Shown here: in pieces, positions 1-64,000 of the stretch
How positions within the stretch are numbered: position 1 is the first letter of the stretch
Layout of the letters: each line of letters starts with the position of its first letter
Source: Candidatus Eiseniibacteriota bacterium
Lineage (GTDB): Bacteria; Eisenbacteria; RBG-16-71-46; CAZAMP01
Direction: 5' to 3'
Length of the DNA stretch: 64,000 nt
Assembly: GCA_965224245.1 (NCBI GenBank)
Contig: OZ245046.1
Location: forward strand, 4,256,001 to 4,320,000
Notes under the pieces: model-generated
Seen by the model: the letters and a program-made list of their open reading frames with translations, nothing else
Database searches by the model: none
Told to the model about the DNA's origin: nothing
Made by a program: the position numbers and the translations under genes

Positions 1-1613
1 TGTTCGACGACGTACTGATCCCGTCGGCCGACACGATCGCCCGGTCCGAGCCGGTCGCGTTTCCAGCGCGGACGATCGCACTCATCTGCGTGGCGATTCT
101 CGCGGCCGGCGTGGCGGCGGGGTTTGCGTTCTACGGCGAGCGCGTGCTCGCCGCCCGCGCGGGCCAGGCCATCGTGTCGTCGATCCGACGGAGCCTGTTC
201 GGTCACGTGCTCCGGCTACCGCTGAGCGACTTTCGCACGCTCAAGCGCGGGGAGATCCTGAACCTCCTGGGACGCGACGTGGAGCACCTCCGCGAGCTCC
301 TGGTCAACGTCATCCTCGACGTCGCCGGGTCGGTCGTGCACGTGGTGACGATGCTGACGATCATGTTCCTGCTGAACCCGCGGCTGAGCCTGGTCGCCCT
401 GGCCATACTGCCCCTGGTCGGGCTGGCGTCGGTCGAGGTCTCGTTCACGATGCGCGACGTGGCGCGCAAGCAGCGGCGGCGCGAGAGCCTCCTTCTCAGC
501 TCGGCCCAGAACGTGCTCGACGCGATGCCGATCGTGAAGATCTTCGGGCGTGAGCGCTCGGAGCGGCGGCGCTTCGCGCGCGACAACCGGGCCACGCGTC
601 GAGCGGGGGTCAAGCTGAAGCGGCTCGAGGCCGCCCTCGTGCGCCGCGTCGAGGTGCTGCTGGCGCTCGCCACGTGCGTGTTCATCTTCGTCGGCGTCCG
701 TGAGGTGTGGCTGGGCGAGCTGAGCGCCGGCGGCCTGTTGCTCTTCGCGTCGTATCTGAAGTCCTTCCAGAAGCCCATCCGCCGGCTCACCCGCAGTGCG
801 GCCAAGCTCTCGCGCGCGACCACGTGCGGCGAGCGCGTCGCCGAAGCCTTCGCACGTCCGATCGAGCTCGATACCGAGGGTCCCGAGGTCGAGGAGTGCG
901 CGCGCTCGCTGTCGGGCGAGGTGACGTTCGAGGACGTTTCGCTTCGCTACCCCGACGGTACCGTCGCGCTCCGGGACGTGTCCTTTCACGTCCCGGCCGG
1001 GTCGGTGGTCGCGCTGATCGGTCCGAGCGGCGCGGGAAAGTCCACGCTCGTGTCCCTGATCACGCGCCTGATCGATCCCACCTCCGGCATCGTTCGATAC
1101 GACGGACAGGACGGCACGAGGATCCCGCGCGGCGTCGTGCGCCGCCACGTGACCGCCGTGTTCCAGGAGAGCTACCTCTTCGACGGCACCATCGCCGAGA
1201 ACCTGCGCTACGGCCGCGAGGACGCCGACGACGCGGATCTCCGCGAGCACGCCGTTCGGGCCAATGCGTGGTCGTTCGTGGAGGCACGAGGCGACGTGCT
1301 CGAGGCGCCCGTCGGGGACTTCGGCCGGCAGTTCTCCGGGGGTGAGCGCCAGCGCCTCACGGTTGCACGGGCACTCCTGCGCAACGCGCCGATCGTGCTC
1401 CTCGACGAGCCGACCCGGGGACTCGACGACGTCTCCGCGGCCGCGGTCCGTCGGGCGCTCGTGGACTACGGTCGGGGACGCACGGTATTCTGGGCCACCC
1501 ACGACCCCGAGGAGGTCTCTCACGCCGACCTCACGCTCGTCGTGACCGAGGGTCGAGCCCGTCTGCACCGGGGTGCCCCTCAGGCGGCGCTCGGGGAGGT
1601 ACCGGCATCGTGA
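1..1613 (+). CDS. ABC exporter, fused permease/ATP-binding subunit (5' end lies before the window)
   Basis: Frame is open from base 3 (FDDVLIPS...). TM segments are followed by Walker A GPSGAGKST, signature FSGGERQR, Walker B IVLLDE and H-loop ATHD. Stop overlaps the next GTG (GTGA). Confidence 0.92.
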   Translation, partial: FDDVLIPSADTIARSEPVAFPARTIALICVAILAAGVAAGFAFYGERVLAARAGQAIVSSIRRSLFGHVLRLPLSDFRTLKRGEILNLLGRDVEHLRELLVNVILDVAGSVVHVVTMLTIMFLLNPRLSLVALAILPLVGLASVEVSFTMRDVARKQRRRESLLLSSAQNVLDAMPIVKIFGRERSERRRFARDNRATRRAGVKLKRLEAALVRRVEVLLALATCVFIFVGVREVWLGELSAGGLLLFASYLKSFQKPIRRLTRSAAKLSRATTCGERVAEAFARPIELDTEGPEVEECARSLSGEVTFEDVSLRYPDGTVALRDVSFHVPAGSVVALIGPSGAGKSTLVSLITRLIDPTSGIVRYDGQDGTRIPRGVVRRHVTAVFQESYLFDGTIAENLRYGREDADDADLREHAVRANAWSFVEARGDVLEAPVGDFGRQFSGGERQRLTVARALLRNAPIVLLDEPTRGLDDVSAAAVRRALVDYGRGRTVFWATHDPEEVSHADLTLVVTEGRARLHRGAPQAALGEVPAS

Positions 1614-2917
1614 CGACGTCCGTGCCCCGGTTCATTCCGTCTCGCTGGCTCGGCGAGACTCCGGATGCACCGCGCGATCCGGATCTGCCCGAGGCCGACC
1701 TCCTGACCGATCGCGCCACGCTGGCGAGCTGGCTCTCCGCGTCGTGGAACGTCCCGGGCGCCGTCGATCCGTCGGAGATCGTGTACGAATCGGTTCGCTA
1801 CAAGCCCGGCGTGCGGCTGACCGCGGTGACCCGGCTGGGCGCCCTGCGAGTCACCTGGCGGGCGTTCCCCACAGGCGACGCCGAGGTTGCGTGGCAGAAG
1901 CTGATCGACGGCGGCGTTCGCGGACAGGATCGCCTGCGCGCGGGATCCATCATCGGGCTCCGCTTCCCCCAGGACCACGTGCTGAGCGGGCTGACGCGTC
2001 TCGTCCCCGGCCGGCTCGGCGCGACGTACGTCCGCCGCCTGATCCCCGGCCTGACCGACGAGCGCACGCGCCTCCGCTCCTACAGCTTCGACCCCACGCT
2101 GATCCGCTACAAGCCGGAGCGACACGCCGTGTTCCATCTGACGTTCACGGTGCGCGACGCCGGTGACGGACACAAGGAGCGCCGCCGGGCGATCGCGCGC
2201 GTGCTCCCGCCCGGCTCGCCCCCGCCGCCGGCGCCGGAGACGTCGTTCACCCCGCGGCCCCTGGCCTGGGACGCCGACAACGGCGTGTCGATCGAGTCGT
2301 TCGTGCCGGGCCGCACGCTGGCCGCCGTGCTCGCGGGGGGCGGTGACGACGAGCTCGCGCCGGATGCCGGCACGGTGATCGCGCGCGATGACGCCCTCAC
2401 CATGGTCGGGTCGGCGTTGGCCGCCCTTCACGCGCTCGGCGCGGTCGGGCGACGGATCCTCGAACCGCCGAGGGCACACGTCCCGCTCTGGGAACCGGCA
2501 ATCCGAGACGACGTCTCGCGCGTGATCGCCGCGCTCGCGGCAGCCGCCTCGCCGGTGGCGTCGCCGACCACCGTCCACGGAGACCTGCATCCCGGTCAGG
2601 TCCTGTTCGACGGCGAGAGGTGGTGGCTCGTCGATCTGGACAAACGAGGCCGGGCGGCGCCCGAGCGCGATCTCGGAGACCTGATCGCCGCGCTCCTCGA
2701 GGCCGACGCCGGCGCGAGCCTCCAGGAGCTCCGCGCGCCGCTCGTCGCGGGCTACCGGCGGGCGGGGGGTGGCACGCTCTCGGAGTCGGCGCTACGCACG
2801 TGGACCGCGGCCGCCGTCGTGCGCCGGGCCGAGGCGCCGCTACGCAACCTCCATCCGGACCGCCACGCGATCGCCCGGCGCCTGCTCGCGCTGGCGGAGG
2901 ACATCGCCGGTACCTGA
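1610..2917 (+). CDS. Aminoglycoside-phosphotransferase (APH)-like kinase
   Basis: Catalytic HGDLHPGQV, metal-binding DLD and ERDLG; two RYKP motifs. Translationally coupled to the ABC gene. Confidence 0.85.
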   Translation: MTTSVPRFIPSRWLGETPDAPRDPDLPEADLLTDRATLASWLSASWNVPGAVDPSEIVYESVRYKPGVRLTAVTRLGALRVTWRAFPTGDAEVAWQKLIDGGVRGQDRLRAGSIIGLRFPQDHVLSGLTRLVPGRLGATYVRRLIPGLTDERTRLRSYSFDPTLIRYKPERHAVFHLTFTVRDAGDGHKERRRAIARVLPPGSPPPPAPETSFTPRPLAWDADNGVSIESFVPGRTLAAVLAGGGDDELAPDAGTVIARDDALTMVGSALAALHALGAVGRRILEPPRAHVPLWEPAIRDDVSRVIAALAAAASPVASPTTVHGDLHPGQVLFDGERWWLVDLDKRGRAAPERDLGDLIAALLEADAGASLQELRAPLVAGYRRAGGGTLSESALRTWTAAAVVRRAEAPLRNLHPDRHAIARRLLALAEDIAGT

Positions 2918-2921
2918 CCGA

Positions 2922-5726
2922 TCAGGTCCCGTGGACCGCGAACGCTCCCCAGTAGAACGGATGATCCCAGCGATCGCGCACCTCGCGACGCGCCGAACGC
3001 AGTGCCTCCAGGGGATCCCGCCGGTCCGCCGCCGCGTAGCCACGGTGGAACGCGCTCATCAGGGCGAGCGTCGACTCGTCGTGAACGCGCCAGTTGCTCG
3101 CCACGAGCTGCCGGACGCCGGACGCCAGGAACGCGTGCGCGACGCCGGAGAGATCGTCGCCTCGACCCGAGAACACCTGGCCGGTGTTGCACGCGCTCAG
3201 CACGACCAGATCCGCGCGCATCCGCAGATCGAGCACGTCGGCCATGAAGAGCGCGCCGTCGGTGGTGCTGAGTCGCGAGAACAGCGGGTTGTCCTCGCGG
3301 AACACGCCGTGGGTCGCCAGGTGCACGAGATCGTACCCCGGTAGCTCGCGCACCAGCTCGCTCGACGAGGGATCCAGCCTCACGTCCACCGTCGTGTCCG
3401 CCACGCCCGCGAGGCTGTCGGAGACGGCGGCCACCTCGGACGCCACGTGAACGGGCGTGTTGCGCACGGTTCCGGCGACCAGCACGCGTGCGAGCGGGCG
3501 GCGACGTCTCGCGATCGCCAGCACGTCGGCCGTGGGCAGCCGCGAGAGATGCCAGCGCGACTCGACGTAGACGTAACCGTCGTGGAGACACTCGAAGGGC
3601 ACGTGGTGCAGGCTCCGATGCGGAACCAGATGGAGGTGCGCGACGTCCGCCAGCTCGTCCTCGAACGGACGCACGAGGCCGTCGTAGAGCGGACCGAGCG
3701 TGGACAGCGACGAACGCGTCATGAAGTCGAGGTCGACGACGCCGTCCCCGACCATGGCCATCGTGTCCAGCTGGAAGCGGTTCTCGCCGAGGAGCCGGTG
3801 GACGTCGCCGGGCGCGATCTCGAGCACGCGCCAGGCGCATCGATCCCGGCGGGCGCAGATGGCCACGATGCGTTCGTCGGTCTCGAAGTAGAGGATCGCC
3901 GCGTCCGTCGGACCGAGGGTCTCCATCACGAGGTCGAGCGAGTGTGCGTCCGCGCCACCGGTGCCGCTCGAGCGCCGGGCGTCGCGTCGACGCATCAGCT
4001 CGGCGATCCGGCGCTCGGTGCGGCGGATGTCCCTCTGGACCGGCTCGCGGACGTCGCTGGCGGCACCTTCGTGTTCGAGATCCTGCAGACGCTGCGTGAG
4101 CGCTCCCAGCACCGCCCGCTCCTCGGCCAGAGCCGCGTCGTCGGCGTCGCCGCCGATCGGGTCGGAGCGATGGAGACGCTCGCGATGGGCGCGCCCCCGC
4201 GCGCGCTCGAAGAGCGCGTAGAGCCGGGTCGCCGAGGTACGTCGGCCCGCGGACAGGACGTCGATCAGGTCGTGGTACGCGCGGACGTGATCCTCGAACG
4301 CACGGGACCGGTACTCGATTCCGGGGATGAGCTGGAGCTGCCGCTCGACCTCCCGGACGGCGCGGCGCAGGCGGCGGCCGGCCTCGGCGTGCTCGCCGCG
4401 GGCGCGGGCGATGCGGCCTGCCAGCGACCAGATGCGTCCCCGATCTCCCGGCGATGCGGACGCGGCCCGGGCCAGCGCCTCGTCCACCGCGCGCTCGGCC
4501 CGGGTGAGCCGACCGGCCATCACGTGTCCGATGGCGATCAGGCGGTGCCCCTCGGCGCCGATCGAGTCCACGTCGCGACGGTGCATCGACCGGAGCGCGC
4601 GGCGCGCATGCCGGATCGCGGTCGACGGGTCCCCGAGCATCAGCCGCGCCCGCGCCGCGAGGAGCGCCGCGCTCGCGGCGCGCGGCGCCATGCGTTGCCC
4701 CCGGAAGTACGCCCACGGCTCGGCGAGCCGCTCCAGTGCCAGCGTGGGCTCGCCCGCGATCAGGTGGGCCCGGGCGATCAGGACGCGCGAGAGCGCCGCG
4801 TCCAGGTCCAGCCCGTCACGCGCGAACTGCTCGGCGGCGAGGCGTGCGTGCTCGATCGCCTCGGCCGCCATCGACAGCTCGAGGTACACGTGCGCGCGCT
4901 CCCGCTCGGTGGCGGCCACGAGATCCGAGGCACCCTGGGAGCCGAAGTGAGCGCGGGAGGACTCCAGCAGCTCGAGTGCACTCCTGAAGTCACCGCCCAG
5001 GCGCTGGAGGTGGGCGCGGTCGAGCTCGGACAGACCGACGAACCGCTCGAGCCCGAGGCGGCGCGCCAGGCGCTCCGCCTCCAGGAACAGCGCGCGGGCG
5101 TCACGCAGCCGCAGGAGCTTCGTGCAGGCGACCGCCTGGTTGATCAGGAGGCTGACGCGTGTCTCGTCGTGCCCGTCGAGACGCCCCAGCGCGTCGGCGG
5201 CGACACGGTACCAGTCGAACGCCTCGTCGTAGCGCTCGGCGTGATAGGCGTTGCTGCCCTGGACGCCGGCGAGCTTGCCCAGGTAGACGTCGTCACGGGC
5301 GCGGGTCAGAAGTCGTCTCGCCTGCTCGGCGCGGCGACGGGCCTCGTCGAGGCGGCCCACGAGCCCCAGCACACCCGTCCACCCAACCAGCGTCTGACCC
5401 AGGAGACGCTCCTCGTGCGCGGCGTTCGCGATGTCGACCGAGCGCGCGTAGGCGTCGCTTGCGCGCTTGAACCGCCCCATGAACGCCAGCGCCTCGCCGG
5501 CGCTCCGCCAGGCCATCGCGAGGGCGAAGGGGTCGACGTCGTCCTGAACGCGCTCCACGCACCGGCGGAACGCACCGGCCAGCGTGTGCGCCTCCCGCGG
5601 ATCGCTGGCCAGCAGCCCGGCGATGCGATCGCGCGTCGCCTGCGCCTCCTGGCGATCGAGCGGCTCAGCACGCGCGTCCAGCCACCGGTGGAGCTCGGCG
5701 GCGGTCATGTCGGGTATGGAGGTCAC
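2922..5726 (-). CDS. TPR-repeat CHAT-domain (caspase-HetF) protease
   Basis: Long helical TPR-like N-terminus. CHAT motifs LVPHRSLHHVPF, VHLATHG (His), VLSACNTG (Cys), ASNWRV and HPFYWGAF. Confidence 0.92.
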   Translation of the reverse strand: MTSIPDMTAAELHRWLDARAEPLDRQEAQATRDRIAGLLASDPREAHTLAGAFRRCVERVQDDVDPFALAMAWRSAGEALAFMGRFKRASDAYARSVDIANAAHEERLLGQTLVGWTGVLGLVGRLDEARRRAEQARRLLTRARDDVYLGKLAGVQGSNAYHAERYDEAFDWYRVAADALGRLDGHDETRVSLLINQAVACTKLLRLRDARALFLEAERLARRLGLERFVGLSELDRAHLQRLGGDFRSALELLESSRAHFGSQGASDLVAATERERAHVYLELSMAAEAIEHARLAAEQFARDGLDLDAALSRVLIARAHLIAGEPTLALERLAEPWAYFRGQRMAPRAASAALLAARARLMLGDPSTAIRHARRALRSMHRRDVDSIGAEGHRLIAIGHVMAGRLTRAERAVDEALARAASASPGDRGRIWSLAGRIARARGEHAEAGRRLRRAVREVERQLQLIPGIEYRSRAFEDHVRAYHDLIDVLSAGRRTSATRLYALFERARGRAHRERLHRSDPIGGDADDAALAEERAVLGALTQRLQDLEHEGAASDVREPVQRDIRRTERRIAELMRRRDARRSSGTGGADAHSLDLVMETLGPTDAAILYFETDERIVAICARRDRCAWRVLEIAPGDVHRLLGENRFQLDTMAMVGDGVVDLDFMTRSSLSTLGPLYDGLVRPFEDELADVAHLHLVPHRSLHHVPFECLHDGYVYVESRWHLSRLPTADVLAIARRRRPLARVLVAGTVRNTPVHVASEVAAVSDSLAGVADTTVDVRLDPSSSELVRELPGYDLVHLATHGVFREDNPLFSRLSTTDGALFMADVLDLRMRADLVVLSACNTGQVFSGRGDDLSGVAHAFLASGVRQLVASNWRVHDESTLALMSAFHRGYAAADRRDPLEALRSARREVRDRWDHPFYWGAFAVHGT

Positions 5727-5823
5727 GGCGTCTCTCGGGAAACGGTCGAGGCGACCGGCCTGACGACGGGATGGCCGGCGGCGACCCCCGGGGCCCGAGT
5801 GTGACCGATCCCGGACCCGGCGG

Positions 5824-6480
5824 CTAGGAGCCGCCTTCCGAGGGAACGTTCACGAGCACGGACTGGTCGCCGATCCGGAGCCGTAGCGACCGGACACCGG
5901 CCGGCAGGTCGGCCAGCCGGAAGCGGCCCAGCTCGCCGATCGGTGCCTCGAGGCTCTGTCCGTCGCCTTCCACGGACACCAGCCCGCCGGGCTCGATCGA
6001 CGCCCCGCTCCTCGGAACGAGCTGCCCGTCGATCGTGGTCGACCCGTCCGCGCTCCGGGTGAGATTGATGGAGATGACCAGATCCGGGGTCTCGTACACG
6101 AGCATCCTGGGGGTGGCGACGCCCGATCCGCGAAGGTTGAGCGCCGGCTGGAGCGAGTCGCGAACGAGAGCCGCCGCCACCTCACGCGCGGCCTCCGACA
6201 GTGACGACAGCGCCCGGATCGCCAGCTCGCGGAGCGTCGTGCGATCGGGGCGAGAGGTCTCTGCGCGCAGGAACGCGAGGGAGCGCTCGATCGTGTCGGC
6301 CGTGGGCGTGAACGCGCGAGCGTCGGACATGGCGGACGAGAGCATGGCGATGCGCACCAGCTCGTCGCAACAGGTCTCGCAGCCCGCGACGTGGCTCTCG
6401 ATCGCCGGGTCGGTCTCCAGATGATGCGCCCAGAGCGCCTCCCAATCGGGATGACCGGCGTGCTGCGTGTCAGAACTCAT
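5824..6480 (-). CDS. Putative soluble zinc-finger anti-sigma factor with C-terminal beta-sandwich
   Basis: HxxxCxxC (HVAGCETC) near the N-terminus and no TM helix. ATGA overlap with the sigma gene stop. Confidence 0.72.
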   Translation of the reverse strand: MSSDTQHAGHPDWEALWAHHLETDPAIESHVAGCETCCDELVRIAMLSSAMSDARAFTPTADTIERSLAFLRAETSRPDRTTLRELAIRALSSLSEAAREVAAALVRDSLQPALNLRGSGVATPRMLVYETPDLVISINLTRSADGSTTIDGQLVPRSGASIEPGGLVSVEGDGQSLEAPIGELGRFRLADLPAGVRSLRLRIGDQSVLVNVPSEGGS

Positions 6481-7076
6481 GGCCTCGAGTCTCCCTCAGG
6501 CTCGCGTGCGTCGTCGCGCTCGCTTGCAATGAACAACGTCGAGAGCTGTTTCAGGCACCGCCCCCGCGTGGGACCGATGCTCCCGACCGGCAGTCCCTCG
6601 CGCTCGGAAATCGCCTCGTAGCTGGGCCGAGGATCCTCCAGATAGAGCATCCTGAGGAGCCGCCGGCATCGTTCGCTGATCGCGTCCAGCGCATCGTCGA
6701 GTCGGCTCATGTCCTCGAAGCGCTCCAGGGCCTCGGCGAAGTCCGGGTCCGACACGCCGGCGAGCACCTCCAGGAACGGGTCGTCCCCGGCGAGGCGAAC
6801 CTCCCGGCGACCCGCCGCAATCCGCTGCAGCGCGACCCGCCGCGCGATCACGTAGACCCACGACGCGAGCCGATCGGCTCGACGAAGCCGGCCGATCGCC
6901 CCGTGCACGGCCACGAGCGTGTCCTGCAGGACCTCCTCGTGCTCGGATGCGTCGAGTCCGACCTTGTGGGCAGCGAAGTAGACGAGCCGGCCGTACGAGC
7001 GCACGAACTCCCGCCATGCCGCATCCTCCCCGCGAGCGAGGGCCTCGACCAATGCATCCGGCGCCGTGTCCGTCAC
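6477..7076 (-). CDS. ECF-type RNA polymerase sigma factor
   Basis: Region 2 (AWREFVRSYGRLV...EEVLQDT...SWVYVIARR) and region 4 (SYEAISEREGLPVGSIGPTRGRCL). Confidence 0.93.
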   Translation of the reverse strand: MTDTAPDALVEALARGEDAAWREFVRSYGRLVYFAAHKVGLDASEHEEVLQDTLVAVHGAIGRLRRADRLASWVYVIARRVALQRIAAGRREVRLAGDDPFLEVLAGVSDPDFAEALERFEDMSRLDDALDAISERCRRLLRMLYLEDPRPSYEAISEREGLPVGSIGPTRGRCLKQLSTLFIASERDDAREPEGDSRP

Positions 7077-7079
7077 GGG

Positions 7080-7260
7080 TAGAAGCTCCTAAGCTATTGA
7101 TGCTTCTTACTCTAGACGGACCAGAGCCGCGCGGTCAACGATTGCTGGCCCCGGATGTCCTCCGGGCGGCTTGCAGAGAAGTGCATCCGGGCCCTCGGTT
7201 GATACATGCATTCCCGGCCTGGACGGCGCGTATCAGATGTGCGCGGGCGCCAACGTGTGG
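7080..7260. promoter_or_regulatory. Divergent promoter region between the sigma gene and the GT-APH gene, with an inverted TGATAC...GTATCA pair and an IHF-like site
   Basis: AT-richer intergenic stretch. TGATAC at 7200-7205 and GTATCA at 7230-7235. 7090-7102 reads CATCAATAGCTTA on the minus strand, one mismatch from WATCAANNNNTTR. Confidence 0.4.
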
Positions 7261-7263
7261 GTC

Positions 7264-9081
7264 ATGACGTGCGAATCCCGATCCACGATCGCCCCAGCGG
7301 CCCGCGACGGGGTCCTGCCCCGGGGGGCCCTCGTGATGGCCGCGACGGCCCGGACCGGGCTGGGTCACGTGCGCCGCCTGGGGCGCCTGGCCGACTCGTT
7401 CCGGCGATTTCGCCCGGACCTCCCCATCGCCCTGCTCACGAACGCCGCGCGGGATCGGATCCCGTCCAACCTGGCAGGACCGTTCGACGCGATCGCGACC
7501 GCGGACCGCGCCGACATGAGCCGGGCCCTCGCCGGCTCGGAGCCGTCGCTCGTCGTCGTCGACACGGCCAGGGTGCCGGACCTCGACGCGGTGGGCGCGC
7601 GTTGCGCCCTCGTTCTCCGGCAGGTCGTGGAGTCGCACGTCCCGCAGTTCGCGCTCCAGGGCCGCCCCTGGGATCTCGTGATCATCCCGAACCCGCCGGA
7701 CGCCTGGCGCCCCCGGCTCGACGCGCGGTTCACACGCAGCGCCGTCTGGGCCGGATGGATCTCCGAGGCCGTCGACCGGACCGGCCGGGGCGCCGACGCG
7801 TCCGCCGTTCCGTCGATCGTGGTGACCTGTGGCGGAAGCGATCGAAGCGTTCCCGAAGCGTTGGTCCGGTCCCTGGTCGATGGGATCCGCCGGCAGTGCG
7901 AGCCGCTGGACGTGATCGAGCTGGTCGGCCCGGGCGCGGCGCCCGTGCTGGACGACCAGGCGCGTGTCATCCGGTCCGCACCCGACCCGATGGAAATCAT
8001 CGCGTCCGCGAGCCTCTGCATCTCGGCCTCCGGATACAACACCGTCCTGGATCTGGCCCGGACGGACACCCCGGCCGTGCTCATCGGCAAGGAGCGGCGC
8101 CACGACGACCAGCCCGAGCGAGCGCGACAGTGGGGACCGCGCCTGGGAGCGGTGTGCCTCTCACCCCACGACGTCGCCGACACCGTGGAGTGGTGCCGTC
8201 ACACGCTCGCCGGGCGAACGCGGCGGGCCCCGATCGACCTCGGTCCGCGCGGGGACGACGTGGCCGCCGAACGCCTGGCGAGGTTGATCCGCGTGAGTCG
8301 CCACGGCAGCCGGGGCGAGAAGCGACTGTTGCCGCGGGATCGATCCGGTCACGCCCTGGCGCGACTCTCCGAGGAGATGCGCGCGCGCGGCGCGCCGACT
8401 CCGCGCCTCGACTCGCCGACCCCGGGCACGCTCACCTGGAGATGGCAGGCCGGCGCGACCGCGGCGGAGCTCTGGCGGGCCGACGCGCGCGAGGCGTCTC
8501 GGGACCGGCTCGTCTCGCGGATCGCGACCGCGGTCCGGCACTTTCACGTGCCGTCGGGCGGGCTGGGGCTCGATCGTTACGATCCCTGGTGTCGGGTCCG
8601 GTCGCGCGTGGCGGATCTCCGGCGGTCCCATCCCGAGCTCGCCTCGGTCGCCGACGCCCTGGTGTCGGCGATCGACGCGCGCATCCACGCCTCGTGGCGT
8701 GTCTCCGAGGACGGCGAGTGCGTCGTCCACGGCGATCTCCACGTGGGCCAGCTCGTCGTCGGACCCGACGGCGAGCTCTCCGTGATCGACCTGGACGACG
8801 TCGCGCGCGGCCGTCCCGAGTGCGATCTCGGCAACTTCATCGCCCACCTCGAGACCTCCACGCCGGAGCCCGAGGACGCCGACACCCGCCGCCGGTGGCG
8901 ACGCGTGCTGCCCCGCGCCTACCGCGAGGCCGGCGGGACGTGCGACGACGACGTGCTTCATGCGTTCGCACAGGCGTCCCTCGTGCGCCGGGCGCTGAAG
9001 CGCTTCGAGTCGAACCGGGACCCGGAAGGGCTCGCCGGCCGGCTCCAGCTCATTCGACGGGAGCTGGACCCGGCCCGCTGA
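7264..9081 (+). CDS. GT-B glycosyltransferase (GT28-C-like) fused to an APH-like phosphotransferase; start uncertain (7264-7336)
   Basis: GT-B motifs GLGHVRR, VVTCGG, ISASGYNT and DDQPERA, then C-terminal HGDLHVGQ, DLDD and ECDLGNF in one frame. Confidence 0.82.
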   Translation: MTCESRSTIAPAARDGVLPRGALVMAATARTGLGHVRRLGRLADSFRRFRPDLPIALLTNAARDRIPSNLAGPFDAIATADRADMSRALAGSEPSLVVVDTARVPDLDAVGARCALVLRQVVESHVPQFALQGRPWDLVIIPNPPDAWRPRLDARFTRSAVWAGWISEAVDRTGRGADASAVPSIVVTCGGSDRSVPEALVRSLVDGIRRQCEPLDVIELVGPGAAPVLDDQARVIRSAPDPMEIIASASLCISASGYNTVLDLARTDTPAVLIGKERRHDDQPERARQWGPRLGAVCLSPHDVADTVEWCRHTLAGRTRRAPIDLGPRGDDVAAERLARLIRVSRHGSRGEKRLLPRDRSGHALARLSEEMRARGAPTPRLDSPTPGTLTWRWQAGATAAELWRADAREASRDRLVSRIATAVRHFHVPSGGLGLDRYDPWCRVRSRVADLRRSHPELASVADALVSAIDARIHASWRVSEDGECVVHGDLHVGQLVVGPDGELSVIDLDDVARGRPECDLGNFIAHLETSTPEPEDADTRRRWRRVLPRAYREAGGTCDDDVLHAFAQASLVRRALKRFESNRDPEGLAGRLQLIRRELDPAR

Positions 9082-9159
9082 CGGTGCGACTCGCGGCGCC
9101 GGATCGGCTATCATACCGCCCCGGTGACGGAGCCTGAGGTCCAAACAGGAGGCGAACGC

Positions 9160-9723
9160 ATGTCGTCCCGGTTCATGACCCGCGCGATCCTGACGGCGAT
9201 CGCGACGATCACGCTCGGCTGCGCACAGAGCTCGGACTCCGAGACCGGTGGCGACGACGCGGCCGCCACCGCCGAGTCCGCCGCCGAGCCCACCGCCGAG
9301 CCCGTGGACGCGGCCGCGCTGGAGAAGGCCGCGGCCGACCTCGCGGCCGAGATCGAGACCCAGATCACCGCCGGGGCCGCCGGACACGCGTGGCGATTCG
9401 GTCAGAGCGACGTGGAGTGCGAGGAGCTGACCGCCGCGGTCCTGAACGCCAGTCCGGCCGACTACGCCGACGTGAAGGTCCGCATCCGGGGAACGGTCGC
9501 CGCGGTCTGCCAGGCCCGCGGCTGCTGGGTTCAGGTGGAGGATTCCAGCGGCGAGGCGCTCTTCGCCAAGAGCTTCGACCATCGGGTGCTGATGCCCAAG
9601 AACTGCGAAGGCATGGAGATCGACGTCGTGGGCACGATGTACGCCGATCCGGTCGAGGACGGCGAGGAGCAGACGTACTCGTTCTCGCTCGACGGGGCCA
9701 CCCTGGTCGCGCCCGAGGGCTAG
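9160..9723 (+). CDS. DUF4920-like lipoprotein (OB-fold)
   Basis: AGGAGG RBS, lipobox TLGC, and motif VCQARGCWV. Confidence 0.7.
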   Translation: MSSRFMTRAILTAIATITLGCAQSSDSETGGDDAAATAESAAEPTAEPVDAAALEKAAADLAAEIETQITAGAAGHAWRFGQSDVECEELTAAVLNASPADYADVKVRIRGTVAAVCQARGCWVQVEDSSGEALFAKSFDHRVLMPKNCEGMEIDVVGTMYADPVEDGEEQTYSFSLDGATLVAPEG

Positions 9724-9772
9724 CGCGGCGAGGTTGCCCCCCGGCGCCGACGGCTCGATCGACTAGACCGGC

Positions 9773-12499
9773 TCAGCGCGCGGACGCCGGTGGTCCGGGC
9801 GCGCGCCCGCGCGCGACCACAAAGCCGTAGACGGTGAGCAGCGCCACCACGCCCATCAGGATCATCGACGACGCACCGTGCCACGCTCCGAACGCCAGGC
9901 TCGTGGGCCCGATCGTGAGCGTCAGGTACACGAAGAACTGCGTGACCAGTGCCAGGAGCCCCAGCCTGAGCATGATCCCGATCCAGATGGACACCTGAAG
10001 GAACGACGCGACCGCGGCCACGATCTCGTTCCCCCCGAACACCCCGAGACGCAGCGAGAACGCGATCGTCATGATCAGCGTCAACAGCCCGATCGCGATC
10101 CACTGCTTGCGCACGACGACCTGCAGGATGAACGGCATCACCACGAAGAAGAACCCGTTGATCAACGCCGTCGGAAACCCACCGATCAGGAACGCGAGCG
10201 TCCGACCGGGGCTGGTCATGGTGCTGAACTGCGTCGAGGCGAGATAGGCCGGGAGCGAGCTCTCGAGGCCGAGCTGCTGGGGCAGGAGCGCGTGCACCGC
10301 GTCCAGGAGATACACGATCAGCCCGAAGAGCGACCCCAGGAGCACGCTCCGGCCCACCAGGGGATCCCGGTGACGACCGGCCAGCGCCCGCGACCAGGCC
10401 ACGATCCGCTCGGGGGCCTCCCGGCGCACGTACGGCTCGAGCGCCGCGTAGAGCACCCACACGAACCCACCCAGGAACAGCGCCGATCCGGCAGCGGTCG
10501 TGATCTGACCCCACTCCGAGGTGAGCGCCGACACGTGATGCGCGCTCAGCGCCCACGAGGCGAAGCTCGTGATCGACGCGATCACCGCCAGGCGTGACGC
10601 GCCCCGCCAGTCGCCGCGCCGCAGCTTGTGGTGACGGCGGACGAGATAGGCCGCCCCCACGATCACCAGCAACACGACGATCACGATGATGTTGAGGCCG
10701 AGTCGGGCCCGGCCCGGCACCAGGCTGGCCACCACACGGCTGGGCCGGCTCCAGGGACTGACCACGTCGAAGAACGTGATACCCTCGCCGGCCGTTCCGA
10801 CATCGACGCGGCGCGCGCTCGCGGAGTCGGCGCCCACCTCGAACCAGGACTCCAGCGCATCGCAGTAGAGGTGCGGGTTCAACACCGGCGCTCCCCGCTC
10901 GAAGCGACTCTGATCGAGTCCGGCGGCGTCGAAGAGCCTCGAGATCCGCGCGTCCAGATCGGCGCGGGCGGCGGCGTCGAGGGCACGCCCCTCGCTGGAG
11001 TCACGCACGGCGTCGGCCACGCACTCCAGACCGACCAGGCTGCCGTCGAGCCCCAGACCCACCCGCGTCATGCCCTCCCAGTACATCGTGGGGTCGTTGA
11101 TCGTGACGTAGCCCTCGCCGCCCTCGGCGACGAGGGGCCGCGGGCTCGAGCGATACCAGAATTGCACGGCGGCGGGCACCGCGCGGGCGACGCTGTCCCG
11201 GAGACTCGTGCGCGTGTCGGCGGATCCGAGCGCCAGCAGGATGGTCTGGCTCATGCGGTAGCCCGCCCGCTCGTCGGCGACCGGGGGCTGGATGCCCGCC
11301 TCGGCGAGCAGATCCCGCGCGCGCTCGACGAGGACATCGTGTCGCTTCCCGTCGGGGAACGCCGTGAAAACCCGTGTGTGCTCGGTGGATCGTCCCGCGA
11401 GGAAGAGGAGGGCGAGCGTGACCAGAAACACCGACCAGGCCACCGCCGGCGAGAGCCGGCCGATGACGTCCGCGGCGGCCACCGCCTCGGGGGACGGGGT
11501 CTCCCCGGCCGCCAGGGCGGCCGCCAGCGGATCGCCGCCGGGGAGCGCCGCGGCCACCGCCAGCGCCGACTCGGGGCGCCGCGTCGGGTCGGGGTCGAGG
11601 CACCGGTGGAGCACGGCCTCGACGAGCGGATCGATGTCGAGCCCGGTCGACGTCGTGGAAAGCTCGGTGGGCCGCGAGTGCAGGCGCGAGAGCTCGTCGA
11701 TCGAGTCGGCGTCGTACAGGCGCTGGCCGGTCAGCACCTCGTGCAGCACCAGACCCAGCGAGTAGATGTCGCTCTGGACCGAGACCGACTCGCCCCGGAG
11801 CTGTTCGGGGGCCATGTAGACCGGCGTTCCCGCGCGGATCTCCCGCTCGTCGAGCTCGGCCGACGCCGTGGCGAGACCGAAGTCGGTGATCCGGGCGTTT
11901 CCGTCGCCGTCCAGCATCACGTTGGCCGGCTTCAGGTCGCGGTGCAGCACGGATTTCTTGTGGGCGGCGGCCAGCCCCGCGCAGACCTGGCGCGCGATGT
12001 CGATCGCCTTGTCCCGCGGCAGCCGGCCGATCCGGCGCAACAGCGACGAGAGGTCCTCGCCGTCGATGTACTCCATCGACAGGTAGTAGTGCCCGTCGCT
12101 CTCGCCGATGTCGTACACGCGGCACACGTTCGGGTGGGAGATCTGGCGGGCGATCCGGACCTCGTTCAGGAAGCGCTCCAGGCGCTCGGGACTCGAAGCC
12201 AGGGCCGGCGGGAGGAACTTCAGCGCGACCGGGTGATTGAGCGTCAGGTCGTCGGCCCGGTACACCTCGCCCATGCCCCCCCGCCCCAGGAGACCGATGA
12301 TGCGATAGCGGCCCGCGAACACGGATCCGGCCGTGAAGCGCACGCCGGGGCCCGGCGCGACCCCGTGCGCGGGCGCGCCGGACGAGGCGATCGTCTCGGC
12401 CATCGACGTCTCGCTGACCGACGATCCGCAGACGCCGCAGAATCGTGCGCCGGAGGGGACGTCGGTGCCGCACGTCGGGCATGTCGCGTGATCGGGCAT
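9773..12499 (-). CDS. Hanks-type Ser/Thr kinase with N-terminal zinc ribbon and multi-pass membrane C-terminus
   Basis: CPTC...CGVC; GRGGMGEV, VALK, HRDLKPAN, DFG, APE and DIYSLG; then one TM, an extracytoplasmic segment and several TMs. The true start is MPDHATC, not the 1294-aa ORF start. Confidence 0.92.
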   Translation of the reverse strand: MPDHATCPTCGTDVPSGARFCGVCGSSVSETSMAETIASSGAPAHGVAPGPGVRFTAGSVFAGRYRIIGLLGRGGMGEVYRADDLTLNHPVALKFLPPALASSPERLERFLNEVRIARQISHPNVCRVYDIGESDGHYYLSMEYIDGEDLSSLLRRIGRLPRDKAIDIARQVCAGLAAAHKKSVLHRDLKPANVMLDGDGNARITDFGLATASAELDEREIRAGTPVYMAPEQLRGESVSVQSDIYSLGLVLHEVLTGQRLYDADSIDELSRLHSRPTELSTTSTGLDIDPLVEAVLHRCLDPDPTRRPESALAVAAALPGGDPLAAALAAGETPSPEAVAAADVIGRLSPAVAWSVFLVTLALLFLAGRSTEHTRVFTAFPDGKRHDVLVERARDLLAEAGIQPPVADERAGYRMSQTILLALGSADTRTSLRDSVARAVPAAVQFWYRSSPRPLVAEGGEGYVTINDPTMYWEGMTRVGLGLDGSLVGLECVADAVRDSSEGRALDAAARADLDARISRLFDAAGLDQSRFERGAPVLNPHLYCDALESWFEVGADSASARRVDVGTAGEGITFFDVVSPWSRPSRVVASLVPGRARLGLNIIVIVVLLVIVGAAYLVRRHHKLRRGDWRGASRLAVIASITSFASWALSAHHVSALTSEWGQITTAAGSALFLGGFVWVLYAALEPYVRREAPERIVAWSRALAGRHRDPLVGRSVLLGSLFGLIVYLLDAVHALLPQQLGLESSLPAYLASTQFSTMTSPGRTLAFLIGGFPTALINGFFFVVMPFILQVVVRKQWIAIGLLTLIMTIAFSLRLGVFGGNEIVAAVASFLQVSIWIGIMLRLGLLALVTQFFVYLTLTIGPTSLAFGAWHGASSMILMGVVALLTVYGFVVARGRAPGPPASAR

Positions 12500-12673
12500 C
12501 GTGAGCCGGGTCCTTCCGCTGGACGGGGGACCGGGGAGTATGCCAGGCGTGAGAGGCCACCGAAAGCCCGTCGAGGGCGGGGCCGCGATCGGCGGAGCGA
12601 GGAGTTTGCACGCGCGCGATCGCGCCCCGTAAACTCCGTCCCCACACGTTCCCCGGCGCCAAGGAGTCCTGTC

Positions 12674-14443
12674 GTGAGGTCGATTCTCGTGGAGCTGTCC
12701 GAGCGCGTTCGCGTCGCCATGTCGGCGGTCGGCGCCGAGGGGGATCCCCTGGTTCACGTCTCGGGCGACGAGCGCTTCGGGGACTACCAGTCGAACTGTG
12801 CGATGGGGCTGGCGAAGACGCTCGGCAAGAAGCCGCGCGAGATCGCCGAGGGCATCGTGGCCGTGCTCGACGTGTCCGACATGTGCGAGCCGCCCGAGAT
12901 CGCGGGGCCGGGGTTCATCAACTTTCGCCTGACGCCCGCGTTCCTGGGCGAGACGCTGTCGGCGCTGCCGTCGGTCTCCGAGCCGGGGGGGCGACGTCTG
13001 GGCATCCCGGAGGTGACGCCGCGGCGAACCGTGGTCATCGACCTCTCGGCCCCGAACCTGGCCAAGGAGATGCACGTCGGCCATCTGCGCTCGACGGTGA
13101 TCGGCGACGCCGCCGCGCGGATCCTCGAGTTCCAGGGCCACAAGGTCATCCGCGAGAACCACGTCGGCGACTGGGGCACGCAGTTCGGGATGCTGGTCGC
13201 CTATCTGCGACGCACCCAGGCCGACGTCCTGCGACGGCTCGACGATCTGGTCATCGCCGATCTCGAGGCGTTCTACGTCGAGGCCAAGGCGCTCTTCGAC
13301 GCCGACGACGGGTTCAAGCGCGAGTCGCAGGAGACCGTCGTGGCGCTCCAGCGCGGCGAGCCCGAGACCCGGCGGGTGTGGAAGGCGTTCTGTGACGAAT
13401 CGCTCCGGCACTGCCACACGATCTATGATCGCCTCGACGTCTCGCTGATCGATCGCGGCGAGAGCTTCTACGAGGACCTGATGCCGATCGTGATCCAGCG
13501 TCTCGTGGACGCCGGCCACGCGGTCGAGAGCGACGGCGCGCTCGTGGTGTACCTCCCCGGATACACGACGAAGAGCGGCGACCCCCTCCCCCTCATCGTG
13601 CGGAAGTCGGACGGGGGCTACAACTACGCGTCGTCCGACCTGGCCACGCTCGTGCATCGGGTGGACGAGCTCGGTGCGTCACGAATCGTGTACGTCGTGG
13701 GGGCCCCGCAGAAGCAGCACCTGGCGATGGTGTTCGCGACCGCCCGCCTGGCCGGGTGGGTCGAGGACGGCGTGTCGCTCGAGCACCTGGCGTTCGGCAG
13801 CATGCTCGGCGCCAACGGCAAGCCCTTCAAGACGCGCGAGGGCGGCACCGTGAAGCTGAAGTCACTCCTCGACGAGGCGGTGGCGAAGGCCCGCGAGGTG
13901 ATCGAGGGGGCCTCCGACGGCCCCCGGCGCGAGCTGAGCGCGTCCCAGGTGGACGAGGTGGCGGAGACGGTCGGCATCGCCGCGATCAAGTACTTCGATC
14001 TCTCGCACGCGCTCACGACCGACTACAAGTTCGACGTGAACACGATGCTGGCGATGGACGGCAACACCGCGCCGTACATGCTCTACGCGTACGCGCGCAT
14101 CCGCTCCATCGGCCGGAACGCGGACGTCGACTTCGACACGCTGCCGCCGCATCCCATCCGCGTCGAGCATCCGACCGAGCTGGCGCTGGCCAAGATGCTC
14201 TGCCGGTTCCGCGACGTCGTGGACCAGATCGGTCACGACATCCGGCCGAACCTCCTGACCGACTACCTCTACGACCTCAGCAAGACGTTCAGCCGATTCT
14301 ACGATCGGAACGTCGGTGTTCGGGTCATCGACGCCGAGGGCGATGACGTCCGCGAGTCGCGCCTCCGGCTCTGCGACGTGACGGCGCGTACGCTGAAGCT
14401 GGGGCTCTCGCTCCTCGGCATCGGCACCGTCGAGCAGATGTGA
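12674..14443 (+). CDS. argS: Arginine--tRNA ligase
   Basis: AAGGAG RBS before GTG; FGDYQSN, PNLAKEMHVGHLRS (HIGH), NHVGDWGTQFG, FKTREG, GNTAPYMLYAYAR and C-terminal VEQM. Confidence 0.97.
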   Translation: MRSILVELSERVRVAMSAVGAEGDPLVHVSGDERFGDYQSNCAMGLAKTLGKKPREIAEGIVAVLDVSDMCEPPEIAGPGFINFRLTPAFLGETLSALPSVSEPGGRRLGIPEVTPRRTVVIDLSAPNLAKEMHVGHLRSTVIGDAAARILEFQGHKVIRENHVGDWGTQFGMLVAYLRRTQADVLRRLDDLVIADLEAFYVEAKALFDADDGFKRESQETVVALQRGEPETRRVWKAFCDESLRHCHTIYDRLDVSLIDRGESFYEDLMPIVIQRLVDAGHAVESDGALVVYLPGYTTKSGDPLPLIVRKSDGGYNYASSDLATLVHRVDELGASRIVYVVGAPQKQHLAMVFATARLAGWVEDGVSLEHLAFGSMLGANGKPFKTREGGTVKLKSLLDEAVAKAREVIEGASDGPRRELSASQVDEVAETVGIAAIKYFDLSHALTTDYKFDVNTMLAMDGNTAPYMLYAYARIRSIGRNADVDFDTLPPHPIRVEHPTELALAKMLCRFRDVVDQIGHDIRPNLLTDYLYDLSKTFSRFYDRNVGVRVIDAEGDDVRESRLRLCDVTARTLKLGLSLLGIGTVEQM

Positions 14444-14444
14444 C

Positions 14445-15638
14445 GTGATCGGCCGCCTGGGCGCATCGCTTCAGGTGACGCTGCTGGTGGGCGGGGCCGG
14501 TGTCGGCTTCGCGCTGTCGATGCTGCTCCTGGCGCGGGTGATGGATCCCGGCGACTTCGGACGCGTGACGCTCGGCATCAGCATCGTGAACGTGGCGTTT
14601 CCGCTGGCGACGCTCGGGCTGGACGGGATCGTCGTGCGGCACCGGCTGACGGCGACGCGGTCGCTTCTCGGACGCGTGGTCCGGACGTCGCTCGCCGTGG
14701 CGCTGCTCGGCGGGATGGTGGCGGCGATCGGCTACGACCTGCCCCGGGCACTCGCGTTCTGGATCGCGCTGGCCATCGCCGGGGGCGGCGTGATGTACCT
14801 CGCGTCGATGCGCTACCAGAGCCTCGAGCAGTTTCCGATCGCGATCACGCTCGGGCAGAGCTCCAACTTCGTCCTCCTGGCCACCGCCGTCGTCGCGCTC
14901 GGCCTGGGGCGGTCCGGCGACACGGGGCCGCTGGCCGCGATCGCGATCGGTCACGTCGTGGCGGCGATCGGCGTGTGGTGGGTCCTCCTCAGGCGCGATC
15001 GCGACGCGCCCGCGCCCCCCTCGACGTGGCGGTGGGGCGAGGCGCTCTCGCTGGCCGGCGCGACCGGGGCGACGCTCCTCCTCTTGCAGCTCGAGCGGCT
15101 GCTCGTGCCCCACGTGCTGGATCTGGATCGACTGGCCGAGCTCGGCGTCATCGCGGCGGTCGTGCTGAGCCCGTACCGGATGCTCCAGAGCGGCGTACAG
15201 AAGAGCCTCCTCCCGCGCCTCCGGAACGCGCCGGACGCCGCGGCCCGGCGCGCGATTCTGACCACCGACCTCCGGGTCGTGTGCGGTCTCCTCGTCGTGG
15301 GGACGCCGCTGGTGTGGGTCCTGACGCCGATCGTGGTGGAGCTGCTGGTCGGGGCGGGCAAGTACCCGGTGGATCGGGCGCTGGTGCTGGCCGCGATCGT
15401 CTCGGGGATCGCCAAGGTGGCCACCGGTGCGGTCGACGCACTCGTGTCGGCGACGCTGGACGCGCGCGGGCTGGCGGTCTGGAACCTCGTCGGCTGGGGC
15501 GGGGTCGCGGTGGCCATCGTCGGGGGCGTCGTGGGCGCAGAGGTGGGCGGGCTGCCGGGCGTGCTCTACGGGGTCGCTCTGGGATGGCTAGGCCGCTCGG
15601 TGAGCGGGATCCGGATGGCGCGCCGGCCACGCCGGTAA
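14445..15638 (+). CDS. Wzx-like polysaccharide flippase / lipopolysaccharide biosynthesis membrane protein
   Basis: About 12 hydrophobic segments and the N-terminal LLLARVMDPGDFG pattern typical of MOP/Wzx proteins. Confidence 0.7.
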   Translation: MIGRLGASLQVTLLVGGAGVGFALSMLLLARVMDPGDFGRVTLGISIVNVAFPLATLGLDGIVVRHRLTATRSLLGRVVRTSLAVALLGGMVAAIGYDLPRALAFWIALAIAGGGVMYLASMRYQSLEQFPIAITLGQSSNFVLLATAVVALGLGRSGDTGPLAAIAIGHVVAAIGVWWVLLRRDRDAPAPPSTWRWGEALSLAGATGATLLLLQLERLLVPHVLDLDRLAELGVIAAVVLSPYRMLQSGVQKSLLPRLRNAPDAAARRAILTTDLRVVCGLLVVGTPLVWVLTPIVVELLVGAGKYPVDRALVLAAIVSGIAKVATGAVDALVSATLDARGLAVWNLVGWGGVAVAIVGGVVGAEVGGLPGVLYGVALGWLGRSVSGIRMARRPRR

Positions 15639-15793
15639 CTAACTGTTTAAAACAACTTGGACGACATCCGGGCCCTGGCGCGCCGGGGTGGGAGCGAACG
15701 TGCGCAGGACGCGTTGCGTGCTCCGCTCCCGGACCCCGCTTCTCCCCACGACGACCCGAAGCCGACCGACACGACCGACGAAAGGACGACCGC

Positions 15794-16936
15794 ATGCATA
15801 CGACCCATCGCCCGAAGCCGACTCGTCGCTGGCTCGCCTCCGCGGCGGCCGCGATCCTCCTCGTGGGATGCGGGGACGACAGCTCGACCGACCCCGAGCC
15901 CTCCGGTCCCGCGTCCTCCCGCACGACGTTCATCGCCGCGGCCGACGCCACCGTGCGGGCGAGCTTCCCCGACGAGCCCGACGGCACGACCGGCGTCCTG
16001 GAGGTGCGCGACGGCGTCGAGACGTATCTCCGCTTCGACCTCTCGGGGCTGCCCGAGGAGGCGGTGATCAGCTCGGCGACGCTCCGCCTGGTGGCCTTCA
16101 GCGGCACCGGCGGCGGGGACCTCCTGGTGCTGTACGTACCGAACGACACCTGGGAGGAGGAGACCCTCACCGACAACAACAAGCCCAACTCCACCGGCGA
16201 GCCGCTCGGTGCGCTCACGCTCCCGGCATCGGTGAGCGGGGACGCCGTGATCGAGCTCACGTCCGATCTCCTGTCGACCGATGCCCAGCACGAGTCGTTC
16301 GGTCTGAACCGGATCCTCTCGCTGAAGGTGATCTCGTTCGGCGACGTGGCCGAGATGCACTCGCGCGAGGCCTCCATCGGCGTACGGCCCCGACTCGAGG
16401 TCACGTTTCGCACGGGCACGACCGCGATCATGGAGCCCGTCGCCGATTCGTGGGTGAGCCTGGGATCCCCCACGACGAACTTCGGATCCGACACGACGTT
16501 CCAGGTCGATCGCGGCAACCAGCGCGCGTTCCTCCGGTTCGATCTCGGCATGGTGCCCGCGAACGCGATCGTCGGTGGCGTCGCGCTCACCGCTCACACG
16601 TACGCGGGCTATGCGTGGGGTGGCGACGGCAACGTGTACACACGCTTCGTTCCCGACGACAGCTGGACCGAGACCGGGCTCACGTGGGACAACCAGCCGG
16701 ACGCCGAGGATACGTATCGCGGCCACTGGTGGCTCTGGTACGACGCGACCCCGTCCGAGAAGACCGGACGCAACGTGGCGACCCAGCTCGTTCCCGTCCT
16801 GCAGGACGAGGTGAGCGGCGATCGGATGCTGTCGATCCGACTGCACTCGCCGGGGTACCGGACCAACTACCACTCGCGGGAGCTGGAGGACGGTTCGCGG
16901 CGGCCGACGCTGGAGATCCTCTACGTCATGCCGTAG
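15794..16936 (+). CDS. Lipoprotein with two tandem DNRLRE/CBM96-like beta-sandwich domains
   Basis: Lipobox LLVGC. Duplicated units ADATV...YLRFDLS...WEEETLT...HSRE...RPRLEV and ADSWV...FLRFDLG...WTETGLTW...HSRE...RPTLEI. Confidence 0.78.
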   Translation: MHTTHRPKPTRRWLASAAAAILLVGCGDDSSTDPEPSGPASSRTTFIAAADATVRASFPDEPDGTTGVLEVRDGVETYLRFDLSGLPEEAVISSATLRLVAFSGTGGGDLLVLYVPNDTWEEETLTDNNKPNSTGEPLGALTLPASVSGDAVIELTSDLLSTDAQHESFGLNRILSLKVISFGDVAEMHSREASIGVRPRLEVTFRTGTTAIMEPVADSWVSLGSPTTNFGSDTTFQVDRGNQRAFLRFDLGMVPANAIVGGVALTAHTYAGYAWGGDGNVYTRFVPDDSWTETGLTWDNQPDAEDTYRGHWWLWYDATPSEKTGRNVATQLVPVLQDEVSGDRMLSIRLHSPGYRTNYHSRELEDGSRRPTLEILYVMP

Positions 16937-16980
16937 CGCACACCCCGCGATCGCCGTGATCCCACGTGGCCGGCGAGCGG

Positions 16981-18726
16981 TCAGTCGTGACCGACGACCG
17001 CTCCGGCCGGCGGACCGAGGAGAAACGGTCCGATCGCCAGGTTGTCGAGCCGACCCTCCTGGAACGATCGGATCGCATCGGCCGGCGTGCAGACGATCGG
17101 CTCCTCGTGCATGTTGAAGCTCGTGTTCACGATGCACGGGATCCCCGATCGCGCCTCGTAGCGGCGGATGATCCGGTGGAAGCTCGGGTTCGCCTCCTCG
17201 TGCACCATCTGCGGGCGGGCCGTGCCGTCCACGTGGACCACCGCGGGGCAGTGCTCCTTCATCCAGTCGGTGCAGTCGAGCGTGATCGTCATGAAACCGG
17301 TGGCGCGGGCCGACGCGTGGTTCCAGTGGAAGAGCTGGTCGGCCGCCGAGGGCAGACAGGCCGGAGCGAACGGCATGAACTCGGTCCGGTGGAGCCGATT
17401 GTTGAGCCATGCGTTCACGCTCGCGTCCTTCGTGTGGTAGAGGATCGAGCGATTCCCGAGCGCGCGCGGTCCGTACTCCATGCGTCCGTCGAACCGGGCC
17501 ACCACGTGTCCCCGGTGCACGAGCTCGGCCACCGCGTCCTCCACGTCGTCCTCGCGGCGGTAGTCGACCCCCGCGTCCCGGAGTGCAGCCTCGATCTCCG
17601 CGTCGCCGAAGCTCGCGCCGAGGTAGACGTCCGCGAAGTACGGCGTCCGGCGGTCGAGCGTCGCGCCGTCGCGCGCCAGGTACGCGGCGAGGGCGGATCC
17701 GGCCGCCATGCCGCCGTCCCCCATCGCGGGGAACACGTACACCCCGTCGACCTCGTCCAGCTCGGCGATCTTCTGATTCAGCCGCACGTTCGCGAACACG
17801 CCCCCCGACAGGCACACGTGCCGCTGGCCGGATTCGCGCACCCAGTGGTGCACGTACGGCACGACGACCTCCTCGAGATGCGTCTGGATGCTGCACGCGA
17901 GATCTTCGTGCTTCCAGCCGGCGGGTAGCCGCTGCGCGATCCCGTCGACGGCGGTCGTGTGATAGAGGCTCGCGGCATTCGTGATCTGGCCGTCCGCGTA
18001 GGTGACCATCTCGCGGAACATGTCGAGGTATCGGGGCTCTCCGGTGGCGGCCAGTCCGGTGATCTTGCCCTCGTGGATGTTCGCCCGGTAGCCGCAGAGG
18101 TGCGTGACGTATGCGTAGTAATTGCCGATCGAGTGGAAGCTGTCGATGTCGTTCAGGAGACGCATCCAACCGTTCTCGTGCACCCACACCGCACCCGACT
18201 TGTAGTCGCCACCGCCGTCGAGCGAGATCGACACCGCGTTCTCGAAGCCCGACGTCTCGAACGCGGCCAGCGTGTGACACAGATGATGATCGTGATACGA
18301 GATCGGCGCGGTGATCGCGAGCTCCCCGAGCAGACGCTGAACCCCCGCGCGGCGATTGCCGAACGTCGCCCGCTTGAGCGCGCGGTAGACCGCGAACGCG
18401 GGCGGAAACCTGCCGAGCGGCTTGGCCAGGGAGGCGCTGAGCTTCATCTGGATGCTCGTCATCCCGGAGTGCTCGCGAAACCAGCCCTCGTTCGGGATCG
18501 GCTCGGGAATGTGCTCCTCGACGACCGAGGCCATGCCGACCTCGTCGACGTCGCGGGGACCGACGCCACCGAGACGGAGCACCTCCTGGATCGCCATCCT
18601 CGGGAACCCGATGGACATCTTCATCCGGTTGAGACGTTCGTCGTTCACCGCGGCCACGATGCGACCGTCGACCAGCAGCACCGCGCCCGCGTCGTCGCCG
18701 TCGGTTATACCGAGAATGACCGCCAT
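16981..18726 (-). CDS. Carbamoyltransferase (NodU/CmcH family)
   Basis: DERLNRMK, HDHHLCH, DGGGD, EGKITGLA, GGVFANV, MEYGPRALGNRS, HVDGTARPQ and NTSFNMHEEPIV. Confidence 0.93.
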   Translation of the reverse strand: MAVILGITDGDDAGAVLLVDGRIVAAVNDERLNRMKMSIGFPRMAIQEVLRLGGVGPRDVDEVGMASVVEEHIPEPIPNEGWFREHSGMTSIQMKLSASLAKPLGRFPPAFAVYRALKRATFGNRRAGVQRLLGELAITAPISYHDHHLCHTLAAFETSGFENAVSISLDGGGDYKSGAVWVHENGWMRLLNDIDSFHSIGNYYAYVTHLCGYRANIHEGKITGLAATGEPRYLDMFREMVTYADGQITNAASLYHTTAVDGIAQRLPAGWKHEDLACSIQTHLEEVVVPYVHHWVRESGQRHVCLSGGVFANVRLNQKIAELDEVDGVYVFPAMGDGGMAAGSALAAYLARDGATLDRRTPYFADVYLGASFGDAEIEAALRDAGVDYRREDDVEDAVAELVHRGHVVARFDGRMEYGPRALGNRSILYHTKDASVNAWLNNRLHRTEFMPFAPACLPSAADQLFHWNHASARATGFMTITLDCTDWMKEHCPAVVHVDGTARPQMVHEEANPSFHRIIRRYEARSGIPCIVNTSFNMHEEPIVCTPADAIRSFQEGRLDNLAIGPFLLGPPAGAVVGHD

Positions 18727-18822
18727 GTCAGTCTGACACCCTCATCGAGTTGGATGTGGCCGACCCCGGGTCGACATCACCGGCCACGTACCCCGCCGTG
18801 GCCGCGCGTGAGCACCCCGCGT

Positions 18823-20271
18823 TCAGCCGACGCCGTCCCTGGTGATCGTCTCCAGCAGATCGGACAGATAGTCCCCGAGCATCTTCTCGACCGAGCCGAC
18901 CGACACGCACTCGGACGGCGAGTGCGGGTGCTCGATCGTGGGCCCGATCGAGATCATGTCCATGCCGGGCAGTCGCTCCCCGATGATCCCGCACTCGAGC
19001 CCCGCGTGAATGGCCGTCACGTGCGGAGCCTCTCCGTACCGGCGCTCGTACACGGCCGTCGCGGTGGCCAGAAGCGGCGAACGCGGATCGGGCGGCCAGG
19101 GCGGATAGCCGACCCCGGCCTCCGCGCTCGCGCCGTGCTCGCGTCCCAGCGCGAGCTGCCGATCCACGAGCGCCGACAGCGCGGTCGAGACCGAGCTCCG
19201 CGCCGACGTGAGGATGCTCACGCCATCGGGGTCGGTCCGGACCGTGGCCAGGTTGTTCGACGTCTCCACCAGCTCGGGTAGATCGGGCACGCGGGAGAGC
19301 TCGCCGTGGGGCAACGCCTTCAACAGCGCGACGAGATCACGCTGATCGTCGGCGACCCACGCGCGTCCGTCGTGCGTGCCCGCATCGACGCGTATCGCGA
19401 TGTCCGGATCGGACGCGGCGAAGCGCTCGGCGAGGCTCGTCCTCATCGTCTCCAGACGCGCCTCGATCGCCCGGCGATCCCCGACCACGTCACCTCGCGC
19501 CTCACGCGGAATGGCGTTGTGCGCGTTGCCGCCGTCGATGGCCACGATGGCGACGCCATCGAGGCTCGCCAGCGCGGTGACCAGCACCTTGATCGCATTC
19601 GCGCGCCCCTCGTGAATCTGCACGCCCGAGTGTCCGCCACGGCCTCCGAACACGGTCACGGTCAGGCGCTCGCCGGGGACCTCCCGTCGCGAGACCGGAC
19701 GGCGAAACGACATGTCGGACCCGCCGGCGCATCCGATCGTGATCACGCCGTCCTCCTCGGAGTCGAGGTTGATCATGAGGCGCCCGGTGATCATCGACGC
19801 ATCGAGCGACTTGGCACCGGTGAGGCCGGTCTCCTCGTCCAGCGTGAACAGGAGCTCCAGCGGCCCGTGCGGCACGGACGTGTCGGTGACGAACCGCAGC
19901 GCCGCCGCCACCCCCACTCCGTTATCGGCACCGAGCGTCGTTCCTCGCGCGGTGAGAACGTCCCCGTGGCGCGCGAGCTGGATGGCGTCGGTCTCGAAGT
20001 CGAAATCGGTGCCGGCGTTCTTCTCGCACACCATGTCGAGATGGGCCTGGAGCACCACGATCGGCGCGTCCTCGAGCCCCTCGGTCGCGGGCACCACGAC
20101 GACGACGTTCCCCAGTGCGTCGTGTCGCGTCTCGAGACCGTGCTCGCGCGCGAACGAGTCGACGTACTCCCGGATGCGCTCCTCGCGTTTCGAGGGCCGG
20201 GGGATCCGTCGGATCTCGTCGAAGCGGGCCCAGAGCTCGCGGGGCTCGAGGCCGGTCAACGGGTCTGTCAT
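18823..20271 (-). CDS. pepD: Aminoacyl-histidine (beta-Ala-His) dipeptidase, M20C
   Basis: LQAHLDMV, LGADNG, DEETGL, NLDSEE, HAGLECG and HSPSE. Confidence 0.93.
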   Translation of the reverse strand: MTDPLTGLEPRELWARFDEIRRIPRPSKREERIREYVDSFAREHGLETRHDALGNVVVVVPATEGLEDAPIVVLQAHLDMVCEKNAGTDFDFETDAIQLARHGDVLTARGTTLGADNGVGVAAALRFVTDTSVPHGPLELLFTLDEETGLTGAKSLDASMITGRLMINLDSEEDGVITIGCAGGSDMSFRRPVSRREVPGERLTVTVFGGRGGHSGVQIHEGRANAIKVLVTALASLDGVAIVAIDGGNAHNAIPREARGDVVGDRRAIEARLETMRTSLAERFAASDPDIAIRVDAGTHDGRAWVADDQRDLVALLKALPHGELSRVPDLPELVETSNNLATVRTDPDGVSILTSARSSVSTALSALVDRQLALGREHGASAEAGVGYPPWPPDPRSPLLATATAVYERRYGEAPHVTAIHAGLECGIIGERLPGMDMISIGPTIEHPHSPSECVSVGSVEKMLGDYLSDLLETITRDGVG

Positions 20272-20291
20272 TGCTCGCTCTCCCGGTGTGG

Positions 20292-20636
20292 TCAGCGGCC
20301 CAGCACCTTCGCGTACGTCTCGTGGTCGAAGCCGACCAGCAGTGTCTTGCCGCGTCTGATCGTCGGAGCCCGGAGGTTTCCGGTGGGACCGAGGAGCTTC
20401 TCGACGAGCTCGTCTCGATCGGCCTTGGCCACCGAGAACGTCTGGAGCGACTTGCCCTTCGCGACGTGCACGGTGCTCACGGCATCCAGGAGGGCCATCG
20501 CCTCATCCCGCCCGAGCTTCTTCGAGGCCGACACCGTCTCGGCGGCCGTGATCGATCCCGCGTCCATGAACTTGGACGCCCTCGAGCACGACGTTCAACC
20601 ATTGCGGTGGTAGTACCAGTCCACGCGCCTGGCCAT
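20292..20636 (-). CDS. ArsC/Spx-family thioredoxin-fold selenoprotein (in-frame UGA at 20595-20597 read as Sec, UxxC)
   Basis: GAGGAGG RBS. ATG GCC AGG...AAT GGT TGA ACG TCG TGC gives MARRVDWYYHRNG-U-TSC and continues in frame into the 91-aa ORF with GPTGNLRAPT...LVGF. Confidence 0.88.
20560..20579 (-). promoter_or_regulatory. Putative bacterial SECIS hairpin
   Basis: On the mRNA, GCGUCCA-AGUUCA-UGGACGC forms a perfect 7-bp stem starting 15 nt after the UGA, with G at loop position 2. Confidence 0.72.
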
Positions 20637-20848
20637 GGGGTCCCTCCTCGGGGTGTGCGGGTTTCTCGTCGTCGACGGGCCCGTCTTCCCGGCGCCCGAG
20701 GCCGTCGCGCGGGCATCGACGGCCGCGTAGGCTAGCATTTTTGGCCGGCCGCCGGGCGCCCCCGGGCGGGCACGTCGAGCCGGGAGAAGACGGGGAGCGA
20801 GACCCCGCCCATCGTCGCCGGAAGTGGCCGTCTCACAATCACTTGCTC

Positions 20849-20877
20849 TTGGCGCCACCCGGGCGACCCGCTAGACT
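20849..20877 (+). promoter_or_regulatory. sigma70-like promoter
   Basis: TTGGCG-N17-TAGACT upstream of the CDS at 20908. Confidence 0.45.
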
Positions 20878-20907
20878 GCGCCGTCTCCGACACGACCGGC
20901 GACCGGC

Positions 20908-22173
20908 GTGCCCCGTGGCCTCGAGGAGGCTGTCCTGAACCGATCCCGCCTGACGCACTGCCTCGCGCGACTCCGCGCCTGGGTCGAGGACACCGGGTGG
21001 TCGGGCTACGACCCGTTCGACGTCCGTGCGCACCGCCTGTACCGGCACGTGTCCCGCCGGGCGGCGTCGGGCGGCCCGCTGGATCGTGCGATGCTTGCCG
21101 CCGTGTACACGCTCGACGTCCGGTTTCCCGGCCTCGTGCGCCGCCTCCTCCGCGTGCGGCCGCAGATCAACGCGATGGGGATGGGACAGTTCGCCGAGGC
21201 GTACGGGCTCCTGGCGCTGACCGGCGACGCCGCTGCGGCCGGCGAGCAGCAGCGCCGGCTGGAGTGGCTTCGTCAGAACGCGGTTCACGATGGCGACGCG
21301 GCTGCGTGGGCCTACCCGTTCGGGTGGGAGGCCACGGGCTCACACGAGGCGGAGACTCCGGTCGGCGTGGTCACCGCGTTCGCGGCCGACGCGTTTCGGC
21401 GCTCCCACGACCCGATCGCCGTCCAGGCGGCGAGATTCGTGGCCGACCGGCTCGGGAGGCTCCCCGGCCCGGACGGCACGTTCTGCTTCACGTACACACC
21501 CGAGGATCGCGCACCGGTGCACAACGCCAACGTGATCGCCGCCGAGCTTCTTCTCTGGGCCGGTCTCACCCGTCGAGACGAGGAGTGGGTCGCCGCCGCG
21601 CGCACGGCGTTCCGGTACACGCTCGATGATCAGGAGCCGGGTGGCGCGTGGGACTACTGGGGCCCGACCGGGCGCCGTAAGCGGGATGTCGATCCGTATC
21701 ACTCGGCGTTCGTGGTGCGCATGCTCATGCGAGCTCACGTGATGACCGGCGACGGCGAGCTCCTGAACGCGGCCCTTCGCGGGTTCGCGTTCGTCCGCCA
21801 CGCTCTGTTCGAGAACGGTCGCCCCCGGCGCTCCGAAGGGCGGCGCGACCCGGCCAACGCCTACTCGGTGGCGGAAGGCCTCCGGGTCGCATGCGCGGTG
21901 CGCGCTCACGTCCACGACGCGGATGTCTTCGCGGACGAGGTCCTCACGTGGGCGAGTCGGGAGATGCAGGATCCGTCCGGCTACTTCTACTACCTGAAGT
22001 GGAGACGCTGGACGAACCGTGTGCCGATGATGCGCTGGGCTCAGGCACCGATCTTCCTCGGGCTGGCCGAGTGGTGGGTCGCCCTCACGGGCCCGGAGCA
22101 GCCCGTCGCGCCGGATGCGCCGTCGGACCTCCCTGGACCCGTGCCCGGCTGGCCGCCCCGGGACCCCGGTTGA
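20908..22173 (+). CDS. Hypothetical alpha/alpha-barrel (six-hairpin glycosidase-like) protein of the type found in polysaccharide loci
   Basis: GWSGYDPFD, WAYPFGW, CFTYTP, VHNAN, DPYHSAF, GYFYY and MMRWAQA motifs; codon usage typical of the genome. Confidence 0.65.
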   Translation: MPRGLEEAVLNRSRLTHCLARLRAWVEDTGWSGYDPFDVRAHRLYRHVSRRAASGGPLDRAMLAAVYTLDVRFPGLVRRLLRVRPQINAMGMGQFAEAYGLLALTGDAAAAGEQQRRLEWLRQNAVHDGDAAAWAYPFGWEATGSHEAETPVGVVTAFAADAFRRSHDPIAVQAARFVADRLGRLPGPDGTFCFTYTPEDRAPVHNANVIAAELLLWAGLTRRDEEWVAAARTAFRYTLDDQEPGGAWDYWGPTGRRKRDVDPYHSAFVVRMLMRAHVMTGDGELLNAALRGFAFVRHALFENGRPRRSEGRRDPANAYSVAEGLRVACAVRAHVHDADVFADEVLTWASREMQDPSGYFYYLKWRRWTNRVPMMRWAQAPIFLGLAEWWVALTGPEQPVAPDAPSDLPGPVPGWPPRDPG

Positions 22174-22309
22174 CCGTCGAGTCGGCCGCCCGCGTCGCGT
22201 CATCGGCGGAACACGCGCTCCGGGCGGAGCGTTCGTGAGCCACGTCGGGTCGGCGCGTACGGCGAGAATCCGATATCATCTCCCGGGCCGAAGACACATC
22301 GAGGACGCC

Positions 22310-23065
22310 TTGCCGCACCGCTCGCTGACACTCGAGGAGTTCGCACGTCACGCCGGAATGGACGTGAACGACGTTCGCCGCCTCGCCGAGGCCGGCAAGC
22401 TCCCGGCCGATCGGGTGGGGGGCACGTGGCGCTTTCACGAGGCGGGCCTGACCGAGTGGCTCCAGTCCGAGATGCCGCGCCTCGACCAGGATCGATTGCG
22501 CGCGATCGAGCGGGCGATGACGCTGGCGGACGCCGCCGCCGGGACCGAGCGCGTCGTCGAGGCCGAGTCCGGGGATCGGATCGTGCGATCGCTGATGCGC
22601 CCCCAGCTCGTCGATCTGGAGATGCCGGCGAGAACCAGCGCGTCCGCGCTGCGCGAGCTCTGCGCCATCGTCGATCGGGCCGAGCTCCTGTACGACGGCG
22701 ATGGGCTCCTCGAGTCGCTCCGAGAGCGCGAGAAGATGTGCTCGACCGCGCTCGGGTCGGGCATCGCGATCCCGCATCCGCGCCAGCCGATGCCCTACGC
22801 CACCGCGGAGCCGTTGATCGCGGTGGGGCGCGTGGACGGCGGCATCGGCTTCGGCGAGGCGACCGGCGACCTCACGCGACTGTTCTTCCTGATCTGCTGC
22901 CAGAGCTCGTTTCATCACCTCCAGGTGCTCGCGCGTCTGATGCGGATCCTCTCTCGAAGCGTCAGAGCCGACCTGATGTCCGAGACCGACCCCGATGCGT
23001 TCCTCGACCGCATCGCCGCGCGCGAGGACGAGGTCGTCGCCTCGCAGTCGCCGGGCGGGTCGTGA
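22310..23065 (+). CDS. PTS EIIA (Ntr/Fru-type) protein with N-terminal excisionase-like HTH
   Basis: LTLEEFAR...GKLPADRVGGTWRF (HTH_17-like) and REKMCSTALGSGIAIPHPR (phospho-His). TTG start after GAGG. Confidence 0.88.
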   Translation: MPHRSLTLEEFARHAGMDVNDVRRLAEAGKLPADRVGGTWRFHEAGLTEWLQSEMPRLDQDRLRAIERAMTLADAAAGTERVVEAESGDRIVRSLMRPQLVDLEMPARTSASALRELCAIVDRAELLYDGDGLLESLREREKMCSTALGSGIAIPHPRQPMPYATAEPLIAVGRVDGGIGFGEATGDLTRLFFLICCQSSFHHLQVLARLMRILSRSVRADLMSETDPDAFLDRIAAREDEVVASQSPGGS

Positions 23066-23748
23066 GAGCCCGACATCGCGGCACGCGTTGCGCGGTGTGC
23101 CGGCTCCACCACGGCCTGTGCCTCTGCCCGGAGCTGCCGAGGCTGGTCACCGACACGTCGGTGACGGTCGTGATGCATCGCCACGAGCAGCACAAGACCT
23201 CGAACACGGGGCGGCTGGCGGCCCGGTGCCTCGCGCGCGGGCGCGTGGTCGTCCGCCGGCCCCGCGCGCTCGACGACGACGCGATCCTCGCGGGTCTCAC
23301 ACGTCCGGTGCTGCTCTTTCCCGGCGCCGGGGCCCGACCGCTCCACACGCTGGACACCCGGACTCCGGTCGACCTGATCGTGCTCGACGCCACCTGGCGC
23401 CAGGCGATCCGGATGGCGCGCCGCGTGCGGGGGCTGCCGGCGGTGCCGGCGGTCTCGCTGCCGCCGGGCGGCCCCAGCCGCTACGGGCTCCGCACGGGAT
23501 CCAGCGCGGACCGCGTGTCCACGTTCGAGGCCATCGCCCGCGCCCTCGGGCATCTGGACGGGTCGCGCGTCGAGCAGGCCCTGAACGAGGTCTTCCTGCG
23601 CGTGATCCATCGAATCGAGTGGATCAAGGGGCGTCGCCGCCGGGAGGACGTTCACGGCGGGATCCCCGACGGGGTCAAGGCGCACGATCCCTGGAGCGGA
23701 CCGGCCGGAGAGCGCGCGCTCGCGTCGGCGACGCGCGCCGAGCATTGA
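23062..23748 (+). CDS. tapT: DTW-domain tRNA-uridine aminocarboxypropyltransferase
   Basis: CAVC...CLC, HRHE...SNTG, LLFP, LDATWRQA and STFEA. GTGA overlap with the PTS gene. Confidence 0.85.
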   Translation: MRARHRGTRCAVCRLHHGLCLCPELPRLVTDTSVTVVMHRHEQHKTSNTGRLAARCLARGRVVVRRPRALDDDAILAGLTRPVLLFPGAGARPLHTLDTRTPVDLIVLDATWRQAIRMARRVRGLPAVPAVSLPPGGPSRYGLRTGSSADRVSTFEAIARALGHLDGSRVEQALNEVFLRVIHRIEWIKGRRRREDVHGGIPDGVKAHDPWSGPAGERALASATRAEH

Positions 23749-23772
23749 CGTCGGCCGCATCCCCGCTAAGAT
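23745..23772 (+). promoter_or_regulatory. sigma70-like promoter overlapping the upstream stop codon
   Basis: TTGACG-N16-TAAGAT, about 30 nt upstream of ATG 23804. Confidence 0.55.
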
Positions 23773-23803
23773 CCGGGACTCACCACTCACCCGACGGGGC
23801 ACG

Positions 23804-24751
23804 ATGAGTCGCACGCTGCACGTTCTCGACGGCACGGCCATGCTGTTCCGGCTGTATCACGCCGGGCTGCGCCTCCGATGCCCTCGCGGTCGGGAGGTCG
23901 GCGCGGTGGACGGGCTCTGCGCGGCGCTGGCGAGATTCGTTCGCGATCATCACCCCTCGTACGTGGTCGTCGTGTTCGATCCCGGCCGCCCCACGTTCCG
24001 CCACACGCTGTACGAGTCGTACAAGGCCAACCGACCCAAGTCCCCCGACGATCTCAGCCCTCAGTTCGACCTCGGCATCGCGTGCTCGGTGGCGCTCGGC
24101 TTTCGTACGTTCCGCGTGCCCGGCTACGAGGCCGACGACCTGATGGCCACCCTGGCCACCCGCGCCCGTCGTGCCGGGCTCCGCACGCACCTCCAGACCC
24201 CGGACAAGGACGTGCTCCAGCTCGTCGACGATTCCTGGGTCCGGGTGACCGATCCCCGCACGCAGGAGGTGATGGATGCCGAGCGTGTGCGATCGCGCTT
24301 CGGCGTGGCGCCCCCTCAGCTGACCGACTACCTGGCGCTCACGGGCGACAGCTCCGACAACGTTCCAGGCGTGACGGGCGTCGGACCCAAGGCGGCGGTC
24401 TCGCTGATCGACGAGTTCGGGGATCTCGAGGGCATCTACGCGAACCTGGATCGCGTCGAGGAGCTGCCGGTGCGCGGGGCCGCCAGGCTCGCCGAGCGCC
24501 TGGCCTCGGCCGAGACCGATGCCTTTCTGAGTCGTGATCTGGTGCGGCTCCGCGCCGACGTCCCCCTGGGCGAGAGCCCCCTCACGCTGGGACAGCTTCG
24601 CTACCGCGGCCCACAGCCCGACGCCGAGGCCTTCTTCCGATCCGAGGGCATCGCGGCCCCGGTGCGCGCGCTCCGGAGCCACACGGGCGGGGACGCCGCC
24701 TTTGCGTCCGAGGATCCCGGCTGGCTGGACGCGCCGCCCCCGCTCTCGTGA
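23804..24751 (+). CDS. Stand-alone 5'-3' exonuclease / flap endonuclease (PolA N-terminal-like)
   Basis: LDGT, YKANR, EADD, DKD and GDSSDNVPGVTGVGPK (H3TH); no polymerase domain. Confidence 0.92.
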   Translation: MSRTLHVLDGTAMLFRLYHAGLRLRCPRGREVGAVDGLCAALARFVRDHHPSYVVVVFDPGRPTFRHTLYESYKANRPKSPDDLSPQFDLGIACSVALGFRTFRVPGYEADDLMATLATRARRAGLRTHLQTPDKDVLQLVDDSWVRVTDPRTQEVMDAERVRSRFGVAPPQLTDYLALTGDSSDNVPGVTGVGPKAAVSLIDEFGDLEGIYANLDRVEELPVRGAARLAERLASAETDAFLSRDLVRLRADVPLGESPLTLGQLRYRGPQPDAEAFFRSEGIAAPVRALRSHTGGDAAFASEDPGWLDAPPPLS

Positions 24752-24929
24752 CTCGAGACCGGCTCGATTGCGCCATCCCGCGGCCGGGCGCCGACGCGCG
24801 ATCATACGGCGTCCGCCACGACCCGAACTATTAGGTGCGCGACGCGGTCGCGTGGCCGTGCCCGGGCCAACCGGGCGCCGCGGGCCCGTGGCCCTCGTCG
24901 CCGAGTCGAGATCCAATCGAGGACCCTGC

Positions 24930-25874
24930 ATGCATCCAGAGCCGGAAACCGTACTCGTCGTCGAGCCCGAGACGAGCCAGCAAGCCATCGCCATCGACGG
25001 CCTTCAGAAGGCCGGCCTCCGCGCGTCCGTCGCGGCGTCCGGCCGGGATGCGCTCGCCGCACTCGCCGACGTGGTTCCGGAGGCCATCCTGGTCGACTGG
25101 GACCTGCCGGACATGACCGCCGCCGACCTCCTCGCCGACATCGCGTCGAACGCGCGGCTCGGGAGCGTTCCCGCGATCGTGATCGTCTCGCCGCGCGATC
25201 CGGGCCGGATCGACACCGCGGTGGCGGCCGGCGCCCTCGACGTGATCCGGAAGCCCCTCGACGCCGCCGAGCTCCGGGCCCGTGTCGGGGCGGCCCTTCG
25301 TGCTGCCGCGCTCGGCGAGGAGTGCCGACTTCGGTCGGTGAAGGACCCGTTGACGGGGCTCCTGAACCGCCGCGCGATTCTCGAGCGATTCGGCGAGGAG
25401 TTCGACCGCGCGCATCGCTACACGCGGGAGATGGCGGTGGCGATCGTGGACGTGGATCACTTCGGCTACGTGTGCGAGACGTACGGTCGTCCCGTCGGGG
25501 ACCGGCTGCTCGTGCAGCTGGCGGAGTACCTCACCGAGTCCACACGCTCGTGCGACTTCGTCGCGCGCTGGAACGACGACTCGTCGTTCATGCTCGTGCT
25601 TCCCGAGACGCCGCTCGACGCGGCGGGCCTGGTGCTCGAGCGGATCCGGCGGGAGCTGCCGCCGACGATCCGGCCTCCGATGTCCAACGGAGGGGCCATG
25701 ACGATCAGCGCCGGTGTGGTGGCTCCGACTCCCGGTCGATTCCGGTCGCCGGCGGGGCTCCTCCAGGCCGCCCAGGAGGAGCTGCAGGCGGCGAAGGCCG
25801 CCGGGCGCAACCGCGTGTCCGTGCTGGGCACCGGCCCTCTGCCCGTGATCGACACCGAGCGCCGCGCCGCCTGA
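24930..25874 (+). CDS. Response-regulator REC + degenerate GGDEF-domain protein
   Basis: REC motifs ILVDWDLPDM and RKP; DPLTGLLNRR, DVDHF and GDRLL; I-site RSCD; the active-site loop reads RWNDDSSF instead of RxGGEEF. Confidence 0.85.
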   Translation: MHPEPETVLVVEPETSQQAIAIDGLQKAGLRASVAASGRDALAALADVVPEAILVDWDLPDMTAADLLADIASNARLGSVPAIVIVSPRDPGRIDTAVAAGALDVIRKPLDAAELRARVGAALRAAALGEECRLRSVKDPLTGLLNRRAILERFGEEFDRAHRYTREMAVAIVDVDHFGYVCETYGRPVGDRLLVQLAEYLTESTRSCDFVARWNDDSSFMLVLPETPLDAAGLVLERIRRELPPTIRPPMSNGGAMTISAGVVAPTPGRFRSPAGLLQAAQEELQAAKAAGRNRVSVLGTGPLPVIDTERRAA

Positions 25875-25937
25875 CGCGCGGCGACCCACGCTCGGGATCG
25901 AGCCGGATGCTCGACCCGGTCTCCGCAACGTCCTGCT

Positions 25938-27110
25938 CTACGTCGCGCCCTCGGATCGGATGCGGATGCCGTCGGTGTCGGGATCGACGGACATCGTGAC
26001 CCGTCCGTCCAGGAGTCCGATCAGCTCGGCGCCCACGAGATCCTTGCGCCATCCCGACAGCATCGGCAGCCGCGCCGACGCCAGCGTCCCGGCCCGATGG
26101 TGCTCGATCAGCGCGTACAGCTGCGAGCGCGTGCCCAGGTAGGCGGGGCCGATCTCCAGCTCCCGCGCACGCGCCTTCAGGAGCGCCTCCAGGAGATCCA
26201 CTGCCAGCGCGCGGGTGGCGTCCTTCGGCACCGCCTCGATCGGCTCGGGGAGCGCCTCCTCGGGCAGGCGCTGGGCAGTCTCGATGCACGTTCCGATGGC
26301 GGGGCCGAACTGGTCGACGGCACGGGGATGCACGCCGCGCATCTCCACGAGGGCTCGTCGATCTCGTGGCTTCCGGCGGGCGATCGCGGCCAGGACGTCG
26401 TCGGTCAGAATGCGCCCCCGCGGGCGATTGGCGGACTCGGCCTCGGCCTCGCGCCACCGGACGAGCTCGCGCAGGATCGCCAGCTCGCGGCGCGAGAGCT
26501 TCTGCGTGCCCTTGATGCGGCGGTACAGCACGTCCGGGTCACGCCGGTAGTACGCGTGATCGTCGAGCTCGCGCAGCTCCTCGGCCAGCCACCCCCGACG
26601 CCCCCGGGCCTCGAGCGCCTCCTCGAGGCGCCGGTCCAGCTCCTCCAGATGTCGCACGTCGTCCAGCGCGTACTCGACCTGCGTGGCGGACAGCGGTCGC
26701 TGCGACCAGTCCGTGAACGACTCCGCGTGCGGCATGCGCTCGCCCAGCGCGGCCTCCACCAGCTTGGACAGCCCGATCGAATCGCCGTAGCCCAGGAGCG
26801 CCGCCGCCACCTGGGTGTCCACGACGTTTTGCGCCGGCTCGGAGGTCAGGTCGTAGAAGATCATCAGATCCTGACGCCCGGCGTGCACGATCTTGCGAAC
26901 GTCGGGATCGCCGAGGAGCGCCAGGAACGGCGCCAGGTCCACCGCGAACGGATCGACCGCCACGACGTGGCCGCGGCAGGCGACCTGCACGAGGCACAGA
27001 TCGGGCCGGTAGCGCCCCTCGCTGATGAACTCGGTGTCGAAGGCGAAGCGGCCGGCCGCGGCGAGGTCGGCCGCCAGCGCGTCGAGGTCGGCCTGTCGGT
27101 CGATTGGCAA
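25938..27110 (-). CDS. rnd: Ribonuclease D (DEDDy + HRDC)
   Basis: FDTEF, HAGRQD, DTQVAA, TDWSQRPL, YALDDV, HRDC region WRE..A...NRP and GWR. Confidence 0.93.
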   Translation of the reverse strand: MPIDRQADLDALAADLAAAGRFAFDTEFISEGRYRPDLCLVQVACRGHVVAVDPFAVDLAPFLALLGDPDVRKIVHAGRQDLMIFYDLTSEPAQNVVDTQVAAALLGYGDSIGLSKLVEAALGERMPHAESFTDWSQRPLSATQVEYALDDVRHLEELDRRLEEALEARGRRGWLAEELRELDDHAYYRRDPDVLYRRIKGTQKLSRRELAILRELVRWREAEAESANRPRGRILTDDVLAAIARRKPRDRRALVEMRGVHPRAVDQFGPAIGTCIETAQRLPEEALPEPIEAVPKDATRALAVDLLEALLKARARELEIGPAYLGTRSQLYALIEHHRAGTLASARLPMLSGWRKDLVGAELIGLLDGRVTMSVDPDTDGIRIRSEGAT

Positions 27111-27198
27111 GGTGCAGTCCTCGGATGGAGTCGAAGTTGGCCGCCCCGGCCGGCGCCCGCGAGGGCGGGGCGACCTCGACCGGGGCGTGGAGAGTGCG

Positions 27199-30108
27199 CT
27201 AGAACGCCTTCGCTGCGGTCTTGAACGCGACGACGTCGGCGATGGCGGGCTCGATCGGCTCGGACGTCGGAGCCCCGTCGGCGTCGAGGTAGACCGCGAG
27301 CGAGGCGGTCTCGCCGTCGGCGAAGGCGCGCTCGAACGCGTCGGCGACCTGGTCCCTCGTGAGGGTCGTCACCGCCTCGGCCACGCGGTCCTTCCAGTCG
27401 AACGCACCTTCCAGCGCCAGCCCCTCGTAGGCCAGCGTGCTCAGCCGCTCGCTCATGTCGGTGTCCTCTTCGGCCAGGATGGCGAGGATGGCGGCGCGAA
27501 GCCCGTCGAACTCCTCGTCCGTGAGATCCCGGAAGCCCGGCACGAGCGTGTCCAGAAACGTGTGGGCCCGCGTCGCCAGCTCGGTGGCGGGGTACTCCCC
27601 AGACTGGATCAGGAAGTACATGCCGACGCTCCGCGTCTGGAGGCGGGGCCCCGCGAACACGATGTAGCCGAGCTGCTGCTGCGTCCGCATCTCGGCGTAG
27701 AAGCGCGAGTCCACGTACGCGTCGACGTAGCGGAGGACGGCCTCGTTGAGCGTGCTCCGCTCACCGAACTGCACGTAGTCGAGCCAGCAGTTGTTGTCCG
27801 ACTTGGTCGAGAACACGTAGCCGTACTCGCCGGCGTCGAGCATGTTGTCGTTGAGCACCGGGATTCGATCGGCCTCGGCGAGCGTGGCCGAGGACACGGT
27901 CGCGTAGAGATCGTCGAGCGCAGAGCGCAGCGCGCCGCCGTCCAGGTTGCCGTACGCACTGCCCTCGATCGCGCTGGTGGCGAACAGCGTCGACGCGTAG
28001 TCCCTGACCTCGGCGAGCGTCACCGAGTCGATGAGATCCCGGTAGTCACGCCGATGGTGGGCGTGGCTGATCAAGAGGTAGTTGAACTCGTAGAACGTCT
28101 GCTGATACGCCTGGTCGAAGTCGGCGTTCGCGTACGAGCGCGCCAGCTGGTCGGTGATGGCACCGAAGGCGTCCTCGTCGATCGTGATCGTGGTCAGCCG
28201 CTCGCCGACCGCGCGGATCAGATCGGGGATCCGCTGCGAGTATCCGTTCAGCCGGAGGCGGATGCCGCGGGAATCGGCATCCATGTCGATGCCGAGGCCG
28301 GCCTCGGCCACCTGGTACGCCCACTCGTTCCAGCTCTCCTCGACCGCGCGGACGTAGAGCTCGGCCAGGAGACGATCGCGGGCGGTGGAGTTCGTCTCCG
28401 GCGTCTGGAGCAGGATCGACACCCGCGCCTTGGGCACGTCGAACCGCGCGTCCTGCTCGAACCAGAACGTCCCCCGGTGATCGTCGATGATCTCGCGGGG
28501 CGCCTCCTGCGACGGGTCGTCGAGGAGCGTGAGATCGTCGGGGATGAACGGGTTCTTGGCCGGGAACGCCATGTCGTCGGTCGGGCGCGCCGCCGCCCAC
28601 CGCGCGACGACGTCGTCCGCGAACCTGGAGACGCCGTACTCGGCGCCGTAGTACTGCTCGACCTGGTCGGTCTCGACGTCGGGCGCGACCAGGGTCACCC
28701 GGACCCGCTCGGGACGAAGATGGCCCAGGAGGTCGGTGTACGCGGTCGGATCGTACTCGTACAGGAGTCGCTCTCGCTCCTCGAACTCGTCGGCGGGGTA
28801 CTCCTGCATCGACGACGCGTACCCGGAGACGGCCCACCAGCCCTCTTCCGGCTCGCGGTAGAAGTAGTTCAGATCGCTGACGGTCTGCTCGTCGGCGAAG
28901 TAGTACTCCTCCAGCCCCTTCTCGCGCATCAGGCTCAGGTAGGCGAAGGTGAGCTCGAGGACCCGCTCGACGTTCGCGCGGCCCTTCTCGGTCAGCGTGA
29001 TCCCGATGTTGAAGTAGCCGGTGTACGTCTCGCTCCAGCCCGATGCGCCGAGCCCGGTGGCCAGGTTCTCGGTCTTCAGGCGCGACAGGAGCGACCCCTC
29101 GCCCTCGTAGCCCAGGACCGATCCGATCAGCAGATGGGGCTTGGATCGATAGAGGTCGTACAGCGGCGGCGTGGCGAACTCCAGCGTCAGCTGGCGGAGA
29201 TCGGCGATCGGACGCACCTGGATGAGCTGCGGCAGATCGTCCGCGTCGAACACGTCCGACGGGTATTCCGGTCGCTCGAGCCCGCGGTTCGGGATCGGCG
29301 AGAACTTCTCGCGCACCGAGGCTTCGAGCGCGTCGAGCGGCTGGTTGCTCATGACGCAGAGCTTCATCAGGTTCGCCGAGTAGTGCGTCTGATAGAACTC
29401 CATCATCTGATCGCGCGTGACCGACTCCAGCGTCTCCAGGTTGCCGGTCGAGAACCGCTGCCGGGGATGCCCCTCGCGGTGCAGGTAGCGCTGGACCATC
29501 CGCGTGCGCCAACCGTCGTCCTGGATGTTCTTGACGTGTTCGGAGTTGACGGCGTTCATCTCCCGATCGACGTACTCCGCGTCCATCCGGGGCGCGATGA
29601 AGAACTGGGCGAAGCGATCGAGCGCGCCGTCGAACGCGTCGTGGTTGATCTCGAAGAGGTAGTTGGTGTTCTCGCTCGAGGTGTAGGCGTTGTTCGAGCC
29701 GCCGTTCTGGCTGAGGTACTCGTCGTACTCGCCCACGTCGGGATACTTCTCCGTGCCCAGAAACAGCATGTGCTCCAGGAAGTGCGCCATCCCGAGGTGC
29801 TCCCAGGGGTCGGCCAGCGATCCGACGCCCACGTCGAGGGCGGCCGCGGACTTCTGCACCGACGGATCGGAGATCAGGAGCGCGTCGAGCCCGTTGTCGA
29901 GGGTGATGACACGCGTGTTCTCGAAGGCGTTCGGGCGCTCGGCCCGGAAGTCCACCACGGACGTGCGCTCCAGGAGGAGACGCTGAGCGTCGCTGAGCGC
30001 TTCGTCGGCCATGTCCGTGGACCGGACGGCGACGTCCTTCGAGCAGCTGGTGGCGAGCGTGGCGCACGCGAGCGCCAGCCCGGCGCGCCAGAGGAGGCGG
30101 TTGTTCAT
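27199..30108 (-). CDS. Insulinase-family (M16A, pitrilysin-like) zinc protease, predicted lipoprotein
   Basis: Lipobox ATSC, inverted zinc motif HFLEH, NAYTS, and RTQQQLGYIV. Confidence 0.93.
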   Translation of the reverse strand: MNNRLLWRAGLALACATLATSCSKDVAVRSTDMADEALSDAQRLLLERTSVVDFRAERPNAFENTRVITLDNGLDALLISDPSVQKSAAALDVGVGSLADPWEHLGMAHFLEHMLFLGTEKYPDVGEYDEYLSQNGGSNNAYTSSENTNYLFEINHDAFDGALDRFAQFFIAPRMDAEYVDREMNAVNSEHVKNIQDDGWRTRMVQRYLHREGHPRQRFSTGNLETLESVTRDQMMEFYQTHYSANLMKLCVMSNQPLDALEASVREKFSPIPNRGLERPEYPSDVFDADDLPQLIQVRPIADLRQLTLEFATPPLYDLYRSKPHLLIGSVLGYEGEGSLLSRLKTENLATGLGASGWSETYTGYFNIGITLTEKGRANVERVLELTFAYLSLMREKGLEEYYFADEQTVSDLNYFYREPEEGWWAVSGYASSMQEYPADEFEERERLLYEYDPTAYTDLLGHLRPERVRVTLVAPDVETDQVEQYYGAEYGVSRFADDVVARWAAARPTDDMAFPAKNPFIPDDLTLLDDPSQEAPREIIDDHRGTFWFEQDARFDVPKARVSILLQTPETNSTARDRLLAELYVRAVEESWNEWAYQVAEAGLGIDMDADSRGIRLRLNGYSQRIPDLIRAVGERLTTITIDEDAFGAITDQLARSYANADFDQAYQQTFYEFNYLLISHAHHRRDYRDLIDSVTLAEVRDYASTLFATSAIEGSAYGNLDGGALRSALDDLYATVSSATLAEADRIPVLNDNMLDAGEYGYVFSTKSDNNCWLDYVQFGERSTLNEAVLRYVDAYVDSRFYAEMRTQQQLGYIVFAGPRLQTRSVGMYFLIQSGEYPATELATRAHTFLDTLVPGFRDLTDEEFDGLRAAILAILAEEDTDMSERLSTLAYEGLALEGAFDWKDRVAEAVTTLTRDQVADAFERAFADGETASLAVYLDADGAPTSEPIEPAIADVVAFKTAAKAF

Positions 30109-30427
30109 CGTTGGATTCTCCGTCGGAAAGGCAGAACGGCCGTTTTTCAGCGCCCAGAGCCTACATCGTGCCCGTCGGGGCCGAAACGGATTTCGAGAGA
30201 CCGGGAGCGGGGGAATGTCGATGGAGTTACCTCCGCGGCCGCCCCCGGCGTTGCACTTTCTCGGTCCGAGGGCCGATCGGGCGGATCCCGGAGGGCCGGA
30301 ACATCGTATCGTGTACGCGCCCGCGACATCGAAACCGGAGAGCCGGCCCGCGGGTACTCAGGGTCAGCGCCCCGACACGGGACGCGGACGCACCGCGGAC
30401 ACCGCCGAGGGGCCACGGGAGGTCCGG

Positions 30428-31168
30428 ATGACGAAGGTCGACCCCGACAGTCCTCAATTCGCTGAAAACAAGGGACTTGCGCGAACGACCGGACGCGCGA
30501 AACGATTCCTCCGGGAGTGGCTGGTCCCGTTCGCGCTGGTTCTGGCCGTGGTGACGCCGCTCCGGGCGGCGCTGGCCGACTGGTACCACGTGCCGTCGGG
30601 CTCGATGCGGCCGACCATCGTCGAGGGCGATCGGATCTTCGTGGCCAACTGCGCGTTCGGGCTCCGAATCCCGATGACTCGAACCTGGATCGCCCGCTGG
30701 GCGGTGCCCGAGCGCGGCGACGTCGTCACCCTGGCCTCTCCCGAGGACGGCACCCGGCTCGTCAAGCGCGTCATCGGGGTGCCCGGCGATCGCATCGCGC
30801 TCAGGAACAACCGCCTGATCGTGAACGGACACGCCATCGCCTACGTTCCCGAGGGCGAGTCGATCGACTCCCTCCCCGACGGTCGCGACGTCACCGTTCG
30901 CATCGCGACCGAGGAGCTGCCCCACCACGAGCACCGCGTGACGTTCACGCCGGGCTACGGCGCGTTCCGGTCGTTCGGTCCCGTCGTGGTGCCCGACGGT
31001 CAGTACTTCGTGATGGGCGACAACCGCGACCAGAGCTTCGACTCGCGCGGCTTCGGCTTCGTGCCCCTGGAGAACATCTTCGGGCGGTCCAGCCACGTCG
31101 TGCTCTCCGGCGACCCCGATCGGTTCTATCTGCCGCGCATCGATCGGTTCCTGCACCGGCTCGACTGA
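30428..31168 (+). CDS. lepB: Signal peptidase I
   Basis: VPSGSMRPT (Ser), LVKRVIG (Lys) and MGDNRDQSFDSR. Confidence 0.95.
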   Translation: MTKVDPDSPQFAENKGLARTTGRAKRFLREWLVPFALVLAVVTPLRAALADWYHVPSGSMRPTIVEGDRIFVANCAFGLRIPMTRTWIARWAVPERGDVVTLASPEDGTRLVKRVIGVPGDRIALRNNRLIVNGHAIAYVPEGESIDSLPDGRDVTVRIATEELPHHEHRVTFTPGYGAFRSFGPVVVPDGQYFVMGDNRDQSFDSRGFGFVPLENIFGRSSHVVLSGDPDRFYLPRIDRFLHRLD

Positions 31169-31270
31169 CACCGACTCGACGGCGGGATCGGCTCAGGGGC
31201 ATACTCCAGCATCCGCATCCGAGCGTATGTCTCGGCGCGTAGACGTGCACCGAATCGTGGAGGGATCCCC

Positions 31271-32923
31271 GTGAATCAGCATCCCCTCGCCGGCAAGCTC
31301 GCTCCGCCATCCGACCTGGAGGACATTCCAGCGCTGCTGGCCGCCTTCGAGTCGCGACGCCCCGACCCCACTGTCGCCACCGAACGAGTGAGCTTCGGAA
31401 CTTCGGGGCATCGCGGCTCTTCCCTCGACGGCTCTTTCAACGCAGATCACATCCGTGCGATATGCCAGGCGATCGCCGAGCACCGCCGTGCCGACGGCAT
31501 CACGGGTCCCCTGTTCCTCGGCATGGACACGCACGCGCTGTCGAGACCGGCCCGCTGCACCGCCCTCGAGGTGTTCGCCGCCAACGCAATGGAAGTGCGG
31601 TTGGCGCCCGACGAGGGTTTCACACCGACACCCGTGATCTCGCACGCGATCCTGACCCACAATCGTCGGTGCGGGCGCGCGCTCGCCGATGGCGTGATTC
31701 TCACGCCATCGCACAATCCCCCACGCGATGGTGGAATCAAGTACAACCCACCGAGCGGAGGCCCTGCGGACACGACGACGACCGCCGCGATCGAAACCCG
31801 TGCCAATGCTCTTCTCGAGGCCAACCTCGTCGGGGTCGAGTCCGTTCCCTACGAGCGGGCGCTCCGCGCCGTTGGAACGCGTGAGTACGACTACGTGACG
31901 CCGTATGTGAACGATCTCCCGTCAGTGATCGATTTCGATGTGATTAGGACCTCAGGGCTGAGAATCGGCGTCGATCCGATGGGTGGCGCGGGAGTCAGCT
32001 ACTGGCAGCCGGTCGCCGACCGATACGGGCTCCAGATCGACGTCGTGAATCAGCGGATCGATCCCACGTTCGCGTTCATGCACCTGGACAAGGACGGGGC
32101 GATCCGCATGGACTGCTCATCCCCCTGGGCGATGAGTGGCCTCGTCGAGATGCGCAGTCGATTCGACATTGCGTTCGGCAACGATCCCGACGCGGACCGA
32201 CATGGGATCGTGACGCCCTCTGGCCTGATGAACCCCAATCACTTCCTTTCTGTTTGTGTTCAGTATCTCCTCGCCTCCAGACCAGACTGGTCCGGGCTGG
32301 GCACCATCGGCAAGACGCTCGTCTCGAGCTCGATGATCGATCGTGTGGTCCGGGAGGCGGGAAGACCACTCTACGAGGTCCCCGTCGGTTTCAAGTGGTT
32401 CGTCGAGAAGCTCGCTTCCGGCGAGATGGTGTTCGCGGGCGAGGAGAGTGCCGGGGCAACATTCCTTCGCCGCGATGGAAGTGTGTGGAGCACGGACAAG
32501 GATGGGATCCTGCTCAATCTACTCGGCTGCGAGATCACGGCCAGCACGGGCAAGAACCCCGCTCAACACTACTCAGATCTAGAGGAACGCTTTGGCCGCC
32601 CGGTCTACCGACGATCGGACATCCCCGCCACCGCCGAGCAAAAGGCCGCGCTTCGATCGCTTTCGAGTGAGGCGATCTCCGCCGACAAGCTCGCCGGAGA
32701 TCCCGTCAAGGCGATCCACGTGACGGCTCCCGGCAATCGGGCACCGATCGGGGGCGTGAAGGTCGAGAGTGACCGAGGGTGGTTCGCCGCCCGACCCTCA
32801 GGTACGGAGTCCGTTTACAAGGTCTACGCCGAGAGCTTTCGTGGGCAACCGCACCTGGAGGAAATCGAAAGCGAGGCGAGATCGATCATCGAGGCGGCAT
32901 TCCGCCGTGCAGGCATCGACTAG
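31271..32923 (+). CDS. pgm: Phosphoglucomutase (alpha-D-glucose-1,6-bisphosphate-dependent)
   Basis: FGTSGHRGSS, TPSHNPP, DPDADR, GEESAG and RPSGTE; GC is lower than in flanking genes. Confidence 0.95.
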   Translation: MNQHPLAGKLAPPSDLEDIPALLAAFESRRPDPTVATERVSFGTSGHRGSSLDGSFNADHIRAICQAIAEHRRADGITGPLFLGMDTHALSRPARCTALEVFAANAMEVRLAPDEGFTPTPVISHAILTHNRRCGRALADGVILTPSHNPPRDGGIKYNPPSGGPADTTTTAAIETRANALLEANLVGVESVPYERALRAVGTREYDYVTPYVNDLPSVIDFDVIRTSGLRIGVDPMGGAGVSYWQPVADRYGLQIDVVNQRIDPTFAFMHLDKDGAIRMDCSSPWAMSGLVEMRSRFDIAFGNDPDADRHGIVTPSGLMNPNHFLSVCVQYLLASRPDWSGLGTIGKTLVSSSMIDRVVREAGRPLYEVPVGFKWFVEKLASGEMVFAGEESAGATFLRRDGSVWSTDKDGILLNLLGCEITASTGKNPAQHYSDLEERFGRPVYRRSDIPATAEQKAALRSLSSEAISADKLAGDPVKAIHVTAPGNRAPIGGVKVESDRGWFAARPSGTESVYKVYAESFRGQPHLEEIESEARSIIEAAFRRAGID

Positions 32924-34359
32924 AGGTCAAACCGCGTGCCGATCTCGATCTTGCCTCCCTCCGCCGCGCCGTGGAGTGAACGATGCGCCTCTCGCGTCTC
33001 GCTGAGAATTGCCGATCCTGATCGATCGACGTTCTCCAGGTTCAGCTGGGGGTCGAAATCAGCCCAGCACAGGCGAGCGGCGCCGAACGCAGGGGCGTGC
33101 CCGAGCACGTCCCGCCAGACCGGCCTACCGATGGCCGCCGATAGCCCCTCGGCCAGGTCCTTCGATGCACCGCCACCGGTCAGGAGGATCCTGCCTGTCG
33201 CGCCCTGTGGGAACAGAGCCTCGATGTCCTTCAGCTGTCCCGCCAGGTTCAACACCTGATCCAGACGTAGAGCATCCAAGAGGGCCTCGCCATCGACGGT
33301 GTGACGACCGAGGACGCCCGGCGTGACTCGAAACAGAGACTCACGATTCCAGGCAAGGGGGCCGGAGACCAGCCGAAGCGCTTCCGGCACGGCTCGTTTC
33401 GCGGACCACGGCGGAGTGTTCAGCGCTCGGTCACCCGCGCGGCGACATATCCACGCCCGTACATGTCCACTTGCCCCTGCGGACGTCTCGGCCACCCACC
33501 GATCGGTGGCGAGCTCCGACAGCCAGGGGATGGAGTCGCGAGGAGCCGCCGTCGATTGCTGTCCCGACGCGAGCACGTACTGCAGTGGACACGTCGAGCC
33601 TGCAGTGACGACGGCATCGCCAATCCGCGCGCCGACGCCGCGAGTCGCCATCTGGGTGTCGCCACCTCCCACGATCACGGGGATCTCCGTCGTCACGAGA
33701 CGTCTGATCTCGGGCACGATGACCGACCCGGCAACGTCACCAGGATTCCGCAGCGCGCCAATCTCGGGCAGATTCACGAGTCGACCTCCGTGGAAACCGG
33801 AGATCTGGTCGCGATCCTCGAGCGAGTACAGCTGGGCAGATGACAGAATGCTGGGCTCGCAGACCAGTTGGCCGGTCAGCTCGAGCACGATCCAATCGTG
33901 AACGAACGCCAGGTGGCTCGCCCTCGCCCAGGCCGGCGGGTGGTTGTGTGCCAGCCAGAGCAGCTTCAGCAACGTCGAGAACGGGGGCGTCCAGACTCGA
34001 CTCGCCCCCTCATAGTACTCGAGCTCCTGCAAGTGATCGTCGAGAAGCGACTTCCCGCGCGTGTCGAGATTCATCACCCCCTCTGACACGGGCTCATTGC
34101 CGTCGAGCAAGACGAACGCTTGCCGAATCGAGCCCACGACGATGCCATCGATCCGTTCACCACGATCGACAGCCCACGCCACGGCACGCCTCATTGCTTC
34201 GAGAACGATGCGCGACCACTCGGAGGGTTCGAACGAGAGCATCGCCCCTCTCGCCGTGAGCGGCAGGACGTACGACTCACCAGAGACGACTCCATCATGG
34301 GTTATCGCCTGTAGCTTTAGCGCTGAACCGCCGACATCCACGTAGAAGACGACGCTCAT
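32920..34359 (-). CDS. FGGY-family carbohydrate kinase (LsrK/xylulokinase-like, divergent)
   Basis: VDVGGSALK, SIRQAFVLLD...NLDTRG, KLLWL, HDWI, VGGGDTQ, AGST and LTGGGAS. Stop overlaps the pgm stop. Confidence 0.85.
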   Translation of the reverse strand: MSVVFYVDVGGSALKLQAITHDGVVSGESYVLPLTARGAMLSFEPSEWSRIVLEAMRRAVAWAVDRGERIDGIVVGSIRQAFVLLDGNEPVSEGVMNLDTRGKSLLDDHLQELEYYEGASRVWTPPFSTLLKLLWLAHNHPPAWARASHLAFVHDWIVLELTGQLVCEPSILSSAQLYSLEDRDQISGFHGGRLVNLPEIGALRNPGDVAGSVIVPEIRRLVTTEIPVIVGGGDTQMATRGVGARIGDAVVTAGSTCPLQYVLASGQQSTAAPRDSIPWLSELATDRWVAETSAGASGHVRAWICRRAGDRALNTPPWSAKRAVPEALRLVSGPLAWNRESLFRVTPGVLGRHTVDGEALLDALRLDQVLNLAGQLKDIEALFPQGATGRILLTGGGASKDLAEGLSAAIGRPVWRDVLGHAPAFGAARLCWADFDPQLNLENVDRSGSAILSETREAHRSLHGAAEGGKIEIGTRFDL

Positions 34360-35690
34360 GCCGGTGTCGTGGGGTGTGCTCGATCTCGAACTTCTAGGAT
34401 CTGATCGACGATCTCCTGAAAGCTACCGTCCTCGGAGAGAATGTGTGTCGTCATCTCGGGCAAGCTGGCTCGCACACCTCGATCATCATCGCTGTCCCCG
34501 ATGAAATGGCATGCTCCACGATTCAGAACGAGTCTCTGGATCGCGTCCTCGAACATCCCCGCCTTGGGCTTTCGGCAGTTGCACCCCTCGTGCTCGGCGT
34601 GCGTGCAGTAGATGATCCGATCGAAGTAAACCCCATGCTGCCGAAACGCGTTCTTCATTCGCTGAGTGAGCCGTGCGAGCCCGCTCGTCGGCGAGACGCC
34701 GATCGCGACAGAATGCTGGTTACTCACGATCACCAGCCGATAACCTGCCGACGCCAGCCGTTTCAATCCCTCCACGCGACCGGGAAGAACCTCGATATCG
34801 ACCGTGTCGGGATCGTCGAAGTACGACACGTTCTTGATCAACGTGTCGTCACGGTCGAGAAACACTGCCTTCGATCGAGCGATCCCCCGCTCGACCCACT
34901 CGATCTCCCGATCGGCGGCCAACGCCACGTCCCACTCCGCATCGAACCACTTCGACATGGCTTCGAACCATGTCGACCCTTGCGCGACCTTGACGCAGGG
35001 TGAGTCATGCCCCGGCCGCCTGTCGGCAAAGGGAGACACGTACATGGTAGTCGTGCCGCCGAGGAGGTGGAACTGGATCGGCTGCAGCGACCACCTAACC
35101 GAGGCTTGTAGCTCCGCCAGTGACATCAGATGGCGGGTGCAGATCACGATTCGCTCTCGCATGAGACGATACTGCTGATTGGGCTCGGCATCGCAGCGAG
35201 CACGGAGGTGCGGTGATGACGGGTGAGCCAGTAGCACGCGGATCCTGCGTTCACTCTGCTGCACGTTTGCTAGGAGCTCACCCCACTCCTTCGAGGTGAG
35301 GGGGAGTGTGGTGTCCCACTCACCCGAGATCGACGCCAGCCGAAGCGGCCAGCTGCCATCCTGCGCAAACTGCTCAAGCCGACGACGCGCTGTGGAGATC
35401 CGGGCCTCCCGACCCGCCGGGAACCACGTCCGTCTTCCCTCGACGAACTCGAGGTCGGTGACACGGACGCGACGTACCCGGCGACGAAGGAGCAGAGCCA
35501 CCAGGACCAGGACACCGGTCGCGAGGGCGGTCAGCAGGCGCATCGCAGCGCGCTGCTCGCTTGTCCAGTCACTTGCGAACGGGAAAAGGGCGCTGATGTC
35601 GGCGAGCACCGAGTAGTAAGTACCGAAGGAGACGGCGATCGCGGTTATCCAATACGCAGGCGGCAGGACCGCCTTGGAACTAGTCGGCAT
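34356..35690 (-). CDS. 2xTM + DUF5919-like domain + HAD-IIIA (GmhB-type) phosphatase fusion
   Basis: Two N-terminal hydrophobic helices; middle IRVLLAHPSS...MYVSPF...GHDSP...WFDAEWD; C-terminal FLDRDDTL, VSNQ, CTH...CNCRKP and IGDS. Confidence 0.8.
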   Translation of the reverse strand: MPTSSKAVLPPAYWITAIAVSFGTYYSVLADISALFPFASDWTSEQRAAMRLLTALATGVLVLVALLLRRRVRRVRVTDLEFVEGRRTWFPAGREARISTARRRLEQFAQDGSWPLRLASISGEWDTTLPLTSKEWGELLANVQQSERRIRVLLAHPSSPHLRARCDAEPNQQYRLMRERIVICTRHLMSLAELQASVRWSLQPIQFHLLGGTTTMYVSPFADRRPGHDSPCVKVAQGSTWFEAMSKWFDAEWDVALAADREIEWVERGIARSKAVFLDRDDTLIKNVSYFDDPDTVDIEVLPGRVEGLKRLASAGYRLVIVSNQHSVAIGVSPTSGLARLTQRMKNAFRQHGVYFDRIIYCTHAEHEGCNCRKPKAGMFEDAIQRLVLNRGACHFIGDSDDDRGVRASLPEMTTHILSEDGSFQEIVDQILEVRDRAHPTTPA

Positions 35691-35738
35691 CCCTAAACCC
35701 GTCGTGTCGACTGTGCTTGACCACTAGTTTGTCGAGTG

Positions 35739-35766
35739 AGTTTACCGCAGCACTATTCCGGCGCAA
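35739..35766 (-). promoter_or_regulatory. sigma70-like promoter for the HAD/kinase pair
   Basis: Minus strand reads TTGCGC-N16-TAAACT, about 50 nt upstream of ATG 35690. Confidence 0.45.
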
Positions 35767-35910
35767 AGTGACGTCGGGATCCGCTCGAGGCGGGTCGACG
35801 CAGTCGCTGTCAATCGATTCGTCGGCGATGCTTGAGGACGCACCTCCGGCAGGAGCGGATGCGCTCGTTTGGGCGCGCGTCCGTTCAGGCCAGCGGTCCG
35901 CGCCGGAGCT

Positions 35911-36987
35911 TCAGTCCGACGTCCCGGACGCCCCGAACACCGACCGCAGCTGCGTCCAGGACATCCTCGAGATCGGCACCACGGTGTCGTACAGCGTCGT
36001 CCGGTAGTTCAGGAGCACGCATCGCATGCGCTGCGCCTGCTCGGGCGTGAAGTTCGTCATGCAGGTGTCGTCGGAGTAGTCCATGTAGTTGTGGTACGGG
36101 TCCGGGGTCGAGCAGCTCTCCGACGACACGGGGCACCCGAACACCGAGGCCTCCTCGGGGCTCGTGTCGCAGATGCGATCCCCGCTGGAGTAACAGTTGG
36201 GGGGAGCCTCGGCCTGACAGCCGTCCTGGAACGTGTGGAAGAGCCCGAGGTAGTGACCGACCTCGTGCGTGGCCGTGCGGCCCTGCGAGTACGGTCCGCC
36301 GCCGACCGCAGGACGGCCGAAGGCGCTCCACAGGATGACCACGCGATCCTCAGCGGTGCCTCGGCGCGCATCCTGGGGCAGAAACGGCACGTAGCCGAGC
36401 GCCGCCCCGGCCTTCGGATTGAGCGTGTAGATGTTCAGATACTCGTTGGGATCCCACGCGAGCGACGTCCAGTAGTCCCCGTCGTCGTTGAACCAGGTCG
36501 CGTTCGTGGTCCGCGTGATCCCGTTGGTCGGCGAGCCGTCGGGCATCTCGGTGGCGAGCTTGAACGCGATGCGGGTGTCGGTGCCGCCGGCCCCCGGCGT
36601 TCCCGCCATGGCCTGGAAGTCCTCGTTCATCACGTCGATCTGGCTGCGGACCAGCTCGTCGGTCAGGTCGCCCTGACCCATCCCGTTCGCGATGATGTGA
36701 ACGACGACCGGAATCTCGTAGATGTTGCCGGGCAGGTAGGCGTCGTTCAGCGTCGTCGACGTGAGGCTGCAGTCGCTGGGAGGCGTCGCGGCGAGGTCGG
36801 CCGCGTCCAGCTCCGGCGTCGCGCAGCGGCCCCCCACGGCGCGGAACACGTCCGACGCCCAGTAGGCCTCGTAGGTCTCGAATGCCTGTCCCTCGACGAC
36901 CACCGGTGCCTCGGCGGCGGCGAGCGAGGCCGCGGCCAGCGCGACCGGGAGCGGTGCGAGACCTCTCTGCAGCGCGATTCGCTTCAT
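35911..36987 (-). CDS. Secreted M43 (ulilysin/pappalysin-like) zinc metalloprotease
   Basis: Signal peptide, RCAT prodomain Cys, HEVGHYLGLFH, Met-turn NYMDY, and GGAGGAG RBS. Confidence 0.92.
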   Translation of the reverse strand: MKRIALQRGLAPLPVALAAASLAAAEAPVVVEGQAFETYEAYWASDVFRAVGGRCATPELDAADLAATPPSDCSLTSTTLNDAYLPGNIYEIPVVVHIIANGMGQGDLTDELVRSQIDVMNEDFQAMAGTPGAGGTDTRIAFKLATEMPDGSPTNGITRTTNATWFNDDGDYWTSLAWDPNEYLNIYTLNPKAGAALGYVPFLPQDARRGTAEDRVVILWSAFGRPAVGGGPYSQGRTATHEVGHYLGLFHTFQDGCQAEAPPNCYSSGDRICDTSPEEASVFGCPVSSESCSTPDPYHNYMDYSDDTCMTNFTPEQAQRMRCVLLNYRTTLYDTVVPISRMSWTQLRSVFGASGTSD

Positions 36988-37043
36988 GACTCCTCCGTGA
37001 AAGGACCTCCGCCGCGGGCTCGCCCCGGCGACACGTCGATCAA

Positions 37044-37478
37044 CTACTGTTTGTCGGGCGCCGCCGGCGCGTTCTTTCGTCCTTCGCTCTCGCCGGCGAC
37101 GATGGCGCTGGCCTCGATCTCGACCAGGAACTCGGGCGCGACCAGCGCCCGTACGCCGAGCCCGGTGCAGGCCGGACGGACGTCGCCGAACACCGCGGCG
37201 TGGGCGCGCGCGGCCTCGGGCCAGGTCGTCACGTCGGTCAGGTAGATCCGGGTGCGCACGACGTCGGCGAGGCTCGCGCCCGCGGCCGCCAGCGCCGCTC
37301 CGATCGTCGACAGGATGTGGGCGGTCTGCGCGTGCACGTCCCCCGGCCCCACGACGTTCCCGTCGGCGTCGATCGCGACCGTGCCCGACACCTCGACCCA
37401 GGGTCCCACGCGAACCGCTCGCGAGTAGCCCACGATGGACTCCCACGGAGCTCCGGACGAGACGCTGGTTCGCTCCAA
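37044..37478 (-). CDS. RidA/YjgF family protein
   Basis: SSGAPWESIVGYSRAVRVG, VSGT, VVRTRIY, RPA and LVEIEA; TTG start after GGAGG. Confidence 0.92.
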   Translation of the reverse strand: MERTSVSSGAPWESIVGYSRAVRVGPWVEVSGTVAIDADGNVVGPGDVHAQTAHILSTIGAALAAAGASLADVVRTRIYLTDVTTWPEAARAHAAVFGDVRPACTGLGVRALVAPEFLVEIEASAIVAGESEGRKNAPAAPDKQ

Positions 37479-37569
37479 TCGAGACCTCCGGTGAGATCGA
37501 GCGGATTCGGCGACGACCACGTGGTGAACGGGGATCCCCGGGATCCTAGGCGGCCCGATCGCGAGCGCC

Positions 37570-37605
37570 AAACGAAAACGGCCCCGGGGCGAGTGCCCGG
37601 GGCCG
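37570..37605 (-). terminator. Rho-independent terminator downstream of the FlgD-type M43 gene
   Basis: GC stem CGGCCCCGGG/CCCGGGGCCG (37579-37605), followed on the minus strand by TTTTCGTTT. Confidence 0.75.
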
Positions 37606-37630
37606 CGTCGTGTCGAGATCGTGGACGAGG

Positions 37631-38956
37631 CTACTTCATCAGCACCATGCGGCGCGTCAGCGACTGGCCCGCCATGTCCAGGCGATAGAAGTACACGCCT
37701 GTGGCCACCGAGCGCGCCTCGTTGTCGAGACCGTCCCACGTGAACTCGTGCAGACCGGCGTCGAACGAGCCCTCTGCGAGGTCACGGATGACACGACCGT
37801 TCACGTCGAGCACGTGAAGCGCGACCTCGCCCTCGTTCGCGAGGTCGAACGTGATCCGCGTGCGCGGATTGAACGGGTTCGGCTGGTTCTGGTGCAGCGT
37901 GAACAGCTGACCCGAGGACACCACGTCACCGACCGCGACGACGTCGATCACGTCGTACACCGCCGGGCGGTAGTTGATGAGCGCGCAGCGCATCCGGTTG
38001 CACTGCTCGGGCGTGAAGTTGTTCATGCAGGTGTCGTTCGTGTAGTCCATGTAGTTCCGGAACGGATCGATCGTGCCGCAGCTCGAGCCGCCGCAGCTGA
38101 AGCGCGGGTTGGCCTCGGGCTCGGTGTCGCAGATCAGGTCACCGCTCGTGTAGCACGCCGCCGCCGAGCCGCAGCCGCTCTGGAACGTGTGGTAGAGACC
38201 TGCCCAGTGGCCGACCTCGTGCGTGGCGGTCCGGCCCTGGTTGTACGGCGATCCCGGTGAGTCCCGGCCGAAGTACCGCCACCCGATGACGACGCGATCA
38301 GCGATCGCGCCCGCAATACCCGACCACGGGAAGCCCGGGACGTAGCCCAGGATCGACGAGGACCCCTGCGGCGCCCCGAGCGTGTAGATGTTCAGGAATC
38401 GGCTCGTGTCCTGGCCGAGCACGGCGTAGTACCAGCCGCCGGCCCCGGAATCGAACTGGTCGTTGTACCAGTTGTTGTTCGCGGTGCGCGTGATGCCCGT
38501 GGAGGGATTGCCGTTCTCGTCCTCGGTGGCGAGCTTGAAGCGAATCGCGCAGTCGGTTCCCGGCTCGCCCGGCGTGCCCACGAGGGCCTGGAAGTCCTCG
38601 TTGAGGATGTCGATCTGGCTCTGCACCATCGTGTCGGACATGTTTCCGGCACCGCTGGTGGTCGTGATGATGTGCACGAACACCGGGATCTCGTAGATGT
38701 CGACCGGGTTGTACAGGGAGCTGATCACGGTCTGCGAGCCGTTGCAGTCCGACGGCGGCGTGCGCTCGAGATCGTCCAGGGTCGGCGCCGGCGTTCCGCA
38801 GCGATCCCCGCTCAGGCGGAAGGCGTCGGAGGCATGATAGTCGGCCCAGCTGGCGTAGGTGACACCACGCACCTCCACCGGCTCGGCGCCGGCGGTGAGA
38901 GTCTGGAACGCGAGTGCGGCCAGAGCCGCGAGCGCTACGCGCGATTCGATCTTCAT
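37631..38956 (-). CDS. Secreted M43 zinc metalloprotease with C-terminal FlgD-Ig/T9SS-like sorting domain
   Basis: Signal peptide, RCGT, HEVGHWAGLYH and NYMDY; C-terminal NQPNPFNP...WDG...ATGVYFYRL...RMVLMK. Confidence 0.92.
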   Translation of the reverse strand: MKIESRVALAALAALAFQTLTAGAEPVEVRGVTYASWADYHASDAFRLSGDRCGTPAPTLDDLERTPPSDCNGSQTVISSLYNPVDIYEIPVFVHIITTTSGAGNMSDTMVQSQIDILNEDFQALVGTPGEPGTDCAIRFKLATEDENGNPSTGITRTANNNWYNDQFDSGAGGWYYAVLGQDTSRFLNIYTLGAPQGSSSILGYVPGFPWSGIAGAIADRVVIGWRYFGRDSPGSPYNQGRTATHEVGHWAGLYHTFQSGCGSAAACYTSGDLICDTEPEANPRFSCGGSSCGTIDPFRNYMDYTNDTCMNNFTPEQCNRMRCALINYRPAVYDVIDVVAVGDVVSSGQLFTLHQNQPNPFNPRTRITFDLANEGEVALHVLDVNGRVIRDLAEGSFDAGLHEFTWDGLDNEARSVATGVYFYRLDMAGQSLTRRMVLMK

Positions 38957-39210
38957 CGTGCCTCCGTGTAAACGATGGATGCCACTCGAGCCGCGGTTGC
39001 CCTCCGGCAGCATCGAGCAGACTTCGAGATGGGGGATTTGGCTGTCGAGTCCTCGTAACAGGGCCATCAGTTTAGCGGGGAGACGCGCGATCGATCAAGC
39101 GGGATCGACGACAACTGCTTGCAATACGCCACGTTTCGCGATCCAAACCTCGACACGGCGTTCGGGCGAGATCCGCCGAATCGGTGCGCAACCCGATGCC
39201 CGGCGGGGAG

Positions 39211-39239
39211 TTGACGTCACAAAACGCGCACCCTAGACT
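39211..39239 (+). promoter_or_regulatory. sigma70-like promoter
   Basis: TTGACG-N17-TAGACT upstream of the LysM amidase. Confidence 0.6.
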
Positions 39240-39346
39240 GCCGCTCCGGCGTCGCACCACCCCCGACCACGAACGTCGGTTCGCTTCGGCATCGGAGCGG
39301 GCCGGCTCGATTCAACCGGACCCAGGTCCACACGCGGCGAAACGAC

Positions 39347-41554
39347 ATGCACGGTCGCCCGACGAGGTCCCTTGCGCGCCGAGAACGCCCTTGGCGGCGC
39401 CTCGCGTCGCTCGCACTGGCGTCGTGCGCGCTCGTCGTCCCCTGGCCGATCTCCGCCTCGGCAACGGCGCCGCTCGCGGCCGCCGCGACGGCCCACGGCG
39501 CCGCCCCGGCCCAGCACGTCGTGGCCCCCGGAGAGAGCCTCAGCCACCTCGCCGAGCGCTACGGCGTCTCGATCCGGCAGCTCCGCGAGTGGAACGACCT
39601 CGGAAGCGACCTGATCCAGGTCGGCGAGGCGCTCGTCATCGCGCCGCCGCACGCGGAGCCGCCGCCGCTGAGCTTCGAGCGCCCCGGACGGCGCGGCCCG
39701 ACGCCGGCGCGCGGGCGCGCCGACGGAGCGGCAGACCGCGAGCCCGACGAGCCGTTGCCGTCCCGGGACGCCCCCCCGAGCACGTCCGCCTCCCCGGCCC
39801 CCGACGACCGCGACGTCCGGACCACTCACGTCGTCCGGCCCGGCGACACGCTCTCCGAGATCGCGGCGGCCCACGACGTGTCGGTCAGCACGCTGCGCGA
39901 TCTCAATCACATGAGCGGCGATCGGATCTACGTCGGCCAGGTTCTCCGCACGACCGAGACCGACGAGGACACGACCCGGGACCACACGCCGAGCGCGGAG
40001 TACATCGTGCAGCGAGGCGACACGCTCTCGGAGATCGCCCAGCGCTTCGGCGTGTCGATGAGCCTCCTGCGCGGCGCCAACGACCTCGCCGGAGACACCA
40101 TCGTGCCCGGCCAGCGGCTCCGGCTCACCCCCAGCGCGTCGGACGCGACCGTCGTGCACGTCGTGCGGCCGGGCGAATCGCTGTCGGCGATCGGCCAGCG
40201 CTACGGCGTCCGGGTCTCCGAGCTCCAGCGATTGAACGGCCTCCGGGGCTCGCGCATCTACGCCGGCCAGCGACTGCGTCTGCGGGCGACGCCGCGCGCG
40301 ACCCACGTCGTGGAGCGGGGCGATGCGCTGTGGGAGATCGCCGCCGCCTACGGCATGACCGTGACCGAGCTCGAGGCCCTGAACGGGCTCACGTCCAGCC
40401 GCATCTATCCCGGGCAGGTGTTGCAGCTCTCCGAGAGCGGCGCCAGCGCGACCGACACGTACGTGGTCAAGCGCGGCGATTCGCTGAGCGAGATCGCGCT
40501 CCTGCACCAGATGAGCCTCTCGGAGCTGATGGCGGCCAACCGCCTGACGTCGACCACGATCCATCCGGGACAGTCGCTCGAGGTACGTCCGCTCCTGCGG
40601 GGAGCCCGCGGCCAGGGCCCCACGCTGGAGAACGTCGTCTGGTCGCGGCTCGGCACCGACGTGGCCGGCTTCCGTCACATCGCGGCGGAGAACGGGCCGT
40701 ACCTGGGCCACCGTCCCCGGGCGGCCTACCAGCGGAGCAAGGGCTATCTGGAGGAGAGCGGCGTCGGACCCTGGACCGCCTACCGGCGAGCCTCGACGCT
40801 CCTGGCCGCCTTCGACGCCGAGGTCGACCGCATGCCCCGGCTCAGCAATCGCCTGGCGGGATGGCACATCGTGCTCGACCCCGGGCACGGGGGCATCGAC
40901 CCCGGGACCATCTCGAAGGTGCTGGACGGACGCGGCGACCCGGTGTTCGTCGTCGAGGACGAGTACGTCTACGACATCACCCTACGCATGTACGTGCTCC
41001 TGCGGCTGCACGGCGCCGACGTGACGCTGACGCTCTTGAGCCCCAATCACCTGATCCGCGCGTCCAATCCGGCCACGCGTACGTTCGTGCACGAGCGGAA
41101 CGAGGTATACAACGACCGCGAGCACAACCGGCGGAACGGTCCGGCACAGTGGCCGCGCGGCGGTCAGGCGGGGCTCGACGCGCGGATCGACGTCGCAAGA
41201 GCCGCGTTCGCGGGCGCCCGGCAGTCCAGGCGGCTGTTCCTGTCGATCCACGCCGACAACAGCCCCGGCACGCCGAACGTACCCCTGATCCTCTACTACG
41301 CGAGCCGTTCCCGGACCGACGGTCGCTCGCGGGGCTTCGCGAGGGCACTCCTGCCGTCGCTCGGCGCCGGTGCCCAGATGCGGGGACAGAACCTCGGCGT
41401 CCTCCGCCACAACCCCGCCGACTTCAAGCTGCTGGTCGAGGTCCGGAACGTGGCCTACGCGGACGAGGCGTGGTGCCTGCGCTTCGAGGAGCTGCGCCAG
41501 CGGGACGCCGAAAAAGTCGTTCGAGGGGTGCTCAACACCGTCAAGTCCCTGTAG
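39347..41554 (+). CDS. N-acetylmuramoyl-L-alanine amidase (Amidase_3) with six LysM repeats
   Basis: Six (H/Y)(V/I)VxxG(D/E)xL LysM units, then LDPGHGG, a conserved Glu, SIHAD and LVEV. Confidence 0.9.
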   Translation: MHGRPTRSLARRERPWRRLASLALASCALVVPWPISASATAPLAAAATAHGAAPAQHVVAPGESLSHLAERYGVSIRQLREWNDLGSDLIQVGEALVIAPPHAEPPPLSFERPGRRGPTPARGRADGAADREPDEPLPSRDAPPSTSASPAPDDRDVRTTHVVRPGDTLSEIAAAHDVSVSTLRDLNHMSGDRIYVGQVLRTTETDEDTTRDHTPSAEYIVQRGDTLSEIAQRFGVSMSLLRGANDLAGDTIVPGQRLRLTPSASDATVVHVVRPGESLSAIGQRYGVRVSELQRLNGLRGSRIYAGQRLRLRATPRATHVVERGDALWEIAAAYGMTVTELEALNGLTSSRIYPGQVLQLSESGASATDTYVVKRGDSLSEIALLHQMSLSELMAANRLTSTTIHPGQSLEVRPLLRGARGQGPTLENVVWSRLGTDVAGFRHIAAENGPYLGHRPRAAYQRSKGYLEESGVGPWTAYRRASTLLAAFDAEVDRMPRLSNRLAGWHIVLDPGHGGIDPGTISKVLDGRGDPVFVVEDEYVYDITLRMYVLLRLHGADVTLTLLSPNHLIRASNPATRTFVHERNEVYNDREHNRRNGPAQWPRGGQAGLDARIDVARAAFAGARQSRRLFLSIHADNSPGTPNVPLILYYASRSRTDGRSRGFARALLPSLGAGAQMRGQNLGVLRHNPADFKLLVEVRNVAYADEAWCLRFEELRQRDAEKVVRGVLNTVKSL

Positions 41555-41565
41555 TCTTTCCCGCC

Positions 41566-42741
41566 ATGAAACCCACGTTCAAGCTCCCCATCCCGGGACC
41601 GGCCTCGCGCCGCGGCGGCGCGTCGATCGCGGCGACCCCGGTGATCGCGTCGATCGCGGCGATCGCGGCGACGACACTCGGATGCGGCAACGACTCCGCA
41701 AGCGACGCTCGCGGTCCCGGTCCGGCCGGTCGGGGCAACGGCGCACGCTCGGCACTGCCGACGATGACGGTCGCGGTGGACACCGCCGAGACCGGCGACA
41801 TCGCCGACCACTACACGTCGTCGGCCACGCTCGATGCCGAGAAGCAAGCCGTGGTCGAGGCGCGCGTGTCCGGCGTCATCACGTCCATCGCGCACGAAGA
41901 GGGCGATCGCGTGGAGGCCGGCGCGATGCTGATGCGGATCGACGACACCGAGTACACCCTCCGCGTGCGCGAGGCCGAGGCCGAGGCCGCACGACTCACG
42001 AGCAAGTTCGAGCGCGCCGAGCGCATGTGGAACGAGAGCTTCATCTCACAGGAGGAGTACGAGCAGGCGGTGAACGACCGCGCGGCCGCCGAGGCGACGC
42101 TCGAACTGGCGAAGCTCGAGCAGTCGTACACGTCGGTGCGTGCACCGTTCGCGGGGCGGGTGGTCACCCGGCACGTCGACGTCGGACAGACCGTCAATCC
42201 GGGCGACCCGCTGTTCACGGTGGTCGATCTGAGTCGGCTCCTGGCCCGGGTCGCGGTTCCGGCCAAGGAGTTCCGGTCGATCCGGATCGACCAGCCGGTC
42301 TCGCTCGTCGTGGGCAGCAGCGGCACCGAGCTCCGGGGACGCGTTCACCTGGTGAGCCCGATCATCGATCCGTCCAGCGGGACCATCAAGGTCACCGTGA
42401 GCGTCGCGGACTTTCCTTCCGACACCCGACCCGGCGACTTCGCCGAGGTCAGCATCGTCACCGAGACCCGCGAACGACGCGTGCTCGTGCCGCGGAACGC
42501 GGTCCTGGCCGATCGGGGCGAGGACATCGTCTACGTCGCGACCGCCGACAGCACCGCGGAACGCCGCGTGGTCACGGTCGGCTTTCGCGACGACTCGCGC
42601 GCCGAGATCGTCTCGGGCCTCGAGCACGGTGAGCCCGTGGTCGTTCAGGGTCAGCGGGCGCTCCGTCACGGGCAGCCGCTTCGGATTCTCGCTCCGATGG
42701 AGTTCGAGGACGCTCCGGAAGACTCCGCCCGCGCGTCGTGA
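41566..42741 (+). CDS. RND efflux periplasmic adaptor (MFP) subunit
   Basis: Lipobox TLGC; lipoyl halves VSGVI...EGDRV and RAPFAGRV; IDPSSGT, RPG and GLEHGEPVV. Confidence 0.92.
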   Translation: MKPTFKLPIPGPASRRGGASIAATPVIASIAAIAATTLGCGNDSASDARGPGPAGRGNGARSALPTMTVAVDTAETGDIADHYTSSATLDAEKQAVVEARVSGVITSIAHEEGDRVEAGAMLMRIDDTEYTLRVREAEAEAARLTSKFERAERMWNESFISQEEYEQAVNDRAAAEATLELAKLEQSYTSVRAPFAGRVVTRHVDVGQTVNPGDPLFTVVDLSRLLARVAVPAKEFRSIRIDQPVSLVVGSSGTELRGRVHLVSPIIDPSSGTIKVTVSVADFPSDTRPGDFAEVSIVTETRERRVLVPRNAVLADRGEDIVYVATADSTAERRVVTVGFRDDSRAEIVSGLEHGEPVVVQGQRALRHGQPLRILAPMEFEDAPEDSARAS

Positions 42742-42753
42742 TCCTCGCCGGTC

Positions 42754-44241
42754 TCACTCCGGCTCGGCGCTCACGTCCCGGAGCCGCTCCCGCCCGCGAC
42801 CGTCACCGAGGCTCACCAGCACACCGAGCGTGCCCGAGACCACGAACGCCGGCACGAGCTCCTCGAGCGCCGCGAAGAACGGCCCGACGACCGGAGCCGA
42901 CGGCACGAGGAACTTGAACAGCGGCACGCAGAGGAAACCCGCCACCATGGCCACCAGCGCACCCCGTGCGGTGAAGCCCTTCCAGACGAGGCTGAGGATG
43001 ATCGTCGGACAGAACGTGGCCGCGATGCCCGACCATCCGAAGATGACGAACCAAAAGATCGTTCGCTCCGGCGTGACGACGGCGACCGTCATCGCGACCG
43101 CCAGCGCCAGCAGCGCCAGCGAGACCGTGGCTCGCCGCCCGAGGCTGAGCAGCTCCTCGTCGGTCATCGTGGGGTGCTTCACGCGCTGGTAGTAGTCCCG
43201 CACCGCCGCGCTCGACGCCACCACCAGGAGCGAGTCCGCGGTGGACATGATCGCCGACAGGACGATGGCCACGTAGACCCCCACGATGAACGTCGGCATC
43301 ACGTGGCTCGCCAGGTCGGGAAGCGCCCCTTCACCCGCGGAGCCGACGAGATGCCGGGCCAGCATGCCGATGAGCACGGCGCCGGCGTCGGCCAGGATGG
43401 TCCAGGTCAGCGCCACCGCGGCGCCGCGTCCGATCTCACGGTCGGATCGGATGGCGATGAAGCGAACGAAGATCTGAGGCGAGCCCAGGAAGCCGATGCC
43501 GATGCACGCGAGCGCGAGAATCGACGCGACCTCGACCGGCGTCCAGCCGGCCGAGCCTCCGAAGGACAGGAGCACGGGGTCGATCTCGCGAAGCCCATCC
43601 AGGACGGGGCCCAGGCCGCCCGCGACCGCGATGCCCACGATCGGCAGCGTCACGAGCCCCAGGAACATCATGAGGCCCTGGAACACGTCGGACCAGACGA
43701 CCGCGATGAACCCGCCGGTCGTCGTGTAGATCATCACCACCGCGAACCCGACGATCGCGCCCACGAAGTAGTTCCACCCCAGGAACCGCTCGAATGCCTG
43801 GCCGGTGGCGTCGATCTGCGCGCTCACGTAGATCGTCACGAAGGTCGTCAGCGCCAGGGCGGCGACGATGCGCAGATGATGGCGGGTGTCGCGAAAGCGG
43901 GCTTCGAGGTAGTCGGGGACGGTGACCGAGTCGTACCGGTCGGTGAGGTGCTTGAATCGTCTGGCCATCAGGAGCCAGGCCGCCCCCACGCCGAGGATCT
44001 CGCCCAGCACGACCCAGAACGCGCGGACGCCGACCGCCGCCCCCATTCCGGTGAGGCCGAGAAGCAGCCAGGCCGACTCGCCGGTCGCCCGCGCGGAGAA
44101 CGCGATGGCCCAGAAGCGCTGCCGCTTTCCTCCGACCACGTAGTCGCGGAGGTCGTGCGTGCGGCGGGCGGCGAGGACTCCGATCAGGATGAGCGCGGTG
44201 AGGTACAGGAGGACGGCAACCAGCTTCGACGCAGCGTCCAC
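42754..44241 (-). CDS. putP: Sodium/proline symporter (SSS family)
   Basis: SARATGESAWLLLGL, GGFIAVVWSD, GFLGSPQIFVRF and SAIMSTADS, with about 13 TM segments. Confidence 0.85.
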   Translation of the reverse strand: MDAASKLVAVLLYLTALILIGVLAARRTHDLRDYVVGGKRQRFWAIAFSARATGESAWLLLGLTGMGAAVGVRAFWVVLGEILGVGAAWLLMARRFKHLTDRYDSVTVPDYLEARFRDTRHHLRIVAALALTTFVTIYVSAQIDATGQAFERFLGWNYFVGAIVGFAVVMIYTTTGGFIAVVWSDVFQGLMMFLGLVTLPIVGIAVAGGLGPVLDGLREIDPVLLSFGGSAGWTPVEVASILALACIGIGFLGSPQIFVRFIAIRSDREIGRGAAVALTWTILADAGAVLIGMLARHLVGSAGEGALPDLASHVMPTFIVGVYVAIVLSAIMSTADSLLVVASSAAVRDYYQRVKHPTMTDEELLSLGRRATVSLALLALAVAMTVAVVTPERTIFWFVIFGWSGIAATFCPTIILSLVWKGFTARGALVAMVAGFLCVPLFKFLVPSAPVVGPFFAALEELVPAFVVSGTLGVLVSLGDGRGRERLRDVSAEPE

Positions 44242-44515
44242 AGGCAACTCCTCGTGGCCGGATCCGCCGCACCTATAAGCCAGTTCCTACACGATCGCAA
44301 GTGCCGGCCAGCCCGGCCACCCGCGGACGGCCTCCGTCCAGGTTTTCGGCCGGGCGTTCGATGAGGGGACGTGGCCGGTGACGGCTCCGGGCCCGGACGC
44401 GCGGGCGGGGGGATTGGCAGCTTCTGCCGATCCATGAGACAGTTACCCGCTTCGAACGAGCCTGCATCCCGAGATGAGTCGAGTCTCCGCGCCCCGTGGC
44501 GCGAGGAGGTCTTTC

Positions 44516-45922
44516 GTGGATCGTCTTTACGAGCCCCTGCAGTCCACCATCGACGGAAACGTCTACACCCCCGACCAGTTTGTCAACGAGCACCACACGA
44601 ACTACGGCCGCATCCACTACTGGACCCCTCGCTTCGTCGTCGAGCCGTCGTCGACGAAGGACGTGGCTGAAGTCATCCGCTTCGCCAAGGCCAACCGGCT
44701 CCACGTGTCGACCCGCGGTTCGGCGCACTCGCAGAGCGAGCTGGCGATCTCGGACGGCGGAATCCTCCTGACGATGAAGTCGATGCGCAAGATCATCTCG
44801 GTGGATCAGGCGAACGAGACGTGCGACGTGGAGGCCGGCGTCGTCTGGCGGGATCTCGTTCATCATCTGAAGCGGTGGAACCTCGCGCCTCGCGTGCTCA
44901 CGAACAACCTCGGAGTCACCGTCGGCGGCACCCTGTCGGTGGCCGGCATCGGCGTGGCGTCGTTCCGGTACGGCTCTCAGGGGGACAACGTCCAGGAGAT
45001 CGAGGTGGTCACGGGCACCGGAGAGATCGTGGTCTGCGCCCCCGACGGGCCGCGCGCGGATCTCTTCTGGTCGGCGATCGCCGGGCTGGGTCAGTCCTGC
45101 ATCATCACCCGGGCCCGGCTCACGCTGCGCCGAACGCCAGCGATGACACGCACTTACTACCTTCTGTACGACGACCTGGGCGTCTTCATGGAGGATGCCC
45201 GGACCGCGATGGATTCGGGCAAGTGGGACTACATCGAGAGCTGGGCGTCCCCGTGTCCCCAGGGCACCAAGCCCATCGGCGGCGAACGGCGCGTGTTCGC
45301 CAAGTGGTTCTACCCTTGCCATCTGACCGTCGAGTTCGATCCGACGTCGCCACCGGACGACGAGGCCATGCTGGAAGGGCTCCACCCGTACGACAACCTC
45401 TACACCGACGATCTCCCGACGATCGACTTCCACGAGCGCCTGGTGCCGGTCTTCGAGATCTGGAAGCGAGCGGGCACCTGGGAGTGGATGCATCCCTGGA
45501 TGGAGGTCGTGCTTCCCTATGACACGGCGCAGGACTACATCGAGCAGGTTCTGCCCGACCTGCCGCCGGGGCTCCTCGTCGGCGGCCACATCCTGTTGTG
45601 GCCGGCGAAGAACCCGGTCTCGCGCTCGCGCCTGTTCATGCGGCCGGACACCGAGAACCTGATCGGCTTCGGCATCCTGCCCGCGGTGCCCGAGAAGTTC
45701 TGGCCGCTGATCAAGCCCCAGCTCGAGAACGCGAGCCTCCTGAGCCAGATGATGGGCGGCAAGCGGTACCTGTCGGGCTGGATCGACTTCACGCCCGCCC
45801 AGTGGCGCGAGCACTTCGGTCCGCGCTGGGAGGAGCTGGTGCGTGCGAAGGAGACCTACGATCCGGACGGCATCCTGAATCCGGGATTCGTCAAGTTCGA
45901 AGACCCGGTCGAGGCCGGATAG
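44516..45922 (+). CDS. FAD-linked oxidase (VAO/PCMH family), cytokinin-dehydrogenase-like
   Basis: RGSAHS (covalent-FAD His position), TVGGTLSVAG, GLGQ, HPWM and YDPDGILNPG. GAGGAGG precedes GTG 44516. Confidence 0.85.
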   Translation: MDRLYEPLQSTIDGNVYTPDQFVNEHHTNYGRIHYWTPRFVVEPSSTKDVAEVIRFAKANRLHVSTRGSAHSQSELAISDGGILLTMKSMRKIISVDQANETCDVEAGVVWRDLVHHLKRWNLAPRVLTNNLGVTVGGTLSVAGIGVASFRYGSQGDNVQEIEVVTGTGEIVVCAPDGPRADLFWSAIAGLGQSCIITRARLTLRRTPAMTRTYYLLYDDLGVFMEDARTAMDSGKWDYIESWASPCPQGTKPIGGERRVFAKWFYPCHLTVEFDPTSPPDDEAMLEGLHPYDNLYTDDLPTIDFHERLVPVFEIWKRAGTWEWMHPWMEVVLPYDTAQDYIEQVLPDLPPGLLVGGHILLWPAKNPVSRSRLFMRPDTENLIGFGILPAVPEKFWPLIKPQLENASLLSQMMGGKRYLSGWIDFTPAQWREHFGPRWEELVRAKETYDPDGILNPGFVKFEDPVEAG

Positions 45923-45932
45923 GAGGCTCGAC

Positions 45933-46361
45933 ATGCCGATCCCGTTCGGAACCGACGAGTGGGCCCGCGCCCTGGTCACCGAGGTCAACGACTCCAGCGA
46001 GTACCGGAACGCGGCGGCGAAGTGGGGACGCGACTTCAACGGCAACCTCGTGTTCGCCTTCGAGGCCGACGAGGTGCTCGAGGAGCCGCGATATCTTCTC
46101 ATTCGGCTCGCCGGCGGACGGTCCGAGGGCGCCGAGTTCATCTCCGATCCCGATCACCCGGACGCGGGATTCACGCTGAGCGGACCGTTTCAGCTCTGGA
46201 AAGACATCCTCGAACGCAAGACAATGGCGGCCACGGCAATCCTGACCGGGAAGCTGCGGGTCGATGGTCCCAAGATGACGCTTCTCAAGCACACGGGCGC
46301 CAACCGCGCGCTCATCCACTGCACGGCGTCGATCGACACGCTCTTCCCGGGTGACGACTGA
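45933..46361 (+). CDS. SCP2 sterol/lipid-binding domain protein
   Basis: FGTDEW...VND..EYRNAAAKW and ILTGKLRVDG; AGGAGG RBS. Confidence 0.8.
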   Translation: MPIPFGTDEWARALVTEVNDSSEYRNAAAKWGRDFNGNLVFAFEADEVLEEPRYLLIRLAGGRSEGAEFISDPDHPDAGFTLSGPFQLWKDILERKTMAATAILTGKLRVDGPKMTLLKHTGANRALIHCTASIDTLFPGDD

Positions 46362-46417
46362 CGCCGGCGCCGCGGCGTAGAACCTGCGGTGCCGGCCCTC
46401 GACCCTGGAGGTTGTGC

Positions 46418-47932
46418 ATGGTCGCGCCGCGGCATCTGAACGTCTCGGACGGAGACGTCATCCTTCTCGTCGGAACCATGAAGGGGCTGTTTCTCCTTCG
46501 CTCCAACGGCAACCGCGCCGACTGGGACGTGGGGGGCCCGTACTTTCCCGGACGATCGGTCTACGCGGCGGCGTATGACGGCCGCGCGGGACGCCGGCGT
46601 ATCTGGGCGGGGGGTCTGTCCGAACACTGGGGACCCGGGATCAGCTCCAGCGACGACTTCGGCGCCTCGTGGCAGTCGCCCGAGTCCGCCACGCTCCGCT
46701 TTCCCGACGATGCGGGTGACGAGCTGAAGCAGGTCTGGCAGATCCGTCCCGGTCGCGAGAGCGAGCCCGACACGATGTACGTGGGGGTCGACCCCGCGGC
46801 GCTGTTCGTCTCGACCGACGACGGCACCACGTGGGAGCTGTCGCGCGGGCTCTGGGACCACCCGCACCGCGAGCACTGGAACCCCGGCTACGGTGGGTTG
46901 TGCCTGCACACGATCCTCCCCGACCCCAGGAACCCCGACCGGATCACGGTCGCCGTCTCGGCCGCCGGCGTGTACCAGACCGACGACGGCGGCAGCACCT
47001 GGCACGCGTCGAATCGCGGCATCCGCGCCGAGTTCCTGCCCGACAAGTACCCGGAGTTCGGTCAGTGCGTGCACAAGATCGCGCACCATCCGTCCCGGCC
47101 GCACGTGATGATGCTGCAGAACCACTGGGGACTCTACCGGAGCGACGACGGCGGCGAGCTGTGGCACGACGTCGCCAACGGCGTCCCGTCCGACTTCGGG
47201 TTCGCGATGGCTCAGCATCCGCACGAGCCGGACACGGTGTTCATCGTGCCCATCGAGTCGGACGGATTCCGGTGCACGCCCGAAGGGAAGCTGCGCGTCT
47301 ATCGCACACGGAACGGCGGGGAGAGCTGGGAGCCGCTGACGAACGGCCTGCCGCAGCAGAACGCGCTGGAGACCATCCTTCGGGACGGCATGGATACCGA
47401 CGAGATCGATCCGGCCGGCGTCTACTTCGGAACGCGCAGCGGAAAGGTGTACGCCTCCGCGAACGGCGGTGAGGGATGGACGGTGGCGATCGAGGGCCTT
47501 CCTCCGGTCGTCTGCGTGAAGGCGGCCGTCGTCGGCAGCCTGGACGCGGTCGTGTTCCCGCGCCCGGCACCCAGGCCCGCCGCGAAGACGGCTCCAGCGA
47601 AGAGGAAGGCGGCCAAGAAGAAAGCCGCCAAGAAGAAGAAGACTAAGAAGGCCGCCAAGAAGAAGGCCACCAAGAGAACGGCGACGAAGAAGAAAGTCGC
47701 GAAGAAGAAGACCGCCAAGAAGAAGGCGACGAAGAAGAAGGTCGCGAGGAAGAAGGTCACCAAGAGGAAGGCGACGAAGAAGAAAGTCGCGAAGAGGAAA
47801 GCCGCCAAGAAGAAGGCCACGAAGAGGAAGACCGCCAAGAGGAAGGTCGCCAAGAAGAAGGCCACGAGGAAGAAGGCGACCCGGAAGAAGGCGACGAAGC
47901 GCGGTGGGAAGAAGAAGCGCTCGCGGCGTTAG
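46418..47932 (+). CDS. BNR/Asp-box beta-propeller (sialidase-like) protein with Lys-rich histone-H1-like C-terminal tail
   Basis: Asp-boxes SDDFGASW, STDDGTTW, TDDGGSTW, SDDGGELW and TRNGGESW; tail of KKKA(T/A)K-type repeats. Confidence 0.88.
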   Translation: MVAPRHLNVSDGDVILLVGTMKGLFLLRSNGNRADWDVGGPYFPGRSVYAAAYDGRAGRRRIWAGGLSEHWGPGISSSDDFGASWQSPESATLRFPDDAGDELKQVWQIRPGRESEPDTMYVGVDPAALFVSTDDGTTWELSRGLWDHPHREHWNPGYGGLCLHTILPDPRNPDRITVAVSAAGVYQTDDGGSTWHASNRGIRAEFLPDKYPEFGQCVHKIAHHPSRPHVMMLQNHWGLYRSDDGGELWHDVANGVPSDFGFAMAQHPHEPDTVFIVPIESDGFRCTPEGKLRVYRTRNGGESWEPLTNGLPQQNALETILRDGMDTDEIDPAGVYFGTRSGKVYASANGGEGWTVAIEGLPPVVCVKAAVVGSLDAVVFPRPAPRPAAKTAPAKRKAAKKKAAKKKKTKKAAKKKATKRTATKKKVAKKKTAKKKATKKKVARKKVTKRKATKKKVAKRKAAKKKATKRKTAKRKVAKKKATRKKATRKKATKRGGKKKRSRR

Positions 47933-47971
47933 CCCCGTGCGATCCGCCCGCGGGCCGCTCGAGGAGGTCAG

Positions 47972-48253
47972 ATGACGATCACCGTGCACATCCCGGGCGC
48001 GCTACGCGAGTTCACCGGCGGTCGGGCGTCGGTCTCGCTCGAGACCGACGCCACCACCGTGGGGGCGGCGCTGACCGACCTCTGGGTGACCTACCCCGGG
48101 CTTCGGGATCGCGTCACCACCGAGCAGGGCCGGGTCCGGCCCCACGTGAACGTGTTCGTCGGAACCGAGAGCATCCGGTACACCGGAGGGCTCGACTCAC
48201 CGGTCTCGGACCGGGACGAGATCTCGATCATCCCGGCCGTCAGCGGCGGATAG
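47972..48253 (+). CDS. MoaD/ThiS-family ubiquitin-like sulfur carrier
   Basis: IPGALR, HVNVFV and C-terminal IPAVSGG. Confidence 0.92.
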   Translation: MTITVHIPGALREFTGGRASVSLETDATTVGAALTDLWVTYPGLRDRVTTEQGRVRPHVNVFVGTESIRYTGGLDSPVSDRDEISIIPAVSGG

Positions 48254-48334
48254 CTCGAGTGGCGTGCCGTCGCCCCGCGGCGGCACGCCCCCCTCCCGGG
48301 GCGCCGCGTGTCGCTCCCGCCCCCTCGAGCGACG

Positions 48335-49282
48335 CTACTGCGGAAAGAGCGAGCTGATGCTCTCCCGATCGTGGACCCGGCGGATCGCCTCGCCGAAGAG
48401 TGGCGCCACGCTCACGACCTCGATCTTGGGCGAGAACGCGACCGGCTGCGTCTCGATGGTGTCGGTCACGAACAGCCGACGAATGGGGCTCTGGTCCAGC
48501 CGTTCCATCGAGCCCTCGGTGAAGACCCCGTGGGTGACCATCGCGTAGACGCGCTGCGCGCCGTTCTCGACCAGTCGTTTCGCGCACTCGGTGAGCGTTC
48601 CCGCGGTGGTCGTGAAGTCGTCGATGATCACCGCCGTCTTCCCCGACACGTCGCCGATGATCTCGAGCACCGTGGCCAGCTCCTGGTCGACCCGCCGCTC
48701 CTTGTTCGCGATCGCCAGCGACGTCCCCAGAAACGAGGCGTACTTCCGTGCCTGCTTCGCGAAGCCCGCGTCGGGCGATACCACGACCATGTCCGGAAGC
48801 CGGCGCTTCTGGAGCGCCTCGCACAAGGGCTGGAGGGCGTAGAGAACGTCCACCGGGCGGCGGAAGAACCCCGCGAGCTGCGGCGCATGCAGGTCCATCG
48901 TGATGACACGATCGGCGCCGGCGACCTCGATTGCATCCGCACAGACGCGGGCCCGGATCGAGACGCGCGGCTCGTCCTTCTTGTCGCCCTTGGCGTAGCT
49001 GAAGTACGGCATCACGACGGTGACCGCCTCGGCGCTGGCGCGCTTCAGCGCGTCGATCCAGAAGAGCAGCTCCATGAAGTTGTCGTTCGTCGGGAACACC
49101 GTGCTCTGGATCACGTAGGTGCGCCGCCCGCGGACGTTCTCCTCGACCTTGACGAAGAGGTTGCCGTCGCCGTACCGGCGCACGGTGCCGCGCCCCGGGC
49201 TCACGCGCAGGTAGTCACAGATCGCCGCGGTGAGCCGGCGACTTCCCGATCCCCCGAACACGACCTTGTCCTCGACCGACAT
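48335..49282 (-). CDS. prs: Ribose-phosphate pyrophosphokinase
   Basis: ENVRG, NDNFMEL, PYFSYA, MDLHA, VVSPDAG, IDDFTTTAGT and SISSLF. Confidence 0.95.
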   Translation of the reverse strand: MSVEDKVVFGGSGSRRLTAAICDYLRVSPGRGTVRRYGDGNLFVKVEENVRGRRTYVIQSTVFPTNDNFMELLFWIDALKRASAEAVTVVMPYFSYAKGDKKDEPRVSIRARVCADAIEVAGADRVITMDLHAPQLAGFFRRPVDVLYALQPLCEALQKRRLPDMVVVSPDAGFAKQARKYASFLGTSLAIANKERRVDQELATVLEIIGDVSGKTAVIIDDFTTTAGTLTECAKRLVENGAQRVYAMVTHGVFTEGSMERLDQSPIRRLFVTDTIETQPVAFSPKIEVVSVAPLFGEAIRRVHDRESISSLFPQ

Positions 49283-49448
49283 GCGATACTCCCGATGACC
49301 GCCCGCAGACACTGTATCCAAGCGGGTCCCGGTGGCGAACCGGAATCTGACGGTTCTCGACCCGGCCCACACGCGTTACCATCCGACGCGCTCCACGACG
49401 TGCCCGCGAGCCGTCACACACCTCCGGCAGCGAGGACCGACCCCGACG

Positions 49449-52400
49449 ATGCGATCCCTGGTGGCCCTGGCCGTTCGCCGGCGCGTGACGATCAACATGA
49501 TCGTGCTGATGTTCGTCGTGTTCGGCGCCGTCGGATACTCGCGGCTGAACCTCGATCTCCTGCCCGACATCGACTACCCCTCGCTGACGGTGCGGACCGA
49601 GTTCCCCAACACGGCACCCCCGGAGATCGAGACCCTGGTGACCCGGCCGGTGGAGGAGGCGGTCGGGGTCCTGCGCGGTCTCGAGCGCATGCACTCGGTC
49701 TCCCGGAGCGGGCTCTCGGAGGTCACGCTGGCGTTCCGCTGGGACACCGACCTCGACGCGGTCTCGCTCGACGTCCGCGAGAAGCTGGACCGGCTGACGC
49801 TGCCCGACGAGGCCGAGCCTCCCATCGTGCTCCGGTTCGATCCCTCGCTGGATCCCATTCTGCGGCTGGCCGTGATGCCCCCCGGCGGAATCGAGGACGC
49901 ACGGCGGCTGGTCGAGAAGCGCACGAAGACCTCCCTGGAGACGATCCAGGGCGTCGCCGCCGCCGACGTGATGGGCGGCCTCGAGGAGGAGATCCAGATC
50001 GATCTGGATCAGGAGCGCATGACGGCGCTCGGGCTCACGCTCGAGGAGGTGCGGAGCCTCGTCTCCACCTCCAACGTGAACCTCCCCGGCGGGGCGCTGG
50101 AGGACGTCGACAACCGCTACCTGATCCGCACGATCAACGAGTTCGACAGCGTGGAGGAGATCTCGCAGCTCGTCGTCCGGCGGCGGGGCGACAGCATCGT
50201 CCGGCTGGGTGACGTGGCCGACGTCCGGCTCGGCAGCCCCGATCGCGAGGAGATCACGCGGGTCGACGGCCGGGAGTGCGTGGAGATCGCCGTGTTCAAG
50301 GAGGGTGACGACAACACGGTGCAGGTCGCCAAACGCGTACGCGGCGCCCTCGAGGAGCTCGAGCGCGAGCTTCCCGAGGGGTACCGGATGCAGGTGCTGT
50401 TCGATCAGTCCCGCTTCATCGAGCAGGCGGTCGGTGAGGTACGGAGCGCCCTCGTCGTCGGCGGCATGCTGGCCGTTCTGGTGCTTCTCGCGTTCCTGCG
50501 CGATGCACGGAGCACGCTCATCATCGCCACGTCGATCCCGGTATCGGTCATCACCGCGTTCGTGTTCATGTACCGGTTCGACGTCTCGCTGAACATCATG
50601 TCGCTGGGCGGACTCACGCTCGGGATCGGGATGCTCGTGGACAACGCGATCGTCGTCCTGGAGTCGATCTTCCGGCACCGGCGCACGGCGCCGACACCCG
50701 CGCGGGCCGCGATCGACGGCACCAGCGAGGTGGCCGGCGCGGTGGTCGCGGCCACGCTCACGACGGTGGCCGTGTTCCTGCCGATCGTGTTCGTCGAGGG
50801 CATCGCGGGCCAGCTCTTCGGGGACATGGCGCTGACGGTGACCCTGAGCCTCCTCGCGTCGCTGGCCATCGCGTTGACGTTGATCCCGATGCTGAGCTCG
50901 CTGGGTGGGCGGCCGGCGGACCGCGCGGACGCCGCCCCGCGCGACCCGGCCACGCCGCCGGGTCGCGACGCCGGCGCCGTGGCGTCGCTGGGTGCGTTCT
51001 CCCGCGGGTACGACCGGGTGCTTCGCGGAGCGCTCCGGCATCGCTGGGCGACGCTCGGCGTGGCCGTGGTGCTTCTCGGCTTGGCGATGTTCGGCCTGTC
51101 CCGGGTGGACACCGAGCTCGTTCCCGCGATCTCCGAGGGCGAGATCGCGTTCGAGGTCACGCTCCCCGAGGGCACCGCGCTGGCCAAGACGGACCGGACG
51201 ATCCAGCACGCCGAGGCCGCTCTGGCCGGTGATCCCCGCGTGGATCGCTACTACGTGCGCGTGGGGAGCCGCCTCGTCACCGGCGGCATGGCGCTGAACC
51301 CGAAGGCCGAGCACCTCGGACAGCTCAACGTCGTCCTCGCCGACCGGCGCGACGAGACCGCCCAGGCCGCGATCGCCGACGTCGTCCGATCGCGCTTCGC
51401 GGCCATCCCGGACGCCCAGGCGCGAGAAGGTCGACCCAGCTACTTCACGCTGGAGACACCGATCGAGGTCGTGCTGTTCGGAGACGACCTGGACGCGCTC
51501 CGGGCGGCCGGCGACGCGATCGCCGCCGACATGCGCGCCGCCGGCATCTTCGTCGACGTCCGCTCGTCGATGGAGGAGGGGTTCCCCGAGCTCCAGATCG
51601 TGTTCGATCGGGATCGGCTGGCCGCCCTCGGGCTCACCACGCGCGAGCTCTCCGAGACGCTGCGCGATCGCGTGGAGGGCGACGTGGCCACGCGCTTCCG
51701 CGAGGCCGATCGCCAGATCGACGTTCGCATCCGGAACCGTCTCCAGGATCGCGACACGCGGAACGACGTGGCCAATCTCGTGGTGCCGGGCCCGGACGGC
51801 GCCGCGGTGCGGCTGGTCACGATCGCCGACATCGTCGAGTCGCGCGGGCCGGCCGAGATCCATCGCATCTCGCAGCAGCGAGCGGCCGTCATCACGTCGA
51901 ACCTGGACGGCGTGGGGCTCGGCGAGGCGGTGACCCGGCTCGAGTCGATCCTGGCCGGTGCGGCGCTTCCCGTGGACGTCACCTCCGAGATCGCCGGACA
52001 GAACCGTGAGATGAAGGTTTCCTTCGCGAGCCTCCGCTTCGCCATCGGGCTGGCGATCTTCCTCGTCTACCTCGTGATGGCGGCCACGTTCGAGTCCCTC
52101 GTGCACCCGTTCGTCGTGCTGTTCACGGTCCCCTTCGCGCTGATCGGTGTCGCGGTCGGGCTCGTGGTCACGCAGACCCCGATCAGCGTCATCGTGCTGA
52201 TCGGTGCGATCATGCTGGTCGGCATCGTGGTCAACAACGCGATCGTGCTGATCGATCGCGTCAATCAGCTGAGACGAGCCGGCGTGGATAAGACCGACGC
52301 GATCGTGAGGGGCGCCCACGTACGACTGCGACCGATCCTGATGACCACGGCGACCACCGTGCTCGGGCTGGTGCCGATGGCGCTGACGTTCGGGCAAGGG

Positions 52401-52535
52401 GCCGAGCTGCGGTCACCGCTCGCGATCACGGTGGCGTTCGGGCTCACGTTCGGCACGGGGCTGACGCTGATCGTGATCCCGGTGGTCTACGCGATCGTTC
52501 CGGCGGGAGCCGGTCGCACCGAGACGGGCGCCTGA
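49449..52535 (+). CDS. RND efflux permease (AcrB/MdtB-like) subunit 1
   Basis: LLPDIDYP, SLNIMSLGGL, MLVDNAIVV, VNNAIV and RLRPILMT. Confidence 0.95.
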   Translation: MRSLVALAVRRRVTINMIVLMFVVFGAVGYSRLNLDLLPDIDYPSLTVRTEFPNTAPPEIETLVTRPVEEAVGVLRGLERMHSVSRSGLSEVTLAFRWDTDLDAVSLDVREKLDRLTLPDEAEPPIVLRFDPSLDPILRLAVMPPGGIEDARRLVEKRTKTSLETIQGVAAADVMGGLEEEIQIDLDQERMTALGLTLEEVRSLVSTSNVNLPGGALEDVDNRYLIRTINEFDSVEEISQLVVRRRGDSIVRLGDVADVRLGSPDREEITRVDGRECVEIAVFKEGDDNTVQVAKRVRGALEELERELPEGYRMQVLFDQSRFIEQAVGEVRSALVVGGMLAVLVLLAFLRDARSTLIIATSIPVSVITAFVFMYRFDVSLNIMSLGGLTLGIGMLVDNAIVVLESIFRHRRTAPTPARAAIDGTSEVAGAVVAATLTTVAVFLPIVFVEGIAGQLFGDMALTVTLSLLASLAIALTLIPMLSSLGGRPADRADAAPRDPATPPGRDAGAVASLGAFSRGYDRVLRGALRHRWATLGVAVVLLGLAMFGLSRVDTELVPAISEGEIAFEVTLPEGTALAKTDRTIQHAEAALAGDPRVDRYYVRVGSRLVTGGMALNPKAEHLGQLNVVLADRRDETAQAAIADVVRSRFAAIPDAQAREGRPSYFTLETPIEVVLFGDDLDALRAAGDAIAADMRAAGIFVDVRSSMEEGFPELQIVFDRDRLAALGLTTRELSETLRDRVEGDVATRFREADRQIDVRIRNRLQDRDTRNDVANLVVPGPDGAAVRLVTIADIVESRGPAEIHRISQQRAAVITSNLDGVGLGEAVTRLESILAGAALPVDVTSEIAGQNREMKVSFASLRFAIGLAIFLVYLVMAATFESLVHPFVVLFTVPFALIGVAVGLVVTQTPISVIVLIGAIMLVGIVVNNAIVLIDRVNQLRRAGVDKTDAIVRGAHVRLRPILMTTATTVLGLVPMALTFGQGAELRSPLAITVAFGLTFGTGLTLIVIPVVYAIVPAGAGRTETGA

Positions 52536-52613
52536 CCGCGCCGGGAACGTCGCGCGGCACGTCGCCGATCGGCCGCGCGGTCCACCGGAACGCGGGACGA
52601 TCACCCCATCCGG

Positions 52614-55600
52614 CTAAAACCGCCGCGACGGCACCGGCGGCCACTCCGGCTCGCCCACCGACCGGGTCTCGAGCTGCTCCATCGCGATCGCGATCGCGCG
52701 CTCGAGCTGCGGGTCCTTCCCCGCGGCGCTCGACGCCGGGTCCATGTCGACCTCGACGTCCGGATCCACCCCGTAGTTCTCGATGTTCCAGCCCGGTCCA
52801 TCGAAGTAGCACGAGAACTCCGGCTGGGTGACCGTCGTCCCGTCGGCGAGGAGGAAGTCGACGTTGATGCCGATCACGCCACCCCAGGTACGCTTGCCCA
52901 CGAGCGTGCCGATCTCGTACGCCTTGAACGCATGGCTGAAGATGTCCCCATCGGAGCCCGCGAACTGATCGCAGAGCGCGACGATCGGTCCGCGCACCGT
53001 ATCCGCCGGATAGGTCTCCGGCCTCCCGTACCGCGGGCGCTCCCACCCGATCACCCGCCGGCGAAGCCGCTCGATGATCAGCTGGGAGACGAAGCCGCCC
53101 CCGTTGCTCCGCGCGTCGACGATGAGCCCGTCGCGCCGGGATTCCGTGCGAAACGACCGCAGGAACTCCGAGAGCCCGAGCCCGCTCATGTTGGGAACGT
53201 GCACGTAGCCGAGGCGTCCGTCCGATGCCTCGGCCACCGCGCGCCGCGTCCGCCGGACCCAGTCGCGATAGCGAAGCCGCTTCTCGGACGCGAGCGTCCG
53301 GACGTCCACGCGCCGTCGCTCTCCGCCGCCGGCCGGCTCCAGCACGATCTCGACGTCGGTCGCCGCGGCGTGCACGAGGAGCCGACGCGGGTCGTCGCGC
53401 TCGGAGACGGCGTGGCCGGCCACGCCCACGATCCGATCCCCCACCTCGGCCCGGACGCCGGGCGCGCCGAGCGGCGAGCTCACGTCGGGATCCCACGGGT
53501 CTCCCTCGAGGAAGCGATCGATCCGGTACCCCGTCCCGTCCCAGGTCGTCTCCACGCCGAGGAGCCCGACCGGATACGCCTTGCGGGCCGGATAGTCGCC
53601 GCCCCACTCGTACGCGTGAGACGTGCCCAGCTCACCCTGCATCTCCCAGATCACGTCGGAGAGCTCGGCGCGCGTCGTGACGCGACTCACCAGCGGCAGG
53701 TAGCGCTCGCGGATGTCGTCCCAGTCCACCTCGGCCATGTTCTCGGCCCAGAAGTGCGTTCGCTGGAGGCGCCACGCCTCCTCGAACATCTGACGCCACT
53801 CGTCGCCCGGCACCACGTCCACGCGGAGCCGATCCAGATCGATCGTGCCGCTCTGCCGCGAGTGCCCCGGATGCGGCGGCTCCTTGGGTGGCTCCTCGCC
53901 GGTCTCCAGCAGGTACAGCTCCTCCTCGGCGAGGGCCAGCGTCCGGCCGGCCCGCACGTCGATCGCCTTCACCGCGTCGATCAACGTGGAGAGCTTGCCG
54001 GTCCGGAGCTCGTAGCATTCGAGCGACGGCTTCAGATCGTGGTCCAGGTCGTCCTCGTCGCGCTCGTGATCGAGGAGCCCCAGGATCGGCCAGGATCGGA
54101 AGACCAGCTTGTCGTCATCGACGTGGAGATCCCCGTAGTCGCCCGGATGCACGTGGGGGCACACGGCCATGCGCGACTCGAGTCCCTCGAGATCCACCCG
54201 GATCGGCTCGACCTCGGCGTCCGCGTCGCCACCGGTCTCCGATCCGGACGCGGACTTGCCGCGGCCGTGGTCCTTGTCCGACTCGTCGCTCTTGTCCTTC
54301 TCCTCGCTCTCCAGCACCTCGCGCCAGCGGTCGTCGAACGGCGAGATCTGATCCGACGCCAGCACGTACGCGTAGATGCGCGACGACTGGACGCACGCGG
54401 TGGCGAAGGACGAGCTGTCGATCGCCGGGTTGAAGGTCCGCTCCGAGACGACGAACAGGAACCGTCCCTTCGGGTCGAACGCGGGGGAGTGCGTGGGCAC
54501 GTCGTCGTCGTTCAGACGGATCGAGCGCCCGGTCGCGATCTCGAGCAGATGCGCCCGCCCGCCCTCGACCAGCCAGGAGATCGGCTCGACGTACGCGAGC
54601 CAGGCCCCGTCGGGCGAGAACGCCACGTCGTGGATCGGTCCCGTCCGCGGATCGGCGAGGACGCTCGCGGCGTCGGGGTTGTCGACGTCGGCGTAGAAGA
54701 GCTTGCCGGACACGTCGGTCGCCGCGACCGCGCGCCGGGCCGGGCATGCGTAGAGCGCCTTCAACCGCTTGCTTCCCGGCAGGACGAAGCGGCGGCGGCA
54801 CTCGCCGGTGGCCACGTCGTGCAGCTCGATGCCTTCCTCGCCGCCGGCATCGGACATCACCGCGATCTCCTCACCGCCGGTGATCCAGACCGCCTCGCGA
54901 TAACGAACGCCCGATGCCTCGCCGACGCGCCGGACGGCGCCCCCCCACGCCGCCGCGGTGACGCACTTGCCGCGCACCACGGCCGCCAGATGCTTGCCGT
55001 CGGGTGAGAGCGCGAGGTGCTGGAGCTGCGTGTGCGGATCCACGAACTTCCGCTGGAGCTGCGTACCGCTCGGCGCGGCATTCAGCTCGACGAGCGAGTC
55101 CTGGCCGCTCCGGGTGTCGTAGCGACGGATCCGCCCGCCGTGCTGATACACGAGCGTCGCGCCATGTCGCTTCAGGTGTCGCGCGTAGAAGTCACGATGC
55201 CGGGTGTGCTGGGTCAGATCGTTCCCGTCCGACGTGCAGGACCAGAGGTTGCCGTAGCCGTCCGAGTCGTCGATGACGTACACGCGATCACCGCAGAACG
55301 TGGGCAGCACCGGGTTGCCGTCGACCTCGATCAGGCGCGAGAACTGCTGCTCGCGAAGCGAGCCGATCCACACGTCACCGGCGGTGCCGCCCCGATAGCG
55401 CTTCCAGCGGGCGGAATCGGTCGCGTTGAGCCCGAGGACGACGCGGTCTCCATCGGTCGTCTCGTCGAAGGAGATGTGCATCGCCCGCCCGACCGGAATG
55501 CGCGTGCAGCCGGTGCCGTCGATCCGGATCGTATACAGGTGGCGATCGCTCCGGAGCGCGCCGCCGCGCCCGGAGCCGTACACGATCGTGTCGTCGCTCC

Positions 55601-55877
55601 GGAAGCCGATCACGGTGGAGGCGTCGGCCTCGTACGTGACGCGCTGCGGCACACCGCCGGTCACCGGACATACGAACACCTCGACGGGTCCCTCCGCGTT
55701 GCTCTGGAACGCGATCAGCGACCCGTCGGGTGAGAAGGCCGGATGCTCGACCCGGCCGAACCCGGACGTGAGACGGCGTGCGTCGCCGCCCTCGGCCGGC
55801 GCGACCCACAGGTCGTCTTCGGCCACGAAGGCGATGTGTCGGTCCGAGAGGGCCGGAAAGCGAAGATAGAGGGACAT
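52614..55877 (-). CDS. Tricorn protease (S41, beta-propellers + PDZ), no signal peptide
   Basis: WKRYRGG, ELGTSHAY, GYVHVPNM, NGGG, AGSDGD (catalytic Ser), TWGG, ENYGVDPD and DPQLE. Confidence 0.95.
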   Translation of the reverse strand: MSLYLRFPALSDRHIAFVAEDDLWVAPAEGGDARRLTSGFGRVEHPAFSPDGSLIAFQSNAEGPVEVFVCPVTGGVPQRVTYEADASTVIGFRSDDTIVYGSGRGGALRSDRHLYTIRIDGTGCTRIPVGRAMHISFDETTDGDRVVLGLNATDSARWKRYRGGTAGDVWIGSLREQQFSRLIEVDGNPVLPTFCGDRVYVIDDSDGYGNLWSCTSDGNDLTQHTRHRDFYARHLKRHGATLVYQHGGRIRRYDTRSGQDSLVELNAAPSGTQLQRKFVDPHTQLQHLALSPDGKHLAAVVRGKCVTAAAWGGAVRRVGEASGVRYREAVWITGGEEIAVMSDAGGEEGIELHDVATGECRRRFVLPGSKRLKALYACPARRAVAATDVSGKLFYADVDNPDAASVLADPRTGPIHDVAFSPDGAWLAYVEPISWLVEGGRAHLLEIATGRSIRLNDDDVPTHSPAFDPKGRFLFVVSERTFNPAIDSSSFATACVQSSRIYAYVLASDQISPFDDRWREVLESEEKDKSDESDKDHGRGKSASGSETGGDADAEVEPIRVDLEGLESRMAVCPHVHPGDYGDLHVDDDKLVFRSWPILGLLDHERDEDDLDHDLKPSLECYELRTGKLSTLIDAVKAIDVRAGRTLALAEEELYLLETGEEPPKEPPHPGHSRQSGTIDLDRLRVDVVPGDEWRQMFEEAWRLQRTHFWAENMAEVDWDDIRERYLPLVSRVTTRAELSDVIWEMQGELGTSHAYEWGGDYPARKAYPVGLLGVETTWDGTGYRIDRFLEGDPWDPDVSSPLGAPGVRAEVGDRIVGVAGHAVSERDDPRRLLVHAAATDVEIVLEPAGGGERRRVDVRTLASEKRLRYRDWVRRTRRAVAEASDGRLGYVHVPNMSGLGLSEFLRSFRTESRRDGLIVDARSNGGGFVSQLIIERLRRRVIGWERPRYGRPETYPADTVRGPIVALCDQFAGSDGDIFSHAFKAYEIGTLVGKRTWGGVIGINVDFLLADGTTVTQPEFSCYFDGPGWNIENYGVDPDVEVDMDPASSAAGKDPQLERAIAIAMEQLETRSVGEPEWPPVPSRRF

Positions 55878-56099
55878 GAGAGATCTCCAGCATCGTCGGG
55901 AAGCGCGACCTGTCGAGGCGGCGCGAGAATGTCGGGACTTGGAGGCCGACAAGGATACTCCCTCCGGCCTCGGCGGCACATCCCGAAAGGGCGATCGTCC
56001 CTCCCTGGATCGTCCGGGACCGCTCGAGCGACCGCCGAAGCGGCGCGCCCGCCGGATGGCGGCTGGTCCAGGATCACCGACCTCTGTAGACTACGGCGC

Positions 56100-59000
56100 A
56101 TGACGCTTCCCGAGATCGCGATCAAACGCCCCGTCACGATGCTGATGGTGCTGGTGAGCCTCTTCGTCCTGGGAGGCGTGGCACTCGTGCGCCTGCCGCT
56201 GGCGTTCCTCCCGGACTACGTCGAGCCCCAGCTCTTCGTGGTGGCTCCGTATCCGGGCGCGTCGCCGAAGCAGGTCGAGCGGACCATCGTCCGCCCGCTC
56301 GAGGAGGCCCTGGGCACGCTCTCGGGGCTCCGCGAGATGCGATCGTGGTGCAGCGGCGACATGGGACGCGTCAGCCTCGAGTTCGAGCACTGGCGCGACG
56401 TCCGCGCCGCCCACATCGAGGTCCGCGAGCGCATCGATCGCGCCAGGGGCGAGCTGCCCGACGACGTGGGCGACATCACGATCTCCGGCAGCTGGGACTC
56501 CGGCGAGGCGGAGCGACCGATCCTCGAGGCGCGCGTCGCATCGACGCGCGATCTGAGCGAGAGCTACGACCTCATCGAGCGGAAGATCGTCCGACCGCTG
56601 GAGCGGATCCCCGGGGTGGCGCAGGTCGGCCTCGACGGCGTGAATCCGAAGGAGGTGCGGATCAACCTGCGCCCGCGCGACGTGGCCGCTCACGGGCTCG
56701 ACGTGCGCGACGCGCTGTCGGTCCTGCTCGACAACAACCAGGACCTGAGCCTGGGACACGTGGGCGACGAGGAGCAGACGTTCGCCCTGCGGGCGATCGG
56801 GACGTTTCGTTCGGTCGAGGAGATCGGCGCGCTCCCCATCCGCGAGGACGGGCTCCGCCTCTCGGACATCGCGGACGTTCGCTACGAGGAGCCACCGCTC
56901 GAGCACGCCCGGCACCTCGACGGCGAGTTCGCGGTGGGGCTCACGATCAGCCAGGAGGCGAACGCCAACACGGTGGCGATCTGCGACGAGGTCTCCCGGC
57001 GGGTTCGCGCGATGGGCGACGATCCCGAGCTCCAGGGCGTCAACCTCCTCGTGTGGTCCGATCAGGGCGCCGAGATCCGGAACACGCTGGAGAGCCTCTT
57101 CGCCTCGGGCGTGTTCGGCGCCGCCCTGGCGTCGATCGTGCTGTTCGCGTTCCTCCGGCGTGTGACCAGCACGGCGGTGGCCGTGGCCAGCATCCCGTTC
57201 TCGCTGATCGTGGCCTGCGGCGTCCTCTGGTCCCAGGGACGGACGCTCAACACGATCACGCTTCTCGGGCTCATCGTCGGCATCGGCATGCTGGTCGACA
57301 ACGCCGTGGTGGTGATGGAGAACATCTTCCGCCACCAGGAACGCGGTCTGGATCGGGCGACCGCGGCCCGCCTGGGATCGCGCGAGGTGTCCACGGCCGT
57401 GATCGCGGCCACGTTGACGTCGGTGATCGCGTTCGTGCCGATGCTGTTCAATCGCCCGTCCGAGATGAGCGTGATCCTGCGCGAGCTGGCGATCACGGTG
57501 GGCGTCACGCTGCTGGCGTCGCTCTTCGTGAGCCAGACGCTGATCCCGCTGGCGATCGCCCACCTGCCGGCCGGCTCGCGGCCCCGGCGCGGCTGGCGCA
57601 CGCGCGCGATGGAACGCGGCTACTCGCGCATCCTGGCCTTCAGCCTGCGCCGCCGGTGGGTCGGCGTCGCGCTCGGGCTGGCGGTCACGGCCTCGGGCAT
57701 CTTCCCCGCCCTTCGCGTCGATCTGAACATGGACACGAACGAGGCCGAGATGTTCGTCACCGTCCGCTACGACTTCTCCGAGGAGCTGAGTCTCGACCGC
57801 AAGGAGCAGGTGGTCTCCCGGGTCGAGAACGCGCTCGATCCGCACCGCGAGGAGATGTCGGCCAAGTCGATCTACAGCTTCTGGAGCGAGAACTTCGCCA
57901 TCACCCGCGTCTACCTGGAGGACGGCAGCGTGAACGAGCGCGAGATCGCGCGGGTGCGCGCGGCGCTCCGGCCGCTCTTGCCCGAGCTTCCCGGCGTGCG
58001 CCTGGAGGTCATGGACTCCGGACCGTTCTGGCGCCGCGACCGGGGCAAGCGGGTGGCGTTTCAGATCTACGGCGAGGACTCCGACGTGATCGCCGATCTG
58101 GCCGAGAAGGCCAAGGACCGCCTCCGCGAGATCGACGGCCTCGTGGAGCCGTTCTCCAGCGCCGAGGGCGGCAGCGACGAGCTGCACGTCGAGCTGGATC
58201 GAGAGCGCGCGCTCGCGTTCGGCATCCCGTTTCGGCAGCCCTCGGACGTCGTCGGTCTGACGTTCCGCGGACGCTCGCTGCCCAAGTACCGTGGGGACGG
58301 CAACGAGCGCGAGATGCGTCTCCTCCTGGACGAGCGCGAGACCGCGACGCTGAGCCAGCTCGAGAACCTGCCGCTCGAGAACCGGGACGGCGAGACGATC
58401 CCGCTGGCCTCGATCGCCACGTTCGAGGTGCGATCGGGCCCCTCGCGCGTGATGCGCGAGGACCGGCTCACCAGCGTCTGGGTCGGGGCGCGCTACGACG
58501 AGGGCACGCGGCGCGACTATCTGCCGCAGGTGGAGGCCGCCCTCGCCACCCTGGAGTTCCCCGACGGATACGGCTGGACGATGTCCCGGACCGACGAGCG
58601 GAAACGCCGTCAATCGACGGAGTTCGTGACCAACCTGTCGCTGGCGCTCCTGTTGATCTTCGCGGTCATGGCCAGCCTCTTCGAGAGCGTGCGCCAGGCG
58701 GTGGGACTGATGGTGTCGCTGCCGTTCGCGATCTCCGGCGCGGCGTGGACGCTCTATCTGACCGGCACCGACTTCGATCAGCCGGCCGCCGTCGGTCTCC
58801 TGGTGCTGATCGGCGTGGTCGTGAACAACGGCATCGTCATGCTGGAGCACGTGAACACGTACCGGCGCGCCGGACGCTCACGAACGCACGCGATCATGCG
58901 AGGGGGTCGCGAGCGACTCCGCCCGATCCTCATGACCACGCTGACCACGCTCATCAGCCTCACCCCGATCGTCGTCCAGCGGCCGGCGCTGGCCGGCGTG

Positions 59001-59183
59001 TACTACTACTCGATGGCGCTGGTGATCATGGGCGGGCTCCTGGTCTCGACCGTGCTGACGCTGTTCGTCCTGCCCACGAGCACGATCCTGGCCGAGGACA
59101 TCCCGGCCGGACTGGCCCGGCTCATCGGCGGTGTGTTCCGGCGGGGGCTCCGGCGCCCGATCCCCGAGGCCGGGGCCCGGTGA
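56100..59183 (+). CDS. RND efflux permease subunit 2
   Basis: RPVT, MLVDNAVVV, VNNGIV and RLRPILMT. Confidence 0.95.
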   Translation: MTLPEIAIKRPVTMLMVLVSLFVLGGVALVRLPLAFLPDYVEPQLFVVAPYPGASPKQVERTIVRPLEEALGTLSGLREMRSWCSGDMGRVSLEFEHWRDVRAAHIEVRERIDRARGELPDDVGDITISGSWDSGEAERPILEARVASTRDLSESYDLIERKIVRPLERIPGVAQVGLDGVNPKEVRINLRPRDVAAHGLDVRDALSVLLDNNQDLSLGHVGDEEQTFALRAIGTFRSVEEIGALPIREDGLRLSDIADVRYEEPPLEHARHLDGEFAVGLTISQEANANTVAICDEVSRRVRAMGDDPELQGVNLLVWSDQGAEIRNTLESLFASGVFGAALASIVLFAFLRRVTSTAVAVASIPFSLIVACGVLWSQGRTLNTITLLGLIVGIGMLVDNAVVVMENIFRHQERGLDRATAARLGSREVSTAVIAATLTSVIAFVPMLFNRPSEMSVILRELAITVGVTLLASLFVSQTLIPLAIAHLPAGSRPRRGWRTRAMERGYSRILAFSLRRRWVGVALGLAVTASGIFPALRVDLNMDTNEAEMFVTVRYDFSEELSLDRKEQVVSRVENALDPHREEMSAKSIYSFWSENFAITRVYLEDGSVNEREIARVRAALRPLLPELPGVRLEVMDSGPFWRRDRGKRVAFQIYGEDSDVIADLAEKAKDRLREIDGLVEPFSSAEGGSDELHVELDRERALAFGIPFRQPSDVVGLTFRGRSLPKYRGDGNEREMRLLLDERETATLSQLENLPLENRDGETIPLASIATFEVRSGPSRVMREDRLTSVWVGARYDEGTRRDYLPQVEAALATLEFPDGYGWTMSRTDERKRRQSTEFVTNLSLALLLIFAVMASLFESVRQAVGLMVSLPFAISGAAWTLYLTGTDFDQPAAVGLLVLIGVVVNNGIVMLEHVNTYRRAGRSRTHAIMRGGRERLRPILMTTLTTLISLTPIVVQRPALAGVYYYSMALVIMGGLLVSTVLTLFVLPTSTILAEDIPAGLARLIGGVFRRGLRRPIPEAGAR

Positions 59184-59220
59184 GTAGCCGTCCGTCGACC
59201 CACTCCATGCCGGGACGTCC

Positions 59221-60156
59221 ATGAGCGAGCCCGCTCCGCTTCGCATCGATCTCGACCAGCCGCGCCGCGGGTATCGCGAGTTCATCAGCGCGTGGCTCGT
59301 CGTGCGGGACGACGTGCGGTATGTGGTCGACCCGGGGCCGACGTCCACCATCCCGCATCTGATCGAGCGAACCCGGGCGCAGACAGAGCGGCTGGATCTC
59401 GTCCTCCTCACCCACATCCACATCGATCACGCGGGTGGCACGGGGGCGGTCGTCTCGGCGTTTCCCGGGTGCAAGGTCGCGTGTCTGCCGCGTGCGCGGG
59501 CGCACCTCGTGGATCCGTCGCGGCTCTGGGCCGGATCGCGCGCGGTGCTCGGCGACGTGGCCGACATGTACGGTCCCATCCTGCCCGTACCCGAGGACGC
59601 CTTCGCCGGTGACGACGACCTCGAGCGGCGCTCGCTCGTGATGATCCCGACGCCCGGGCATGCCCCGCACCACGTCGCGTTCCGTGACGGGGGCCGCGTC
59701 TTCGTGGGCGAGGCGCTGGGCACGCGCGCCGGCACCGCGAGCGGAATCTACCGCCGGCCGGCCACGCCGCCGCGGTTCGAGCGGGAGGTCGCGCTCGCGT
59801 CGATCGATCGGATCGGCGCGCTGGAGGACGTTGAGCGGTTTCACTTCGGGCACCACGGCGAGGAGGCGCTCGGCGACGGCGCCGTCGCGGCCGCGCGCGA
59901 TCAGCTCCGGCGGTGGACGGACGTCGTGCGGCGCGTGCTCGCGGACGGGGGCTCGGGATCGGGTCAGGGATCCGGTGGCGGACCGGACGGCTGGACGTCC
60001 CGGTGTCGCGACGCGCTCCTCGCGAGCGACCCCGATTTCGCGCGGCTCACCGAGCTCGACGACGACGTCCGGGAGCGTGAGGAGACGTTCGTCGTGAACT
60101 CGCTGACGGGCATGCGGGGATGGGTGGAATCGGTCCGGTCAGGGGAATCGGACTGA
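59221..60156 (+). CDS. MBL-fold metallo-hydrolase
   Basis: VDPG, THIHIDHAGG, PGHAPHH and FGH. Confidence 0.92.
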   Translation: MSEPAPLRIDLDQPRRGYREFISAWLVVRDDVRYVVDPGPTSTIPHLIERTRAQTERLDLVLLTHIHIDHAGGTGAVVSAFPGCKVACLPRARAHLVDPSRLWAGSRAVLGDVADMYGPILPVPEDAFAGDDDLERRSLVMIPTPGHAPHHVAFRDGGRVFVGEALGTRAGTASGIYRRPATPPRFEREVALASIDRIGALEDVERFHFGHHGEEALGDGAVAAARDQLRRWTDVVRRVLADGGSGSGQGSGGGPDGWTSRCRDALLASDPDFARLTELDDDVREREETFVVNSLTGMRGWVESVRSGESD

Positions 60157-60371
60157 ACAAAGCCGCCGATCTGACCCTGTCGAGGCCTCACAGTGCTCCG
60201 GGCTGGTGGGCGGGCTTTGCTGAAGCTCATCCGGAATCGCGGGGTGGCGGAGTTCGTCTCGAGACCTCGACGTCGAACGTCGAGCCTCGTTCGCGCGTCG
60301 GCGGCTCTGCGCTCGCCGCTCCCGCCGGATGCCGGAGGTGGTGATCGTACCCGGGTATCGGGGACAATGCG

Positions 60372-60494
60372 GGGCGCTGGGTGCTCGGTGCTGGGCGCTG
60401 GGTGCTGGGCGCTGGGTGCTGGGCGCTGGGTGCTCGGCGCGGGCGCTGGGTGCTCCACGCGGGCGCTGGGCGCTCGGCGCGGGCGCTGGGCGCC
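60372..60494 (+). repeat. G-rich 7-bp tandem repeat (GGG[C/T]GCT) shifting to a 20-bp period
   Basis: Nine consecutive heptamers at 60372-60434, then units such as GGGCGCT-GGGTGCT-CCACGC. Confidence 0.95.
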
Positions 60495-60631
60495 GGGGCA
60501 CCCGGCTCGACGGTGATCGGCGATGCGGTCGTGCCTCGGGACGTCGCCGACTCGCGCGCGAACGTCTCCAGTGCGGCGGGTCAGAGCGCGGGCCGGAGTG
60601 TGTTAAAGTATTGTCACGTATTGATTTATGC

Positions 60632-60660
60632 TTGACTTCGCCCGGCCGTTCCGGTAGTCT
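60632..60660 (+). promoter_or_regulatory. sigma70-like promoter of the HNH element
   Basis: TTGACT-N17-TAGTCT, preceded by an AT-rich tract (60600-60631). Confidence 0.6.
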
Positions 60661-60914
60661 TCTCACGTCGATCAGCCCCAGATCGACGGACCTCTCCCCC
60701 GCGGTGGATCGAGCAGTTGCCAGTTCCTTCGCCGCGCACGCCCCGGGCGATGGCGTTCACCGGTCGATCTCCGTCAGCGCCGATTGATGACGCGGCGCCG
60801 TGCGATCGGATCGGCCGGTCGTCCGAGGCTCAACACCGTCGACTGAGGGGTGCATCATGCGGGTATCCAGGTCCGAGCCATCGCGTGTCGCGAACGTGTC
60901 CCGCACGAACACGA

Positions 60915-61037
60915 GCCGTCTCCAGGGGGCGGACGTTCGGAGCGACGCGCGCTCCCGTCTTCAGGGGACGGACGTTCGGAACAACGCGCGCTCCCGTCTT
61001 CAGGGGACGGACGCTCGGCGCGAGGCGCGCTCGCGTC
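60915..61037 (+). repeat. 39-bp tandem repeat, about 3 copies (in frame, SRLQGTDVRNNAR-like)
   Basis: Unit GCTCCCGTCTTCAGGGGACGGACGTTCGGAACAACGCGC with no unique spacers. Confidence 0.9.
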
Positions 61038-61449
61038 GCGCCTGCCGGCGGCTGGAGCGCGTGCGACGTCTGGAAGGCCGCGCCAGCGTCGCGGTCGCGC
61101 TGTCGTTCGCCGAGATCGACGCCGAGCACCACTACCGCGTGCTCGGCTTCACCTCGATGCTGGCGTACGCGACCGAGCGACTGGAGATGTCGGCGTCGCG
61201 GTGTCATCAGCTGCGGGGGCTGTCCGAGCGGATGCGGGAGTTCCCGGCGCTCCGCGACGCGATGGCGTCGGGCCGGCTGAGCTGGACGAAGGCGCGCGCG
61301 ATCGCGCCGATCCTGACCGCCTCGTCCGCGGATGCGTGGATCGGGCTGGCGTCGCGTCTGTCGCGTCGGGAGCTGGAGCAGCGGATCGCGGACGCCCGGG
61401 CGGCGGCGCGGCGGGCGGTCGGTGGCGCGGCCCAGGAGACGATCCGGGT

Positions 61450-61655
61450 CGATCCGGCGGCGGTGGCCGACTCGGCGACGGTGGCGGACTCCACCGCGGT
61501 GGTCGATTCCGCCACCGTCGTCGAACCTGCCACGGTCGGCTCCACCGCGGTGGTCGACTCCGCCGCGGTGGTCGACCCTGCCGCGGTGGTCGACTGCGCT
61601 ACCCCGGTCGACCCAGCCGGGGTGCTCGACGCCGCCGCGAAGGTCGGCGATGCCG
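61450..61655 (+). repeat. Degenerate 18-bp in-frame repeat (AVVDSA-type hexapeptide)
   Basis: GCGGTGGTCGACTCCGCC-like units encoding AVADSA/TVADST/AVVDSA/AVVDPA. Confidence 0.85.
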
Positions 61656-62485
61656 CCGCGACATCGCCGCCGACGCTCGAGGTGACCCTCGAGCTGCGCG
61701 TCCGTCTCGATACCCTCTCCCATGCGCACGCCGAGGCCGCGTGGGAGCACGCCCGGAAGCACGGGTTCCGGGGCTCGAAGGCGGAGTTCGTCGTCGCGGC
61801 GATGGCGATGTTCGCGAACGCCCTGTCGTCGGGGTTGGCGGCTCGGTCGACGGCGTCGGGAGCGGCGGCTCGGTCGACGTCGGCGCCGTCCTCCTCATCC
61901 CCGTCGGCTTCCTCATCCCGCGTGCGTCCTGCGTCTCCGGCGTCTCCGTCGTCGTCGGCGTCCCCCTCGGGCGTCATGGCCCACGACGTCTTCCTCATCG
62001 ACGGCGATGGTGGCAGGAGCGGGACCGCGGTCGTGCTATCAGATCGTCGTCCAGGACTGTCCGACCTGTCGACGGGCGCGCATCGGGGATCGTGCGCTTC
62101 CCGACGTCATGCGCCGGGCCATTCTTGCCGACGCGGACGTCGTCGATGCCCGGGGCCGGCGTCGCGCCAGCATCGCGCCGAGCCTGCGGCGACGCGTGCT
62201 CGCACGCGACGAGCACCGATGTCGTGTACCCGGGTGCAACAGCCGGCATCACCTCGCGGTGCATCATCGGCTGCCCGTGGAGCTCGGGGGTCGGAACACG
62301 CTGGAGACCTGGCCACGGTGTGCTGGCGCTGTCACGCCGCGTTGCACGCGATGCCGGTGGCCGCGGCGCGCGAGGTGTGGCTCGACGCGCGACGGCGCGA
62401 GTGACCGCGAGTCGCGAACGACGGAACGAGCTCCCGCGCCAGGTGCGGGAGGCCGTCTCCGGCGTCGCAACCTCTCGGGGACGTG

Positions 62486-62566
62486 AACGGGCGACGGGCC
62501 TCATCGGTATCCAACGGGCGACGGGCATCATCGGTACCCAACGGGCGACGGGCATCATCCGGATCA
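62486..62566 (+). repeat. 27-bp tandem repeat, 3 copies
   Basis: AACGGGCGACGGGC(C/A)TCATCGGTA(T/C)CC units; the third copy diverges at its end. Confidence 0.9.
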
Positions 62567-63263
62567 CGAGGGTCACGTGCGCCGAGAGGTTCACCACCGT
62601 CATCTCTGGACTCTCGTCCAGCCGACGATGGCGTTCCTCGAGCTGCTCGACGGTCAGGAGGTAGGTGTCGAACGTGTACTGCTCGGCCGGATGCTCGAAG
62701 CTCGACGTCTGCAACCAGCGACGGTGGTGAGCGATTCAGGCCCTCTTGCTCTGAGTGTGCGTGCAGCCCCGGCGGAGCATGAACGTGCCCGGGCGATGTC
62801 GCGCCGGTGTCAGCTCTCGTCCCACCGCGTCGCGACATCGGCACAGAACGCGGGCCGACACCTCCGTCGCGTCACTCACGCCCGGCTCCTCTTGCATGCG
62901 GCTCTGGCGCCGCCGGCGCCGACCCGCGACCGGGGCTCTGACCCCGCTCATGCTCAACACAGGACGACGGTGCAATCGCGGGCCGGTCGTTCCATACGGT
63001 CCGGTGTGAAACGGGACGCGTCGAGACACGTTCCGCCGCGGCGCGCGCCTCCTCGTGGGCGAGGGTCCGGCCCCGCGCAGGCACGTCGACCGGATCCACT
63101 GCGAGACCGACCGTGTACCGCCGTCTCTGCTGGGCTACAATCGTGGCTACGTCGATCGACTCTTCGGACACCCCGCGCTGGACGCTCGGTGTTCGACCTT
63201 CACCCTGCCCCGCATCCGTCCATCGAGCCAGCGCGGATCACCGACGACCGAGGGGAGGAATCC

Positions 63264-64000
63264 GTGACGGTCCACCTCACACGATGCGCCGCCCTCGTCG
63301 TGATCCTGGCGCGAGCCGGTCTCGCGGAACCGATGCCCGATTACCTGACCTCCGCAGAGCCCTACGCCGTGGACTTCATGATCGGCGGCGAGCTCGACGA
63401 CGAAGCGAGCTACCTCTATCAGCCCCGCGATCTCGCGATCGATGCCGACGGCAATCTCTTCGTGCTGGACACGAAGGGCTACTGCATCAAGAAGTTCGAC
63501 CCGACCGGAGAATACCTGGCCACGTTCGGGCGACAGGGCGAGGGACCCGGCGAGATGGAGCGCGCATACTCGATGTCGCTCGATCCGGAAGGCAACGTCG
63601 TCATCTACGACACCCAGCAGCGGCGGTTCACCACGTTCGGTCCGGATGGAACGCCGACCGAGACGGTCGGACTGTACGAGCTCGGCCGGCGCTCCATCCG
63701 GGACTTCGAGATCGGGCCGCGCGGATCGGTCTACGTCGTCACGCGGTGGCAGGACTGGGTCGAGCTCAGCCGTCCGGCGCTCTTCGTGCTCGAGCGGCTC
63801 GATCTCGACACGCTCGAGGAGACGCCGATCGACTCGACGCGCGCGACCGACATGTACGTCGTGCGGGACGGGAACACCACGTGGTCGGTGAGCGCCCCGT
63901 TCCCCCATCACCTGCGCTGGGGTGTCGCCCCCTCCGGAAAGGTGGTCACCTGCGACTCGGGCGACTACGTGATCGAGATCTACTCACCGGAGCTCCGGCT
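63264..64000 (+). CDS. Secreted NHL / 6-bladed beta-propeller protein (runs off the window)
   Basis: GGGAGGA RBS and GTG start; signal-like N-terminus; PRDLAIDADGNLFVLD...KKFDPTGEYLATFGRQGEGPGE. Absent from the ORF track because there is no stop. Confidence 0.85.
   Translation, partial: MTVHLTRCAALVVILARAGLAEPMPDYLTSAEPYAVDFMIGGELDDEASYLYQPRDLAIDADGNLFVLDTKGYCIKKFDPTGEYLATFGRQGEGPGEMERAYSMSLDPEGNVVIYDTQQRRFTTFGPDGTPTETVGLYELGRRSIRDFEIGPRGSVYVVTRWQDWVELSRPALFVLERLDLDTLEETPIDSTRATDMYVVRDGNTTWSVSAPFPHHLRWGVAPSGKVVTCDSGDYVIEIYSPELR

Follow-up and report, generated by a model that had tools for sequence, protein, structure and literature searches.

A block of about 25 kb in a diderm bacterium, Candidatus Eiseniibacteriota, is rather likely to be a regulon island in which a sigma switch would control the synthesis and export of a glycan product. 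The right-hand end of this island lies in the window, i.e., the 64,000-nucleotide stretch of contig OZ245046.1 analysed here. The first-pass annotation had proposed that the block forms one functional unit, and for the Eisenbacteria lineage this proposal fared well: a single sigma-controlled regulon for synthesis and export is well supported in silico, because its parts are conserved in linkage across the class and because sites of a common promoter-like motif rank high in the genome. The product would be a phosphorylated glycan or glycolipid.

The ABC exporter, the two APH-like kinases, and the glycosyltransferase said to be wrapped around a sigma/CHAT triad were all recovered at positions 1–9081 by ORF coordinates and family scans. 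On the plus strand, the 3′ 536 codons of the ABC exporter gene occupy 1–1613 (ORF 3–1613; Pfam ABC_membrane 4.2e-40, ABC_tran 1.7e-32) and are followed by the kinase gene APH1 (1610–2917; 435 aa, GTG start; 28.7 bits with Pfam APH, cut-off 23.2). The APH1 start overlaps the ABC stop, so translational coupling of the two is probable. The triad is on the minus strand: a TPR-CHAT protein of 934 aa (2922–5726; Pfam CHAT 4.1e-44, 151.6 bits against 24, and TPR_12), a 218-aa candidate zinc anti-sigma (5824–6480), and an ECF sigma of 199 aa (6477–7076). As had been noticed, only 4 bp separate the APH1 end at 2917 from the CHAT stop codon (2922–2924), and the plus-strand GT-APH fusion gene (7264–9081, with alternative starts at 7171, 7237, and 7336) is divergent from the sigma gene.

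The system was also expected to continue to the left of the window, where a further 7.3 kb of the operon is indeed found, and inspection of the upstream contig for more glycosyltransferases or a peptidase was productive. In order, this DNA encodes a GLGH-type glycosyltransferase (Glyco_tran_28_C, GT28C), an AlgE-like porin (Alginate_exp plus DUF5666; PF13372 57.6 bits against 25.2 over residues 597–967 of L002:12034-14964), two GT4 proteins, and the start of the ABC gene, 183 nt outside the window (L002:17817), which brings the full exporter to 598 aa. The transferase and porin genes share one orientation, and their ends overlap or abut. Farther left, there are divergent secreted-protein genes and an S8 subtilase gene. 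In total, the cassette has seven to eight genes; besides the ABC exporter and the porin, they encode two Q-loop kinases and four glycosyltransferase domains. It contains no sugar-nucleotide, polymerase, or initiating transferase genes. The larger part of the operon (glycosyltransferase, porin, and two GT4s) lies outside the window.

Judging by its sequence, the ABC protein is a type-I (MsbA-like) exporter with the fused TMD–NBD architecture common to MsbA, NdvA-ChvA, and PglK, which export lipid-linked or free glycans. It scores highest with the models for MsbA (9.5e-97) and the glucan exporter (1.3e-77), but in both cases stays far below the equivalog cut-offs (324.8 bits against 602 for TIGR02203, and 261.6 against 733). 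Hence, it is not assigned to the lipid A flippases: the architecture is the same, the subfamily different.

The catalytic loop of APH normally ends in Asn (HGDxxxxN). Both kinases of the block have Gln in its place, and the shared HGDLHxGQ, DLD, and ExDLG motifs reported previously can be read directly from the translations: VHGDLHPGQ, LVDLD, and PERDLGDL in APH1, and VHGDLHVGQ, VIDLD, and PECDLGNF in GT-APH, whose glycosyltransferase half bears GLGHVRR. The Gln is kept in 16 of 16 GT-APH fusions and in all seven APH1 homologues, as are GLGHxRR (G32, G34, H35, R37, and R38) in the 16 fusions and H323, D325, Q330, D342, and D344 in the seven aligned APH1 proteins. Such a replacement is not unique among APH-fold kinases; the MTR kinase of B. 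subtilis has Ser at the aligned position. Assignment to the APH/eukaryotic-like kinase fold (PF01636) follows from scores above gathering (41.9 bits against 23.2 for GT-APH) and from invariant H, D, and DxD residues, and there are fold matches to choline kinase, APH, and Mak (3dxq, 3i1a, and 4o7o). The suggestion that the two kinases are related is borne out by their C-lobes, the only parts that align, with 40% identity over 94 residues (E 2e-10); by sequence, they are relatives without being close paralogues. APH1 has, in addition to its HxDxxxxQ catalytic loop, an N-terminal extension of 190 residues. GT-APH joins a GT-B glycosyltransferase to an APH-fold kinase (model pLDDT 83.6) and has at least 15 full-length relatives of 620–700 aa, but the fusion was not found in other Eisenbacteria (60 relatives gave no match over its whole length); in some Eisenbacteria, both kinase domains are fused in one protein of 782 aa.

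The kinase fold has well-known glycan-modifying members, such as WaaP, WbdD, and the maltokinase Mak. These same-fold kinases phosphorylate sugars during the assembly of ABC-exported cell-surface glycans, but neither APH1 nor GT-APH has sequence-level membership in their families; moreover, Gln stands here where APH has Asn, and one of the two forms a single polypeptide with a GT-B transferase. The glycosyltransferase half is a GT-B enzyme of the GT1/GT28 type, built of two Rossmann-like halves with the nucleotide-sugar domain on the C-terminal side, with a marginal score for Glyco_tran_28_C (23.2 bits against 22) and Foldseek matches to GT1 UGTs and MurG (6kqx, 3uyl, and 7d1i, the last being MurG; E 3e-9 to 3e-7). 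As the best of these fold matches are the natural-product UGTs YjiC, SpnG, and CalG1, one may ask whether the block serves detoxification or self-resistance instead, with an MGT-like transferase and Mph/APH-like kinases inactivating a compound that enters the cell or is produced by it, and the ABC pump expelling it. A weak profile match to macrolide 2′-phosphotransferase II (5ih0, E 0.0011) and the similarity of GT28C from locus L100 to the MGT model (3.4e-12, 46 bits against a cut-off of 260) point the same way. However, all such matches are far under the family cut-offs, no small-molecule biosynthetic genes were found nearby, and two GT4s together with an often present alginate-type porin fit a glycan or glycolipid rather than drug modification, which makes detoxification quite unlikely. 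Among NCBIfam models, APH1 scores best with LxmK, the class V lanthionine synthetase kinase (E 5.5e-9), as would be expected if an LxmK-like kinase and a peptide exporter belonged to a RiPP/lanthipeptide-type cluster. Such a cluster is extremely improbable: the scores against NF038156 are only 35.6 bits for APH1 and 20.5 for GT-APH against a cut-off of 315, precursor peptide, cyclase, and peptidase-domain ABC transporter are all absent, and the conserved partners are four glycosyltransferase domains and a porin.

The range of the cassette beyond the class was assessed in 66 mostly proteobacterial loci retrieved with the GT-APH alignment. At E ≤ 1e-5, they contain GT28C (57 loci), the two GT4s (53 and 52), and the ABC exporter (53); at E ≤ 1e-3, APH1 follows the ABC gene in 54 loci, and the porin is present in 44. 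The set was collected with the GT-APH alignment itself, and 62 of its 66 loci encode the kinase half of that fusion. No sigma, anti-sigma, or CHAT homologue was detected in any of these 66 loci. Thus, both kinase types accompany the glycosyltransferase and ABC genes where the triad is missing, in line with the earlier view that they belong to one pathway. The same counts bear on the possibility that both APH-like kinases act in signalling within the switch, with the anti-sigma or CHAT and not the product as their substrate. The short distance between the APH1 and CHAT stops and a low score for TCAD9 (21.6 bits against 40) would agree with a signalling role, but the abundance of both kinases in triad-free loci, the fusion of one of them to a glycosyltransferase, and the absence of such a kinase near the triad in 16 of 20 triad loci make it very unlikely.

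In place of the triad, a histidine kinase is encoded in 50 of the 66 loci and an NtrC-type response regulator in 45, and the GT28C protein of L100 bears an N-terminal REC domain. Since all 66 outside loci carry the cassette without the triad, the latter is a lineage-specific regulator that was added to an older GT/kinase/ABC cassette, itself not dependent on it. The two alternatives originally offered, a triad inserted into a pre-existing operon or a conserved module, therefore each hold in part: the cassette is triad-free outside the class, and within it the association recurs in at least seven families. The exchange of regulators between phyla provides independent evidence that adjacent regulators control the cassette. 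No description of this GT/kinase/ABC/porin cassette was found in the literature searched; it occurs in many culturable Alpha- and Gammaproteobacteria, Rhodobacterales strains among them.

Within Eisenbacteria, linkage was scored over 10 kb in 50 loci of the class, each locus being taken around the top GT28C homologue of its genome. A sigma match is located within this distance of the cassette in 20 of the 50 loci and CHAT in 16, whereas the background, estimated from three sigma matches in the whole 6.94-Mb genome, is about 0.9% per 20 kb. The synteny analysis that had been recommended for CHAT/ECF enrichment is thus positive in the class to which the organism belongs and negative outside it. 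Arrangements vary from convergent to co-directional and divergent across at least seven families, and the sigmas linked to glycosyltransferases are placed in both deep clades of the sigma tree. In the remaining 30 cassette loci, many of them on short contigs, no sigma is found within 10 kb, and the cassette is missing within that distance from 16 of 20 triad loci. By this count, coupling of triad and cassette is frequent, not obligate. These last figures, together with the fact that the triad is most often accompanied by an S8 subtilase (14 of 20 triad loci), are what one would expect if the genes were neighbours without common control, the triad regulating only itself and S8, the cassette being regulated separately, and the motif belonging to another factor. 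Such independence is unlikely, though it deserves consideration, for the observed linkage is far above background, persists through rearrangement in different families, and is accompanied by promoter-like sites in front of the cassette, both in other genomes and here.

These sites share a bipartite motif, GTATCA-N17-ACCTnT, found ahead of cassette operons, anti-sigma/CHAT genes, and S8 genes. Among 140 GTATCA sites counted in 68 loci of other genomes, a downstream AC...T occurs at a spacer of 17 in 30 cases, 18 in 10, and 15 in 7, with 0–3 for each other spacer between 10 and 24. Of the 40 sites with a spacer of 17 or 18, 13 are situated just after the sigma gene, while 11 precede GT28C, 4 precede S8, and 4 precede other genes of the cluster; 8 are unassigned. 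Those in front of GT28C come from 11 loci of other genomes and lie 30–500 nt upstream. When a matrix built from 27 instances, all from other genomes, was applied to the 6.94-Mb genome, the four intergenic sites of the locus ranked 2, 4, 8, and 15. Two of them stand back to back in the window: GTATCA-N17-ACTTCT at 7177–7205 on the minus strand (22.3 bits, rank 2) faces the sigma/anti-sigma/CHAT operon, and GTATCA-N17-ACGTGT at 7230–7258 on the plus strand (18.3 bits, rank 8, with a mismatched −10) faces the GT-APH gene. With the site at G000:C1:4248807-4248835, which reaches only 16.0 bits, both cassette transcription units of this genome are preceded by such sequences. The decoy rate is sizeable, as would suit a motif with no role in common control: the reversed genome yields 8 sites of at least 16 bits against 14 real ones, and 3 against 9 at 18 bits. 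Scores from the matrix are of modest specificity on their own, and the weight of the evidence lies solely in how the sites cluster and where they are placed. This pattern points to the sigma of the triad as the factor that would read GTATCA-N17-ACCTnT. Four further candidate sites in the genome each precede a gene for a secreted protein with a FlgD_ig/Por_Secre_tail C-terminal domain (three at matrix ranks 1, 3, and 7, the fourth from a pattern scan with 16–18-nt spacers only), which suggests that the candidate regulon also takes in secreted proteins with a C-terminal sorting domain. A sigma-70-type promoter-like sequence, TTGACC-18-TAGAGT, is present upstream of the sigma gene at 7109–7138 on the minus strand; it is the only one in window positions 2700–9900 (mean of 0.2 in shuffles).

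The sigma protein has only regions sigma-2 and sigma-4 of ECF (group IV) factors (TIGR02937 67.9 bits against 42.9, residues 20–179; Sigma70_r2 4e-11), and as a tblastn query it finds just three matches at E ≤ 1e-5 across the entire genome, one of them being its own gene. The 218-aa protein belongs to no Pfam or NCBIfam family. Its AlphaFold model (pLDDT 78.4) shows a helical domain at the N-terminus, which contains H30-x3-C34-x2-C37, then a flexible loop at 112–121, and a beta-sandwich at the C-terminus; helices 13–55 reach 93–95, and the loop is below 50. The ZAS-motif residues H30, C34, and C37 are unchanged in all 13 aligned homologues, and R117-G118, inside the loop predicted to be disordered, is invariant. 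Of 206 genomes of the class, 50 encode a member of this family. The protein is a candidate soluble zinc-type anti-sigma; its gene overlaps that of the sigma by 4 nt, and the two co-occur in 19 of 20 loci, which makes it the putative partner of this sigma. In the TPR-CHAT protein, the catalytic His and Cys are in place (H802, H806, G807, and C846 unchanged in 12 of 12 homologues), and neither a signal peptide nor a membrane helix is seen in its N-terminal sequence.

A related logic is known from P. aeruginosa alginate, where AlgU (sigma-22) is held by MucA and freed by AlgW–MucP proteolysis, after which it activates the operon for an exopolysaccharide that is released via an AlgE-type porin. 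Both systems combine an ECF sigma, an anti-sigma, and an exopolysaccharide-type operon, here with a Pfam Alginate_exp barrel. However, the triad has a soluble, zinc-type candidate anti-sigma and, as its protease, a cytoplasmic TPR-CHAT instead of a DegS/RseP-type enzyme, GT-B transferases, two kinases, and an ABC exporter stand in place of Alg8/Alg44, and the promoter motif is different.

Other counterparts of the switch have CHAT proteases; the term CHAT does not occur in the main text of Casas-Pastor 2021 (PMC7826278), on ECF groups. In the craspase circuit of type III-E CRISPR, as given in PMC10028731, the cytoplasmic TPR-CHAT protein Csx29 cuts the two-domain sigma inhibitor Csx30 in a flexible loop, and the sigma is the ECF-type CASP-sigma. 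The triad has the same three parts, with cleavage supposed here by analogy, but its inhibitor is a ZAS protein and its candidate targets are glycan and secreted-protein genes. No Cas7-11 or other CRISPR genes were found in the approximately 33 kb examined (ORFs of L002 and window 1–16000), and the TPR-CHAT protein is not a Csx29 (NF041237 18.7 bits against 300). According to PMC11506125, DdvS/DdvA of Myxococcus xanthus likewise pairs an ECF sigma with a zinc-binding anti-sigma domain and has a TPR-CHAT module bearing a His–Cys dyad. As described there, DdvA unites all three parts in one transmembrane protein with a periplasmic TPR-CHAT, and the regulon of DdvS is a CBASS/CRISPR island, whereas here the anti-sigma and TPR-CHAT are separate, have no membrane segments, and adjoin glycan and secreted-protein genes. 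By analogy with Csx29–Csx30–CASP-sigma and DdvA, the CHAT protease may cleave the anti-sigma, possibly in the invariant R117-G118 loop, and so free the sigma.

Taken as one circuit, the two-component control (histidine kinase and NtrC/NtrX-type response regulator) that accompanies the cassette outside the class would have been replaced in Eisenbacteria by the ECF sigma, the soluble zinc anti-sigma, and the cytoplasmic TPR-CHAT. The liberated sigma would start transcription at GTATCA-N17-ACCTnT promoters of four units, namely the sigma operon, the GT-APH gene, the GT/porin/GT4/GT4/ABC/APH operon, and the divergent secreted-protein set ending in the S8 subtilase. A sugar-based product would then be built in the cytoplasm by the GLGH-type GT-B, the two GT4s, and the second GLGH-type transferase fused to a kinase, and probably phosphorylated by the two Q-loop kinases; the MsbA-like exporter would carry it across the inner membrane and the AlgE-like beta-barrel across the outer one.

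In Porphyromonas, A-LPS anchors type IX cargo. By likeness to this, a more far-reaching and quite tentative reading can be proposed, in which a CRISPR-independent, fully cytoplasmic craspase-like switch senses an intracellular cue and, via a previously undescribed promoter type, launches an entire programme for the cell surface, with the secreted S8 subtilase, several sorting-domain cargo proteins, and a phosphorylated glycan that may serve the cargo as an anionic anchor or matrix, the cassette itself being an unstudied, regulator-swapping module widespread in Proteobacteria. The regulon offers a candidate output, with a defined promoter motif, for a class of caspase-like sigma switches outside CRISPR loci.

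At the right-hand border of the block, 42 nt 3′ of GT-APH, a plus-strand gene at 9124–9723 encodes a DUF4920 protein (Pfam 6.1e-11). Its homologue is absent from all 66 proteobacterial cassette loci, and it is doubtful that the protein is a part of the system; the gene may nevertheless be co-transcribed with GT-APH.

ORF coordinates and Pfam/NCBIfam scans bear out the gene layout proposed in the first-pass annotation. In this DNA of 68–75% G+C, the gene for a type-I ABC exporter, 5′-truncated by the window edge (3–1613, plus strand), is followed by that for APH1, a kinase of the APH fold (1610–2917, plus), whose start overlaps the ABC stop. APH1 is convergent with a minus-strand operon encoding an ECF sigma factor (6477–7076), a 218-aa protein without a known family (5824–6480; the two genes overlap by 4 nt), and a TPR-CHAT protease (2922–5726), with 4 bp between the APH1 and CHAT stops. 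Divergent from the sigma operon lies the gene for GT-APH, a glycosyltransferase–kinase fusion (7264–9081, plus). The kinase motifs HGDLHxGQ, DLD, and ExDLG and the transferase motif GLGHVRR, noted at the first reading, are all found in the translations.

The system had been expected to extend left of the window, and the adjoining 18 kb (L002) indeed encode the rest of the operon; the inspection of this DNA for more glycosyltransferases and a peptidase, proposed at the same time, yielded GT28C, two GT4 transferases, and an S8 subtilase. The upstream operon lies entirely on the plus strand, its gene ends abutting or overlapping. It comprises GT28C (a Glyco_tran_28_C transferase of 429 aa with GMGNIRR in place of the GLGHVRR of the fusion), an outer-membrane protein of 976 aa with Alginate_exp and DUF5666 domains, the two GT4 transferases recognized by family scans (GT4a and GT4b), and the start of the ABC gene, which completes the truncated one in the window. 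Divergent from this glycan operon, on the minus strand, are genes for two CarboxypepD_reg proteins (566 and 594 aa, one bearing a FlgD_ig tail) and the S8 subtilase (496 aa), at L002:5650–10689, i.e., G000:C1:4243650–4248689 in genome and contig numbering; in this numbering, the window spans C1:4256001–4320000. An RND pump is encoded further left, so the organism is diderm.

With GT-APH as query, an exhaustive HMMER search reached 965 cluster representatives at E ≤ 1e-3, of which 60 remain at E ≤ 1e-30. Fusions of 620–700 aa aligning end to end make up at least 15 of the matches, and many further ones are GT-only or kinase-only proteins. No relative was confirmed by a related-loci search that used GT-APH alone, and a word-indexed protein search returned nothing except GT-APH itself and two GT-only proteins. 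The best non-self match in the HMMER search, P0007, has 1549 aa; its residues 1–548 align with the whole fusion, and about 1000 residues are extra. Sixty-six loci from named genomes were fetched with the fusion alignment and then searched by tblastn with the proteins of the window. They come mostly from Rhodobacterales, Hyphomicrobiaceae, and other Alphaproteobacteria, some from Gammaproteobacteria or Burkholderiaceae, and one from Entotheonella; type strains of Rhodobacterales and Pelagibius are among the carriers. GT28C was detected in 57, GT4a in 53, GT4b in 52, and ABC in 53 of them at E ≤ 1e-5, and APH1 in 54 and the outer-membrane porin in 44 at E ≤ 1e-3, usually in the order GT-APH, GT28C, GT4a, GT4b, ABC, APH1. 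Since this order is the rule in loci outside the class of the window, both kinases belong to the GT/ABC pathway, as the first-pass annotation had surmised. Judging from sequence comparison, the cassette is old and widespread.

The regulator that accompanies the cassette differs between lineages. The suggestion that GT/APH/ABC clusters are linked to CHAT and ECF genes holds within the class of the window but not outside it, where homologues of sigma, anti-sigma, and CHAT occur in none of the 66 loci, even at E ≤ 1e-3. There, a histidine kinase is found in 50 loci and an NtrC/NtrX-type response regulator in 45, usually encoded on the opposite strand between GT-APH and GT28C. Within the class, GT28C homologues are present in 51 of 206 genomes. 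When the best GT28C match in every other genome is taken as the centre, giving 50 loci, 20 of these have sigma and 16 have CHAT within 10 kb; these fractions are descriptive, given the non-independence of related genomes and the shortness of many contigs. The commonest placement of sigma is head to head with GT28C. A tblastn search with sigma over the entire genome G000 gave only three matches, itself included, so that chance adjacency would amount to about 0.9% per 20 kb. Sigma-positive cassette loci span at least seven families, and GT-linked sigmas fall in both deep clades of the sigma tree, where 12 changes account for the labels, compared with a mean of 19.4 after shuffling.

Several features of these loci may be mentioned here. 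At L082 and at L100 11600–14350 (minus strand), the histidine kinase and the NtrC/NtrX-type regulator are encoded within the cassette, and in Rhodobacterales, GT28C bears an N-terminal receiver (REC) domain (L100:14240–16069, plus). General sigma-54 dependence of the cassette is not claimed: the strict pattern gave just 15 sites, in 13 of the 66 proteobacterial loci, a few of them well placed (L061, L064, L108) and none in the Rhodobacterales loci. A sigma-54-type element, TGGCA-N6-TTGC, precedes GT-APH and GT28C by about 100 nt in Entotheonella and in a few other loci (L061:6377 and 8413, plus; L064:15071; L108:11914). Window positions 9773–13657 (minus) encode a Ser/Thr protein kinase of 1294 aa, in which a zinc ribbon precedes the kinase domain; its gene is convergent with a DUF4920 gene. 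As a neighbour of the cassette this kinase is not conserved, with matches in 0 of the 66 loci from outside the class and in 2 of the 50 from within.

The 218-aa protein is a candidate zinc-type anti-sigma factor. The pattern H30-x3-C34-x2-C37 is invariant in all 13 homologues, and no membrane segment is seen in the protein. In its predicted model, the N-terminal helical domain is confident, loop 112–121, which contains the invariant R117-G118, is disordered, and the C-terminal part is a beta-sandwich. In the CHAT protein, whose N-terminus is hydrophilic, H806-G807 and C846 are kept in 12 of 12 homologues. The anti-sigma family is present in 50 of the 206 genomes of the class; in 20 fetched loci, sigma accompanies it in 19 and CHAT in 19, and an S8 subtilase stands beside sigma, usually divergently, in 14. 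GT4a/GT4b/ABC/APH adjoin the triad in three of the 20 (L035, L041, L042), in three different arrangements. A second, paralogous triad in the same genome (G000:C1:3573378–3578800, L046), with identities of 43%, 31%, and 43% for sigma, anti-sigma, and TPR-CHAT, likewise has a divergent S8 subtilase, with a site of the promoter-like motif described below 50 nt upstream of the S8 gene. According to PADLOC, the triad and the kinases match no defence system; CHAT matches BovA only at E 3.2e-4, with generic matches for the subtilase and the Ser/Thr kinase. The ECF reclassification (PMC7826278) lends no support to an ECF54 context for the sigma: its main text associates ECF54 with a 4Fe-4S protein and contains no mention of CHAT.

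Of 30 regions of 263 nt upstream of sigma genes, 20 contain the hexamer TGATAC, where 0.036 occurrences per region would be expected; over the whole window the hexamer is not enriched (8 sites, 6.5 expected). Alignment reveals a bipartite element that, read toward gene starts, is GTATCA-N17-AC(C/T)TnT. The opposite reading, TGATAC as a −10 element toward the sigma gene, was dropped for two reasons: the site closely follows the sigma gene, on the same strand, in 13 loci, and the motif, oriented toward GT28C, precedes GT28C start codons by 35–60 nt. Among 140 GTATCA sites in 68 loci from other genomes, AC...T is found at spacer 17 in 30, at spacer 18 in 10, at spacer 15 in 7, and at each other spacer from 10 to 24 in 0–3. 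Among the 40 sites with spacer 17 or 18, 13 directly follow the sigma gene in its own orientation and precede the anti-sigma and CHAT genes, 11 precede GT28C by 30–500 nt, 4 precede S8, and 4 precede other cluster genes; 8 fall outside these classes.

A weight matrix from 27 non-redundant instances, none from G000, was scanned on both strands of this genome. Two sites in the window lie between the divergent operons, at 7205 (minus, rank 2) toward the sigma operon and at 7230 (plus, rank 8) toward GT-APH; two more, at C1:4248765 (minus, rank 4) and C1:4248807 (plus, rank 15), precede the CarboxypepD_reg/S8 genes and the GT28C operon, respectively. The matrix finds 14, 9, 4, and 2 sites at 16, 18, 20, and 22 bits in the real genome and 8, 3, 2, and 0 in the reversed genome used as a control, so that alone it is only moderately specific; the motif evidence draws its weight from the placement of four of the top fifteen sites, correctly oriented and at a suitable distance, in two short intergenic regions. 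Four candidate sites outside this island, at G000:C1:4935899 (minus), 4080622, 993085, and 377879 (all plus; L177–L180), precede secreted proteins with a FlgD_ig/Por_Secre_tail C-terminal sorting domain. Three of them hold matrix ranks 1, 3, and 7; the fourth (377879), with an 18-nt spacer, comes from the pattern scan only. G000 has 66 Por_Secre_tail matches and no GldM_1st match. The sigma gene is also preceded by a sigma-70-type promoter-like site, TTGACC-18-TAGAGT. In family f9, a TAnnnT hexamer 5–10 nt before the likely ATG of sigma genes (L152, L157, L159, L161, L169) suggests leaderless or near-leaderless mRNAs.

From the linkage, the exchange of regulators, and the motif, we infer that the cassette is controlled by the adjacent sigma; as all conclusions on the system, this one rests on comparison of sequences. 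In the proposed circuit, the CHAT protease would cleave the anti-sigma candidate and thereby release sigma. It would work like the control of alginate by AlgU/MucA and like the craspase sigma circuit. It differs in its soluble, ZAS-type anti-sigma candidate, in its stand-alone, cytoplasmic TPR-CHAT protein with no CRISPR genes nearby, and in its targets. Release by a CHAT cut is suggested by analogy, with precedents in Csx29/Csx30/CASP-sigma (PMC10028731) and in the model proposed for DdvA (PMC11506125). A literature search found no published description of this system: related papers concern DdvA/DdvS or CRISPR, and none on it is among the listed papers that mention Eisenbacteria.

The cassette encodes four GT-B transferase domains and two sugar-kinase-like domains, along with an exporter of fused TMD-NBD architecture and a barrel of the alginate type, a set that fits the assembly, phosphorylation, and export of a glycan or glycolipid. 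An oligo- or polysaccharide or a glycolipid would be assembled and phosphorylated in the cytoplasm and then exported across both membranes. Nucleotide-sugar genes, a polymerase, and an initiating transferase are absent from the cassette.

GLGHxRR, HxDxHxxQ, and DxDD are invariant in 16 of 16 aligned fusions, and the catalytic-loop Q in 7 of 7 APH1 homologues. The alignment of APH1 with the GT-APH kinase is confined to the C-lobe (40% over 94 residues, E 2e-10). GT28C shows no significant similarity to the GT half of the fusion (E 0.096), sharing only the G-x-G-H/N-x-R-R motif and the Pfam family. In fold searches with the GT-APH model (pLDDT 83.6), the GT half resembles GT1 UGTs and MurG, and the kinase half resembles choline/ethanolamine kinase, YtaA, APH(9), APH(2″), and mycobacterial maltokinase. 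Against solved structures, the profile gives only weak matches (3csv at 4.4e-7; also MTR kinase, glucosamine kinase, and MurG). NCBIfam-type models assign none of the scanned cassette enzymes to a curated family, APH1 drew nothing but generic APH clusters from the ESM Atlas, and a plasmid collection gave a single weak APH match. Fusion of the two kinase domains is seen in some Eisenbacteria: in f9 genomes, the ABC gene is followed by one for a 782-aa protein with tandem APH domains (L152:1900–4248, minus), the second of which resembles the kinase half of GT-APH in carrying HGDLHPLQ and EEDLGNF. In many Eisenbacteria, GT28C ORFs reach 780–860 aa (e.g., L042:8049–10448, plus) through a C-terminal extension of about 400 residues that has no Pfam match, and a PQQ-like beta-propeller with a FlgD_ig tail is encoded next after the extended GT28C in 25 of the 50 loci.
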